A stretch of 64,000 nt of DNA from a virus. Numbering within the stretch: position 1 is the first letter of the stretch; the number at the start of each line of letters is the position of its first letter. Below are positions 1-64,000 of this stretch, one piece after another. The stretch lies in IMG/VR virus record IMGVR_UViG_3300042519_001698, one strand, 5' to 3'. The notes beneath the pieces are model-generated. The model saw only the letters and a program-made list of their open reading frames with translations. It had not been told where the DNA came from and did no database searches. A program made the translations under genes and the position numbers.

Positions 1-126
1 GGTATTAGAATCACCAGTATATACCTCCGCACCTGATAATATTAATTCTTGTTTGCATTTATTTAAAATGGAATCACACTCTTCAGGTGACAGGAAGTTT
101 TCAAATATATCTATATTACCAATCAT
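1..126 (-). CDS. Probable 2OG-Fe(II) oxygenase (prolyl-4-hydroxylase-like N-terminus), truncated by window edge
   Basis: Not in ORF track. Manual translation from ATG at 126: MIGNIDIFENFLSPEECDSILNKCKQELILSGAEVYTGDSNT, open to base 1. ENFLSPEEC is the typical N-terminal motif of P4H-like oxygenases. Confidence 0.55.
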   Translation of the reverse strand, partial: MIGNIDIFENFLSPEECDSILNKCKQELILSGAEVYTGDSNT

Positions 127-131
127 ATATT

Positions 132-341
132 TTATTTTTTAAGTCCGTACTTGATCCATTTATACCAAATTCTCTCATGAAAATAGTATTGTATCGGTTT
201 ATAAATCAATTCCGCAACACCAAACGCAGCACCGACTTTAATTGATCCACTTATCAACCACATTAATAGGAAACCAATTAACGTACTTACAATACGATAT
301 GAGATGGTTTTTGCTATGTGTCTCTTACGTTCTACTATCAT
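132..341 (-). CDS. DUF2061-like small membrane protein
   Basis: AKTISYRI...hydrophobic segments...YYFHERIW pattern; adjacent to cysC. Confidence 0.65.
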   Translation of the reverse strand: MIVERKRHIAKTISYRIVSTLIGFLLMWLISGSIKVGAAFGVAELIYKPIQYYFHERIWYKWIKYGLKK

Positions 342-721
342 TATCCTTTAGTTTGGTCATATTTAATTTCACCATCAGGTGTCATGTGACCAGTCCTAAT
401 GGCCGTTCCACTTATAACTGCAACATCTGCAGGTGGTTCATGGTAAATTACATCATAACCAACTCCTCTACCATAATTTACCGATTCAATGTCGGGTATA
501 ATTGATAATAAAATTTTATCAAAATTATTTGTAAAGAAAGGTTCATTTGATAATTCCTTTAAAATTTCTTGTGCCGTTTTAGGATTATTCTCGTCTTGGT
601 CAACATTTCTAATTGCAACCCAAACATTTTTACCTTGATTTAATTGTTGGTTGATTAACCACTCATGTCCTTTGTGCCAATTTTGCCATCTTCCGATGTA
701 CATTGCGTATTTTTTACTCAT
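341..721 (-). CDS. HIGH-superfamily nucleotidyltransferase (cytidylyltransferase-like; candidate minimal ATP sulfurylase)
   Basis: YIGRWQNWHKGH (HxGH motif) and a C-terminal ISGTAIR motif; overlaps the cysC stop by 4 nt. Confidence 0.7.
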   Translation of the reverse strand: MSKKYAMYIGRWQNWHKGHEWLINQQLNQGKNVWVAIRNVDQDENNPKTAQEILKELSNEPFFTNNFDKILLSIIPDIESVNYGRGVGYDVIYHEPPADVAVISGTAIRTGHMTPDGEIKYDQTKG

Positions 722-1152
722 ATATCTAATTTAACTGTTAGTTCGATGAATGAATCCACCTCTTTTTTATTGGTGGTATCAATATCTATGAAATTATTAT
801 TAGGGGTTTCATAATCGGTCACATGAAAATTTTCACGACCTCTTTCGTCTGTCGTGTGAACATATATTTCTTTAACTTGATTATTTTCTTTGAATTCTTC
901 TCGTTGGTCGCGGTATGGTGACACCAACGAAACAATAACGTTGAATCCTTTTTGACTCATGAATCGAGCAATATCTTGGGCTCTTTCGATATTTTTTCTT
1001 CTACCGAATTCTGAGTAATCTTTATTTTGAAAGATGTCACGCAAATCATCTCCATCAATGTGAATCACATTTTTATTTTCAAAATACGTGACTAAATGTT
1101 TAGCCAATGTAGTTTTTCCTGCACCGGGTTGACCTGTAAACCAATATATCAT
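718..1152 (-). CDS. cysC: Adenylyl-sulfate (APS) kinase
   Basis: WFTGQPGAGKTT P-loop, IDGDDLR, VSLVSPYRDQRE, YETP: classic APS kinase motifs, compact form. Confidence 0.9.
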   Translation of the reverse strand: MIYWFTGQPGAGKTTLAKHLVTYFENKNVIHIDGDDLRDIFQNKDYSEFGRRKNIERAQDIARFMSQKGFNVIVSLVSPYRDQREEFKENNQVKEIYVHTTDERGRENFHVTDYETPNNNFIDIDTTNKKEVDSFIELTVKLDI

Positions 1153-1215
1153 AATACTATAATATAGGTAAAAAAATCTAAAAAATCAAATAATTAATAG
1201 ATGATTTTTATCATC

Positions 1216-1332
1216 TTAGTGGTTGTAGGTAAATGGGTCTCTTTTACGTAGTTCCTCTAATTTCTTCTTAAATTCTTTTTTTCTTTTTCGGTCGGCAAAA
1301 TACTTCTTAATCCAATTAATTAACTTCATCAT
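1216..1332 (-). CDS. Small basic hypothetical protein (38 aa)
   Basis: Not in ORF track. MMKLINWIKKYFADRKRKKEFKKKLEELRKRDPFTYNH; starts 5 nt after the carbamoyltransferase stop and fills the gap. Confidence 0.6.
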   Translation of the reverse strand: MMKLINWIKKYFADRKRKKEFKKKLEELRKRDPFTYNH

Positions 1333-1337
1333 ATGTT

Positions 1338-3005
1338 TTATTTTTTATATATTACGTAATTTCCCATAACCAATAAATCCATTTCCGTATCGAAAAATGT
1401 ATCGATTGCGTCTTTTGGGGTTAGAACCATGGTCTTATCTTTAACATTGAACGATGTGTTCAAAAGTATTGGAAATCCGCTATGTTTTTTGAACTCTTCC
1501 AATAACTTATACATCATAGAATGTTTGAATACCGTTTGTACTCTTGCGGTTCCGTCAACATGAGTTACCGCCTTTAATTTAGACCTATATTCGGGTTTAA
1601 CCTGTACCACTTGGTTCATGTATGGTATGTCACCATTCATCTCAAAATAGACCTCTTGTTCGTCTTTAATAACCATTGGTGCGAATGGTCTAAACCCTTC
1701 TCTTTTCTTAATAACTCTATTAATCCTGTCCTTCATGTCGTCTAAGGTTGGGTTCGCTAATATTGATCTGTTACCTAAAGCTCTAGACCCAAATTCGATA
1801 TGACCATGAAACCAACCAACAACTTTACCTTCATTTAATTTTTTTGCAACATATTCCACTAAACCTTTCTCACTAACAAAATTTTTATAATTTAATCCGT
1901 GTATTGACTTTTTAATATCGTTATAAAGATATTCAGGTCCTAAAAATGGGTTTCTTGTTATTTTACTTCTAATCTTTTTTTCTTTAACAAGGTAGTGAAC
2001 CACGGCACCGATTGCAGACCCCGCATCCGATGGTGCTGGTGGAATCCATAAACTTTTAAAAGTAGAATTTTCTAAAATCTTTCCGTTAGCGGTTCCATTG
2101 TATGCACAACCCCCACCCAAACATAAATTACTACTGTTACTAATAATTGATACAGTTTTTAATATTTCAAATAAAACCTCTTCATATACTTTTTGTATTG
2201 AAGCGGCTAAATTTTCATGTATCGTTTCAATTTTCTCTTCAGGTAATCTTTGTTCAATCCCAAGTAGTTCTGGTAATTTTTCATTGAACATTATTTTATC
2301 TGACTTATTCCAAACAAATACATCCATATTACATTGTAAACTTGAATTTTTGTATGAAATTAATTTTCTCACCTTATCTAAGTAAATGTTTGGGTCTCCG
2401 TAAGATGCTAAACCCATCAATTTGTATTCACCTTCATTTGGTCTGAATCCAAGGAATGTAGTCATTGCGGTGTAATATAAACCCAATGAGTGAGGATATT
2501 TAGCCATACTACCATATTCAATTCCACCATAATCACATATTCCTAATGAAAGTGTATCGTGTTCACCCACACCGTCAACAGATAAACACATAGCTTTCTC
2601 ATAATGAGAAGTGTAATATGAATAATAAAGATGAGCTTCGTGATGTGTTGAATAAAACACATTTGGTGATAATTCTTTTAATCTTTTATCAATCTCCTTT
2701 GCGTTATTCTTTATTTTTAAATAAGACCTTAAAGAATATAGTGGGTTTTTAAACCATTGGGGTTTAATGTTCTGAATTACCCTTTCGTGTTTTAATTTAG
2801 GGTCTTCATAGTAACACACAGCTTGTAGATTTTTGTCTGTAATTTTGTAGTTTTTATAGATATAATCTAAAGCCATTACGGGAAATGAACTATCGTGTTT
2901 AATCCCTGTAAATTTCTCCTCCTCACAAGCAAATATCAATTGATTGTCTCTAAACAAAGAAACAGACGAATCGTGATAAAATGCTGAAATTCCAATTATG
3001 TACAT
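1338..3005 (-). CDS. O-carbamoyltransferase, NodU/CmcH family
   Basis: GISAFYHDSS, ACEEEKFTGIKHD, HHEAH, VDGVGE, EFGSRALGNRSILA, KKREGFRPFAP, HVDGTARVQTV, LLNTSFN. Confidence 0.95.
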   Translation of the reverse strand: MYIIGISAFYHDSSVSLFRDNQLIFACEEEKFTGIKHDSSFPVMALDYIYKNYKITDKNLQAVCYYEDPKLKHERVIQNIKPQWFKNPLYSLRSYLKIKNNAKEIDKRLKELSPNVFYSTHHEAHLYYSYYTSHYEKAMCLSVDGVGEHDTLSLGICDYGGIEYGSMAKYPHSLGLYYTAMTTFLGFRPNEGEYKLMGLASYGDPNIYLDKVRKLISYKNSSLQCNMDVFVWNKSDKIMFNEKLPELLGIEQRLPEEKIETIHENLAASIQKVYEEVLFEILKTVSIISNSSNLCLGGGCAYNGTANGKILENSTFKSLWIPPAPSDAGSAIGAVVHYLVKEKKIRSKITRNPFLGPEYLYNDIKKSIHGLNYKNFVSEKGLVEYVAKKLNEGKVVGWFHGHIEFGSRALGNRSILANPTLDDMKDRINRVIKKREGFRPFAPMVIKDEQEVYFEMNGDIPYMNQVVQVKPEYRSKLKAVTHVDGTARVQTVFKHSMMYKLLEEFKKHSGFPILLNTSFNVKDKTMVLTPKDAIDTFFDTEMDLLVMGNYVIYKK

Positions 3006-3021
3006 TTAAAATTCTTTTATT

Positions 3022-3162
3022 TTAATTAGTTTGAAATCCAATTTTATTGTAAATAAAATCGGAAATTATTTTATATCCTAATAAATTAGGATGAAATCCA
3101 CCTTCATTATATTCCCCTCCGTGTCCTGCAGTCCAACTATCTCCAAAACAAATTAGTTTCAT
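3022..3162 (-). pseudogene. Internally deleted SGNH/GDSL-like remnant (46 aa)
   Basis: Not in ORF track. MKLICFGDSWTAGHGGEYNEGGFHPNLLGYKIISDFIYNKIGFQTN: block I (GDS) is fused almost directly to block V (HPN..GY). Confidence 0.6.
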
Positions 3163-3183
3163 AGGTATAATATAATAAAAATT

Positions 3184-3984
3184 TTAGATAATTTCATTAT
3201 GAATTATGTTTTTTTCTTTTAGGTATGGAATTATGACTTCAGTTGCAAATTTCTCGTGTCCAAAACCATTTGGAATTAATTTTTCAGAATCCTTAAATCC
3301 ATTATCTGCACAATTTTCCTGTAACCAATCTAACATACTATATATGGGTAAAAATTGTCTTGTATCTATCATTCCATGTAGGTAAGTGACTTCATTATAA
3401 CCTAATATGTTTAATCTATAACATTCTCTTTTATAATCCGTTAATTTTGAAAAATCATACATTTTTAAAAAGTTCTTTTCATAATGAAAAATATCTACAT
3501 ATGATGTCATAAAATACTTAATTCCTAACTTATTTAAAAACCATTGTGTTCTTAATATGTGTTCCAAACTTAAAACATATGATTGCAGTTTATTGTATAT
3601 AATTTTAAAATATAATTCACAATCTTCAGAAGATGAAATACTATCATGATTTAAAATTCTCCAATTTTTTACATTGTCCACCACACTTGTAAACCCCGTT
3701 TCAGATTTACCCATATAATCATCATTTTTACCATTGGATATATACCTTTCATGTATCATAGGTATTGTCCACACAATTCCAACAATAATATCTTCTGTTT
3801 TATGTGTTTTAATTAATTCATTGACTTTATATATTATTTTTCTTGATATTATGGCGTTACTTATTTTTACTTCTGTTAAATCGTGAAGTTCATAATTTAA
3901 CTTTTCTTTACAGATATGTTGCCAACTATTTTTGTCATTAACAAACTCACCCCCCGCCGCAATAAAAATCTTATTTTCACTCAT
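3184..3984 (-). CDS. Degenerate SGNH-like protein, paralog of 3987-4742
   Basis: Shares IVGIVW, SLEHILRTQWFL..KYFMTSY and PNGFGHEK blocks with its neighbour. The GCSF motif is replaced by GGEF and the HP His by IP. Confidence 0.55.
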   Translation of the reverse strand: MSENKIFIAAGGEFVNDKNSWQHICKEKLNYELHDLTEVKISNAIISRKIIYKVNELIKTHKTEDIIVGIVWTIPMIHERYISNGKNDDYMGKSETGFTSVVDNVKNWRILNHDSISSSEDCELYFKIIYNKLQSYVLSLEHILRTQWFLNKLGIKYFMTSYVDIFHYEKNFLKMYDFSKLTDYKRECYRLNILGYNEVTYLHGMIDTRQFLPIYSMLDWLQENCADNGFKDSEKLIPNGFGHEKFATEVIIPYLKEKNIIHNEII

Positions 3985-3986
3985 TA

Positions 3987-4742
3987 TTAAATTATGTTAT
4001 TTTTTATTAAATGGGGAATTATTATTTCTTCAGTGAGTTTTACATTACCAAACTCATTAGGATGCCAGTCTAATTTTAAATCATTAAAACCATCCACAGG
4101 ATAATGTTCTCGATTCCATTCGTAAAAACCTTCTATCGGTAAAAATTTAGAAAAATCAACCATTTCATATAGATATTTTACATCTGGTTGATTCATAATT
4201 TTTTCATCAGAAAAAATATTCATAAATGAAGACATAAAGTATTTTATATTACAAATATCTAAATACCATTGTGTTCTAAGTATGTGTTCTAACGTTTGTA
4301 CCATTGATGAAATCTCATTATTGAATATTTTATAGTGTATAAAACAATCTTCCGATTTAATCCATTCGTGACTCATAATTCGCCACCTTCCTTTTCCTTT
4401 GTCATCGTAAACTCCCCAAGTTGGGTTTTGTTCTAAATAAGGTGGACCTACATATTCATCACCCGATTCAATGATTCTCTCATATCTATTCATTCCTGAC
4501 CACATTACTCCCACAATTATGTCATCTGAGTGATAATTTACTGGATAATTTACTGGATACTTTTCCAATATACTTATTAATTTTCTTGAGATTAATCCAT
4601 TCCCTTGGGACGGTAATGCGACGTTTTCTACATTAAAATCGTATCTTTTACCCAATTGGTACGGCCACGCAAATGAAGGATCTGTAAAACTACATCCACT
4701 TGTAATTAAAAGTTTCTTTGTTGTTGTATTTTCTATTGACAT
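3987..4742 (-). CDS. SGNH/GDSL-like hydrolase or acyltransferase
   Basis: LITSGCSFT N-terminus, NVALPSQGN, C-terminal DWHPNEFGN. Confidence 0.7.
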   Translation of the reverse strand: MSIENTTTKKLLITSGCSFTDPSFAWPYQLGKRYDFNVENVALPSQGNGLISRKLISILEKYPVNYPVNYHSDDIIVGVMWSGMNRYERIIESGDEYVGPPYLEQNPTWGVYDDKGKGRWRIMSHEWIKSEDCFIHYKIFNNEISSMVQTLEHILRTQWYLDICNIKYFMSSFMNIFSDEKIMNQPDVKYLYEMVDFSKFLPIEGFYEWNREHYPVDGFNDLKLDWHPNEFGNVKLTEEIIIPHLIKNNII

Positions 4743-4746
4743 TTGT

Positions 4747-4754
4747 TATAAAAT
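4747..4754 (-). promoter_or_regulatory. TATTTATA motif in divergent intergenic region
   Basis: Same motif recurs upstream of structural genes; lies 5 nt upstream of the start at 4742. Confidence 0.4.
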
Positions 4755-4810
4755 AAGTATAATTTATAATAAAGTAAAATACTTATAAATAAATAACTAA
4801 ATAAATAGAT

Positions 4811-5629
4811 ATGTACGAAAAGATAATTGAAAATTTAACGGTAAATGGTTACCATATTGGTCATTTTAATGAATTTTTTAATGACTTAACTGGTATTAAA
4901 GAAGAAGATTTTTTAAAATGGAGTGAGGTTTTTAAAAATACTTCGATAGAAAAAGATAAACACTATTGTTACAGACACAACTATATGGGACAAAATAATC
5001 CTGAAAATTATCTGAACTTACCCAATTACGTTGGTCCAACTCCAACCGATGAGGAAAAATTACAAGAAATTCCATATACAAGATCTCAAAATAGGAAAGA
5101 CTTTGTAAAGAAAGTGATTAATGGGGGTGGTGATATAAGAACAACACAACAATGGGCTAGATTAAAATTTGAAAATTTTAACTATGATGAGGTAAAACAA
5201 AATGAGGTTCGTGAAATGCACCAATTTTTTGAAAGTGTAGTTAGAGAACACACATCTCTCATATATCCTGAATTAATGGAAAAAAAGGAAACTTTTAGAC
5301 TTGCAACAGGTTATAGTGTTTATGATGATGGAGATTTTTCGGAGGTTCATTTTGATGGTATTAATCCAGGAAGAGCTTGTGTACTTATCATGTATTTTGC
5401 CGACCCAAATACATATCAAGAAGGTGATGGTGGTGAACTTTTTTTAGGTCACAAGATAAAAACAAACACCAATCAAGTTCTTGAATTTGAAGAACCATTT
5501 CAAAAATGTTTACCTGTTTATGGGAATTACGCCATAATGGATTTTACCAAGTATAATGTGGGTCACTCCATAGAAATGGTTAAAAATAACTTTAGAAGAT
5601 TCGCTTTACAATCTTTTGTTGGGCCTTAA
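4811..5629 (+). CDS. 2OG-Fe(II) oxygenase
   Basis: HFDG (HxD)...GGELF...GHSIEMV...RFALQSF; paralog of 12152-12883. Confidence 0.8.
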   Translation: MYEKIIENLTVNGYHIGHFNEFFNDLTGIKEEDFLKWSEVFKNTSIEKDKHYCYRHNYMGQNNPENYLNLPNYVGPTPTDEEKLQEIPYTRSQNRKDFVKKVINGGGDIRTTQQWARLKFENFNYDEVKQNEVREMHQFFESVVREHTSLIYPELMEKKETFRLATGYSVYDDGDFSEVHFDGINPGRACVLIMYFADPNTYQEGDGGELFLGHKIKTNTNQVLEFEEPFQKCLPVYGNYAIMDFTKYNVGHSIEMVKNNFRRFALQSFVGP

Positions 5630-5638
5630 TTTTAATAT

Positions 5639-6400
5639 ATGATACTATACACAAATGGATGTAGTTTTACCGCTGGTGGTGGACTAGAAGAATATGTAAA
5701 CCCCAATAATTTACCTAGTCAGGCCGATTTTATTAAAGAACATACTTGGCCTAAACATTTGGGTGATAATCTTGGTGTGGAAAAAATAATAAATCATGGT
5801 AGAATGTGTGGTAGTAATCACAGAATATTACGAACAACTTTTGATTTTTTAAGTCAAACTGAACATGATTATAAAGATATAATAGTTGGTATACAATTTA
5901 CTAATAACAATAGGTTTGAATATTACGAATCTTATTCCGAATCTGGTTCTAATGGTTGCAATATTTTATTAGGTAAAAACAATAATGAAGTTAAAAATCT
6001 TCAAGAAAATTGGAAACAAGTGAAAGTGGGTAGAAATGAGATGGGGTTTGACAATTATGAATTAGATTTATTAAAGAAGGAGACCGAATTTACAGATAGA
6101 TTTTTATCAATATATCAAAATGGTATAATTCAAGATTGTTACGATACATTATTCGTATTGAATACGATGCAAAATATTTTAGAAAAATTTGGAGTTAAAA
6201 AGTACTTTTTTTGGTCAGAGGAGAATTTTCACCATTATTATACTCCTGAAACCGAATCTTACATAAAAAAACATTTTGATTTACTTTTAATTAACGATAA
6301 AATGGGGATTGATTATTTGAAATGTGCTCATCCAAGTTTAGAGGGTCATAAAAAAATATCTGAAATTTTGTATGAATATTTTTTTAATAAAAACACATAA
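5639..6400 (+). CDS. SGNH/GDSL-like protein
   Basis: LYTNGCSFTAG, INHGRMCGSN, AHPSLEGHKKI. Confidence 0.7.
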   Translation: MILYTNGCSFTAGGGLEEYVNPNNLPSQADFIKEHTWPKHLGDNLGVEKIINHGRMCGSNHRILRTTFDFLSQTEHDYKDIIVGIQFTNNNRFEYYESYSESGSNGCNILLGKNNNEVKNLQENWKQVKVGRNEMGFDNYELDLLKKETEFTDRFLSIYQNGIIQDCYDTLFVLNTMQNILEKFGVKKYFFWSEENFHHYYTPETESYIKKHFDLLLINDKMGIDYLKCAHPSLEGHKKISEILYEYFFNKNT

Positions 6401-6439
6401 TTAATACCATTCTTAACAAATTTTACTTATACTTATCAT

Positions 6440-7411
6440 ATGAAAATACTAATAACAGGTGGAGCGGGATATTTGGGTTCTGTTATCACGGGCAAACTAT
6501 TAAATGCCAATCATGAGGTTACTGTACTTGACAAATTAATTTTTAATCAAGTTTCGTTACTATCTCACACATCTAATCCTAAATTTAAATTCATACATGG
6601 CGATGTAAGAAATGAAGTCTTGCTGGAAAAACTATGTAACGAATCGGATGTCATAATCCCTTTGGCTGCAATTGTTGGGTTTCCAGCATGTGACGCTGAA
6701 CCAGAATTAGCGAAACAAATTAATTTCCAACAAATTTTTAACATCGTTAAATTTACAAAAAATAAGAATAAAAAAATATTATATCCAAATACCAATAGTG
6801 GTTATGGTATAGGGGTGGGTCAAACAATGTGTACTGAAGAATCCTCATTAAACCCAATTTCAATATATGGTTCAACTAAAGTTGCTGCCGAAAATTATCT
6901 TAAATCGAATACTGATGCTATTATATTCAGATTGGCTACGGTTTTTGGCGTTTCTCCTCGTATGAGAACGGACTTATTAGTTAATGATTTTACATTTAAA
7001 GCAATCACCGACAAATATATTGTAGTTTTTGAAAAAACATTTAAAAGAAATTTCATTCACATTCAAGATGTTGCAAATGTCTTTCTTTTTATGTTAGAAA
7101 ATTATGAACAACATAGGGGTGAAGTTTTTAACGTTGGATTAAGTAGTGCAAATTTAAGTAAACAAGCGTTACTTGAAAAGATACAAAGTCATGTTAAGAA
7201 TTTTGCGGTGTCATATAATGATTACTATGAGGACCCAGATAAACGTGACTACGTGGTATCAAATGAAAAAGTTGAATCTACAGGATGGAAACCTGAATGG
7301 GATTTAGACATGGGTATAAAAGAATTAATAATGGCATATCAAATGATTGTACCTAAAATGGGTGCCGAATTTAGAAATGGTTTTCCTTTAGGATACGCAA
7401 ATCAAACATAA
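6440..7411 (+). CDS. NAD-dependent nucleotide-sugar epimerase/dehydratase/reductase (extended SDR)
   Basis: ITGGAGYLG, LAAIVG, YGSTK (YxxxK), RLATVFG, RNFIHIQD. Confidence 0.9.
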   Translation: MKILITGGAGYLGSVITGKLLNANHEVTVLDKLIFNQVSLLSHTSNPKFKFIHGDVRNEVLLEKLCNESDVIIPLAAIVGFPACDAEPELAKQINFQQIFNIVKFTKNKNKKILYPNTNSGYGIGVGQTMCTEESSLNPISIYGSTKVAAENYLKSNTDAIIFRLATVFGVSPRMRTDLLVNDFTFKAITDKYIVVFEKTFKRNFIHIQDVANVFLFMLENYEQHRGEVFNVGLSSANLSKQALLEKIQSHVKNFAVSYNDYYEDPDKRDYVVSNEKVESTGWKPEWDLDMGIKELIMAYQMIVPKMGAEFRNGFPLGYANQT

Positions 7412-7412
7412 T

Positions 7413-7958
7413 ATGAGTAATAAATGGGATGAGTTCATAGAAACTCCATCAAAAAAATTCGGGTACGAAGTACCTATCTTTACACCTTCAATTTATCGAG
7501 AATATAGAGGTGAAATCTTTACAACATTTCATAGTGAAGAACATCCAGTAATGAAACATATTCATTATGAAAAATCTGAAATTAGTATTCACGGTAGATT
7601 TTCCAAATCTTACAAAGGAGTATTAAGAGGATTACATTATGACAATAAAACTTGGAAGTTGGTTCAGGCTGCCGTTGGTGACATTTATCTAATTGTTTTA
7701 GATATGAGACCAAAATCAGATACCTTTGGTGAATGGGAATCCTTTATGATTACCGAGAAAGATAGAAATCAAGTATTGGTACCTCCGGGATTTGCCAATG
7801 GTCATTATGCGTTAACAGATTGTATGTTCCATTATAACTTATTTTATAAAGATGGTTATGTGGATGCAAATGAACAAGGTGTTGTTAAATGGAATGACCC
7901 CGAATATCAAATGGAATGGCCAACAAATAATCCAATATTACAAAAACGAGACAGATGA
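7413..7958 (+). CDS. rmlC: dTDP-4-dehydrorhamnose 3,5-epimerase family protein
   Basis: EYRGEI, GVLRGLHY, LDMRPKSDTFG, VPPGFANGH, WNDP: RmlC cupin motifs. Confidence 0.85.
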   Translation: MSNKWDEFIETPSKKFGYEVPIFTPSIYREYRGEIFTTFHSEEHPVMKHIHYEKSEISIHGRFSKSYKGVLRGLHYDNKTWKLVQAAVGDIYLIVLDMRPKSDTFGEWESFMITEKDRNQVLVPPGFANGHYALTDCMFHYNLFYKDGYVDANEQGVVKWNDPEYQMEWPTNNPILQKRDR

Positions 7959-8587
7959 TAAAAAATTTAGAACAATATCCCATTGTAAATGAAGTTCTTT
8001 GGGATAAACATGGTTTAAGTGGTTTTGAGAAGACAATTGCAGATCATTGGGAGGCTGGAAGAATAAAAGGTCCAGTACATTTAAGTGGTGGTAATGAAGA
8101 ACAATTAATTGAAATCGGTAAAAGAATAAAACCTACCGATTGGGTGTTTAGTACGTGGAGATCTCATTACCATGCACTAATTAAAGGAGTACCTTCAGAA
8201 TGGTTAGAACAAGAAATTTTAGAGGGACGTTCAATCACAATTCTTAGTGAAGAGTATAGATTTTACGCTTCCGCTATCGTTGGTGCAATTATACCGATTG
8301 CAACCGGTGTGGCAATGGCAAATAAAAGAGATGGTAAGGATGATGTGGTGTGGTGTTTTATTGGTGACATGGCATTTGAAACTGGTGGTTTCTATGAAAT
8401 GCACAAATACGCACAACGTTATAATTTACCCATACGTTTTGTAGTTGAGGATAATGGTGTATCAACAAACACACCAACAGAAGAAACATGGAACGGAATA
8501 AAAAGAGAAATACCGAATGACGTTATTTGGTATGAGTATAAAAAAGAATGGCCGCATTACGGAACAGGAAAATGGATTGTATTTTAA
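7955..8587 (+). CDS. TPP-dependent enzyme, E1-alpha-like subunit (compact)
   Basis: GPVHLSGGNE, TWRSHYH, GDMAFETG...VVEDNGVSTNTP (GD-x-NN TPP motif). Confidence 0.85.
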   Translation: MIKNLEQYPIVNEVLWDKHGLSGFEKTIADHWEAGRIKGPVHLSGGNEEQLIEIGKRIKPTDWVFSTWRSHYHALIKGVPSEWLEQEILEGRSITILSEEYRFYASAIVGAIIPIATGVAMANKRDGKDDVVWCFIGDMAFETGGFYEMHKYAQRYNLPIRFVVEDNGVSTNTPTEETWNGIKREIPNDVIWYEYKKEWPHYGTGKWIVF

Positions 8588-11253
8588 ATTTTGTTTATGA
8601 TGTTTGGGATGAAGAAAACAACGTCCCTAAACCTAATAGGTTAAAGACTTATGATCATCAAGATGATATTGAAGGTATCACTTGGCGCCTTTCTACAAAC
8701 CCAATGAAGGTTTTTGCTGATGTTAAGATTAACAACAGAAGAATTGAGGATGTTGAAAAATATCCTGAGGAAGTTTTTTTCTATCATGTATGGAATATCA
8801 ATTGTTATAATAATAGGTTTTTTGCTGATGGTATTTTACCAGTTGATTTAGACGTTATTGAAAAAGTTAAAAAATATGACAATCTGTTTTTAATAATAAT
8901 GAACGAATGTGAATTTGAAAAAAAACAAGCATTAGAAAGATTGGATAGGATTGTTGAATCTTTAAATCTAAATCCAAAAAAAGTTTGGTTTATACATAAT
9001 GGTGAAAAACTACCTGAACATAAAATTGAATTAAATTCACAGATTAATGTTCACGCAACTCGTTCAATGGCTACCGCATTAAAGATGAATTTGAATATTG
9101 ATTTTGTGGAGGATAAAGAACCTGGTTCGTTTTTTCTATGTATGAATCGTTCCCCAAGAATTCATAGGTATGCAATTTTATGTTTACTAAAAAAATACAA
9201 CATTTTAGATGACACAAATTGGTCGTTAGTGTGTGGTTGGGATTTCAACGATAGAAAATATCTTTTTAAAGAAATCTTTAGTTTAGATGATGTATTAAAT
9301 TTAAATAACGAAATTGCTTATTTTACATCTCTTGAAATTAAAAAAGGTAATTATGAATTAGAGTATGGGGGGTTAGATAATAGAAACGCTCAGGACTTAC
9401 CAAACGAACCTAAGACTTTTGAAAATTCATACTTTAACATAACAACCGAAACTAATTTTATTGGTGACGATATTCATATAACTGAGAAATCTTTTAAACC
9501 ATTTTTCTATTATCAATTCCCTCTTATTTTAGGGTCGTATCATCACATTAAATATTTCAGAAATGCATACCCTGGTTTAGATTTCTTTGATGACATTTTA
9601 GACCACAGTTATGATGATATAGAAAACGATAGAGATAGATTGATGGCGTTTTTTGAACAGGTTAAAAATATAAATAACAATAAAGATTATTATATTAATT
9701 TTTATAAATCAAATAAAGAAAGATTTATAAAAAATCAAGAATATTTGACTAATTACACAAATCAATATGACCACGATTTTTTCCTTAAACTAAGTCAAAC
9801 AAAAGTTCCATCAAATGTTTATTTGAATTTAGTATACGACACATGGGATGAGGAGAAACAAGAACCTATTCAAATGAATTGTAGAGATATTTTTTATGAA
9901 AGCTTTTTACAAGAAAGGGATTCTTTTGTCAGGTCTTTGGGTTTTCCAGAACAATATATTAGGAGATTTCCTTTACGTGATGTGGACAACCATCCAAATA
10001 AAAAGTTTTACTTTTTTATAACTCACACCCCAGGTCAAACTTTTATAAGAATTTCAGAAAACAATTCACCAATGTCGCAAGAGGTTATTGATTGTCTGAA
10101 AAGAAATCCAAATTTTTATGTAATATTTGGTAATGAACAAGAGTATGAACATTATCATTCATTTAAAGCATTACATTATTGGTTAAAGTTAAATGGGATA
10201 AATGGGAAACAAATTTATATGGTAAACAATAATATTGATTTACCAAGTTATAAAGAAAAATTAAACAGTGATATAAATGTTTTTGCAACCTCTAAAGTAA
10301 GTACACATATCTACATAGCAATGACTCATTGTATGCCCAATTTAAGGTACAAAGAAGATAAGGTTGGTAAAATGTTTGTATGTCATAATAGAAGAGTTAG
10401 ACCACATAGATACGGATTGTTGGCACTATTAAAAAAAGAAGGTATTTTAGATGATGTTGATTGGTCATTAGTTAGTGGATATGAAGCATTCAATTTTGAA
10501 ATAGTAAATTGGTATAGGGATATTTTTGATGTTTGGGATTTAAAAGAATTACTACCAGAAATTCAATATCTTCATAGTGTTGACATGAAAAAATGTATGT
10601 ATGAAGAAGATAAGGATTGGTTTGATAATAGAGAAAATCCTGATGGTGTTTATTGGGGGGACACATATACTGAACCAACTTATATGGAATCGTATTTTAA
10701 TATTGTAACCGAATCTGAATATAGTTCTAACACAATACACATTTCGGAAAAATCATTTAAACCTTTCGTAACTTATCAATTTCCTTTAATATTAGCATCA
10801 CCAAAACATATTAAAGCGGTTAGAAAAAGATATGGGTTTGATTTCTTTGATGATGTGATTGATCACAGTTATGATTTAGAACTAAACCATTCTGACAGGT
10901 TAGTTAAATTTGTTAAAGAGATAAAAAGAATACATGAAAATAAAGATTTCTTTATTGAGTTTTATAAAAACAACAAAGAAAGATTTATTAAAAATAATTT
11001 ATTGGCAAAAAAATTAACTCATGATACTGCTGATAAGGATTTTGTTAAAAAATTATCAGGTCTTTATGATTACGAATTTCAAACTGGTGTTAGAAGGGTA
11101 AATGAAGATTTTGAAGATGATTTTTATGAAAAACAATTACGAAGACATGAAGAAATGAAACTTGAACCCATAAACAAGGAAGAGGTTGAAAATAAAAAAT
11201 TAATTGAGGATATATTAGAAAAAACTATCCCTATAAAAAGAAATTTAATTTAA
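8572..11253 (+). CDS. Tandem two-domain putative glycosyltransferase (GT-B-like, ITEKSFKP motif)
   Basis: Two homologous ~400-aa halves (LNFVYDVWDEE/LNLVYDTWDEE; NRSPRIHR/NRRVRPHR; YFNITTE..ITEKSFKPF/YFNIVTE..ISEKSFKPF). Start moved from 8548 to the ATG at 8572 to reduce overlap. Confidence 0.6.
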   Translation: MDCILNFVYDVWDEENNVPKPNRLKTYDHQDDIEGITWRLSTNPMKVFADVKINNRRIEDVEKYPEEVFFYHVWNINCYNNRFFADGILPVDLDVIEKVKKYDNLFLIIMNECEFEKKQALERLDRIVESLNLNPKKVWFIHNGEKLPEHKIELNSQINVHATRSMATALKMNLNIDFVEDKEPGSFFLCMNRSPRIHRYAILCLLKKYNILDDTNWSLVCGWDFNDRKYLFKEIFSLDDVLNLNNEIAYFTSLEIKKGNYELEYGGLDNRNAQDLPNEPKTFENSYFNITTETNFIGDDIHITEKSFKPFFYYQFPLILGSYHHIKYFRNAYPGLDFFDDILDHSYDDIENDRDRLMAFFEQVKNINNNKDYYINFYKSNKERFIKNQEYLTNYTNQYDHDFFLKLSQTKVPSNVYLNLVYDTWDEEKQEPIQMNCRDIFYESFLQERDSFVRSLGFPEQYIRRFPLRDVDNHPNKKFYFFITHTPGQTFIRISENNSPMSQEVIDCLKRNPNFYVIFGNEQEYEHYHSFKALHYWLKLNGINGKQIYMVNNNIDLPSYKEKLNSDINVFATSKVSTHIYIAMTHCMPNLRYKEDKVGKMFVCHNRRVRPHRYGLLALLKKEGILDDVDWSLVSGYEAFNFEIVNWYRDIFDVWDLKELLPEIQYLHSVDMKKCMYEEDKDWFDNRENPDGVYWGDTYTEPTYMESYFNIVTESEYSSNTIHISEKSFKPFVTYQFPLILASPKHIKAVRKRYGFDFFDDVIDHSYDLELNHSDRLVKFVKEIKRIHENKDFFIEFYKNNKERFIKNNLLAKKLTHDTADKDFVKKLSGLYDYEFQTGVRRVNEDFEDDFYEKQLRRHEEMKLEPINKEEVENKKLIEDILEKTIPIKRNLI

Positions 11254-12186
11254 ATGAAAAAAGCATTAATAACAGGTTGTAGTGGTTTAGTCGGTACCCA
11301 CTTAATAAAAAAATGTATTGACTTGGGTTACGATGTTGTCGGTACCGATTTATATAGAAACGAATTTCTACCTATGGATGGGTGGCGTTTTATTAAAAAG
11401 GATTTAACCTCACCAAATAGTGTTGAGGATTTATTTTCTAATAACACATTTGATGTTGTGTTTAATACATTTGGTGTTAAAGGTTCTCCTATGAGGGCTA
11501 AAACTAAACCTGTGGATTTCCTTTATCCTTCGTTTAAAATTAACACTGAAATCATCAATCAATGTGCAATGTCTAATACATGGTTGGTATTTGTAAGTTC
11601 AGTCGGTGTATATGCACCAGCTGAAAAATTTGTAGAAAATAGTGTATGGGAAACTCTGCCAGGTCAAGCTGATTGGTTCCCTTCTTGGAGTAAAAGAATG
11701 GGTGAATTATTGTTAGAGGCTTATGGTGTACAATATGGTTATAAGAAATGGTCGATTGTTAGACCAGCTAACATATTTGGTGAGTATGATGATTTTAGTG
11801 GAAATGGTACTGTGATTGCTTCAACAATTAAAAAGGTTGTTGATTCAAATGGTGAGATTGAGGCGTGGGGTGATGGTTCACCTATTCGTGATTTTGTTTA
11901 TGCAGGTGATGTTGCAAATGGATTGATAAAAATTTATCAAGATGAAGTCAACGATGTAGTCAATTTGGGTTCGGGTATTGAAATTACCATTAAAGAAATC
12001 GTTAATAAAATAATAGAAATTAGTGGAAAAGAAATCAATGTAAAATGGGATTCCTCAAAACCAAACGGAGATTTAAAAAGACTAATGGATACAACAAAAC
12101 AAATAAAATATGGTGTTTTACCTGAAATACCATTCGAACAAGCTTTAAAAAATGTATATGAATTCTACACCAATACAACCAAGTGA
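11254..12186 (+). CDS. NAD-dependent epimerase/dehydratase, GDP-L-fucose-synthase-like
   Basis: ITGCSGLVG, RPANIFG, WGDGSPIRDFVYAGD, NLGSG, KPNG. The catalytic Tyr position appears to be Trp (SWSKR). Confidence 0.85.
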   Translation: MKKALITGCSGLVGTHLIKKCIDLGYDVVGTDLYRNEFLPMDGWRFIKKDLTSPNSVEDLFSNNTFDVVFNTFGVKGSPMRAKTKPVDFLYPSFKINTEIINQCAMSNTWLVFVSSVGVYAPAEKFVENSVWETLPGQADWFPSWSKRMGELLLEAYGVQYGYKKWSIVRPANIFGEYDDFSGNGTVIASTIKKVVDSNGEIEAWGDGSPIRDFVYAGDVANGLIKIYQDEVNDVVNLGSGIEITIKEIVNKIIEISGKEINVKWDSSKPNGDLKRLMDTTKQIKYGVLPEIPFEQALKNVYEFYTNTTK

Positions 12187-12883
12187 TTTTTTAGATGAAG
12201 GTGCCTATGTAGGTAACATAATGGATTTTATTAATGATGACGAATACAATGAAATGTTATCGGTAATTGAAAAGGTAAAAGAATTTTCTGTAGTAAATAG
12301 AGATACGGAATTACATTGTCGTTATATGATTAATGGTGAGGGAAACACCTACGAACATAAAATACCTTTAAAAGAGGTGGAATCAAGAGATTCATATGTG
12401 AAAGATAATAATTTAGTTGCCTTTCAAAAATGGTTTGAATATGTGATTAATCAAAAACCTAATGAAAAGAACTATCATAGTTTTTTTGGTGAAACCAGTA
12501 AAAAAATTCTAAACCACTTTTATCCCAATTACGAAATTAATTATGGTTCAAGTGGTTCATTTACATTGTATGAAGATGGACATTTTATTCAAGACCATAA
12601 AGATGGGAATAATCCTGGTCGGGTGTGTGTAATAATTATCTACCTTTCTTCAGAATCGGAATATAATAATGATGGTGGTGGGGAATTAGTTATTAAAACT
12701 AATTCAGATAAAGAATACACAATTAAACCAATTTTAGGTACATTTAGTTTATTAGATTTTTCTGAAAGTGACATTTATCATGAGGTAAACATGGTTAAAA
12801 ATGGTTTTAAAAGATATGCGTTTATTAACTTTTTTAACCTTAAACAAGGTGAAGAATTTAAACAAAGAAATAAAAATATATAA
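12152..12883 (+). CDS. 2OG-Fe(II) oxygenase
   Basis: DHKDG (HxD), GRVCVIIIYL, GGGELVI, YHEVNMV..KRYAFINF. Confidence 0.8.
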   Translation: MYMNSTPIQPSDFLDEGAYVGNIMDFINDDEYNEMLSVIEKVKEFSVVNRDTELHCRYMINGEGNTYEHKIPLKEVESRDSYVKDNNLVAFQKWFEYVINQKPNEKNYHSFFGETSKKILNHFYPNYEINYGSSGSFTLYEDGHFIQDHKDGNNPGRVCVIIIYLSSESEYNNDGGGELVIKTNSDKEYTIKPILGTFSLLDFSESDIYHEVNMVKNGFKRYAFINFFNLKQGEEFKQRNKNI

Positions 12884-12901
12884 GAAATAAATTTAAAAAA
12901 A

Positions 12902-13876
12902 ATGAACAAAGACATTAAAATTTTAATTACCGGCGGTTCGGGATTAGTGGGTCAAAATTTAACCGAAAAATTAATCAAAGAAGGTTATACTAATTTAAGG
13001 GTAAATCTACATGTAAGAGGTGTTAGAACTGAATACGATGGGGTTGAATATACTCATCACGATTTACAAACATATCAAGGATGTAGAGAGGCAACTGAAG
13101 GTGTGAATGTAGTATTTCACGCAGCAGCTTCAACATCAAATGCTGTTGATACTGTTGTTGACCCATTAGCCCATGTTACACCTAATGTTGCAATGAATAA
13201 TTTTTTAATTGATACATCGTGGAGAAGTGGTGTTGAACATTATATATTTATATCATCAAACACTGTATATCCACCAAAAGGTGATGAACCAGTTGTTGAA
13301 ACTGATTTCTTATTTGATGAACCTTATCCTGTTTATTTCCCTGTTGGTTGGATGAAACGTTATGCTGAGGTTCAATGTGAACTCTATGCAAAATACTTAC
13401 CACGAAAAATGAAGTGTACGGTTATTAGACCTGCTAATTTGTTTGGTCCTCACGATAAGTATGATTTTAATAAATGTCACGTAACTCCAGCAACAATTCG
13501 TAAAGTTGCAGATAAAATGGACCCGATACCTGTTTGGGGTGATGGTAGTGAATTAAGAGATTTATTATACGTTAGTGATTTTGTGGACGCTTTACAAATT
13601 ATCATGGAAAACGAGAAAGAAATGTTTGAAGTGTACAATGTTGGTTCAAATAAAGTATATTCGGTGTTGGAAGTTTTAGATTTGATGAAGACAATTGCAC
13701 AACACAATGCACCAATTGAATTTATTAGTGGTAAACCTTCTATGATACCAACAAGAAAAATCGATTCAAATAAAATTAAAGAGAAGTTAGGTTGGGAAGC
13801 TAAAACATCACTTACCGACGGGTTATCTTTAGCTTACAATTGGTATAACGATAACAAGGACGAATTTAATAAATAA
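12902..13876 (+). CDS. NAD-dependent epimerase/reductase, GDP-L-fucose-synthase-like
   Basis: ITGGSGLVG, HAAA, GWMKRYAE, RPANLFGPHD, VWGDGSELRDLLYVSD, YNVGS. Confidence 0.85.
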   Translation: MNKDIKILITGGSGLVGQNLTEKLIKEGYTNLRVNLHVRGVRTEYDGVEYTHHDLQTYQGCREATEGVNVVFHAAASTSNAVDTVVDPLAHVTPNVAMNNFLIDTSWRSGVEHYIFISSNTVYPPKGDEPVVETDFLFDEPYPVYFPVGWMKRYAEVQCELYAKYLPRKMKCTVIRPANLFGPHDKYDFNKCHVTPATIRKVADKMDPIPVWGDGSELRDLLYVSDFVDALQIIMENEKEMFEVYNVGSNKVYSVLEVLDLMKTIAQHNAPIEFISGKPSMIPTRKIDSNKIKEKLGWEAKTSLTDGLSLAYNWYNDNKDEFNK

Positions 13877-13878
13877 AA

Positions 13879-14583
13879 ATGACATTAGAAGAAATTAGAA
13901 ATTCGGGACTTCATTCAAATTATAGTGTTACACTAGATAATGGTATTGTTATAAATTATCCAAGTACATTAGATGGGGGTGGGACTGAACTAATTGAGAG
14001 TTATAGAAAAATATTCAAAATATTAGATAAAAAATATAAAAACACATACGAATGGTGTGCGGGGTTTGGTATTCTTGGTTTTGAAATATTAGGTAATGGA
14101 ATTAGTGAAAACATATATTTTAGTGACATCTACCAACCCGCTATTGAAAATTGCTTAGAAACGGCAATCAACAATAATATCTCTGATAACGTTTTTGGGT
14201 ATATTAGTGATAATGTGAAAGATTTACCAATTAATAATCTATTTGATTTAGTAGTTGCCAATCCACCAAACAATTTTAGTTTATCTGGTTGGAAAGAATC
14301 CAAGATTAAAAATACAGAATATACATCATGGGAACAATATCCTAAATGGGATGATGATGTGAGAATTGGTTGTGATGATGGTTATAAAATACATATCGAA
14401 TTTTTTGATAACATTGCAAATAAAATGATTCAAGGTGGTGATATATTATTACTAATAGTTAATGGTCATGTGGAAGAAAATTTTATAGTTTCGTTAGCCG
14501 AAAAAAATGGGTTTGAGTTTATTACAAATTATACAACCTCAGCCAGTTTTGGTGGTGAAATTTTTCATTTTAAATTAAAATAA
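13879..14583 (+). CDS. Class I SAM-dependent methyltransferase
   Basis: EWCAGFGILG motif I, FSDI motif II, DLVVANPP motif IV. Confidence 0.8.
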   Translation: MTLEEIRNSGLHSNYSVTLDNGIVINYPSTLDGGGTELIESYRKIFKILDKKYKNTYEWCAGFGILGFEILGNGISENIYFSDIYQPAIENCLETAINNNISDNVFGYISDNVKDLPINNLFDLVVANPPNNFSLSGWKESKIKNTEYTSWEQYPKWDDDVRIGCDDGYKIHIEFFDNIANKMIQGGDILLLIVNGHVEENFIVSLAEKNGFEFITNYTTSASFGGEIFHFKLK

Positions 14584-14584
14584 C

Positions 14585-15721
14585 ATGTGGGTAGAATCAC
14601 AAAAATATCATTTACATATTGAGTTAACTTCTAAGTGTAATTCAGCATGTCCGAATTGTCCTAGATTTGTTATGGGTTCTACAAAATTAAACCCCTCTGT
14701 TACGTTGAGTGAGTTAAAATTAAATGACATTAAAAAATGGTTTAATTATGATTTCATTCAAAAAATCGGTAGTATAAATTTTTGTGGTAACTTAGGTGAC
14801 CCAACTAATTGTATTGAGATGAATGAAATTGTTGAATATTTCTATGTTAACAATGAAAATATAAAAATTGAAATTCATACCAACGGTGGTGCAAGAAATG
14901 TTGACTTTTGGAAAAAATTAGGTAAATTATCAAAGAAGGCGAAAGACAATATCTTAGTTATTTTTAGTGTTGATGGGTTGGAGGAAACAAATCACATTTA
15001 TAGAAGAAATGTTAAGTGGGAAAAATTAGTTGAAAACATTACAACATACACCAAAAATGGTGGGTATGCGATATGGGAATTTTTATTATTTGGTCACAAT
15101 GAAGACGAAATATATTTGGCAAAATATAAATCTAAAGAATATGGGTTTAGGTCTATAAGATTTAAAAGAGCCGCAGGATTTGAAGACTACTTAAATAATA
15201 GAACGATACCCATGGGTGTTTATGATAAAGAAGGTACATTAGAATATTTAATCGAACCATCCAAAGATTACCCAAATTCAACTATGGTTTATGATGGAAA
15301 CCCTAAAATAATACCAGAGAAAGTTAATTTGGACATTTACAATTTTAAATACAATGGGTTAGATTACAAAGAATATTCAACTTTTAAAGATTATAAGATA
15401 AAATGTAAATCATTAAAACCTAATGGTGAAATTGAAATATTCTTAAGTTATAGAGGTGAAATAAGACCTTGTTGTTTTATTGGGGTTGATTTAGATAAAC
15501 ATTCTTTAGGTGGATATAATACACAATTAAAAGAAATATTTAATTATGATTGTAATTTAAACACCAATAGTTTAGATAATATTTTAGATTTTTTTGATAA
15601 AAAAGTTAAAGATAAATGGGATGATACATTTGAAAATGGTAAGTGTATTAAATGTAGTATGATGTGTGGAGCATCATCACAAATTGATCATTCAAGATTA
15701 TATGAAAATATTGAAATATAA
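14585..15721 (+). CDS. Radical SAM protein with C-terminal SPASM/twitch domain
   Basis: CNSACPNC (CxxxCxxC), GNLGDP, HTNG, SVDG; C-terminal KCK...RPCC...CIKCSMMC. Confidence 0.9.
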   Translation: MWVESQKYHLHIELTSKCNSACPNCPRFVMGSTKLNPSVTLSELKLNDIKKWFNYDFIQKIGSINFCGNLGDPTNCIEMNEIVEYFYVNNENIKIEIHTNGGARNVDFWKKLGKLSKKAKDNILVIFSVDGLEETNHIYRRNVKWEKLVENITTYTKNGGYAIWEFLLFGHNEDEIYLAKYKSKEYGFRSIRFKRAAGFEDYLNNRTIPMGVYDKEGTLEYLIEPSKDYPNSTMVYDGNPKIIPEKVNLDIYNFKYNGLDYKEYSTFKDYKIKCKSLKPNGEIEIFLSYRGEIRPCCFIGVDLDKHSLGGYNTQLKEIFNYDCNLNTNSLDNILDFFDKKVKDKWDDTFENGKCIKCSMMCGASSQIDHSRLYENIEI

Positions 15722-15723
15722 AT

Positions 15724-16716
15724 ATGAAAACAAAATCAGATAAGGTTTACAAAGGAATGGTATTTGCTGGCTGTTCTTTCACGTGGGGACAAGGATTATA
15801 TTATTACTCAAATCTACCAACATTAAAGGAACCACCGCCAGACGCCTATAATTCAAATTTAGTAACCGATTCACACAATTCGTTTAGAAAGACATTATAC
15901 TATCCGAGATTAGTTGCTAATCACTTTGATACTTTTGAAGTTTCGATGATACAAAACGGTGGTTCTGAACAAACATCTCTTGATTACTTAAGATGTGTAC
16001 ATGGTTTATCAGAACCTAATACCGGATTTTACACCTTTAAACATTCGTTTGATGAGGTTGAATATGTGGTATTTCAAACATCCCAACCTCAAAGAAATAC
16101 ACATTACTACGTTTACCAATCACCATATGATGGAAATGAATATGAATTATTAGAGTTTAGAACATATTCAAATGACACTCATGATAAATTTTACAAATAT
16201 CTTGCACATCAGAAAAAATGTACTTTTGATCAATGGTATGATGAACATATGAAAAGATGGATTGGTATTTTAAAACAAAATTTACAATTTTACGAATCTA
16301 AAGGTATTAAAACTATTATATTGAATTGGGAATCCGAATATCTACCTTTAATTCAAAATGATGAATGGTTATCAAAAAGAAGTATTGGTTTTGATTTTAA
16401 TGGTAAAAAATATAGTTGTATTAGAGAATTAATGAATGAAAATAGATTCTTACACATTAATAGTGATGATGAATATTTTGATGATACCCCTAAAGACCAC
16501 CACCCATCAAAACAATGTCACAGAATAATCGCAGATAATATAATTAAAAAAATAGAATCTAACGATGTTGATTACGGTGATATGTTAGGTAAAAACATTG
16601 AATATGTGGATTATGATAAAATTGTTGACAACGTGTATGAAGACCGTGTTACATTTAACCCTAAAACTAAAAAAATAGAAAAAAAAACAAATAATGGTAC
16701 AAACAACCTCATATAA
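15724..16716 (+). CDS. SGNH/GDSL-like protein
   Basis: VFAGCSFTWGQG, NGGSE, DHHPSKQCHRIIA. Confidence 0.7.
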   Translation: MKTKSDKVYKGMVFAGCSFTWGQGLYYYSNLPTLKEPPPDAYNSNLVTDSHNSFRKTLYYPRLVANHFDTFEVSMIQNGGSEQTSLDYLRCVHGLSEPNTGFYTFKHSFDEVEYVVFQTSQPQRNTHYYVYQSPYDGNEYELLEFRTYSNDTHDKFYKYLAHQKKCTFDQWYDEHMKRWIGILKQNLQFYESKGIKTIILNWESEYLPLIQNDEWLSKRSIGFDFNGKKYSCIRELMNENRFLHINSDDEYFDDTPKDHHPSKQCHRIIADNIIKKIESNDVDYGDMLGKNIEYVDYDKIVDNVYEDRVTFNPKTKKIEKKTNNGTNNLI

Positions 16717-17233
16717 AGACGCACTAACTAATTCGATGACATATCTTGGTCAACAACCTGATACTGTCTTTATTGGTCAACAAATCATTTGGCACGGTAA
16801 TCCAATGAGTACAACCATTGGTGAAATTCCTAAAGATAAATTAATAGAAGTTCCTGTAATGGAAGAATCCCAAATGGGTATGTCATTAGGTATGGCAATG
16901 GCTGGACAATTTGTAGTTACATTTTATCCAAGATGGGATTTTTTAATATGTGCAACTAATCAATTGGTTAATCACGTAGATAAAATCAAATTAATGAGTC
17001 AAGGTAAATGGCAACCTAACATGATTATTCGTTTAGGTAAAGGTTCAGATAAACCATTAGACCCTGGACATCAACACAGAGGTAATTATTTAGAAGAATT
17101 TAAATCTCTATGTCCTAATATTCAATTTCATGATTTATTGAAATATGATAACGTAGAAACAATATATAAAAATGCATATAGTGAAGGTGGTATTCATGTA
17201 ATTGTCGAATACCCTGAATTATATTACGTATAA
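16694..17233 (+). CDS. TPP-dependent enzyme, E1-beta/transketolase pyrimidine-binding subunit (compact)
   Basis: SYKDAL, VFIGQ, EVPVMEESQMGMSLGMAM, NQLVNH, GHQH; lacks the C-terminal domain. Confidence 0.85.
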   Translation: MVQTTSYKDALTNSMTYLGQQPDTVFIGQQIIWHGNPMSTTIGEIPKDKLIEVPVMEESQMGMSLGMAMAGQFVVTFYPRWDFLICATNQLVNHVDKIKLMSQGKWQPNMIIRLGKGSDKPLDPGHQHRGNYLEEFKSLCPNIQFHDLLKYDNVETIYKNAYSEGGIHVIVEYPELYYV

Positions 17234-17242
17234 AAATTAATT

Positions 17243-18130
17243 ATGATAAAACATTTAATTACAGGAGGTTGTAGTTTTAGTCATTCAGGAGCATCAAATG
17301 AAACTTGGTTAGGTTCGTTAGTTGATTGGATGAAAGAAAAAAATTCCGAATTGACTTTTGAACATACGGGTTACTCAAGTAGTGGTCAAGATTTAATTCA
17401 AAAAAAGGTAATGTTGGCAGTATCGGAGGCGTTAGAATCCGGTTTAAATTCAGAGGAAATTTTAGTGGTGGTAATGTGGAGTGGTACATTTCGTAAAGCA
17501 TGGTATATTGATAATCCATATATCATGAAAGAAATGACTAACGAATGGTTAAAATTTTATGGTGGAATGACAAGTCAATTTTTGGATTTAAAAAATAAAG
17601 TAGGTGATAATCCTGAATATTTTTATACCAAAAACGGTAGTAAATTTGAATATAATGCAAATGGGGGTTGGTACTTTACCGTAAATGGTAGTGATTGTAA
17701 ACTGGACTTTGTTCAGACACACTATCTTTTAGATGGCGATATGTATAATGGGATTGGTAAGATACATTCAAGTATAGAAAACATAGTGATGCTTCAAAAT
17801 TATTGTAAATTAAAAAACGTTAAGTTAATTAATCAATTTTTTATGGACCATGTTTTTGAAGACATTGAAAAAAATAAAGAACATCAATTAATAAACTACC
17901 TATATAAACAATTAGATTTTGATAATATGATTATAGAAGGTATGTTTGAATATCTTCACACCTTATTGGGACTTGAGAGAAAAGAATCTATTAGTGTTAC
18001 ACATGAAGGTAGATTGGAAATGGATAAGGACACCAAATATTTTAATAAAGATGGGTTCCACCCAAGTAGGTTAGGTGCAGATTTATGGTGTCAAAATAAT
18101 CTATTTCCATTTTTAAACAACAAAATTTAA
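17243..18130 (+). CDS. SGNH/GDSL-like protein
   Basis: LITGGCSFSH, SSGQD, DGFHPSRLG. Confidence 0.7.
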   Translation: MIKHLITGGCSFSHSGASNETWLGSLVDWMKEKNSELTFEHTGYSSSGQDLIQKKVMLAVSEALESGLNSEEILVVVMWSGTFRKAWYIDNPYIMKEMTNEWLKFYGGMTSQFLDLKNKVGDNPEYFYTKNGSKFEYNANGGWYFTVNGSDCKLDFVQTHYLLDGDMYNGIGKIHSSIENIVMLQNYCKLKNVKLINQFFMDHVFEDIEKNKEHQLINYLYKQLDFDNMIIEGMFEYLHTLLGLERKESISVTHEGRLEMDKDTKYFNKDGFHPSRLGADLWCQNNLFPFLNNKI

Positions 18131-18930
18131 TGACTAAAAAAAGATTCTTTTCATTTGGTTGTAGTTTTACAAAAGATTGGAACTGTCCTACTTGGGCCGA
18201 TTTAATTGGCATTCAATTTGATGAATATTACAATTTGGCAATGCCAGGTTCATCAAACACATTGATAATGCAAAGATTTATTGAAAGTGACGTTTTTTAT
18301 AATTTCAATAAGGATACTGATGTAGTGATGATTGGTATAAGTGGTATGGGTAGAGTGAGTTTTCCTATAACAAAATATAATGATTGTATTAACATAGATG
18401 AAGATTGTATATATAGTAGAGGAGACATTGAATTATATGAACCGAGTAGATTTGACACACCAGAATTAATTGAAACTATTAATTTTTTCAAGAAACACAA
18501 TAAAAAATCATATTCTATTTTTGATTCATTTATCTCAATTAAAATAATTAAAGATTTATTAACTGCAAAGGGGATTGAACATAAAATCATTTCATCTTTA
18601 GATTATAAACACTATATTAACGATGCTGAAGTTTATGGTATTAATGATCAGTTAAAATCATATCTTATTAACATACAAAATATGTTAGATGTAAAAGAAT
18701 CCATAAACGAGTTTGATAATTTTTCCTTTCACCACCCAACACCAAAAACATATTATTCTTTTTTAGAAAAATACTTACCTGAATATCTCAGTGAAAAATC
18801 TTTAGAGTTATTAAATACAGATTTTAATGGTGATTTTAATAAATGGATTATAAAAAAATATCCTGATTATCAAATGCTGAATGAATTTGACCATAAAGAA
18901 CATCCGACTTTTTGTTTTGGGTATTTCTAA
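18130..18930 (+). CDS. SGNH/GDSL-like protein
   Basis: FSFGCSFT, WADL, NLAMPGSSN, HHPTP. Confidence 0.7.
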   Translation: MTKKRFFSFGCSFTKDWNCPTWADLIGIQFDEYYNLAMPGSSNTLIMQRFIESDVFYNFNKDTDVVMIGISGMGRVSFPITKYNDCINIDEDCIYSRGDIELYEPSRFDTPELIETINFFKKHNKKSYSIFDSFISIKIIKDLLTAKGIEHKIISSLDYKHYINDAEVYGINDQLKSYLINIQNMLDVKESINEFDNFSFHHPTPKTYYSFLEKYLPEYLSEKSLELLNTDFNGDFNKWIIKKYPDYQMLNEFDHKEHPTFCFGYF

Positions 18931-19751
18931 TATAAACTTATAAGGTCATGTTTATTCTGTATTATACTTTCAAAAATTGTTTCAATTAAATCAGAATCTT
19001 TTAAATAAAACCCTTCGTGATTTACATTTTCCGTATATTTTAATATAGTGTTAAAAACTAACGCCATGTAAAAATTACCATATCTACCATAATGGTGATC
19101 CAAAACTTTTCCATTAGTTTCATTTTCTATGGTTAAAATATTATGTTCTGGTATAATATCTTTGTAAAAATTATTATCAATTTCCCAAATAAAACCTTTT
19201 TCTTTTTTAAAAATTTTATTGTGTTGTGCAATTGGTGCCCACATAATAGGTTTATATTTATCGTGTAATCCCATTAAATAATTCATAAATGGAACAGTCT
19301 CACGCCTTAAATATCCATTTGGATTGTCCACACTTTCCATTCTATACACTGTTTGGTCACAAAGAATTTTAGTTTTAATATTGGTATTGTAATCAGGTTG
19401 ACTCCCTCCGGTAATTATCATATTATTACCATTTTTTCCAATCCAACTGAATCGGTTTAAACCAGTCCAATTTAAAATGATTCTATCGTTTTCATTATAA
19501 TTTGAATCAATCTTAGGGAATTGATTGAATATAGAATAATTTGAACATCCGTTTTGAGCTACGTTGATAATTTCATGTCCCCAAGATTTAAGATAGTCAG
19601 TCCAATGCAGGGGGTCTTTAATGTTGTTTTTTCTTAATAATTTAACATATCTATAAATTCCATCACTAGCTTCAATATCATTATCTAAACGATTAATGGC
19701 CTCAGTAAATATATTATCACTAAAGGAATCTCCTAAAACATATATTCTCAT
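18927..19751 (-). CDS. SGNH/GDSL-like protein
   Basis: YVLGDSFSD, NVAQNGCSN, DHHYGRYGN; tandem paralog of 19748-20560. Confidence 0.7.
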   Translation of the reverse strand: MRIYVLGDSFSDNIFTEAINRLDNDIEASDGIYRYVKLLRKNNIKDPLHWTDYLKSWGHEIINVAQNGCSNYSIFNQFPKIDSNYNENDRIILNWTGLNRFSWIGKNGNNMIITGGSQPDYNTNIKTKILCDQTVYRMESVDNPNGYLRRETVPFMNYLMGLHDKYKPIMWAPIAQHNKIFKKEKGFIWEIDNNFYKDIIPEHNILTIENETNGKVLDHHYGRYGNFYMALVFNTILKYTENVNHEGFYLKDSDLIETIFESIIQNKHDLISLY

Positions 19752-20560
19752 ATAATATTTGTTTTCAATTCAATTATATTATGATGTGAGGTGGTTATTC
19801 TTTCCTTAATTTTTGAAATTAAATCTAAATCTTTTATGTAGTAACCATCATGTTCAATATCATTAGTGTGTTCTAAAATAGTATCAAATAATAATGCCGT
19901 GTAAAAATTTCCATATCTACCATAATGTCTATCCTCTATTTTTCCATTTGTTTCACCACGAATTTCTAATTTATCATATTCAGGTATAATCGTTTTAAAA
20001 ACAGGTTCATCAATGTCCCAAATAAATCCTTTTATATTTTCAATTAATTTAGAAACATCAGAAAACGGTGCCCAAATTATTGGTTTTTGTTTTTCGTATA
20101 TTCTTAAAAAATATGAGATAAAATCAATTGTTTTATTTCTGTTAATTACACTTTCATGTCTATTTAAACCTTGTTCAATTAACAATTCATCTGTTGTTGT
20201 TAATTTTGTGTTGGGTGGTATTCCTCCGGTAAATGTTCTTACTTCTAAATTTTTTCCATACCAATCAAATCTAGATAAACCCGTCCAATTTACTATTAAC
20301 CTATCAAATGGTTCTTTAATTTGAGTAAATTGATGGAATATTGAATCATTTGAACAACCTCCTTTTCCTAAATTAATAACTTCATGTCCCCACAATTCAA
20401 GATAATCCCCAAAATGTAATGGGTCAGGTAAATTTTTATTTCTTAATAAATTTACATATTTACTAAGCGGACCATCTCTTTTATCACCATTTGTAATGGC
20501 ATCAATTTCAATTTTAAATAAATTATCAGCAAATGAATCACCTAAAATATAAATTTTCAA
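19748..20560 (-). CDS. SGNH/GDSL-like protein
   Basis: YILGDSFAD, NLGKGGCSN, DRHYGRYGN. Confidence 0.7.
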   Translation of the reverse strand: MKIYILGDSFADNLFKIEIDAITNGDKRDGPLSKYVNLLRNKNLPDPLHFGDYLELWGHEVINLGKGGCSNDSIFHQFTQIKEPFDRLIVNWTGLSRFDWYGKNLEVRTFTGGIPPNTKLTTTDELLIEQGLNRHESVINRNKTIDFISYFLRIYEKQKPIIWAPFSDVSKLIENIKGFIWDIDEPVFKTIIPEYDKLEIRGETNGKIEDRHYGRYGNFYTALLFDTILEHTNDIEHDGYYIKDLDLISKIKERITTSHHNIIELKTNII

Positions 20561-20983
20561 TTATCCTTCGTTTTTATTTTCCCAACTTATATTCCAATCT
20601 TTGAACTCGGCCGCCAAACAATCGATTTTATAATCTTTTCTACCACCAACAATTTCTTGGATTTTATTTTTTGCGGTATTTCTAATTCCATTAATTCCAT
20701 GTGTTAATGCTAACATACTTGGACCTTCAGCCCCACTTCTTACATTTGATTCATTTTGCCAAATGTGTGCATTCATTTGTGATAATACCACAATTGCTCT
20801 AATAACTTCAGCGGTAATAACTCCCTTTTTTTCATTAAGAATTAATTGAATGTCGTAGACAATGTCACTTATTTCTTGTGCATATTCTTCTTTATGTTCG
20901 GGTAATTTTACTTCTTTTAATTGTGAGATAGATAACCTATCAATTAATTCCGCCAATGTTGGTAGATATTTTCTTTTTTCCAT
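20561..20983 (-). CDS. Hypothetical helical protein
   Basis: 140-aa ORF filling an operon gap (LPTLAELIDRLSI...NAHIWQNES...NGIRNTAKNKI). Confidence 0.75.
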   Translation of the reverse strand: MEKRKYLPTLAELIDRLSISQLKEVKLPEHKEEYAQEISDIVYDIQLILNEKKGVITAEVIRAIVVLSQMNAHIWQNESNVRSGAEGPSMLALTHGINGIRNTAKNKIQEIVGGRKDYKIDCLAAEFKDWNISWENKNEG

Positions 20984-20991
20984 ATTAATAA

Positions 20992-22440
20992 TTATTTGTT
21001 ATTGTTTTGTTTATCGGAAATATATTCTCCCGCTTCATAATTAGTGATACTACCATCGAATATTCCCTTATCAGGTATTGTATTATCTATTTCAAGTGCA
21101 TCATACCATTCTTTTAATTCGGGAAATGTTTTACCAAAGTCTTTATTTCTACGAACATCGTATTGAGTGTAAAAACTCTTAAAGTCGTGAAATTGTAAAT
21201 CCTTTTGCAATTCAGTATCATTATGACCTCTATTCACAACTTCTAAATAATCTATCAATCTTTCAATTTGTGATTTCTCATTTATACTAAATAAATCACT
21301 ATCCCTGTTATCATTGTACCAATTTTGTAATTTATTACGCAATGTTAATTTGATTTCGTCAGGTAACATTAATGGTGACATAAATGATGGCCATCTAAGG
21401 ATGTTCAAATCCATGTTAGGTCGATGTGCGCCATATTTTTTCTTTAAGGTTTTCATATCCTCAAAGAATTCGACAATACTAAACAAACATAAACTATTGA
21501 TTGTCATCATAATAGTTAAAGCTCTAAAGTTAGCCTTCTCTAAAAAGGTTACTAAGTTCTCTCTCCATGTTTTATAATTCAAACCATCTCTTATGTATTC
21601 AGCGTGTGGACCATAAGATTCATTACTAGTATATAAATCAAATTCTTTAATCTTCAACTCATGAGTTGCGGTGATTAATTTCTCTAATAATTTTTTACTT
21701 AGTCCTAAATTAGAATTTACCGCCAATCTTAAATTAGTTGCTGGATATTGTTTCACAGTTTCAATGAAACTCCAAAAGTTGTAACTCTGTGATGGTTCTC
21801 CACCCGTTACTCTAATTTCTTGTAATGTTTTAGATAACTCTGGCCACCACTCTAAGAACGCATTAACGTATGGGTTATTCTCACCATTTTTACCATAGAT
21901 TTCAGACCAAGATCCGTCACTTTGGTATGCACCAGCACTACTCGTTTTAAATTTTTGGTAGGATCCGTTTGTTTTAATGTCTTTACCCCATGTGGTACTG
22001 TATCCAGCATTACAATAACTACAAGCAAAATTACAAGTCCTATCAAAACTCACCTCAACTGTCTTCAATAAAACATCTTGGTCCCAAGGTATATTTTTTA
22101 ATGCTGCAATATCCTCATCACTATAAATTTGACTTTTAAAGATTCTATCTGCGATATTGTTTCTACCGATATCTTCTACTTTCCAACAATATGAACATTC
22201 AGCGGGTTTAATACCCGTTAACATCATACGACGCATTTCCTTCTTGTGTTTGGTATTGTGAAGTGCCGATGGGTTAGTTTTAATCTCTTCCAAATCAATT
22301 GGATGTGGTAAGGGTAAATGACAAGAATTGGTATAACCATGACCCAAGTGTAAACTCGCATTGTACCATTTTGCGGCACAAAAACTACAACTTATTGAGT
22401 TCAAGTGTTTATCTCTCCATTCTGCTAATTCATTTGACAT
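20992..22440 (-). CDS. Radical SAM protein with N-terminal Cys-rich (twitch-like) domain
   Basis: CAAKW..SCHLP..CSYCW N-terminal cluster; CNFACSYC; RVTGGEP; VNSN; YTSNES. Confidence 0.9.
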   Translation of the reverse strand: MSNELAEWRDKHLNSISCSFCAAKWYNASLHLGHGYTNSCHLPLPHPIDLEEIKTNPSALHNTKHKKEMRRMMLTGIKPAECSYCWKVEDIGRNNIADRIFKSQIYSDEDIAALKNIPWDQDVLLKTVEVSFDRTCNFACSYCNAGYSTTWGKDIKTNGSYQKFKTSSAGAYQSDGSWSEIYGKNGENNPYVNAFLEWWPELSKTLQEIRVTGGEPSQSYNFWSFIETVKQYPATNLRLAVNSNLGLSKKLLEKLITATHELKIKEFDLYTSNESYGPHAEYIRDGLNYKTWRENLVTFLEKANFRALTIMMTINSLCLFSIVEFFEDMKTLKKKYGAHRPNMDLNILRWPSFMSPLMLPDEIKLTLRNKLQNWYNDNRDSDLFSINEKSQIERLIDYLEVVNRGHNDTELQKDLQFHDFKSFYTQYDVRRNKDFGKTFPELKEWYDALEIDNTIPDKGIFDGSITNYEAGEYISDKQNNNK

Positions 22441-22495
22441 ATATCTTTATTTATTTAATTAATATAACATTTTTATTTATAATTTAAAATTGTAT

Positions 22496-23155
22496 TTACA
22501 CAATTTTAGCGGGTCTACCTAACTTATTAAATTCTACACTTTTTTCACTTTTTATTTCTTCAGATTCAAAGAAATTACCGTGATTCCCACTACCTGATTT
22601 GTCATATGTTTTAAAACTTGTATTCTTTTTAAAATCAAACCATAAAAACATATTTTCAAACGTTTCTTCACTACTGTGGTATATTTTAACATCTGAAATA
22701 TTACCATAAAACCAACGATAATTTTTGTTTACACAATGTGGATTTCCTGAACCAACATATATGTATTTATCTTTGTGGTCATATAATTTATATTTTATTT
22801 TTTGTTTGGTATATAACCTATTGTTAACGTACATAATGAATTCGTCATCTTTTTTTATAACTTTCACTTTATTATATATGTTCGCCCCTATTTCTGTGTG
22901 GACCATTATTTCATTTACCACATCTTCATCTTCATCGTTAACCTCTAACCATTTCCATTTTATAAAATATTCATCATTGTAGTTATATACAAAAATACCC
23001 ATGGAACCTTCTCTAGTTAAAACACAAGATTCGTTTCCTAAATCTATACTATCTTCGTCGACTTTAAATGTTGCTTCAAATATAAAATCACCACTTAACG
23101 ATTCGTAACTTTTTGTATTTGTTTTACTATTTGCGTACCTATCTACTATATACAC
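22496..23155 (-). CDS. LamG/concanavalin A-like domain protein
   Basis: FIFEATFK, MYVNN, IYVGSG, FYGNISDVKIY, YDKSGSGNHG; paralog of 23176-23946. Confidence 0.7.
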   Translation of the reverse strand: MYIVDRYANSKTNTKSYESLSGDFIFEATFKVDEDSIDLGNESCVLTREGSMGIFVYNYNDEYFIKWKWLEVNDEDEDVVNEIMVHTEIGANIYNKVKVIKKDDEFIMYVNNRLYTKQKIKYKLYDHKDKYIYVGSGNPHCVNKNYRWFYGNISDVKIYHSSEETFENMFLWFDFKKNTSFKTYDKSGSGNHGNFFESEEIKSEKSVEFNKLGRPAKIV

Positions 23156-23175
23156 TTTTAGATTTTTTTTATTCT

Positions 23176-23946
23176 TTACTTTTTTTCGTTTTTTTTTTCT
23201 TCTATTTTTGATTTCAGTATTTCTAATTCACCGGTTTTTTCTTTTATAACTCTTTCTATCTCCTCAATTTCTTTTTTTATTTTTTCAATTTCGTCCTTTT
23301 TAACTTTTTTAGTTAATTGTTGAAATAAAATTCCATTATTTTTATTACCTGATTTATCTAAAATTTCTAAATCCGTATTATTTTCAAAATCAAACCACAG
23401 ATATAAAGTATTGATATTTTCATCAAGACTATCGTAAATTTTAATATCGTAAATTTCACCGTTGAACCATCCGTTATTATTGTTTACACTATTAGGGTCT
23501 GAAACTCCCACATACATCAATTTATCAGAATAGTCAAACAGATTATGTTTAATTTCTTTACTTTCATATAATTCACCATTAATGTAGAGACTAAACTCCG
23601 CATCTTTTTTAGTGACTTTTACATTTGTAATATTTGTTAATTCATACTTCTTGTGTACGAAAATTTCATTACAAACATGGTTGTTTTCATTATCAACTTC
23701 CCACCACACCCATTTTATAAAATTTTCATCGTTAAAATTATAAATGTAAATACCCATATTGTATCCCTCTCTTGATACAACACAACTGTCGGTGCTTTTT
23801 AATTTATTAGTGTTTAATTTAAATGTCGCCTCGAATGTAAAATCGTTATTAGTTATTAAATCATAACTTTCAGGGTTTAAATCGTTATCTGAAAAACGAT
23901 TTACTACGTAGGCTTTTTTGTTTTTGAATATCATATTTTTCCGCAT
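23176..23946 (-). CDS. LamG/concanavalin A-like domain protein with C-terminal coiled coil
   Basis: FTFEATFK, LYINGEL, FNGEIYDIKIY, LDKSGNKNNG; KEEI-rich tail. Confidence 0.7.
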   Translation of the reverse strand: MRKNMIFKNKKAYVVNRFSDNDLNPESYDLITNNDFTFEATFKLNTNKLKSTDSCVVSREGYNMGIYIYNFNDENFIKWVWWEVDNENNHVCNEIFVHKKYELTNITNVKVTKKDAEFSLYINGELYESKEIKHNLFDYSDKLMYVGVSDPNSVNNNNGWFNGEIYDIKIYDSLDENINTLYLWFDFENNTDLEILDKSGNKNNGILFQQLTKKVKKDEIEKIKKEIEEIERVIKEKTGELEILKSKIEEKKNEKK

Positions 23947-25322
23947 TTATGGTAAAATTCCTCCAATTCGGGGAAAGTTTTACAAAAGTTAGTGTTTCTT
24001 CTAATGTCATGTTCAGTAATGAACTTGTAAAAATCTTTTCGATTTGTATCAATCATTTTATTACCTTCTGACGAAGTAAACCAATCTTTTATTCTTATTA
24101 TTTTATTTATTTCTATATCTGTAAACCCATGTCCATCCACAACACCCGTTCTTACTTGTTCATAAAAATCAACAAGTTTTGCCTGTTCGTCAATTGCTGT
24201 TACCCAACTATCTTCTAATATTTTTACAGTTTGATGTTCGGGAAATCTCAAATATGAGGAATCTAACAATAACGATGATCCCCAATATCTATATGGATTA
24301 TGGTGTCTCTTTTTTAATTCTGCAACATCTTCAATTAGATACTTGTAATTTGGTACTGACAATGCATTATACGTCGACATAATGTCAATTGTAAGTGGTT
24401 TAAACTTATCTAATAAGAAATCAATTCTCTCTTTAAATAAATTATAATCAAACCCATTTCTAATGTATTCCGCCTGTGGTCCCCAAGTATCACAAGATGT
24501 AAAGATTATAAATTCATGTACTAATTCTTTATCTAATATTTTTTCTATTTTGTTGACAAATTCATCAAACAATTTTTTAGGTATCCCTAAATTACTATTG
24601 ATACATAAACTTAGTTTCTTATTTGGGGTGGGTGTTTCAATTATGTAATCTAAAATCTTAAAGGTGTCTTTATTTAATAAAGGTTCTCCTCCTGTGATTC
24701 TAAATGTATGTAAGTCTTGGTACATTTCAGGCCACCATTTCCAAAACGCATCAACGTATGGATTTTTATCTGACGCTAAGTACGGCATCGTATCTTCCTT
24801 CTTAAACCATTCGATATCGTTGTAATTGGTACTTGTCTTATACGGACCATGAGTGTTAATCTCTTCCATCCATTTAGAAGAATATAGAGGACCACAATAT
24901 GAACATTTAAAATTACAAGTGTTTGAAAAACTAACCTCAACATACTTTGGGTTATAATTCTTTTTCCAACCAGATTTTAAAATGTCTTCTAAGTAAGGCG
25001 CTGACCATGGCTCTGAAGATTTAAGTGTTCTATCTGAAAATGCGTAAGATGCTCCCTCGATATTCCAACAATAATCACATTCATCGGGTTTTTTATTATC
25101 AAGCATTTCTTTACGAATTTCTTTTTTAAATTTCGTATTATGTAATGCAGTTGGGTTAGATAAAATCTCTTCTAACGGAATCTTATGTGGTTTAGGGTGA
25201 TGACAAGAATGTGTTGTACCATTGTGTAGGTGCATGGTAACTTGGGTCCATTTTGCTAAACAAAATCCACACCCAACCATGTTCAATTTATCTCTAGTAC
25301 TTTCAAAAACCTCTTTTAACAT
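23931..25322 (-). CDS. Radical SAM protein with N-terminal twitch-like domain
   Basis: CLAKW..SCHHP..CDYCW; CNFKCSYC; RITGGEP. Confidence 0.9.
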   Translation of the reverse strand: MLKEVFESTRDKLNMVGCGFCLAKWTQVTMHLHNGTTHSCHHPKPHKIPLEEILSNPTALHNTKFKKEIRKEMLDNKKPDECDYCWNIEGASYAFSDRTLKSSEPWSAPYLEDILKSGWKKNYNPKYVEVSFSNTCNFKCSYCGPLYSSKWMEEINTHGPYKTSTNYNDIEWFKKEDTMPYLASDKNPYVDAFWKWWPEMYQDLHTFRITGGEPLLNKDTFKILDYIIETPTPNKKLSLCINSNLGIPKKLFDEFVNKIEKILDKELVHEFIIFTSCDTWGPQAEYIRNGFDYNLFKERIDFLLDKFKPLTIDIMSTYNALSVPNYKYLIEDVAELKKRHHNPYRYWGSSLLLDSSYLRFPEHQTVKILEDSWVTAIDEQAKLVDFYEQVRTGVVDGHGFTDIEINKIIRIKDWFTSSEGNKMIDTNRKDFYKFITEHDIRRNTNFCKTFPELEEFYHKCGKI

Positions 25323-25915
25323 TCTAATATTTTATGATGTATGAAATTCAAATTACCTGTCTTATCGATGGACTTATTAAAAATAAAATCTTCACAAGTA
25401 TGATGGGCAATTAATTTATTTTTTTCATAAACTTTAAACTCATGAATATACATTTCAGTACTATTAGAAGTGTCATCTACATGTGAAAAACTATTAGCAC
25501 CAAAAACAACACACGGATTTGAATCTATGTATAATCCTAATTTCTCCAAACTTAAATCTAATTGTACTTCGTCGTTAATATAAATTATTAAAGACTTTTT
25601 AGGAACGTGTACCATTTTCAAATCAATTTCAACACCATCGTGAATTGCAAATGGGAATTGAAAAAATTGAGAAGAGTCATCTTCAAATCTAACAGTAAAG
25701 AATAACATATTCTTGTGAATATCCAATCCACAATATTTTGGTAAAATTGTAAAAACTGTTGCGTTTTTATCAAGTGTATCTAATAGTGTTAATCTCATTT
25801 CAATTTTAAAGTTATATTCTCCACTTAAAATCTTTGTTGCAGGATTTTCAGGGAAAGTATCACATAAAACAGATGGATAGAATATCCAAGGACTATATTT
25901 TTTTATATGTATCAT
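25316..25915 (-). CDS. Divergent concanavalin A/LamG-like protein
   Basis: Beta-rich; IYINDE, VFGAN, IHEFKVY and DKTGNLN echo the neighbouring LamG-like proteins. Confidence 0.5.
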   Translation of the reverse strand: MIHIKKYSPWIFYPSVLCDTFPENPATKILSGEYNFKIEMRLTLLDTLDKNATVFTILPKYCGLDIHKNMLFFTVRFEDDSSQFFQFPFAIHDGVEIDLKMVHVPKKSLIIYINDEVQLDLSLEKLGLYIDSNPCVVFGANSFSHVDDTSNSTEMYIHEFKVYEKNKLIAHHTCEDFIFNKSIDKTGNLNFIHHKILEC

Positions 25916-27287
25916 AAAATTTCTTTAATTCAGGAAAGGTTTTAACAAAATTAGTGTCTCTTCTTTTATCTAATTCATCTACGAATTTTACAAAATCCTT
26001 TCTATTTTTTTCTACATCAAATTCATCTTCATGAATTGCATAGTCATATAATCTTTTTATTTTTTGAATTTCAGTGTTCGAGAACCCATAAGACCCTTGA
26101 ACAAATTCGGTCATACCATAATATAACGCTTTTTTCGCAGATTCCAAAATCAAATCTTTGTGTTTTTTATCTAAAATTTTAACCGATAGATGTGATGGGT
26201 ATCTTAAATAAGATGTATCCAATTGTATTGCTGAAATCCAATATCTCTGATTATTTGAATACTTTTTCTTTGCTTGGAAAACCCTTTCAATTAAATCACT
26301 ATATGTGAAAACTGATAGTGCGTTAAATGTGGACATAATGTTAATCGTAACCTTTGGAAGTACTGTAAGGATTTTTTCAACGTTTGTCCAAAATTTCTCA
26401 TAGTCCAATCCGTTCCTTGTGTATTCGGCTTGTTTACCCACCGCCTCAACAGATGTGAAAATGATTAACTCCCTAACCTTATTATTATCGGACAAATCTT
26501 TGGCTATTTCAATGAATCTATCAATTATAGCATCGGGTGATCCTAAATTTGTATTGATTGCTAATGATATGTTAGGGTTTATGTCTGAATGTTCTTGAAT
26601 GTACTCTAAAACCTTAAAAGTATCTTTTGCTAGTAAGGGTTCACCTCCCGTAATTCGGAACGTGTGTAGGTCTTTAAATAGGTCTGGCCACCATTCCCAA
26701 AATGCGTCGACATATGGATTATGCTCCGAGTGTTTATATGGCATTTCATTTTTGGCTTTTAAGTCATCAACACTATTGTATCGATAACTTAAATCGTAAT
26801 GACCATGTTTTTCAATCTCCTCAACCCACTTAGATGAGTATTGTGGACCACAATATGCACATTTAAAATTACAAGTGTTTGAAAATGAGACTTCTACATA
26901 TCTCGGATTATAATCTTCTCTCCAATTAGATTTAGAAATTTGTTCAAATTGGTCGGCTGACCATGGTTCTGTTGATTTAAAAACTCTATCAGAAAATGAA
27001 TTGGAGCTATCTTCAATACTCCAACAATAATTACACTCTGAAGGTCTCTTACCCTCTAACATTTGTTTTCTCTTGTCCTTCTTATACGTTGTATTATGTA
27101 AAGCGGAAGGATTTCTCTTCAATTCACTTAAAGGTATTTTATGTTGTACAGGGTGGTGACAAGAATGGGTTAAACCCGCACCTAAGTGAATAGTTACCTG
27201 AGTCCATTTAGCTAAACAGAACCCGCACCCCACACCATCTAATTTATCTTTAGTTTTTTGAAACTCTTGTATATTACTATCTGACAT
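25893..27287 (-). CDS. Radical SAM protein with N-terminal twitch-like domain
   Basis: CLAKW..SCHHP..CNYCW; CNFKCAYC; RITGGEP; close paralog of 23931-25322. Confidence 0.9.
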   Translation of the reverse strand: MSDSNIQEFQKTKDKLDGVGCGFCLAKWTQVTIHLGAGLTHSCHHPVQHKIPLSELKRNPSALHNTTYKKDKRKQMLEGKRPSECNYCWSIEDSSNSFSDRVFKSTEPWSADQFEQISKSNWREDYNPRYVEVSFSNTCNFKCAYCGPQYSSKWVEEIEKHGHYDLSYRYNSVDDLKAKNEMPYKHSEHNPYVDAFWEWWPDLFKDLHTFRITGGEPLLAKDTFKVLEYIQEHSDINPNISLAINTNLGSPDAIIDRFIEIAKDLSDNNKVRELIIFTSVEAVGKQAEYTRNGLDYEKFWTNVEKILTVLPKVTINIMSTFNALSVFTYSDLIERVFQAKKKYSNNQRYWISAIQLDTSYLRYPSHLSVKILDKKHKDLILESAKKALYYGMTEFVQGSYGFSNTEIQKIKRLYDYAIHEDEFDVEKNRKDFVKFVDELDKRRDTNFVKTFPELKKFYDTYKKI

Positions 27288-27297
27288 TTTTTTAAAT

Positions 27298-28704
27298 TTA
27301 TAAAGTTACGTTAATCATTGTTACATTATCTTCGCAATATACATCAATAAGTTCATATATTAAACTATTCATACCCTCATTTTTATAATCAATCTTCCCT
27401 TGTTGCATCTTTGTGACGAATCTCTTTTCATTTTTAGCTGTGGTGGTACCTTTAGCCCATTTTCCATTCACAAACCCCTCATCAGGGTGTTCCATACAAT
27501 AAAACCTACCTTCCCTCCTCTGTGGTATTAAATTTTGTGTAACATCAAAACTTTCTTTTTGGATTTCCACATCATATCCCCATCCTGTTACTGAATTTAC
27601 TTTATTAACAAATCCCTCTGAAAAATCATAATGAAGTAGTAAATTTTCATTTGTATTGAAGACATCATCAATTTTATCAAAAAAGTTATTGAATATTTTA
27701 ACTTCAGCAATTTTACCTCTGTAAAACGTAAACGTTTCATTACAGAATCCAAGAATGAATGGTTCTGTGTGATTGTGTTTCATTAACTCTTCACCAACAA
27801 TGAATGACTTATGTTCCTTACTTCCACCTCTATTTGTTACCAATTCATCATTAATATATAAAAACATTTCTTTGGTTTTATTATTAAATGACATAGTTAC
27901 CCAAGTCCATTCGTTTTCAAATTTCTTTGCGTAGTTATAATGATTTTTATGTTTAACATCAAACATACTCATATTAACTGAACGTGAATTATTGAAAGAT
28001 AAACCCCATGTCCAACTTCCTTTTTTTCTCATTAATGGGTACTCAACAAATTTTCTTTTCTCATCACCCACTAACCAAATAGGGACTTTACCAGGTTGTT
28101 GTTCAGCACAAAATAAAATTGAAATCGTATGGTTATCGTTCAAACAATTTGTTAATTCTTCATTTGTTGAGAATAAAGAAAATGATTTTTTACCGTCAAA
28201 TATTGCAACGGGTTTATTTTTATACGATTTAAAAATTGAGTTGTTTGAATACCCCTCAAAATGACATCTCCAAAAAAGGTCATCGTCTTCCTGACCCCAA
28301 TCCCAATATTCATTTGAATATCCATTTGTTCTTTCTATCTGTTCTTTTGTAAATAAAACAACTCCACCGAAGTATTGGTCATAACCTAATGTATAATTGT
28401 ATTTTGATAATTTTGTTGCGATATGAATTGGATGATTTTCGGGATATGAATAATCACACTCTTCAAATGGTGACATATCAACATCGTGAAATGCAACATA
28501 ATCACATCCATCTTCAAACGCATGTTTAGCTGCAATATTTTTCATCGCACCTCTATTAAATAATTTATCATCAACTTGATGTGCAACATAAAACTTATGT
28601 TCAATACCTTGTTTATTTAAATGTGCCGTCAAACGAGGTACTAATTGATCTAAGTGATGTTTTCTGTTTCTATATGGTATACAGATACCTAATTTATGAC
28701 TCAT
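27298..28704 (-). CDS. GT7 (beta-1,4-galactosyltransferase-like) glycosyltransferase with inserted LamG domain
   Basis: IPYRNR, FNRGAMKN, FHDVD (DxD), YFGGV, NGYSNEYWDWGQEDDDL; LamG-like segment at about 27570-28210; C-terminal EGMNSLIY. Confidence 0.85.
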   Translation of the reverse strand: MSHKLGICIPYRNRKHHLDQLVPRLTAHLNKQGIEHKFYVAHQVDDKLFNRGAMKNIAAKHAFEDGCDYVAFHDVDMSPFEECDYSYPENHPIHIATKLSKYNYTLGYDQYFGGVVLFTKEQIERTNGYSNEYWDWGQEDDDLFWRCHFEGYSNNSIFKSYKNKPVAIFDGKKSFSLFSTNEELTNCLNDNHTISILFCAEQQPGKVPIWLVGDEKRKFVEYPLMRKKGSWTWGLSFNNSRSVNMSMFDVKHKNHYNYAKKFENEWTWVTMSFNNKTKEMFLYINDELVTNRGGSKEHKSFIVGEELMKHNHTEPFILGFCNETFTFYRGKIAEVKIFNNFFDKIDDVFNTNENLLLHYDFSEGFVNKVNSVTGWGYDVEIQKESFDVTQNLIPQRREGRFYCMEHPDEGFVNGKWAKGTTTAKNEKRFVTKMQQGKIDYKNEGMNSLIYELIDVYCEDNVTMINVTL

Positions 28705-30143
28705 ATTCCTATATTAATGTGTGTGAAGTTTTCGTTAATAACATTTACTCCATGTTCAACAAATTCCAATGTTGACAGTCCGTCGTTTTTTATTAATTCA
28801 TCATTATTTATTACTTCATTGTAAAACCTAAGTTGGTTCCATCTGGTGGCGATTGATTTCCATCTATTTTTATAAAATCCATTTTCTAAATGTGGCATCA
28901 ATCTAAATTGTGATTGTCTTCTAAATGGTATTTTTACATCAGTAAATTCATCTTCATTAGTTTGAATTATTTCACAATTAACAATCTCCCCATGATTATT
29001 ATTACCACTTAAATCAAATAATTGATAGTATTCTATATGTGAAGCATCGTAATATAATTTTAATAAATGTGACGATACATAATCACCATTATTTTCAGTT
29101 AATTTTTTATCAAAATTGTTTGATATTTGGGATATTTCATTTTCATTTAATACTCCATCCCATATCACAAAAGAATCGATGGTACCCTTAAAAAATTTCT
29201 CTCCTGTTATACCTTTAATGGTTTCTCTTTCTGGTAGACCAACCCCTAAATAAAAATATTCTTCTTTAGAATAATCATATATTCTATTTTCAAATTGTGT
29301 CTCACCAATTTTTATCCCGTCTTGATAAACAATAATTGTTTTTTCGGTATTGTTTACCACAATACACATATTTGTTTTATAGTTTGGTTTAATTTTTGAA
29401 TTAACATATAATGCGTTTAAATCATCATCAAACGTACAAAAATTATATCTTGAAAATGAATTATATGATATTGAGAAGTCATATCCAGGTATTGTAAAAA
29501 CATTAAAATCGTCAACCACATCCATGTGATTACAAATAAATTTTTCAGGTTTAAATGAAACAAAAAATGTTAGATTATTATTTAAACTAAAAGTTTTTTT
29601 AGATTTAACATATGCATTTACTCCGTTGAATTTTAATGAGTCACATTTAGGTCTTAAATTTTTTAATTTTAAAGTGTCTAATTTCAAATCATGTTTTTTA
29701 CATCTATACAATAAATCGTCATCCTCATATCCCCATCCCCAATATTTGTTTGAATACCCATCAATTTTTTTAAAATCTTCAGTCGTAAACATTGTTACCC
29801 CACCAAAATACTCTTCAAAAGTTTCTTTAGGTTTTTCATCTTCATTGAAATATAAGAAATTAGTTGCCATGTGTAATGGTACATCTGAGTAACTATAATC
29901 TACATTCGCAGGAATCATATCTACATCGTGAAATACAACATAATCACATAATTCTTTTTCAGCGTATTTAAAACCAATGTTTAAAAGTGCTCCTCTGTTG
30001 AATTGTTTTGCATTGTCTTGACTTATAACAAAAACATGATAGGGAATCCCCAAACCATCTAAATAAAATTTGATGTTTCTAGAGAACTCCCTAAGTTGTG
30101 CTTTACGATTCCTATAAGGTACAATAATACCTAACTTTTTCAT
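28701..30143 (-). CDS. GT7 (beta-1,4-galactosyltransferase-like) glycosyltransferase with inserted LamG domain
   Basis: VPYRNR, FNRGALLN, FHDVD, YFGGV, DGYSNKYWGWGYEDDDL; LamG-like segment at about 28970-29640; C-terminal DGLSTLEF. Confidence 0.85.
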   Translation of the reverse strand: MKKLGIIVPYRNRKAQLREFSRNIKFYLDGLGIPYHVFVISQDNAKQFNRGALLNIGFKYAEKELCDYVVFHDVDMIPANVDYSYSDVPLHMATNFLYFNEDEKPKETFEEYFGGVTMFTTEDFKKIDGYSNKYWGWGYEDDDLLYRCKKHDLKLDTLKLKNLRPKCDSLKFNGVNAYVKSKKTFSLNNNLTFFVSFKPEKFICNHMDVVDDFNVFTIPGYDFSISYNSFSRYNFCTFDDDLNALYVNSKIKPNYKTNMCIVVNNTEKTIIVYQDGIKIGETQFENRIYDYSKEEYFYLGVGLPERETIKGITGEKFFKGTIDSFVIWDGVLNENEISQISNNFDKKLTENNGDYVSSHLLKLYYDASHIEYYQLFDLSGNNNHGEIVNCEIIQTNEDEFTDVKIPFRRQSQFRLMPHLENGFYKNRWKSIATRWNQLRFYNEVINNDELIKNDGLSTLEFVEHGVNVINENFTHINIGI

Positions 30144-30155
30144 CTATTTGTTAAT

Positions 30156-30371
30156 TTATTCTACGTCATCACCTTTTTTATAAACCTCATCTACTAAATA
30201 TTTTTTATAATATTCATATAGATAATGTTGAATTCTTTCACTCCATTCATCCTTATCGATTCCTTCGAACCAAATTGTTAATGAATCTAATGAATTACCG
30301 ATTTTTTCAAGCGCCTTAACTTTTCTTAATTCAAGGTCGAGTAATTGTTTTTCTTTTTCTTCCTTTGTCAT
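30156..30371 (-). CDS. Hypothetical protein
   Basis: 71-aa ORF overlapping the upstream stop by 4 nt. Confidence 0.65.
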   Translation of the reverse strand: MTKEEKEKQLLDLELRKVKALEKIGNSLDSLTIWFEGIDKDEWSERIQHYLYEYYKKYLVDEVYKKGDDVE

Positions 30372-31225
30372 ATTGATTTTATTTTATTTATTAATAGTTT
30401 CCAACCTCTATACCTTTGATATTCGGGGTATTTTAAACCTAATTCGAACATAAAGTCAGGGTTTTCTAAATTTATTTTAAATTTTGTTTTTATTAACGAT
30501 TTAAACATTAATGCATACTCGTCTGAATATGAATAATCTTTTTTTACATTTATAACTTCTTTAATTCTGTCAATTACCGTTTTATCCCATTTAAAATGGT
30601 GTACTTGAACGGTACTATTGGGGTTAATTAATGGGTGGTTCCATCCTTGCCATCTCCAAGTTGTTTGTTCATTTATTTTAGCATAATGTTGTCCATTTGT
30701 AATTTCAATATATCCCTTCATTACACAAATTTTATTTGGACATGCTTGACTCATTGGGTATCTAAAAAACCCTGCATTTGGAAATTGTTCCCATATGGAA
30801 ACGTCGTCAACCAATTCAGAAAATTCACCCCCTCTTCCTACTCTATCAATAAAACCACCTCTAACTAAATCCCAACCGTTGTCGTCACATTCGTTTATCA
30901 AATCATTTAAACTGTCATTTGGATATAAATGAAATTCATCAATATCTGCAATTACCCACCAATCATTTAAATGTTTTGATTTATTGAAATTATACAACAT
31001 GGTTACCTTCTCAAAATCATACACCCTGTCTTTAATTGTATGTGTGATTTTAACATTATCAAAATCTTTGATGATATCTTTTACTTTATGTAAAATCATC
31101 GGTTCAATATCCGATTCGTATACAACTATGTTTATTTCATCAACATATTTTTCATAATGATTGATGAAATGTGGTAACATATTTGTTCCGTGACCAATAA
31201 CTGTTAATAATCTAATCATGAACAA
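30368..31225 (-). CDS. GT-A fold glycosyltransferase (GT2/GT92-like)
   Basis: MLPHFINHY, WWVIADIDEFH (DxD-EF), HHFKW. Probable start is the ATG at 31219. Confidence 0.7.
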   Translation of the reverse strand: MFMIRLLTVIGHGTNMLPHFINHYEKYVDEINIVVYESDIEPMILHKVKDIIKDFDNVKITHTIKDRVYDFEKVTMLYNFNKSKHLNDWWVIADIDEFHLYPNDSLNDLINECDDNGWDLVRGGFIDRVGRGGEFSELVDDVSIWEQFPNAGFFRYPMSQACPNKICVMKGYIEITNGQHYAKINEQTTWRWQGWNHPLINPNSTVQVHHFKWDKTVIDRIKEVINVKKDYSYSDEYALMFKSLIKTKFKINLENPDFMFELGLKYPEYQRYRGWKLLINKIKSI

Positions 31226-31264
31226 AATATATACTAATTTTATTCAAAAATCAAATTATCTATA

Positions 31265-32020
31265 TTATTTTTTTCTAATAATTGTAATCCCTGTGGAAGA
31301 TGGTTTGTTTTTAACGATTCCGTGATTGAATAGATTTATTTTCTCCCAAACATTGGTGTCAATTTCTTGTGAAAATTTAATAGGTCCTGTCCAATCGTCG
31401 TGATCACCCCTATCCTTAACTTCTTGAGTTACAATGAATTTGTCAGCGTAATTGGGGTCAGTATCGTGTATAGATACGATACCATTTGGTGATAGTAATT
31501 GTGTGTATAATTCAAAATCTTCTTTAACATTTTCATAACTATGTCCCGCGTCAATATGGAGATAATCTATTTTAATTTCTTGTTTAACAAAGAAATTATA
31601 AAAAGCATCTTCAGTTGTGGTGTTCAATATTCTTGGACTATAGACTCTTCTAAAAAATGATTCTTCATTCATCCAATTAACATTCCCACCAACACCATTT
31701 GTTGCATCAACCACAAATGTTGTTCCTATATCACCCCAATTTATATCACGGGTACCATCAAATATTTTTTGTGAATGTAAATCTAATCTAGCCTGTGTCA
31801 TAATTCGTGGGATAAATCCACCACCACTACCTAAACACACACAAATTTTGGCCCTCATAAATTGAATTAATGAGTATATGATTAAACCATCACCTAAATG
31901 CTCATCCGTTGCACCGTGAGACCATCTATATGGTACATTAACTAATTTTTCATCACCAACCTCATCAAATTCAACGTTGTTGGTAATTTCACATCTTATA
32001 AATTCTTGATTAATTATCAT
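31265..32020 (-). CDS. Class I SAM-dependent methyltransferase (Methyltransf_24-like)
   Basis: CLGSGGG, IDYLHIDAGHSYE, GIVSIHDT. Confidence 0.85.
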   Translation of the reverse strand: MIINQEFIRCEITNNVEFDEVGDEKLVNVPYRWSHGATDEHLGDGLIIYSLIQFMRAKICVCLGSGGGFIPRIMTQARLDLHSQKIFDGTRDINWGDIGTTFVVDATNGVGGNVNWMNEESFFRRVYSPRILNTTTEDAFYNFFVKQEIKIDYLHIDAGHSYENVKEDFELYTQLLSPNGIVSIHDTDPNYADKFIVTQEVKDRGDHDDWTGPIKFSQEIDTNVWEKINLFNHGIVKNKPSSTGITIIRKK

Positions 32021-32729
32021 TTTTAATTTTGTCTTTAATTAATTCAAATAATACCACATCTTTTTGTATTTGGGTATCCGTAATTTTTGCGGCAACTTGT
32101 ATTGACACACCTTCAGCTGACCCTACCACAATTTTCTTTCCACTCATTACATCACACGACTCTTTAATTGATTGTAACTTCTCATATAAGAGAAAGAAAT
32201 TATCTTTTAATCCTTCTTTATTGAAAACCAAGAAGTACTCGTAAATCGTCTCTAAATCACCATATTGTGGGTATATTTTTTGAAGATATGTTTTATAATT
32301 CAACCAATCAATATCCCCAATATTCATTTGGATATCTCTTATAAATTCTTTTTTTATTTTATGACTTAATAGAGTTTCAACATATGTAATTCCATTTTGA
32401 TATGGATAGTTAACTAATTGTTCAATAAAAAAATAATTGGAAATGAAGGTATCTGCATCTATTAAAATTGAGATGTTATGATATTTTAATATTTCTTTAA
32501 CTAATATTATTTTATCATGATATGACTTTAGGTGTCTATTGTATTTTATGATTTTTATACAAGAATATTCTGAATTATCCCAATCTGAACTTGATGTAAA
32601 TTGTTCTGGTTCATCGGTTAAGATATAACAATCAATTCCAATATCTTTTAAATTGGTAACTTTTTCTTTTGTACTGTTAAAATAGGAAATATCACCGAAA
32701 CACATTATTCCTATACCGATATTATTCAT
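32010..32729 (-). CDS. Putative GT-A glycosyltransferase-like protein
   Basis: YILTD, YHDK, ILIDADT (DxD), EGVSI. Confidence 0.45.
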   Translation of the reverse strand: MNNIGIGIMCFGDISYFNSTKEKVTNLKDIGIDCYILTDEPEQFTSSSDWDNSEYSCIKIIKYNRHLKSYHDKIILVKEILKYHNISILIDADTFISNYFFIEQLVNYPYQNGITYVETLLSHKIKKEFIRDIQMNIGDIDWLNYKTYLQKIYPQYGDLETIYEYFLVFNKEGLKDNFFLLYEKLQSIKESCDVMSGKKIVVGSAEGVSIQVAAKITDTQIQKDVVLFELIKDKIKNDN

Positions 32730-32753
32730 ACCTATAATATAAGAAAAATATTT

Positions 32754-33482
32754 CTATAAACCAAACCTTGATTTTTGTATATTGTAGTTTTGTGTAACCA
32801 TTGTACTTGTAAACCCAACTCCTTTGTATATTTTAACAGATGCAACTCGTATTTTAGAATGATCTCCACTACCTGCCCCTATTAAAAGAGGGTTTCCCGT
32901 ATTATTAAACGCGGCATTAGTCCAACTTTGAGTACCAACAGATGAATTATTTATATACATATATCCAGTATTACCAACTCTAGTTAATACAACGTGTTTC
33001 CATTGATTTAAGTCAGTATTAGTTGATATAGTTGTTTCGTAAGTTCCATCATTTGAATAATTTCTCATAGTAGTACCGGGTGAATTCATAATAACCCATC
33101 CTGATGCTGGCCATTTTGATTGAAAAGTACCTATATATCCTGAATAATTTTGTGGTTGAGCTCCATCTAAATAAATCCATAAATCAATAGTAAATTCACC
33201 GGTACCAAAATCCCAATTTGAAGAATCTGGAATAGTTACATAATCATTAGTTCCATCAAAATTAATATACCCTTGATTACCACTACTAAATGTTGGTCCA
33301 TTTGTTAAAGTACCATTATTATTATTTCCTGATAAATCACTCCAACTTGTTCCTGAACCTGGATAAGATTCTAGTGCTGATGCATCTAAATGTAACACCA
33401 ATCCTCTTGTAATTACATTTTTATAATCTTCCACATCAGCATGTGTTCCGTTATATATGTGTCCTCCTATATTAAATGGCAT
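32754..33482 (-). CDS. LamG-like lectin/fibre-tip protein
   Basis: GLVLHLDAS..SYPGSGTSWSDLSGNNNNGTLTNGPTF, FDGTNDY, WKHVVLT, QNYN..KSRFGL. Confidence 0.85.
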   Translation of the reverse strand: MPFNIGGHIYNGTHADVEDYKNVITRGLVLHLDASALESYPGSGTSWSDLSGNNNNGTLTNGPTFSSGNQGYINFDGTNDYVTIPDSSNWDFGTGEFTIDLWIYLDGAQPQNYSGYIGTFQSKWPASGWVIMNSPGTTMRNYSNDGTYETTISTNTDLNQWKHVVLTRVGNTGYMYINNSSVGTQSWTNAAFNNTGNPLLIGAGSGDHSKIRVASVKIYKGVGFTSTMVTQNYNIQKSRFGL

Positions 33483-33492
33483 AATTTATATT

Positions 33493-34200
33493 TTATAATC
33501 CAAATCTATTTTTTTGTGCATTATAGTTTTGTAAAACTTCAGCCGCGGTTAGTGGTCTATTATAAAATCTTGCTACCGATATTTTGGCATTTCCATATCC
33601 AGCATAACTAGCAATAGTAAAAGATACGTTCATATCTGTGGGTACATTAGTCAATGCTCCTGTTGATTGTTGTGAACCATTTAAATATAGATACATATTA
33701 GCACCATTAAAAGTTCCAACTACGTGATACCAAACACCGGTCACAAAAGCGGTAGTTGTACTAATTGTGTCATATGGATTTGCGGTTGTTCCAATAACCT
33801 CCCATCTCATGTAATTAGAAGATGGCATGTAAAAGTTTATATACTTTCCACCACCTCCATAGTCTATAAATCCTTGATTTCTATCTTTACTTATTAAATT
33901 TACCCACATTTCTAATGTTGCACCGCCAGCAAAAGACGTTGAAATATTTGAAGTAGTTATATGATCGTTTGTTCCATCAAATGAAATACTCCCATTACCA
34001 TCACTTGAATAAGTTGGTCCGTTTTGTAAAGTACCGGTTGTAGATGTAACTAAATCATACCAACTAGTTCCCGTTTCGGGATATGAATCTTTTGCAGATG
34101 CATCAAAATGAATACTCAATCCTCTAGTAACAATACTTTTGTAATTTAAAGTACTAGCAATTTGACTATTAACAATATTTCCATTTATATTTAAAGGCAT
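33493..34200 (-). CDS. LamG-like lectin/fibre-tip protein
   Basis: GLSIHFDAS, FDGTNDH, WYHVVGTF, LYLNG, YNRPLTAAEVLQNYN..RFGL. Confidence 0.85.
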   Translation of the reverse strand: MPLNINGNIVNSQIASTLNYKSIVTRGLSIHFDASAKDSYPETGTSWYDLVTSTTGTLQNGPTYSSDGNGSISFDGTNDHITTSNISTSFAGGATLEMWVNLISKDRNQGFIDYGGGGKYINFYMPSSNYMRWEVIGTTANPYDTISTTTAFVTGVWYHVVGTFNGANMYLYLNGSQQSTGALTNVPTDMNVSFTIASYAGYGNAKISVARFYNRPLTAAEVLQNYNAQKNRFGL

Positions 34201-34203
34201 CTA

Positions 34204-34452
34204 TTAAGGTGTTGTTTCTATTGCCCATTCAGGTGTGTTTATTATTTCAAGTATTTCCGTTTGTGTGTATGGTCCTTGTTTTGTTGTTAAAGATGATACA
34301 CTTGGTGGCATTTCATCTCCATCATATTTCACAAACGTTAATGTTTCATCAACAGATTTTCTAATTGTATCAACTGATGTTTCTTGAACTTCGTAAAAAT
34401 TAATTTTATCTAATTCACTGACATTAAAAATTATATATTTTCTATTTTCCAT
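34204..34452 (-). CDS. Hypothetical protein, probable fibre-associated
   Basis: 82-aa ORF within the lectin cassette, preceded by the TATTTAT motif. Confidence 0.7.
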   Translation of the reverse strand: MENRKYIIFNVSELDKINFYEVQETSVDTIRKSVDETLTFVKYDGDEMPPSVSSLTTKQGPYTQTEILEIINTPEWAIETTP

Positions 34453-34456
34453 ATTG

Positions 34457-34463
34457 ATAAATA
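34457..34463 (-). promoter_or_regulatory. TATTTAT motif, putative late promoter
   Basis: 5 nt upstream of the start at 34452. Confidence 0.4.
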
Positions 34464-34471
34464 TTATCGTC

Positions 34472-35164
34472 TTATCCTTTTAAGTTTGTTGACACTAAGT
34501 AATAATTTCCAGATTCTACAGCGGCACCAACAGGATAATCATTAAATCCAACATCGGCTAAAACATATGGTTCCGGAAAACTATATGTCCAAGCGTTAAT
34601 CCATAAAAATGAATTTGGGGTATAGTCACCATTTGGTTCACTAAATACCGTATCCCTTAACCACCATCTTCCACCATCGGGAACGGTCCAAGCGGATGTG
34701 CCGGATTCATAAAAATTTGGATTTCTAAATATTTGTGCGGTATAATCTCCGGCTGTTGTTGATGATATTGCATACGCAGTTTTAAAATATCTTTGGTAAT
34801 TACTACCAGTTTGTCCTAATACACCTCCAACAAAATTACTCATTGCTCTCCAATGAAATTTTGAACGAGGATATACTAAATCTAATCCTAACGGGGTTCC
34901 TCCGTGTGTTGAACCCGGATATTGTATGGTTGGTCCTGTAGTTATTGGGTAAAAATCGTATCCTCCACCTTCTTCAGTCATATCTACATACATTTGTAGA
35001 GGATTAGGCATTTTTTCAGATTGTATCCAATAATACCCACTACTTTTTGATGGAAATGTTTTAGCTAATTCCAATCCACTTCTTGCTGGTGTACTACTAG
35101 ATGTACCATCTCCTGGTACTGAATATGTTGAACTAATTATTAAACCTCCTATATTAAATGGCAT
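34472..35164 (-). CDS. Fibrinogen/COLFI-like domain protein, putative adhesin
   Basis: PARSGLEL..PSKSSGYYWIQ..MYVDM..GGGYD; one of three tandem paralogs. Confidence 0.6.
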   Translation of the reverse strand: MPFNIGGLIISSTYSVPGDGTSSSTPARSGLELAKTFPSKSSGYYWIQSEKMPNPLQMYVDMTEEGGGYDFYPITTGPTIQYPGSTHGGTPLGLDLVYPRSKFHWRAMSNFVGGVLGQTGSNYQRYFKTAYAISSTTAGDYTAQIFRNPNFYESGTSAWTVPDGGRWWLRDTVFSEPNGDYTPNSFLWINAWTYSFPEPYVLADVGFNDYPVGAAVESGNYYLVSTNLKG

Positions 35165-35167
35165 ATG

Positions 35168-35839
35168 TTATGGTTTTAAGTTTGTTGATACTAAATAATA
35201 ATTTCCTGTTGCATAGTTGGCAGATATATCGTTAAATGATATATCAGTTAACCCATAATTAACTGCCGGTTGAGAGTATCCACCAAATAAACCATATGGA
35301 CCATAATCTCCGTTTGGTTCACTAAAAGTTGTATCTCTTAACCACCATCTACCCAAATCTTTAACTTGATGTGCTGATGAACCCGTTCCATAAAAAATAT
35401 GACTTCTCATTATTACTGAAGTATAATTAGCCGCAGTTAAACTATACACCCCATATGTAGTTGTAAAATAATCAGCATAAGCTCCCGATGGTCTTTGGTC
35501 TCTAACTGCATTTGACATTGCTCTCCAATGATATTTTGAACGTGGCATTACTAAATCTAATCCTAAAGGTGTGCCACCATTTTTTACATTTACAAAATTT
35601 ACTGAAGGTCCTGCGGTTATAAAATAAAAATCATAACCACCACCCTCTTCACTCATATCCACATACATTTGTAAAGGATTGGGCATTTTTTCAGATTGTA
35701 TCCAATAAAATCCTGATGCTTTATTTGGATAGTTTCTTGCCAAGTCTGCACCAGAACGTGCAGCTCTTGCTGCTGTTGAACCATCGGGTGGTGACACTCG
35801 TGTGTTATTTATAATAAGTCCACCTATATCTAATGCCAT
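35168..35839 (-). CDS. Fibrinogen/COLFI-like domain protein, putative adhesin
   Basis: ARSGADL..SGFYWIQ..GGGYD; GRWWLRD..FSEPNGDY; ends YLVSTNLKP. Confidence 0.6.
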   Translation of the reverse strand: MALDIGGLIINNTRVSPPDGSTAARAARSGADLARNYPNKASGFYWIQSEKMPNPLQMYVDMSEEGGGYDFYFITAGPSVNFVNVKNGGTPLGLDLVMPRSKYHWRAMSNAVRDQRPSGAYADYFTTTYGVYSLTAANYTSVIMRSHIFYGTGSSAHQVKDLGRWWLRDTTFSEPNGDYGPYGLFGGYSQPAVNYGLTDISFNDISANYATGNYYLVSTNLKP

Positions 35840-35840
35840 A

Positions 35841-36554
35841 TTATCCTTTTAAGTTTGTTGATACTAAATATTTTGTACCAGTAGAATATCCCACATATGC
35901 ATCATTAAATCCAAATGTACCCTCTGATGATAATGAATATCCAGCGGCGTGTAATCCCAATAATACATTTGGGTTATAATCCCCATTCGGTTCTCCAAAT
36001 GTAGAATCTCTTAACCACCATCTTCCCCCATCTGCAACTTTCCAATCGGGAGCTCCCGTTCCATAATATTTTGGATTTCTCATTATGTATGTAGTATAAT
36101 TACCATTCAAACTTGGTGCGGTTGGGTAAGCACCTGCGGCCACCGTTGATACTGAAGCTGATACCGCATAACAAGTTTGACAATAACCCGCTAAATCACC
36201 CAATACATTATTTGCAAACCTATATATTGCTTTCCAATGTCCTTGACTTCTAGGATAAATCAAATCCAATCCAAGTACGAGTCCACTATGTATTTCTGTG
36301 GTTGAACTTACCGCTGTTCCGGCTGTTATTGGATAAAAATCATATCCTCCTCCGTCACAATCTGAATCCAAATTTACATACATCTGTAATGGATTTGGCA
36401 TTCTATCGTTTTGTATCCAATAATACCCACTGGTTTTTGCTGGAAATAATCGTTTTATGTCCAATCCACTTTTCGCAGCTTTATCACTACTACTTCCATC
36501 AGCAATAAATAACGATGATGAATTTATTATATTATTACCTATATGAACTGGCAT
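35841..36554 (-). CDS. Fibrinogen/COLFI-like domain protein, putative adhesin
   Basis: AKSGLDI..SGYYWIQ..GGGYD; GRWWLRD..FGEPNGDY; ends YLVSTNLKG. Confidence 0.6.
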   Translation of the reverse strand: MPVHIGNNIINSSSLFIADGSSSDKAAKSGLDIKRLFPAKTSGYYWIQNDRMPNPLQMYVNLDSDCDGGGYDFYPITAGTAVSSTTEIHSGLVLGLDLIYPRSQGHWKAIYRFANNVLGDLAGYCQTCYAVSASVSTVAAGAYPTAPSLNGNYTTYIMRNPKYYGTGAPDWKVADGGRWWLRDSTFGEPNGDYNPNVLLGLHAAGYSLSSEGTFGFNDAYVGYSTGTKYLVSTNLKG

Positions 36555-36557
36555 CTC

Positions 36558-39500
36558 TTAAGATTTTTTAGGAGTTGCAATATTAGGGTCAACTTCGGTT
36601 AAAGCAAACTTATAAACTTTACCCTTCTTATTATTATATAAGAATAAATCATCTTCACCTTCCACTATTGTCCAATCACCTATTCCATTATTTAATGATA
36701 AGTCAGATGTATAAACTGTACTCCAACGAGCTGCTGCCGAACCTAAATCTCTTGTTCCATTTGCTTCAGGTAAAACGTTACCCGCTACCGTTAATGTTGA
36801 ACCATCAAATGTTAAATTCGCTTCAGCATTTAATGTAACACCACCGACACTTGTCATTACTCTATTATCAACCGCATTTGTGATTGTTGTTGTACCACTA
36901 GAACCTGAAGAACCGTTACTACCACTAGAACCTGATGTTCCTGATGAACCTGAACTTCCCGATGTTCCACTAGAACCTGAAGAACCACTTGTCCCTGAAG
37001 AACCTGATGAACCATTACTACCACTAGAACCACTTGTACCTGAACTACCTGAAGAACCATTACTACCACTAGAACCTGATGTTCCCGAAGTTCCACTAGA
37101 ACCATTGGAGCCTGAAGTACCAGATGAACCATTACTACCGCTAGAACCTGACGTTCCACTAGAACCATTGGAACCACTTGTACCAGAAGAACCTGATGTT
37201 CCACTTGTCGCCGCAGTATATGATGTTCCGTTTATTAATAACGAACCTGTTATACTTAAACTACCTGTAACTTGATGTGTGTCATCATTTGTATCTCCAA
37301 ACTTGGTTGACCCTGAAGAATACATAACAGATGATGTAACATATGTCATATAAAGTTCGTCAGCGGTAATTGCACCTTTAACTTTTAATGAGCCGGTAAT
37401 TTCAACATTTTTAGTTGCCGACCATATAGAACCAGTTTGTGCAAATATTGAATCTCCTGATGAACCGCTTGAACCATTGGAACCTGAACTTCCAGATGTT
37501 CCACTTGAGCCTGACGTACCCGCTGTTCCTGATGAACCACTTGAACCTGATGTTCCACTAGACCCCGACGTACCCGCTGTTCCTGATGAACCTGAGGAAC
37601 CATTAGAACCTGATGTTCCACTGGAACCTGAAGAACCATTACTACCACTAGAACCTGATGTTCCTGATGTCATTGCTGAGAATGAAACACCATTTACTAT
37701 TAATGTACCGTTAGTTCTAATTGAACCCGTTACCTCAATATCATTTCCAAAAACAACTTTAGTTGCTCCTGAACTTGTAATTTTATTACCGTCTTGTATT
37801 TGAACGGTACCTCTTAAATCAATTAATCCTGTTGTTGGGTCTAATAATACATTACCTCCGCCCGATGTTTTTAATTGAATATCGCCGTCATTACTTTGTA
37901 ATGTAATTGTATCAGTTCCAGCTTCTAAAATCTTAAATGATTGACCAACATCGGTTGTAATCTGTAATTCTTGACTGGTGCTACCCAAAACTTTTTGTCC
38001 ATCAATATATAATGAACCTGATGACAAATATAAGTGTCTAAATTGTTTTGATGATGAACCTAAATCATATGTGTTATTAATTGAAGGTACAATGTGTCCA
38101 ACTGCCGATGTATCGATAGCACCACTAACCATATGTCCACCAAATATTACGTTTACACTACCTGAAATTGGACTACCAAAATAAACATCAACATTGTTAG
38201 CGTCGATTGATTTTATTTGAGTTGGGATAACCACATTTTTATTACTATCCCAAACAGTTACCGATGGAAAATTAGTACCTAAATTATGTGCTACTGACCA
38301 TGTTGTTGATGATGCAAATGTTTGTGTTGTACCACCAATACCATCTCTACCACTCGTTCCTGATGAACCTGAAGTACCAGCAGTCCCTGAAGAACCACTA
38401 GAACCTGAAGACCCTGATGAACCTGAACTACCACTAGTTCCAGACGTTCCAGAAGAACCTGATGTACCACCTGTACCGCTAGAACCTGAACCACCACTAG
38501 TTCCTGATGAACCAGCACCACCTGTTGTTAAACTGGCAGTTCCTGTTAATGATGATGAGAATGTAACTGTTAAATTATTTGAATCAATAGCTTGAACATT
38601 ACTTGGTATAACTAAATAACCATTACTGTCATAAATCATGACAGATGGATATCTTTGACCTAAATTGTGAGTAATACTCCAAGTTGTACCTGTAAATCCT
38701 GAAGTAAATGAAGTACCACTTAAACCCGATGTACCCGAGCTACCCGTAGCACCAGTTGTACCTGAACTACCTGATGTACCTGAGCTACCTGTGTCACCAG
38801 TTGTACCTGAACTACCTGATGTACCAGCCGTACCACTTGAACCCGATGTTCCCGCAGTACCTGAAGAACCTGACGTTCCTGAACTACCACTCGTTCCTGA
38901 TGTTCCCGCTGTTCCTGACGAACCACTTGTTCCTGAACTTCCCGATGTACCGGCTGTTCCACTAGAACCTGACGTACCTGATGAACCACTAGTTCCTGAA
39001 GAACCTGAACTTCCACTTGTACCTGAAGTACCTGAAGATCCATCACCACCTGACGCACCATCAAGGTTAATTGTCCATGATGTAAATGTACCTGTACCAA
39101 CTGTTCTACTTGGTGAACCAAAAGTTAATGTTGTTCCAGAATAACTAATGATTTCACATTCTTGGAAATGTGTTGAATCATTAACAATTATAATAGATTG
39201 TGCGGGTGTGTATGATAAATTCGCATCTACTGTTAATGTTCCTGAAGAACCTAATGTAAATGAACTTGTTGATGTTGTTTTATACTTGTCACTTAATCCT
39301 GAACTACCTGATGTACCTGCAGTTCCAGACGAACCACTTGTACCACTAGTTCCGGCCGTTCCTGATGAACCTGACGTACCTGATGAACCACTTGTTCCAC
39401 TAGTTCCTGAGGTTCCACTAGTACCTGATGAACCACTTGTACCTGATGTACCTGAAGAACCACTACTTCCTGACGTACCACTTGTTCCACTAGAACCTGA

Positions 39501-40340
39501 AGTGCCAGCTGTTCCTGATGAACCACTTGTACCTGATGAACCTGACGTACCAGCGGTTCCTGAACTTCCACTTGAACCTGATGTTCCACTTGTTCCTGAA
39601 CTACCTGATGTTCCACTTGTTCCTGTAGAACCACTAGAACCTGAAGTACCACTAGTTCCCGCACTACCTGATGAACCACTTGTTCCCGCCGTTCCTGAAG
39701 AACCACTAGACCCTGAAGTACCACTTGAACCTGAGGTACCCGCTGTTCCTGAAGAACCCGATGAACCACTTGTTCCTGATGTACCCGCTGTTCCTGAAGA
39801 ACCCGATGAACCACTTGTTCCTGATGTACCCGCTGTTCCTGAAGAACCCGATGAACCACTTGTTCCTGATGTACCACTTGTACCGGCCGTTCCTGATGAA
39901 CCACTAGAACCTGAAGTACCCGATGTACCACCTGTACCTGAAGAACCTGAACCACCACTAGTACCTGATGTACCCGATGTTCCGGCAGCATCTAACCATG
40001 TGGTACCATTATATCTATAAATGTTTGTGTCTGAAGTGTTATAATAAATCGAACCCGTTGCCTTTAAAATTGGGGATACGTTCGATGTGGGAATTGTAAG
40101 TGCTCCCGTTATAAAAACTGAACCAGTAAACAAATGGGAATCATCAATTGAATCACCAAAAACTGTGTTACCCGAAGAAAATGATTGGGTAAAATGTGAT
40201 ACTGAAGACGAAATTATCAATTCTTTAGCCGTGATGTTACCATCGACTATTAAATTTTCTGAAATTTGTACTGAGCCGGTTATAGTTGCGCCATTAGCAG
40301 CAACCAAAAGGCCGTTTTTTACTATAAATTGATTTGCCAT
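36558..40340 (-). CDS. Collagen-like (Gly-Ser/Thr) modular fibre protein 1
   Basis: Long G-x-y runs; two HNL modules; C-terminal [29 protein letters not shown] domain of phage-fibre type. Start set at 40340 ([10 protein letters not shown]) by homology with the next gene (MANELVVKNG). Confidence 0.85.
39736..39875. repeat. Three perfect 45-bp tandem copies within the collagen-like tract
   Basis: gtacccgctgttcctgaagaacccgatgaaccacttgttcctgat at 39736, 39781 and 39826. Confidence 0.9.
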
Positions 40341-40372
40341 ATGTCTACTGTTTTCACTGTCCAACAGTTATA

Positions 40373-40380
40373 TATAAATA
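40373..40380 (-). promoter_or_regulatory. TATTTATA motif, putative late promoter
   Basis: Upstream of fibre gene 1 and downstream of the terminator at 40401-40440. Confidence 0.5.
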
Positions 40381-40400
40381 CTACATTTTTTTGTTTAAGT

Positions 40401-40440
40401 AAATAAAAAAGGAGACATTTTATTGTCTCCTTTTTATTTT
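40401..40440. terminator. Intrinsic terminator (bidirectional-type)
   Basis: AAAAAGGAGACA-loop-TGTCTCCTTTTT with A/T tails on both sides, after the stop at 40457. Confidence 0.85.
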
Positions 40441-40456
40441 ATCAATATTATGTTTT

Positions 40457-43400
40457 TTATAATAAAGTTGTAGATGTTTTAAACTCCCATCCACCATTAG
40501 AAGTGAAATTTAAAACCACATTTCCACCACTTAATCCAACTGCGAAAGATGCTCCATCTGTACTTCCGATGTCAACTGTTGAGGTTTCATTGAAAACCAC
40601 AGTTGAGCCATTCCATACCGATGAAATCTGTCCTGAACGAGCGTTTGCCCCTTTAGATATTGTGTAGTTGTAGAATGCTGAGGTATTTGAACCTGTTGCG
40701 TTTGTTGATACAACCGAAGTACCGTTAGTTGAAGTTGTTTTATCACTAACAAATGTTGATTGTGTTGTTCCTGATATTTTTAATGAACCATTTACAACTG
40801 TATCTGAATTAATTGTTACAACATCTCCATCATCCGTTAAATTAGAATCTGTAATTCCTGTTGCTGACGCAAATCTAACTAATGCATTTATAGTTCCTGA
40901 AACTGAAACCGATGTACCTGAAGTACCGGCTGTTCCTGATGAACCACTTGTTCCCGCCGTTCCTGAAGAACCTGAAGAACCCGATGTTCCAGATGATCCA
41001 TCACTACCTGATGAACCACTTGTTCCCGCCGTTCCTGAAGAACCACTAGAACCTGAAGTACCAGCTGTTCCTGATGAACCCGAACTTCCTGAAGAACCAC
41101 TAGAACCATCACTACCTGATGAACCACTTGTTCCTGCTGTTCCTGAAGAACCTGATGTACCTGAAGTTCCTGAAGAACCTGATGTGCCAGCAGTTCCTGA
41201 AGAACCCGATGTACCTGAAGTTCCTGAAGAACCTGATGTACCCGCTGTACCACTAGAACCTGATGTCCCAGCCGTTCCACTAGAACCTGATGTCCCAGCC
41301 GTTCCACTAGAACCTGATGTTCCTGAAGAACCGTTACCACCTACTGTGGCAATCACGGTTCCACTTTGTGCTACACTAAAGTAAACTTTTAAATTGTTAC
41401 TATCTATAACCTCAATACCTGTTGGTATAACAACTTTATCGTTAACATCAAACACATTGATTGCTGGATATTTATAACCTAAATTGTGGTTAAATGACCA
41501 TGTTGTTGATGATGGAGTTACTGTTAATGTTTGTGTTTGACCTGAAACAATTACCGCGTTTAAAGCGTGTGATGCAGTTAATGCATATGATGAACTTGCA
41601 ATTGTTGATGTTGAACTTGAAACATATGAATTAAACCATGATTCGTCTAATTTACCTGTACCAATTGCTTGACCATTTAATGAAATTGAACCTGTGATAT
41701 TAACACTACCCGTAAATTGATGTGTATCGTCTAAAGTATCACCAAATCTATTTGAACCTGAAGTAAATAATACAGAAGAAGTCACATAATCCATGTGTAT
41801 TTCTCTTGCTGTTAATATACCATTAATATAGGTATCTCCGTTTACTCTGAATGTTCCATCAGATAAAATTGATGCACTTACTGAACCACTAACTATTTTA
41901 TTTAATTCTAATCCTGTAACTCCACTTGCTGGAATGTTATATAATCCCGCACCGTCACCTGTAAATGATCCTGAGATAGTTCCTCCCGCAGTTATAGTGT
42001 TTCCTACTTTTAATGTATTATTAACACCAACGATTTCAACTCCACCATATCCCGGATTAAGTACTAAAGTACCACCACCGTTTAAATATGTTTGACCGAA
42101 AATATTACCATCTATACTGAAACTTGAACTAACATCAAACATTGATATTGAACCTGTGAATTGAACGTCGTTTGTTGTCGCCCAAAAAGATCCTGTTTGA
42201 GCAAATAAACTGTCTCCAGAAGAACCTGATGTTCCTGCGGTTCCTGATGAACCTGACGTACCAGCTGTTCCACTTGAACCTGAAGTACCACTTGTTCCTG
42301 AAGAACCTGAAGTACCCGCGGTTCCTGATGAACCTGATGTACCACTTGTTCCTGAAGAACCTGAAGTACCAGCCGTTCCACTAGAACCTGATGTTCCTGA
42401 AGAACCATCACTACCTGAAGAACCTGATGTTCCAGATGAACCTGAAGTTCCCGCTGTTCCTGAAGAACCCGATGAACCACTTGTTCCTGCAGTGCCACTT
42501 GAACCTGAAGAACCTGAAGAACCACTAGAACCCGAAGTACCCGCCGTTCCTGAAGAACCTGATGTACCAGCTGTTCCTGAAGAACCTGAGGTACCTGATG
42601 TCATTGCTGCGAATGAAACGCCGTCAATAACTAAACTACCACTTGATATATTAACAGAACCCGAAATAAAGACTGAACCTGTAAATTCATGTGTATCGTC
42701 CGATGTATTACCAAATTTATTTGAACCCGACGTATACATTATTGAAGAACTTACGTAATCAATATTTAATTGTCTCGCAGTTAAAATACCTTTAACATTA
42801 ACATCTGAATCAATTTCTACAAGTGAACCATTATCAGTAATTTTTGAATCAACTAATGTTGGGTCACCAGCACCTGTTTGAAATTTACCAATTGTATTGT
42901 TTGTACCTGAAACGGTTACTGAAGTACCACTTGTTCCTGATGTACCGGCCGTTCCTGAAGAACCCGATGTACCAGCTGTACCTGATGAACCTGACGTACC
43001 CGCTGTTCCTGATGAACCACTTGAACCTGATGTTCCACTTGTTCCTGAAGAACCTGATGTACCAGCTGTTCCTGAAGAACCACTAGAACCTGATGTTCCC
43101 GCCGTTCCTGATGTTCCAGAAGAACCATCACTACCTGAAGAACCTGATGTTCCTGAAGAACCTGAAGTACCTGCCGTTCCTGAAGAACCTGATGTACCAG
43201 CTGTTCCTGATGAACCACTAGAACCTGATGTTCCTGAAGTACCTGCAGTTCCTGAAGAACCACTAGAACCTGATGTACCACTTGTTCCCGCAGCTGGTAA
43301 CCATGTGCTACCATCATATCTATATATGTTAGTATCAGTTGTATTATAATATATTGAACCTGTTGCGTTACCTATAGGATCTGATGATGCAGTTGGGATT

Positions 43401-44512
43401 TTTAAAGCTCCCGTAACAAACACCGAACCTGTAAAAATATGTTGGTCATCTATTGTGTTACCAAACGCTGACGAACCACTTGCAAAACTTGTTGTCATGT
43501 AAGTGATAGAGTTTGACACAATATATGTTTGTGCGGTTAATGTTCCTGCTACCGATAAATTACCACTAATAACTCCACTACCTGTTACATTTAAATTTGT
43601 TCCATCAAATGTCATTCCTGATTGAACAGTAGCATCAGTACCACTTCCATTATATGTTATTACACCATTGGTTGTTGATCCTGTTAATGTTACTAAACCA
43701 GATGTACCACTTGTTCCGGCTGTTCCTGAAGAACCCGATGTTCCAGCTGTTCCTGATGAACCACTTGTTCCCGCAGTTCCTGAACTTCCTGAACTTCCTG
43801 AAGTACCAGCACTACCACTAGAACCTGATGTGCCAGCCGTTCCACTTGAACCTGATGAACCATCACTACCTGATGTTCCTGAAGTACCTGCAGTTCCTGA
43901 AGAACCACTTGAACCCGAAGTACCCGAAGAACCGTCACTACCAGATGTACCAGCTGTTCCTGAAGAACCACTAGAACCTGATGTACCACTAGAACCTGAT
44001 GTGCCAGCCGTTCCACTTGAACCCGATGAACCATCACTACCTGATGAACCTGATGAACCACTTGTTCCTGCTGTTCCACTTGAACCTGATGAACCACTTG
44101 TTCCAGCTGTTCCTGATGAACCACTAGAACCTGAAGTACCAGCCGTTCCACTAGAACCACTTGTTCCTGATGTACCAGCAGCAGCTAACCACGTACTACC
44201 ATTATAACGATAGATATTTGTATCACCTGTGTTGTAATATATTTGTCCCGCGGTTGTACCGACAGGATTTTCACTTGATTTTGGAATTTGTAAGGCTCCC
44301 GTAATATAAATGGAACCAGTGAATAAATGATAATCGTCAAATGTATCACCAAAATTATGTGAACCTGAAGCATAAGATTCGGTCACATATATTACGGACG
44401 AACTTAAGACGTAATTTTCCGCTGTTAATGTTCCTTGGACAGTTAAGTTGTCCATAATTGTGGCCGACCCAGATACTATCAGACCATTTTTTACTACTAA
44501 TTCGTTAGCCAT
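40457..44512 (-). CDS. Collagen-like (Gly-Ser/Thr) modular fibre protein 2
   Basis: Four G-x-y tracts separated by four FGxxxDDxHxFTGS modules, one HNL module and a beta-rich C-terminal domain. Confidence 0.85.
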   Translation of the reverse strand: MANELVVKNGLIVSGSATIMDNLTVQGTLTAENYVLSSSVIYVTESYASGSHNFGDTFDDYHLFTGSIYITGALQIPKSSENPVGTTAGQIYYNTGDTNIYRYNGSTWLAAAGTSGTSGSSGTAGTSGSSGSSGTAGTSGSSGSSGTAGTSGSSGSSGSDGSSGSSGTAGTSGSSGTSGSSGSSGTAGTSGSDGSSGTSGSSGSSGTAGTSGTSGSDGSSGSSGTAGTSGSSGSAGTSGSSGSSGTAGTSGSSGTAGTSGSSGTAGTSGTSGLVTLTGSTTNGVITYNGSGTDATVQSGMTFDGTNLNVTGSGVISGNLSVAGTLTAQTYIVSNSITYMTTSFASGSSAFGNTIDDQHIFTGSVFVTGALKIPTASSDPIGNATGSIYYNTTDTNIYRYDGSTWLPAAGTSGTSGSSGSSGTAGTSGTSGSSGSSGTAGTSGSSGTAGTSGSSGTSGSSGSDGSSGTSGTAGTSGSSGSSGTAGTSGSSGTSGTSGSSGSSGTAGTSGSSGTAGTSGSSGTAGTSGTSGTSVTVSGTNNTIGKFQTGAGDPTLVDSKITDNGSLVEIDSDVNVKGILTARQLNIDYVSSSIMYTSGSNKFGNTSDDTHEFTGSVFISGSVNISSGSLVIDGVSFAAMTSGTSGSSGTAGTSGSSGTAGTSGSSGSSGSSGSSGTAGTSGSSGSSGTAGTSGSSGTSGSSGSDGSSGTSGSSGTAGTSGSSGTSGTSGSSGTAGTSGSSGTSGTSGSSGTAGTSGSSGTAGTSGSSGDSLFAQTGSFWATTNDVQFTGSISMFDVSSSFSIDGNIFGQTYLNGGGTLVLNPGYGGVEIVGVNNTLKVGNTITAGGTISGSFTGDGAGLYNIPASGVTGLELNKIVSGSVSASILSDGTFRVNGDTYINGILTAREIHMDYVTSSVLFTSGSNRFGDTLDDTHQFTGSVNITGSISLNGQAIGTGKLDESWFNSYVSSSTSTIASSSYALTASHALNAVIVSGQTQTLTVTPSSTTWSFNHNLGYKYPAINVFDVNDKVVIPTGIEVIDSNNLKVYFSVAQSGTVIATVGGNGSSGTSGSSGTAGTSGSSGTAGTSGSSGTAGTSGSSGTSGTSGSSGTAGTSGSSGTSGTSGSSGTAGTSGSSGSDGSSGSSGSSGSSGTAGTSGSSGSSGTAGTSGSSGSDGSSGTSGSSGSSGTAGTSGSSGTAGTSGTSVSVSGTINALVRFASATGITDSNLTDDGDVVTINSDTVVNGSLKISGTTQSTFVSDKTTSTNGTSVVSTNATGSNTSAFYNYTISKGANARSGQISSVWNGSTVVFNETSTVDIGSTDGASFAVGLSGGNVVLNFTSNGGWEFKTSTTLL

Positions 44513-44534
44513 TCTTGTATTTTTTGTTTTATAC

Positions 44535-44542
44535 TATAAATA
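44535..44542 (-). promoter_or_regulatory. TATTTATA motif, putative late promoter
   Basis: 22 nt upstream of the start at 44512. Confidence 0.5.
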
Positions 44543-44584
44543 GTATTTAATCTATCTTTATTTGCTTATTATATGTATATTTTT

Positions 44585-46426
44585 TTATATTATATTTCCT
44601 AATGCTCTATAATGAACTTCCACTTTCCAAGTACCTGATGAAACAACAACATTCAATAACCCATTATTTGTTACATCAAATGAAACTGGTGATGTATTAC
44701 CTAAATCTGTTGTGTTTAATTCATTATATGATGAATTAGAACCATTCCATACCGAAGCGATATTTCCACATTTCATATTCAAACCATTCTTTACTATATA
44801 ATCAAAATTGGCACCATCAAATGAACCTAAATCAATTAATGTTGCACTACCACTAACAACTTGAGATGCAACACCAATATATGATTGTACATTAGAACCT
44901 GTATTTTTTAATACTATATTTTCTTCTAATGTTAATTCACTAGTGATAGTTGTTGTTGTGTTTCCAGTTGTACCCGACGTATTAAAAACTTGGGTACCGA
45001 TTACAATTTGATTGTTTTCATTAAGCTCAATTGCTTTAACTCCTCCAACATAAATTGAACCACTTGAAACATAAATGTCTTTCCATTGAAAATTAAGAGA
45101 ACCTAAATCATATGTATTATTTAATGCTGGTATAATATCTGATCCAACATTGGTATAATTTACCGACCCACTTACAAAGTGACCACCTTTGGCAACGTTT
45201 ACATAACCTTGAACTGGTGATGAAAATGTTACTTCAATTGTGTTTCCATCAATGGTTGTAATTTGTTGTGGAATTACAATATGATTATTACTATCCCAAA
45301 TATTAACTAATGGATAATTTGTACCTAAATTGTGAGATACACTCCATGTGGTTGATGATTCAAAATATTGAACCAACCCACCCGTACCGTCAGTTCCCGA
45401 AGTACCACTAGTTCCTGAAGAACCTGACGTACCTGACGAACCACTAGTACCTGAACTACCACTTGTTCCTGAAGAACCATCTGTTCCCGATAAACCTGAA
45501 GTACCTGATGTTCCACTTGTACCTGAAGAACCATTACCACCGACGGTTGCACTCACTACACCCGTTTGAGACGAAGCGAATGAAACTGTTAAATTATTAT
45601 AATCAATTACATGTATGTTCTGTGGAATAATCACGTATCCGTCACTATTAAAAACAGTAATTGCTGGATATAATGAATTTAAATTGTGATTAAAATTCCA
45701 TGTTGTTGATGGTGACGATACTATTAATTTTTTTGTAGCACCGTCTACCACTATAGGGTCAAACGTTGTCCAATAAACATGATTACCATCAGTAGATAAT
45801 AATTGATTAGATGTTCCTGTTGAACCAGTTGCATCTGTTAAACTACCACTAAGAATTAAATTTCCACTAACAGATAACGAACCCGTAATTGCCGAATTGG
45901 TACTTACATTAAATCCGTTTGTTTCTGATATTGATGCAGTAACTGAACCACTACTAATTCTATTTAATTGTAAACCTGTTACACCACTTGCCGGTACATT
46001 GTATAAACCTTGACCATCTCCACTTATATATCCACCACTTACATTTAATGAACCACTAATTGATATGTCTGTGTTAACTTGAAAACCACCTTGTTCTGAA
46101 ATTGATGCGGTATATGAACCACTACTAATTCTATTTAATTGTAAACCTGTTACACCACTTGCTGGTACGTTATATAAATTAGAACCATCACCTTTAAATG
46201 AACCTGTAAAAATTGAACCTGTGATATCACCTGTAAGAAATATTGAACCTGTATTAACCGTGTTTGTTGAAACTAATTCTTCAATTGAGGGACCTAATGA
46301 ACCTGATTTAGCAAAATAGACTTTACCGTCGGCGGTGTTGATTGACAATTCACCTAATTCGAGTTGAGCGTTAGTTGGCTTTTTACCAATAACACTACTC
46401 CTACGTAGTTTTACTATTTGTGCCAT
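44585..46426 (-). CDS. Fibre protein 3 (Mtd-like N-terminus, short collagen-like tract)
   Basis: MAQIVKLRRSS..KPTNAQLELGELSINTADGKVYF phage-fibre attachment domain; two HNL modules; C-terminal domain homologous to that of fibre 2. Confidence 0.85.
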   Translation of the reverse strand: MAQIVKLRRSSVIGKKPTNAQLELGELSINTADGKVYFAKSGSLGPSIEELVSTNTVNTGSIFLTGDITGSIFTGSFKGDGSNLYNVPASGVTGLQLNRISSGSYTASISEQGGFQVNTDISISGSLNVSGGYISGDGQGLYNVPASGVTGLQLNRISSGSVTASISETNGFNVSTNSAITGSLSVSGNLILSGSLTDATGSTGTSNQLLSTDGNHVYWTTFDPIVVDGATKKLIVSSPSTTWNFNHNLNSLYPAITVFNSDGYVIIPQNIHVIDYNNLTVSFASSQTGVVSATVGGNGSSGTSGTSGTSGLSGTDGSSGTSGSSGTSGSSGTSGSSGTSGTSGTDGTGGLVQYFESSTTWSVSHNLGTNYPLVNIWDSNNHIVIPQQITTIDGNTIEVTFSSPVQGYVNVAKGGHFVSGSVNYTNVGSDIIPALNNTYDLGSLNFQWKDIYVSSGSIYVGGVKAIELNENNQIVIGTQVFNTSGTTGNTTTTITSELTLEENIVLKNTGSNVQSYIGVASQVVSGSATLIDLGSFDGANFDYIVKNGLNMKCGNIASVWNGSNSSYNELNTTDLGNTSPVSFDVTNNGLLNVVVSSGTWKVEVHYRALGNII

Positions 46427-46491
46427 ATGTATGGGGTCCCCTTAAATTCTTTGTGATATGTATCACGGTTAACAACCTATATAGGTCATTC

Positions 46492-46499
46492 TATAAATA
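46492..46499 (-). promoter_or_regulatory. TATTTATA motif, putative late promoter
   Basis: Between the terminators and the start at 46426. Confidence 0.5.
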
Positions 46500-46534
46500 C
46501 TTATGAATTCGGATTTAGTAAATGAATTTTAGAA

Positions 46535-46571
46535 AAAATAAAAGGAGGTTTATTTGACCTCCTTTTATTTT
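46535..46571 (-). terminator. Intrinsic terminator
   Basis: 15-bp arms AAAATAAAAGGAGGT/ACCTCCTTTTATTTT, with a T-tail on the minus strand. Confidence 0.8.
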
Positions 46572-46610
46572 ATTAACTAAATGATAATGATATTCCCATT
46601 TTATACTATT

Positions 46611-46636
46611 AAAAAAGGGGAGATAAACTCCCCCTT
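46611..46636 (-). terminator. Intrinsic terminator
   Basis: Minus strand GGGGAG-TTTAT-CTCCCC-TTTTTT, just after the stop at 46645. Confidence 0.8.
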
Positions 46637-46644
46637 AATTTGTT

Positions 46645-48747
46645 TTAATATGTTCCCCCGTCTATTAGACTTGAGAATTCTAAATTACCTGTTGATGTGT
46701 TATACCCCAACAATCTATCTGTTTCACTTGTTGTGTCAGTTGAACTAATGAATCCTAAATCATCATTTGAATTTATAAATAAAACATTTGATGTCACTCC
46801 ACTAGTCATTGTTGCACCTGAGTAACTAATATTTAAGTTTCCTTGAATTTTAGTTTCTCCTGAACCAGAATCAACAGAGAATTTACCATTTAATGATAAT
46901 GTGGTTCCACTATAAGTTAATAAACTATCTCCAATTGTGTTACCTGTTGTTGCTATTGGGAATGTTCCTGATGTTAAACTTGCCTCAGAACCAAATGTTC
47001 CACCTGATACTCCAACAATTTTACTTGATGTACCGTTAGCGTTTTGGAATAACCAATAGTCATTTGTTGAATCCCATAACAATGAACCTGAATCACCTAC
47101 CGAACCTGAATCATATGCAGATAAACCAGCATATCTTTGGAATGGTGAATATGCATTTACTTGGATAATATTATCACCAATGTCAACTGTGTGAGATTCT
47201 ATATTCACATTTGTTTGTGAACCTAAAACTTGTAAGTTACCTGATACAAATAAATCACCACCTAACATTGTTGCCGAACCTGATGCTACCGTTAATGAAC
47301 CTGTTAGTGAAGTGTTACCATTAATGTTTACAGAACCAGTTACTGTTAATGAAGAACTAACAAACACACCGTTTACACCAACAATAGATACTGTTTGTGC
47401 AGTATCATCTATTTTTAAATAATTTGTGTCATCACCGAAGAAGTTGAAATCTGCATTACCCACAAAATGGATATCTGTATAACCTGAAGGTGCCGCACTA
47501 TTGTAAATTTCAAAAAGTCTTGGGTCGTCTAAATTGGGTTTTAAATATAATGAACCCGTACCTTGTATGTTAGTTACTTCAATTGCACCCGATACATTTA
47601 AATTACCATTATCAAAAGTTAAACCAGTATAATCTGTTAATAAACCATCTACACCTACAACCACTAATCTCTTTTCTGTTAAATCTTCAACATAAACAGA
47701 ACCAGATAATGTTGTGTTTCCTGTTACTGTTAAATCCGCATTGATAGTTGTTGCACTATATAAAGTGGTTGCCCCTGTTACGTTTAATGGACCATTTAAA
47801 TCGGTTGTACCTGTTACTGTAAGTCCTGCGTTAATTGTAGTTGCACTATATAATGTGGTTGCACCTGTTACGTTTAAATAACCCGGTAAATCTAAATTTG
47901 TTAATTCAATTGAACCTAAATTCAGTTGATCAATGTATGCGGTTCCACTAACATATAAATCTTTCCAAGCTTTTGCTGAAGTACCTAAATCATATGTGTT
48001 ATTGGTAGTAGGTATGATGTGTGAATTAACTTCACCACCAAAGTTGATGGTATCACCTGTTAAACTATTACCGATGTTAATACTACCTGATAATACAATA
48101 TCACCTTGTGTGTAGAAAGAACCTGTTTGATAGATATTACCTGAAACATATAAATCTTTTTGGAAAGTTGTATCTTCTGAAACATTAAGTGCTCCAGTAA
48201 CTGATGTGGCACCACTAATATTAACCGAACCAGTTACATTTAAAGATCCATTTGCATTTGTTGTTCCTGTTACCGTTAAATTGTTATTGATTGTTGTAAG
48301 ACCCTCAACATTAAGAGTTCCACCCATTTGTGTGTTACCCGTCACATTCAAAGCTGATGATGATACGAAAGTATCAAACGTTGCTCTACTTCCTGTGATA
48401 TTGTTGATGGTAATACCAGATATAGTATTACCTTCTAAGTTACCACTAAGGTCCATATTAATGTTACCATTTCTATCTAAAATGTACAACGATTGTGATG
48501 TACTAGAATAAAATGGTGTACCGTCCATTGTTGTACCATAACCCGCACCTAATATAGGTACAAGTGATCCTTGGTATATTTTAGATACTGCTCTATATCC
48601 ACCAGCTGTTGCATCAGACCCAACAAATACAACTGGAGCGTTTAAATCTCCGATTGAACCTGTTGCAATCACGAATTCACCGATATTAGCTGTTACATCT
48701 TTAAGGGCTGAAATCGAACCTCTTCTGTGTTTAATTATTTGTGCCAT
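46645..48747 (-). CDS. Fibre protein 4 (Mtd-like N-terminus, beta-repeat shaft, no collagen tract)
   Basis: MAQIIKHRRGS..NIGEFVIAT; repeated LNVTG/LTVTG units; VLGSQTNVNIES..DNIIQVN module; ends IDGGTY. Confidence 0.8.
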   Translation of the reverse strand: MAQIIKHRRGSISALKDVTANIGEFVIATGSIGDLNAPVVFVGSDATAGGYRAVSKIYQGSLVPILGAGYGTTMDGTPFYSSTSQSLYILDRNGNINMDLSGNLEGNTISGITINNITGSRATFDTFVSSSALNVTGNTQMGGTLNVEGLTTINNNLTVTGTTNANGSLNVTGSVNISGATSVTGALNVSEDTTFQKDLYVSGNIYQTGSFYTQGDIVLSGSINIGNSLTGDTINFGGEVNSHIIPTTNNTYDLGTSAKAWKDLYVSGTAYIDQLNLGSIELTNLDLPGYLNVTGATTLYSATTINAGLTVTGTTDLNGPLNVTGATTLYSATTINADLTVTGNTTLSGSVYVEDLTEKRLVVVGVDGLLTDYTGLTFDNGNLNVSGAIEVTNIQGTGSLYLKPNLDDPRLFEIYNSAAPSGYTDIHFVGNADFNFFGDDTNYLKIDDTAQTVSIVGVNGVFVSSSLTVTGSVNINGNTSLTGSLTVASGSATMLGGDLFVSGNLQVLGSQTNVNIESHTVDIGDNIIQVNAYSPFQRYAGLSAYDSGSVGDSGSLLWDSTNDYWLFQNANGTSSKIVGVSGGTFGSEASLTSGTFPIATTGNTIGDSLLTYSGTTLSLNGKFSVDSGSGETKIQGNLNISYSGATMTSGVTSNVLFINSNDDLGFISSTDTTSETDRLLGYNTSTGNLEFSSLIDGGTY

Positions 48748-48777
48748 GTTTTATTTTTGTGTTTCTTTTTTTATTAT

Positions 48778-48785
48778 TATAAATA
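48778..48785 (-). promoter_or_regulatory. TATTTATA motif, putative late promoter
   Basis: Upstream of the start at 48747. Confidence 0.5.
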
Positions 48786-48797
48786 CTTTATTTTTGA

Positions 48798-56569: not shown

Positions 56570-58459
56570 TTACTGAGTTTTTTTATTGTATGAAGAAAGT
56601 TTTTTCATTTTGTTAAGTTCTTCCATTAGAACATTATTTAATGAAACTTTCGATTCGTTAGTTGGAACCGCTTCTTTCTTATAAAGAACTCTTTTCTTTT
56701 TATCTTCTTCTCTGTTTTTCATTTGTACCTCAAGTCCTTTAGCCGTTTCAGGTGTTGGGGTTGAATTACCATCTTTATCTTTAGAAACCTCACCAAGTTT
56801 TGAACCGTTGGTTGGTTTCACAGTTGTTTTTTCGGTTGTTGAGGCGTTACCCATAAGTTTATCACCTTCAATAGCCATTTTCAATCTTTTTTTGAATTTT
56901 TCGTCTGGTTCATTATCGTAATCTAAATTTTGTAATCCGGCGAAATTCTTAGCAACCTCTTCGTCTTGTTCTTTTGTATTTTTTCTTGCAACCTTCTCTC
57001 CTTTCCCTACTTGATGTGGGAATTCAGGTTTATCATTACCTTCAACATCAATGTGATTTTTATTCACATCTTTCATCATTGCATCAATTCCTTCTTTATT
57101 TTGTTTACCACTTTCTTTGTGTGCTTTCTTGTATGCATCTAAACCTGGTGTTGATTCATTAACCATTTTAGCAATTAATTGTGCTAATTCAGATTCAGTA
57201 ACTCTAATAGTTCTTTTCTTAGTTGATTCGTACATGTTACTACCACATTCATTACACATTCCTTCTTCATTCATCATACCACCACACTCATTACACATTC
57301 CTTTATTTTCGTTCACCTCATTTGATAAGTCAACATCTTCGTCTTCATCATCATCTTCAAAACCGTCTCCACCACCATCACGGAACATATCAAATAAATC
57401 ATATCCATAAGTGTCTTTAAGGTCGTCAATTAATTCTTCTTCGTCTTCATCGTCAATATCACCATTAGCCATTGCATCTTGGACAATGTGACTAATTACA
57501 TTATCCGCATATTCAAACTCATCAGAGAATGTTGTAGGGTCATGTTCTTTCAATGCTGCTCCATTATATTTTTCCCATATTGAGTATACATCTTCACCGT
57601 CTTTCTCAAATTCCTCGGCAACATCACCTTGTTGTTCGTCACCTTCTTTCTTCTTTTTCAACAACATTCTGAAATCGTTTGCACTGATTTTACCGTCATG
57701 GTCCGCATCTATTTTATCTTGGTCACCATGTAACTCTTCTTCCATACTGGCAGAACATTCTTGACATTCCTCTTCTTCGTTCTTTTGACCCTTTAAGATT
57801 TTGAAATCTTGTGCATCAATTTCACCATTATGATTTTTATCAAGTTTGTGTTGGTTTCCAACTAATTTTTCATTCATTTCAGTATTTTCCATGTTGTCTG
57901 TTTCTTTTTTCTTCTTTTTAAGTAAATGGGGTGCACATTCTTTTGCCAATTGAATAAGTATGTGTTTTACTTTATCACCACCACTATTATAATTCCATTC
58001 ATAATCTGATGAGTCAATTTTAAAATACATCTCATAATGTTCTTGGTCATCAATCTTACCTGAGTCAAGCCACCCATCAACTTTAGCTTTTACTTCTTCC
58101 ATTATCTCATCATAATATTCGAACGAATCTGATTGATTTGAAAACCATTCGTTCATTTCACCACTTTTCATATCGTCCGTTTCTTCTAATTGGTCATTCA
58201 TTTCATCAAGTTTATCTAACATATCATCTTGTGATTCGTAGACACTCTTTTCAATAATTAATTCACCTTTATGTTTTGCTTTATATTGAGGTAAGTTTTC
58301 TTCAGCCTCGGCTTCAGATTCAAAAGTAGCCAAAGGAATTCCTTCACATTTAATGTGATATACTTCTTTTTTATTTTCTTTAGATTCCTTTAATATTGTA
58401 CGTCTAACCTCTTCAGAGACCACGTTATCAATAATTTGGTTAATTTCACTTATCTTCAT
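56570..58459 (-). CDS. Acidic putative internal head/scaffold protein with two EF-hand-like loops
   Basis: DKNHNGEIDAQDF and DADHDGKISANDF; many (M/V/L/I)xE motifs; RVTESELAQLIAKMVNES; C-terminal LMEELNKMKKL. Confidence 0.6.
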   Translation of the reverse strand: MKISEINQIIDNVVSEEVRRTILKESKENKKEVYHIKCEGIPLATFESEAEAEENLPQYKAKHKGELIIEKSVYESQDDMLDKLDEMNDQLEETDDMKSGEMNEWFSNQSDSFEYYDEIMEEVKAKVDGWLDSGKIDDQEHYEMYFKIDSSDYEWNYNSGGDKVKHILIQLAKECAPHLLKKKKKETDNMENTEMNEKLVGNQHKLDKNHNGEIDAQDFKILKGQKNEEEECQECSASMEEELHGDQDKIDADHDGKISANDFRMLLKKKKEGDEQQGDVAEEFEKDGEDVYSIWEKYNGAALKEHDPTTFSDEFEYADNVISHIVQDAMANGDIDDEDEEELIDDLKDTYGYDLFDMFRDGGGDGFEDDDEDEDVDLSNEVNENKGMCNECGGMMNEEGMCNECGSNMYESTKKRTIRVTESELAQLIAKMVNESTPGLDAYKKAHKESGKQNKEGIDAMMKDVNKNHIDVEGNDKPEFPHQVGKGEKVARKNTKEQDEEVAKNFAGLQNLDYDNEPDEKFKKRLKMAIEGDKLMGNASTTEKTTVKPTNGSKLGEVSKDKDGNSTPTPETAKGLEVQMKNREEDKKKRVLYKKEAVPTNESKVSLNNVLMEELNKMKKLSSYNKKTQ

Positions 58460-58461
58460 AA

Positions 58462-59265
58462 TTAAATAAATATCTTGTTAATCTCATTTAATACAATATT
58501 TTCCATATCACTATATGGGATTCCGTATTTTTTTGAGGTTTCTTTAATCGCTTCTTGTAATTCTTTGTCTTCGTGGATAAATTCTAACGCTCCAATTCCC
58601 TGATTACAATAAGGAAATTTCTTACATTTATCTTTAACCTTAACATAAACCGCCTTTGGTCCACCAAAACGTGGCCATTTTTTATCTTTAACCGCTCTAT
58701 TCTTATATATCGTTTCGGGACCACCCACCTTCAATGGATTTTTACGTCCTTTTGGTGATTTACCTAAAAAAGGTACGTCAAATTCACCTGAACTTCCAAT
58801 ACCATCTTCATTTAATTTTCTTTTAACCGTACCACCAAACAATGGACCTTCAGATGACCCCGATGAACCTGAATCCATTTCTTTGGTTTCAATCTTTTTT
58901 GAATAATTATAAGTTTTTGAAAGGTCAACAACCCATATCTTAGGATTAATACCATTTTTAATTAAGCCGGCCAATCTCGTGTTTCCACCTAATAAATCAT
59001 AATCGTTTTTACTAAATTTAACGGCCATCGGTATTTCTACCACACCATTTTCAAATGCCTCTTCAAATCTTTTTTTCTTATCTTCCTCTAAACTGTCGTA
59101 ATCTAAATTTATATTACTTAAAACATTTTCAATTGATTCAAAATTCTCTATTTCAAAATTATTTTGAGCAGCATCTAACCAACCTTTATATCCCATCTTC
59201 TCGAATTCACGATAACGAAGGGCTTCCATCCATTCATCCTTAAAATTTGGTTTTGTATACTTCAT
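58462..59265 (-). CDS. Hypothetical protein with ParB/Srx-like N-terminal segment
   Basis: IPMAV..YDLLGGNTRLAGL resembles the ParB-N motif; C-terminal KDKCKKFPYCNQG. Confidence 0.5.
   Translation of the reverse strand: MKYTKPNFKDEWMEALRYREFEKMGYKGWLDAAQNNFEIENFESIENVLSNINLDYDSLEEDKKKRFEEAFENGVVEIPMAVKFSKNDYDLLGGNTRLAGLIKNGINPKIWVVDLSKTYNYSKKIETKEMDSGSSGSSEGPLFGGTVKRKLNEDGIGSSGEFDVPFLGKSPKGRKNPLKVGGPETIYKNRAVKDKKWPRFGGPKAVYVKVKDKCKKFPYCNQGIGALEFIHEDKELQEAIKETSKKYGIPYSDMENIVLNEINKIFI
58466..58472 (-). promoter_or_regulatory. TATTTAT motif upstream of 58459
   Basis: Overlaps the last codons of the upstream gene, 6 nt from the ATG. Confidence 0.35.
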
Positions 59266-59510
59266 TATCTTACGTTTTTAATTGCACTTTCCCAAAAACC
59301 CTTTCTTTGCCATAAGGTTTTGAATAGTTCAACAACAACTTTAGTGGATAGGTCAACGATTTTATCATCAATTTTTTTAGTTCCTAATTCATCTTGAATC
59401 ATCTTAACAACCATTTTAGTTGCTTGAGTGGAACTCATAAAATCTCTAATTTCCTTCTTTGCGATATTTTCAATATCCTTCTTATCTTGAGATGTAAGTG
59501 ATGATGCCAT
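59265..59510 (-). CDS. Hypothetical protein
   Basis: 81-aa ORF in operon. Confidence 0.7.
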   Translation of the reverse strand: MASSLTSQDKKDIENIAKKEIRDFMSSTQATKMVVKMIQDELGTKKIDDKIVDLSTKVVVELFKTLWQRKGFWESAIKNVR

Positions 59511-59512
59511 TA

Positions 59513-60040
59513 TTAATTATGATTTCTTTGTGTGATTATTGGTTCCAATTCCGTTTTATATGTCTCTTCAAACTTGGCTAATTTGGTTAGAATGTTAGCC
59601 ATATTCTGTTCCAATTTTAACATGTCAGCATTAATATATACACCCGCCTCTTCTCCTGCAATGAAAACAAAATCAATTTTCTCGTCACTTAATTTACCAT
59701 CTAATCTAATTTGATTTTGATTAATAGTCATTCCAGGTTCAAAATCGACCATTTGGGAAACTTGTTGTTTAAATGAATCAATCAATTTAGAAATTAATTC
59801 TTTTTGATCTTCTTGTAATTCCATGTCTCTTTCATCACTTGATAATAATTTAACGTCTACACCATTGATAACCGTAATGTCGTCTTTTACATTACCATCC
59901 ATATTGTGCATGTCTAAATCTTGACCATCAAGTCCTTCTTCGTTAATTGATTTTCTTTGTGATACCGATTCAGTTAAGGTTCTTATGGTTCTTAACATGT
60001 TTTTGGTCACATCATATTCATTTTTCATTTTCTTTTTCAT
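59513..60040 (-). CDS. Hypothetical protein
   Basis: 175-aa ORF; KNMLRTIRTLTES and INE motifs as in the acidic neighbour. Confidence 0.7.
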   Translation of the reverse strand: MKKKMKNEYDVTKNMLRTIRTLTESVSQRKSINEEGLDGQDLDMHNMDGNVKDDITVINGVDVKLLSSDERDMELQEDQKELISKLIDSFKQQVSQMVDFEPGMTINQNQIRLDGKLSDEKIDFVFIAGEEAGVYINADMLKLEQNMANILTKLAKFEETYKTELEPIITQRNHN

Positions 60041-60635
60041 TGTTAAAGAGAACCCTAAAATTAAAAGAAGGGTTTATATCTGTATAAATATTTGAAAAGT
60101 TAGATTTACATACAATTCCTTTAAAATTAGTTACATTTTCCATAAATCCCTGTGAAGGGACTATCTGTTTGTAGATATTATTGGTCTCACATATATGAGA
60201 ACACAGATTTGATAGAGAATTTAACTGTACGTCGTTGTACTTGTCCCAAAAATGATAATTTCTCCAAGTACGGATGTGGGGTTCTGCTCTGTATGGGTCG
60301 CCAATCCAATTATTAAGGACACCAGTGATGGTATTCTTATTTAACCACCCCAAGTTCTCAATTGCAATTTTAACCATCTTACGGTCAAGTTTGGGGTCGT
60401 AAAACGTATCGGAACTATAGTCAGTATCAAATAGTTGATAAACCATTCCAAGTTTGGATACAACAAAATGAGGAATATCAGAATATTCCCCGTTTTTACG
60501 ATGTTTAATTTTATTTATAAAATCGTCAACCCTTCTTTGGGTATCGTACAATAAAATTTGAGATTTCTTAGTTTTCCTTTTATGGATGTTCAGTTTACCC
60601 TTATCGATTGTTTCTATATCGTGTATTTCCAACAT
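60018..60635 (-). CDS. Amidase_2 (N-acetylmuramoyl-L-alanine amidase)-like protein, apparently lacking Zn ligands
   Basis: QILLYDT, PHFVVSKLGMVYQLF, IAIENLGW, YNDVQLNSL, GIVCKSN..DINP align to the amidase fold, but the His ligands are absent. Confidence 0.65.
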   Translation of the reverse strand: MLEIHDIETIDKGKLNIHKRKTKKSQILLYDTQRRVDDFINKIKHRKNGEYSDIPHFVVSKLGMVYQLFDTDYSSDTFYDPKLDRKMVKIAIENLGWLNKNTITGVLNNWIGDPYRAEPHIRTWRNYHFWDKYNDVQLNSLSNLCSHICETNNIYKQIVPSQGFMENVTNFKGIVCKSNFSNIYTDINPSFNFRVLFNNEKENEK

Positions 60636-60852
60636 TTTTTACTACAAATTTAGGAGATATAGGTGCGGGTAGTGTGGTTATTATTTCTTCTTCTGAAGTT
60701 GGTATAATTATTTTATTGTTTTCTAAATCATAAATCACTTGGTTCGGATTCACATCTTCTTTTTCCCAATATAAATCTTCTTTATAATCTGTTAATTCTG
60801 ATGTTGGGGTTGATGTATCTCCTATTGTTGACAAAACCGATTCCTCCTGCAA
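60601..60852 (-). CDS. Acidic ORF; probable frameshifted C-terminal continuation of 60876-61994
   Basis: Only a TTG start; the frame is open back to the A10 run at 60880-60889. Confidence 0.5.
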   Translation of the reverse strand: MQEESVLSTIGDTSTPTSELTDYKEDLYWEKEDVNPNQVIYDLENNKIIIPTSEEEIITTLPAPISPKFVVKNVGNTRYRNNR

Positions 60853-60875
60853 TTTGAATGTTTGCGTTGGGGTTT

Positions 60876-61994
60876 CTAATTTTTTTTTTCATCTTCATTT
60901 TCGGAAGATGTATCAATATTTTCGTCTATTTTAAATTCCTTTACTTCTTCGGGTGTTGCAAATGGTTCAGGGACAAATCCATCAAAATCTTCTTCAGTAT
61001 CTAAATCCCTTTCATATTCACGTTGATTCATTTCCATTATTTCCTCGTCAGACATTGAAGGTACAAATTCATCTTTGTGGAAAATATTCTCCGTTTCAGG
61101 TTCTATAGTGGAAAAATTTCGTTGAACTTCTTCTTCAGTTGGTTCTTCTTGTAAAATTTTCTCTATTTCTTCTTCAGTAAAGAATGGTTCTTCATCTTCT
61201 AAACCATCCATCAATGTGACATCCCAATCTGAGGTTTCTTCTTTAATCATTGGACTATCAAATGGTTCGTCATATAAACCTAATTCTTGGTCGTTCTTCA
61301 TCATGTCCGCTAATAGTTCGCCACGTTTTTCACGTTCAATATCTGTCTTCATTTTATAATATTCAGCGGCAGATTTTAAAGTGTCATTTGGTCCTTGTGG
61401 ATTTAATAAAACATCTTCAAGTATCTTTAAATCATTATCACTTAAATGTATTCTTGAGGACTCATCAACAAAATCTTTTAAATCTTCGGGATTAGATTCT
61501 TTAGTGTCGACAATTTTTTCATTAAGTCTATCTTCTTCAGTAAACTTTACCAACATGTGTAAGAAAGATAATGAGATAATTGGTAACATACCACCAGCAA
61601 AAAATGCTAAGAATCTTTTATGTCCAACAAAATCATTTGCGTCAACACCCATAAATTCAACTAATGGTGAAACCAACCCAACCCAATCTTTAAATAATTG
61701 GCCGTCTATATCGATATAAGAATACGCGAAAAATATGTTACCGATAAATTGAATAACTGTCACAACTGCAAATGGGAAATATACTTTCTTACCCATGTTA
61801 GCTGATATCGCAGCAAGAGCCGATAATGCTGCAATTTCAATTCCTATGGACAAGTAAATTGCCCAACTAACAGGATTAGAAATACCATACCATTTTGTTA
61901 CGTGTGAAATAGAGACAATTGCAACAGTAATGATTGGAATCAAAAACGCCGTAATAATTAATGTCTTATAATTTTGATTTAACCAATGTTTCAT
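60876..61994 (-). CDS. Membrane protein (about four TM helices) with long acidic tail
   Basis: Hydrophobic N-terminal ~150 aa, then an E/D-rich region ending at an A10 homopolymer. Confidence 0.75.
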   Translation of the reverse strand: MKHWLNQNYKTLIITAFLIPIITVAIVSISHVTKWYGISNPVSWAIYLSIGIEIAALSALAAISANMGKKVYFPFAVVTVIQFIGNIFFAYSYIDIDGQLFKDWVGLVSPLVEFMGVDANDFVGHKRFLAFFAGGMLPIISLSFLHMLVKFTEEDRLNEKIVDTKESNPEDLKDFVDESSRIHLSDNDLKILEDVLLNPQGPNDTLKSAAEYYKMKTDIEREKRGELLADMMKNDQELGLYDEPFDSPMIKEETSDWDVTLMDGLEDEEPFFTEEEIEKILQEEPTEEEVQRNFSTIEPETENIFHKDEFVPSMSDEEIMEMNQREYERDLDTEEDFDGFVPEPFATPEEVKEFKIDENIDTSSENEDEKKN

Positions 61995-62263
61995 TATTTG
62001 ATTGTTTCCTCCAATTTTTTAATTTCTTCGTCAATCACAGTTTGTCTTTGTACATCTAACATTTTACGGTCAGTTGCTTGAATCATTCTTTTCTCTGAAC
62101 GAAGTCCTTCTATTTTCATCTTAGTTGAAATTTTACTTTCCAAATCTGTCATTTCTTTTCTGACCTTTGCAATTTCTCTAGTGTCACCACACCCTTTAAA
62201 AAATGTTAGTAGTGAAATCGCCAATACAATTATTGTAAAATTTTCTTGAATAAATTTTTTCAT
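61994..62263 (-). CDS. Membrane-anchored coiled-coil protein (possibly lysis-associated)
   Basis: N-terminal TM then FFKGC and a coiled coil. Confidence 0.5.
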   Translation of the reverse strand: MKKFIQENFTIIVLAISLLTFFKGCGDTREIAKVRKEMTDLESKISTKMKIEGLRSEKRMIQATDRKMLDVQRQTVIDEEIKKLEETIK

Positions 62264-62281
62264 ATTTTAATTTTTTTACTT

Positions 62282-63097
62282 TTATAAATAGTTTAGTAAG
62301 TCAAAACTCTCGTTTCTGAGTTTCTTTATTGCTTTATCTCTCAATTGTCTAATACGTTCTTTGGTACAACCAAACTCTTCTCCCAAATCTTCTAGATTAC
62401 ATTCTGTTCCCGTTAAACCAAAATATCTTTCAATAATGGTCTTTTCTCTATCATCTAAAACACTTAACATTAAGTTCACCTTTTTTTTAATTTCTTCTGG
62501 TGAATTTAAAATAGCATCAGGACTTTCAATATTTTTATTTGGGATTACGTCAATTAATTGGTCACCCTCTTCGTTAATCTCTCTGTATAAACCAATACAA
62601 TATGGTAATGTAGTTCCAATTGGTGTTGATTCACTTTCATCATCTATATAAAATCTATCTTCTTGACTGACATGTCTTTTCTTTTCTTTTTGAGCGTCTT
62701 GAACAAGATTGGATGGTATTCTAATTGTTCTCGCATTCTCATTTAATGATGCAATCATTGATTGTCTAACCCACCATACCGCATACGAAATAAATTTCAA
62801 TCCACTTGTGGGATCAAATCTTTCAGATGCCTTCATTAAACCTATGTTACCTTCTGAAATTAAATCTAATAAATCTAAACCTTGATTTTGATATCCCTTA
62901 GCGACCGAAATTACAAATCTTAAATTACCGACAACTAACTCGTCAAATAACGATTGTTTTTCAAATTTTGAGATGTCTTTTTTTTGTAGAAGAAGAAAAA
63001 TTTCTTCTTGTCTTTCGTGTGAAATTACAGGGATTCTACGAAGATCTTTAATGTAATGTTGAATTTCATCGCCGTTAATTAGAATAGATTTTTTCAT
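62282..63097 (-). CDS. RNA polymerase sigma-70 family factor (short, no region 1.1)
   Basis: NLRFVISVAKGY, DLISEGNIGL..ERFDPT.G.KFISYAVWWVRQ, RTIRIP, LEDLGEEFGCTKERIRQL. Confidence 0.92.
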   Translation of the reverse strand: MKKSILINGDEIQHYIKDLRRIPVISHERQEEIFLLLQKKDISKFEKQSLFDELVVGNLRFVISVAKGYQNQGLDLLDLISEGNIGLMKASERFDPTSGLKFISYAVWWVRQSMIASLNENARTIRIPSNLVQDAQKEKKRHVSQEDRFYIDDESESTPIGTTLPYCIGLYREINEEGDQLIDVIPNKNIESPDAILNSPEEIKKKVNLMLSVLDDREKTIIERYFGLTGTECNLEDLGEEFGCTKERIRQLRDKAIKKLRNESFDLLNYL

Positions 63098-63145
63098 TTT
63101 AGTAAGTTTATGTAGTTTAAGTTATACTAAAATAGATAAAAAAAA

Positions 63146-63607
63146 TCAATTTTCAAAATTATCCAAGAAGTTTTTTTCCTCAGATGTTAAACTTTCAATT
63201 CCCATTTGTTTAATTTTATCCAACAACTGGTCTAAGTCCATTATTTCGGTTGGTTTAGACGGTTTGTCATATTCAACCTTGACTATTTGATTCTCAGTTG
63301 TAGTTTTAAAAATCAAGTTTTTAACCTCCAATGGAAGGTGTGCAGTTACTAAACTATGTCTATCAAACATAAAATAAAACTTAATATTGTCATCAATTAA
63401 GATGGTAAACATTTCTTTTGAAAGTGTTGTGTAGTCTAAGTCTGATTCAAATATCACAATAATATTTTGTGTATTTTCAATTACATATCTTACCGTTTTT
63501 ATAAAAGGTAATTCACCAATGATGTCAGTACAAAAATACTCAAGATCATCGTAATCTTCAAACATGCCAAAAATAAATAATATGAAGGTTTTAGATTTAT
63601 CCATCAT
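63146..63607 (-). CDS. Hypothetical protein with C-terminal DUF6576-like helix pair
   Basis: DQLLDKIKQMGIESLTSEEKNFL. Confidence 0.55.
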   Translation of the reverse strand: MMDKSKTFILFIFGMFEDYDDLEYFCTDIIGELPFIKTVRYVIENTQNIIVIFESDLDYTTLSKEMFTILIDDNIKFYFMFDRHSLVTAHLPLEVKNLIFKTTTENQIVKVEYDKPSKPTEIMDLDQLLDKIKQMGIESLTSEEKNFLDNFEN

Positions 63608-63614
63608 TGTAAAA

Positions 63615-64000
63615 TTATTTTAATTTAAGTTTCCAATAAACTCCACCTCCAATAAACGGAGTTAATCTTCCTTCAGTTCCCGCGTCGTCAACTCTATTAG
63701 TGACACCAACACCTAATTTATACATGTGTCTATCATCTTTATTTTTAAATAACATACTTAATCCTATGATATTGATTACGTTAGGTTTGTCAAATTTCAC
63801 ATCTAATCCTAAATATGCCTCCGATTTTCTTGGTATTTGTGTGTAGATAGTATCGTTAATTATCATACGTTTAACGTCAGCAATAAACTTACGATTGACT
63901 ATTGTGTTATTAGCAATTGTATCGATAATTGTTACGGTTCCTTGATTGTTGGGTAATTTCAAAACATCCTTATATTGTATCTTAGCAAAATGTGATTTCA
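63615..64000 (-). CDS. Hypothetical protein, 5' truncated by window edge
   Basis: The frame of the 63615-63962 ORF stays open to the window end (..KSHFAKIQYKDVLKLP..); beta-rich C-terminus GGGVYWKLKLK. Confidence 0.7.
   Translation of the reverse strand, partial: KSHFAKIQYKDVLKLPNNQGTVTIIDTIANNTIVNRKFIADVKRMIINDTIYTQIPRKSEAYLGLDVKFDKPNVINIIGLSMLFKNKDDRHMYKLGVGVTNRVDDAGTEGRLTPFIGGGVYWKLKLK

Follow-up and report, generated by a model that had tools for sequence, protein, structure and literature searches.

Paired phage glycosyltransferases of the beta-1,4-galactosyltransferase type carry a LamG domain nested within the catalytic domain

An uncultured giant lake phage encodes two adjacent beta-1,4-galactosyltransferase-type enzymes, both of which have a lectin-like LamG domain nested inside the catalytic domain. 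This design is real and common in uncultured phages, we found no earlier description of it, and the pair probably helps to build a glycan on the virus particle. The genes lie in the 64,000-nucleotide stretch of DNA analysed here (the window; IMG/VR record IMGVR_UViG_3300042519_001698), exactly where the original prediction had placed them: GTa (P0001, 468 aa; 27298–28704) and GTb (P0002, 480 aa; 28701–30143) are both on the minus strand and their ORFs overlap by 4 bases, ATGA. The two paralogs are 30% identical.

GTa and GTb match Glyco_transf_7N of Pfam with E-values of 9e-18 and 6e-20 (64.7 and 71.6 bits; cut-off 27), and Glyco_transf_7C with 3e-19 and 1e-20 (68.9 and 73.4 bits; cut-off 23); both lack the first ~46 positions of the 7N profile, and the 7C match breaks off at position 61–66 of 78. 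Every beta4GalT motif listed beforehand was found, the sole deviation being YWDWGQEDDDL in GTa, where GTb has YWGWGYEDDDL. In GTa, residues 1–153 (28246–28704, minus strand) make up the GT7 N-part with PYRNR, FNRG, DVD, YFGG and the W-loop/EDDD; residues 154–393 (27526–28245) form a jelly-roll insert of LamG/pentraxin type; and residues 394–468 (27298–27525) are the GT7 tail, with the metal-binding His406, the lid loop, R428/F429 and EGMNSLIY. The LamG-type jelly roll of GTb occupies residues 156–405 (28929–29678, minus strand). A LamG-like break in the catalytic domain had been foreseen with a length of about 200 aa; the nesting holds, and the gap between the GT7 pieces, from residue 153 to 394 in GTa and from 155 to 406 in GTb, is about 240 aa. 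In a PDB sequence search, residues 2–153 of GTa match beta4GalT7 and beta4GalT1 at E ~1e-31, and the tail appears as a weak second stretch. This N-part is 38–41% identical to beta4GalT1/T7, with an rmsd of 1.1–2.1 Å over about 153 columns, and its motif residues do not vary in either paralog clade.

AlphaFold2 modelled both chains with high scores (GTa, pLDDT 93.1 and pTM 0.88; GTb, pLDDT 95.3 and pTM 0.90). Superposition on Drosophila beta4GalT7 (3lw6_A) gave a Z-score of 27.1 and an rmsd of 1.9 Å over 207 aligned residues for GTa (1–468), and 25.9 and 2.0 Å over 205 residues for GTb (1–480). In both models the N-terminal 153–155 residues and the last ~75 jointly superpose on the Drosophila enzyme over ~206 of 241 residues; the alignment spans the full chain of each model, and the tail completes the GT-A fold. 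The two GT7 pieces are thus predicted to form one intact GT-A fold with the LamG beta-sandwich packed rigidly alongside, a fixed arrangement suggested by the pTM values of 0.88–0.90. Because the catalytic domain is not contiguous, we regard GTa and GTb as an architectural variant of GT7 rather than as non-members.

The site of the insertion can be placed precisely. Uninserted relatives of ~220 aa, which are 46–47% identical over residues 1–155 and have collinear tails, bridge the insertion point exactly, and the GTa tail is collinear with both these proteins and the B4GALT1 tail. The insert separates the helix behind the catalytic E-D-D-D motif from the strand bearing the metal-binding His; this strand lies at the base of the lid loop ('C-loop'). 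The LamG domain sits just ahead of the lid-loop hinge, a placement that is new here. In uninserted GT7 proteins of ~200–250 aa (for example P0254, the Mimivirus LCMiAC01 galactosyltransferase A0A481YZG5 and L095 from Bacteroidota), which share the same truncated soluble core, the post-EDDD helix instead leads directly into the His strand. Both GT7 pieces and the uninserted relatives agree on a nested insertion, as had been proposed, and not on a terminal fusion. A MAFFT alignment that put the tails of the uninserted relatives ahead of the insert was refuted by pairwise BLAST and by the structures, which place them after it. A PqqD domain in the same insertion site of P0259 was also rejected, as the GT7 domain of that protein is complete and PqqD comes after it. 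The solved structures and the literature that we searched showed no GT7 member with a domain nested in the catalytic fold.

The insert itself is a LamG-type two-sheet jelly roll, with Z-scores of 19–21 to LamG/pentraxin folds. Structural matches of the GTa insert include the PAPP-A LamG domain (Z 19.7), 4dqa (19.1) and laminin LG5 (15.0), those of the GTb insert include PAPP-A LamG (21.5) and 4dqa (21.1), and pentraxins matched at 16–19. Laminin_G_3 of Pfam scored above its gathering score of 27.6 in GTb (E 5e-8, 33.6 bits) and under it in GTa (E 3e-4, 21.4 bits). The family profile matched CBM40 and pentraxin chains (E 1e-10 to 1e-4), and the inserts were matched by an HMM built from the free LamG proteins of these cassettes; BLASTP of the GTb insert against one free LamG protein gave no match, the kinship being visible only by HMM. 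The strand order of the insert differs from that of the free LamG_3 proteins and follows that of PAPP-A, 4dqa and pentraxin chains. The N-terminal segment of the free proteins, LxLxxDAS...DLSGNxNxG, finds its counterpart in the final ~40 insert residues, behind the body of the insert. Its best match falls within 60 aa ahead of the tail in 61 of 78 proteins, at up to 14.6 bits against no more than 1.8 for shuffled or reversed sequences. Judged from these sequence matches, the insert is a circularly permuted version of the free LamG proteins that its own operon encodes, an observation new here. Identity within clade A is 42% for the insert and 74% for the core, so the insert evolves faster; polar and aromatic insert residues are nevertheless conserved separately in each clade, and in GTa they include H192, Q202, K206, W210, E221, R226, S236-R241, Y256 and W266. 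Because these are kept despite the faster evolution, the insert is more than a spacer.

We evaluated the active site using residue roles established for beta4GalT in human numbering (PMC11734692). Across 64 clade-A and 35 clade-B sequences, R14 (R187), F49 (F222), D76 (D250), Y111 (Y285), W136 (W310), E139-D140 (E313-D314) and H406 (H343) are invariant, as is the DxD metal site D74/D76 in the 99 family members of both clades. Also conserved is R428/F429, equivalent to bovine R359/F360 in the sugar-acceptor pocket of beta4GalT1. At the first metal-ligand position (bovine M344) most family members have Leu, which counts against the function proposed below; the one-residue spacing of (Leu/Met)-x-His resembles the His-x-His of B4GalT7. 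Both proteins begin at the first core strand, with no stem region and no hydrophobic 19-mer. On this evidence GTa and GTb look catalytically competent. They had been put forward as initiating or elongating transferases. To our knowledge, all characterised GT7 enzymes transfer to a sugar, and given this and the conserved equivalents of R359/F360, initiation on Ser/Thr is the less likely role; the conserved sugar-acceptor pocket favours elongation, a point that is likewise new.

The GT7-LamG variant is the core of a conserved cassette in at least 549 uncultured phage contigs, and its distribution is confined to viruses; all cultured phage records and PHROG families searched lack it. A tblastn search with GTa against 50,697 GenBank phage records gave no match, and PHROGs holds no family for GTa, GTb or the GT2-like and 71-aa proteins of the cassette. 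A single-protein scan of GTDB genomes was also negative. A profile scan of GTDB returned three full-length matches, in MAGs; L084 and L085 were rejected as cellular genes and are read as binned phage contigs because both carry the whole phage cassette. A literature search on GT7 or LamG in phages retrieved no paper describing the nested architecture. Uninserted GT7 relatives, 35–50% identical over residues 1–155, occur in bacteria, phages and giant viruses, so that the earlier label of 'animal-type' enzymes was overstated.

The cassette runs in the order methyltransferase, GT2-like enzyme, 71-aa protein, GTb, GTa and then twitch radical-SAM enzymes, all on the minus strand here. GTa/GTb and their cassette are kept in all 80 related phage loci examined, with two GT7-LamG copies in 70 and three in 4, and GTb precedes GTa in 33 of 33 loci with both copies in the tree. 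The Methyltransf_24 methyltransferase (31265–32020; Pfam E 2e-10) recurs in 65 of the 80 loci and the GT2-like glycosyltransferase (30368–31225; Glyco_tranf_2_4, E 6e-6, slightly below the gathering score) in 68; the latter may carry out a further step in the assembly of this glycan. Directly upstream of GTb and start-stop coupled to the GT2-like gene is a helical, charged 71-aa protein (30156–30371) without a Pfam family, which tblastn found at the same position in 70 of 80 related loci. Two free-standing LamG_3 proteins of 242 and 235 aa (32754–34200, minus strand; Pfam E 5e-17 and 2e-25) lie further upstream; the 235-aa protein matches phrog_8510, 'virion structural protein' (E 5e-33), and one to five such copies precede the cassette in many loci. 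Behind GTa, where nearly all loci with a downstream flank have a radical-SAM gene, three twitch-domain radical-SAM paralogs (NF033640 N_Twi_rSAM, E 7e-87 to 4e-104) with interleaved small proteins occupy 20992–27287, among them a small LamG_3 protein (23176–23946; E 2e-11).

Collagen-like fibre genes with Ser/Thr-saturated Gly-X-Y tracts (36558–50579, minus strand), recognised by PHROG tail-fibre families and by translation, lie upstream of the cassette. The cassette is downstream of them on the same strand. Among 48 related loci whose upstream flank is complete, 20 share this arrangement, with Gly-X-Y fibres within 10 kb. In closer relatives the cassette follows free LamG proteins and collagen-like fibres in which Ser and Thr fill 92% of the X and Y positions; across related loci Ser accounts for 61% of these positions, Thr for 31% and Pro for about 0. 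A strict link between cassette and fibre is not supported, as two phage records, 73–77% complete, have the cassette and no Ser/Thr-rich Gly-X-Y tract. Matches to the T4 late-promoter consensus TATAAATA number 16 where 14.8 are expected, which is no enrichment, and what precedes the fibre genes is only its reverse form.

These data allow us to propose a function, which as a whole we hold at about an even chance: GTa and GTb would be a cytoplasmic GT7 pair with nested LamG domains, at the core of a cassette that builds a glycan on a virion protein. We infer the donor class, the sugar acceptor, the virion target and the role of the LamG domain as follows. Both enzymes would be soluble, cytoplasmic, metal-dependent inverting GT7 glycosyltransferases, each probably with a UDP-hexose as donor. 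The paralogs, presumably ancient and kept in fixed order, form the core of a conserved phage cassette that includes the free LamG proteins. Their most likely job would be to attach two beta-linked hexoses, one after the other, to an acceptor already primed with a sugar, while a glycan is built on a virion protein; in this phage the Ser/Thr-saturated collagen-like fibres encoded immediately upstream are the best candidate acceptor. The nested LamG may act as a docking or acceptor-selecting module. Because it sits a few residues ahead of the lid-loop pivot, it could even be a built-in allosteric switch, in which docking on the target (fibre, primed glycan or partner protein) controls lid closure and catalysis; we consider this quite unlikely. 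By analogy, such a LamG would do in cis what alpha-lactalbumin does on B4GalT1, and the circular permutation would have been what let a LamG domain thread in at the lid-loop site.

The cassette might instead remodel an envelope polysaccharide of the host (O-antigen, capsule or S-layer glycan), for instance as a barrier against superinfection, with the GT7-LamG enzymes extending a lipid-linked or surface glycan and the LamG domain binding polysaccharide. Such remodelling fits the nearby sugar-nucleotide genes equally well because these resemble O-antigen/capsule clusters: the neighbourhood includes RmlC, three SDR epimerase/dehydratases, a TPP-enzyme pair, a carbamoyltransferase and methyltransferases, a set typical of loci for surface polysaccharides, and a review of jumbo phages interprets such clusters in this way (PMC7824862). 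However, the window ORFs scanned include no flippase, polymerase, ligase or initiating phosphoglycosyl-transferase, all cassette enzymes look soluble, and the cassette is co-oriented with the fibre and virion-type LamG genes; we therefore regard host remodelling as unlikely. Marginally less likely still is that the LamG domain is a scaffold and not an acceptor binder, joining GTa, GTb, the free LamG proteins and the radical-SAM enzymes into one complex or driving GTa-GTb pairing. LamG-fold proteins are indeed spread through the cassette and adjoin each radical-SAM gene, the paralogs always occur together in fixed order, and the insert and the free LamG proteins are homologous. Against this, a distinct polar/aromatic patch is conserved in each clade, as expected for a ligand site, and the closest structural relatives include the carbohydrate-binding CBM40 and pentraxin domains; a scaffold role is in any case compatible with acceptor docking.

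Two further readings take the enzymes away from glycans of the cell or virion surface. Bacterial GT7-like domains fused to a radical-SAM domain (L092, 877 aa) or to a PqqD peptide-recognition domain (P0259), together with the conserved 71-aa ORF ahead of GTb, would suit a RiPP-like pathway in which GTa and GTb, alongside the radical-SAM enzymes, glycosylate a small molecule or a peptide. The 71-aa protein, however, is without a Ser/Thr/Cys-rich core, no protease or exporter was seen, and the radical-SAM family NF033640 has no assigned substrate, which makes this route improbable. The probability is slighter again that GTa and GTb extend sugars on hypermodified phage DNA bases. T4-related phages glycosylate DNA, as do diverse viral glycosyltransferases (Pyle et al. 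2024, cited in PMC12619734). The cassette, however, lies among fibre and virion genes rather than nucleotide-metabolism genes, and deoxy- or branched-sugar tailoring genes and LamG modules have no known precedent in DNA glycosylation.

GT7 is among the best understood glycosyltransferase families. B4GalT7 and B4GalT1 (CAZy GT7; PDB 3LW6, 4IRQ, 6FWT, 1O0R, 2AE7) share the GT-A fold of GTa and GTb at Z 26–27 and an rmsd of 1.9–2.0 Å, with 31–41% identity in the aligned parts, and the DVD metal site, donor-gating Tyr, W-loop Trp, E-D-D-D, lid-loop His and R-F pair are kept. In contrast to the animal enzymes, GTa and GTb are phage-encoded, predicted to be cytoplasmic, interrupted by a 240-aa LamG domain and devoid of the type II membrane anchor and stem. 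Polypeptide GalNAc-transferases (GT27) carry a C-terminal ricin-type lectin domain, and in lactose synthase alpha-lactalbumin binds B4GalT1 beside the closed lid loop; in both, a non-catalytic module, either attached or bound, determines which acceptor the GT-A unit uses, and by analogy of mechanism GTa and GTb may work likewise. The GT27 lectin is terminal and of another fold and alpha-lactalbumin is a separate protein, whereas the LamG domain is nested at the lid-loop hinge. In their gene setting, the phage fibres, as candidate acceptors, recall O-glycosylated collagen-like or Ser-rich fibres such as the Bacillus BclA exosporium nap and streptococcal serine-rich repeat adhesins, as well as glycosylated mycobacteriophage virions (Freeman et al. 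2023, cited in PMC12619734): a repetitive hydroxy-amino-acid fibre or virion protein is encoded beside genes for rare-sugar synthesis and several glycosyltransferases. These systems employ GT2, GT4 or GT8-type enzymes, and none is known to use a GT7 or a nested LamG.

Being small, soluble and disulfide-free, GTa and GTb could be practical beta-hexosyltransferases with a swappable targeting module. If the Ser/Thr-saturated collagen-like fibres are indeed glycosylated by the cassette, large aquatic phages would make and wear a glycan coat of their own, which would bear on host recognition, grazing and particle stickiness.

GTa (P0001; 27298-28704, 468 aa) and GTb (P0002; 28701-30143, 480 aa) are neighbouring minus-strand ORFs that overlap via ATGA and share 30% identity across their whole length. 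The window that carries them is AT-rich (~30% GC) and densely coding, and comes from a 97-kb IMG/VR virus record rated 24% complete. Both proteins match the Pfam families Glyco_transf_7N and Glyco_transf_7C with scores far exceeding the gathering scores, the Glyco_transf_7C match stopping at position 61-66 of 78; Laminin_G_3 scores above gathering in GTb and below it in GTa. In a search of PDB sequences, residues 2-153 match beta4GalT7 and beta4GalT1 (E ~1e-31). A profile of the GT7-LamG family reaches E values down to 4e-54 against the same sequences; it gives a separate, collinear alignment to the B4GALT1 tail (conditional E 7e-5) and matches CBM40 and pentraxin chains with its middle part. 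All of the beta4GalT motifs listed in the original prediction are found in both proteins, and the LamG insert it described is present, at a measured length of ~240 aa rather than ~200 aa. GTa and GTb are GT7 members by sequence, fold and active site, but depart from the rule for this family in that their catalytic domain is not contiguous.

An exhaustive phmmer search returned ~60 full-length cluster representatives and many proteins of ~215-235 aa whose match is confined to residues 1-156. These short relatives are complete GT7 domains. One of them, P0254, shares 47% identity with GTa residues 4-165 and is collinear with GTa 395-460 in its final 70 residues; ~240 residues of GTa are therefore extra. 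AlphaFold2 models built from family alignments were confident, with a pLDDT of 93.1 and pTM of 0.88 for GTa, and 95.3 and 0.90 for GTb. Drosophila beta4GalT7 (3lw6_A, 241 residues) was superposed with VIA-align on 207 residues of the GTa model, spanning positions 1..468 (Z 27.1, rmsd 1.9 Å), and on 205 residues of the GTb model, spanning positions 1..480 (Z 25.9, rmsd 2.0 Å). The N-terminal part can supply only ~153 of these residues, so the C-terminal segment completes the GT-A fold, across which the insertion is nested. Structure comparison of the modelled inserts (residues ~160-400) identified a LamG-type jelly roll, closest to the LamG domain of PAPP-A (Z 19.7 for GTa and 21.5 for GTb) and BACOVA_03559 (19.1 and 21.1), followed by pentraxins (16-19) and laminin and neurexin LG domains (about 15). 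Since the tail closes the GT-A fold and the insert is of LamG type, both alternatives named in the original prediction, a tail that does not complete the fold and an insert of another fold, are excluded.

We placed the insertion relative to the active site using HMMER alignments to human B4GALT1. GTa R14, F49, D76, Y111, W136, E139-D142 and H406 correspond to R187, F222, D250, Y285, W310, E313-D316 and H343, residues that between them serve diphosphate and uridine binding, the Mn2+ site, donor specificity, the W-loop, the catalytic helix and the C-loop, of which I341 is the pivot (PMC11734692). The LamG splice point falls between the equivalents of ~S329 and ~G336, just before the C-loop pivot and the metal-binding His. 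Among 99 distinct GT7-LamG sequences out of 80 related loci, all of these GTa residues are invariant in both paralog clades, A (GTa type) and B (GTb type), and the position aligned to bovine M344 is mostly Leu. GTa N425/R428/F429 align to bovine N356/R359/F360, which make up the sugar-acceptor pocket of B4GalT1; R428 does not vary in clade A, and 33 of 35 clade-B sequences have Arg or Lys at this position. In B4GalT1, a Tyr at the donor gate goes with a hexose rather than a HexNAc donor, and by this rule the invariant donor-gate Tyr suggests that GTa and GTb would use a hexose. No hydrophobic segment or stem region was found in either protein, in contrast to the membrane stem of animal GT7 enzymes, and on sequence we read both as probable soluble cytoplasmic enzymes.

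The body of the insert (residues ~165-345) is matched by positions 70-238 of an HMM of the free LamG proteins from the related cassettes (E down to 1e-17), and the insert is therefore related to these neighbours. In 61 of 78 proteins, the best match to the N-terminal segment of the free proteins ('LVLHLDAS...DLSGNNNNGTL') lies C-terminal to the insert body, in the 60-residue stretch that precedes the GT7 tail; scores are as high as 14.6 bits, and shuffled or reversed sequences give no more than 1.8. By its sequence order, the nested LamG is thus a circular permutant of the free LamG_3 proteins, and it runs collinear with PAPP-A, 4dqa and pentraxin chains. We infer that the permuted order brings both LamG ends together, as insertion into a loop requires. 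Identity is lower in the insert (42% within clade A, 19% between clades) than in the core (74% and 45%), so the insert has evolved faster; it still retains a set of polar and aromatic residues specific to each clade, a pattern that would be expected of a specific binding surface.

A homologous-protein search gave 1744 matches, more than 120 of them full length at ≥59% identity, all annotated 'hypothetical'. At least 549 IMG/VR stretches, from contigs as long as 335 kb, encode a relative, and ESM Atlas clusters with the architecture are 100% viral (Uroviricota); a search of 50,697 GenBank phage records gave no match, and no PHROGs family was found. The original prediction had proposed looking for the architecture outside phages. 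BFVD contains only uninserted giant-virus GT7 proteins and separate LamG proteins, and two of three full-length GTDB matches lie in species-representative MAGs, of Flavobacteriaceae (L084, 248-kb contig) and Pelagibacterales (L085, 23-kb contig). The phage cassette is complete on both contigs, which are therefore probably phage DNA that was binned with bacterial genomes, and the MAG taxonomy is a weak hint to phage hosts at best. True bacterial relatives (L092, L095) are uninserted, and the small uninserted forms are mostly viral. Given GT7 relatives in bacteria, phages and giant viruses, the label 'animal-type' describes the best-studied members rather than the range of the family.

Across the 80 loci the same-strand order is Gly-X-Y fibres, one to five free LamG_3 genes, o239, methyltransferase, GT2-like, 71-aa protein, GTb, GTa and radical-SAM genes. 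GT7-LamG genes number two in 70 loci, three in four and one in six; a midpoint-rooted tree separates clades A and B (support 0.95 and 1.0), and B precedes A in 33/33 loci where both copies were retrieved. The helical, charged 71-aa ORF (30156-30371, minus strand), between the GT2-like gene and GTb, is start-stop coupled to the former by ATGA, keeps its position in 70/80 loci, and has no match among Pfam or PHROG families. The radical-SAM genes are members of the twitch-domain family NF033640, with three paralogs in the window (20992-27287, minus strand) alternating with small proteins, one a clear (23176-23946) and one a weak (22496-23155) LamG_3 match. Each radical-SAM enzyme may thus have its LamG partner in trans, and the GT7 enzymes theirs in cis. 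One free LamG protein matches a virion-structural PHROG family.

Fibre genes upstream in the window carry long GTS/GSS/GTA tracts, and in related loci Ser fills 61% and Thr 31% of the X/Y positions of the Gly-X-Y tracts, with Pro almost nil. Of the 48 loci whose upstream flank is complete, only 20 have such fibres within 10 kb. Among five more distant records that carry the cassette, one has a Ser/Thr tract and one a short Thr/Asn-rich tract, and a 73% complete record has none. These counts speak against the fibres as a general target of the cassette. The sequence TATTTATA occurs on the coding (minus) strand within the short gap upstream of each fibre gene (40373-40380, 44535-44542, 46492-46499, 48778-48785). 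The T4 late consensus TATAAATA itself occurs 16 times in the window, against 14.8 expected, and so shows no enrichment. Three minus-strand ORFs of similar size (34472-36554, 223-237 aa) separate the fibres from the free LamG genes; homologues are absent from the 80 loci, and the only matches, to fibrinogen-C/COLFI, are insignificant (E 0.007-0.015). The far side of the window encodes a further radical-SAM enzyme. It also encodes RmlC, three SDR enzymes, 2OG oxygenases, a Nol-like carbamoyltransferase (1338-3005) and a TPP-dependent enzyme split into E1/transketolase-like halves 8 kb apart (7955-8587 and 16694-17233, plus strand), which suggests that a branched or otherwise unusual deoxy sugar is made.

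These data allow us to propose that GTa and GTb are most likely a pair of elongating, inverting UDP-hexose transferases within a phage glycan-building cassette. The nested LamG would dock the enzyme on its target or select the acceptor, acting adjacent to the lid loop (the C-loop), whose closure would create the acceptor site; a purely scaffolding LamG is possible. Lectin-guided GalNAc-transferases and alpha-lactalbumin-modulated B4GalT1 are the nearest functional analogies. The original prediction had also offered an initiating role on Ser/Thr, which is less likely because the sugar-acceptor pair is conserved and, to our knowledge, all characterised GT7 enzymes transfer to sugar acceptors. 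As target we favour a virion protein, here the Ser/Thr-saturated fibres, on three grounds: gene order on the one strand is conserved, the LamG neighbours are of virion type, and lipid-carrier machinery is lacking among the window ORFs scanned (no flippase, polymerase or initiating phosphoglycosyl transferase). The cassette could possibly remodel the host surface instead, or the enzymes extend a DNA glycan. They might also serve a peptide or small-molecule pathway; a peptide pathway is suggested by bacterial fusions, namely an 877-aa GT7-like/radical-SAM protein (L092:5983-8616, 3.3-Mb contig of a Desulfomonilaceae MAG) and P0259 (576 aa), which joins a GT7-like domain to a PqqD peptide-recognition domain and a second GT-A-like region. 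These hint at a recurring link between GT7, radical-SAM enzymes and peptides outside phages.

In biology, glycosylated BclA, serine-rich adhesins and mycobacteriophage virions come closest as parallels. Our literature searches on GT7 and LamG in phages found no publication on a GT7 enzyme with a nested LamG. The new details concern the insert itself: its kinship with the free LamG neighbours, its circular permutation, and its faster divergence with clade-specific conserved residues.
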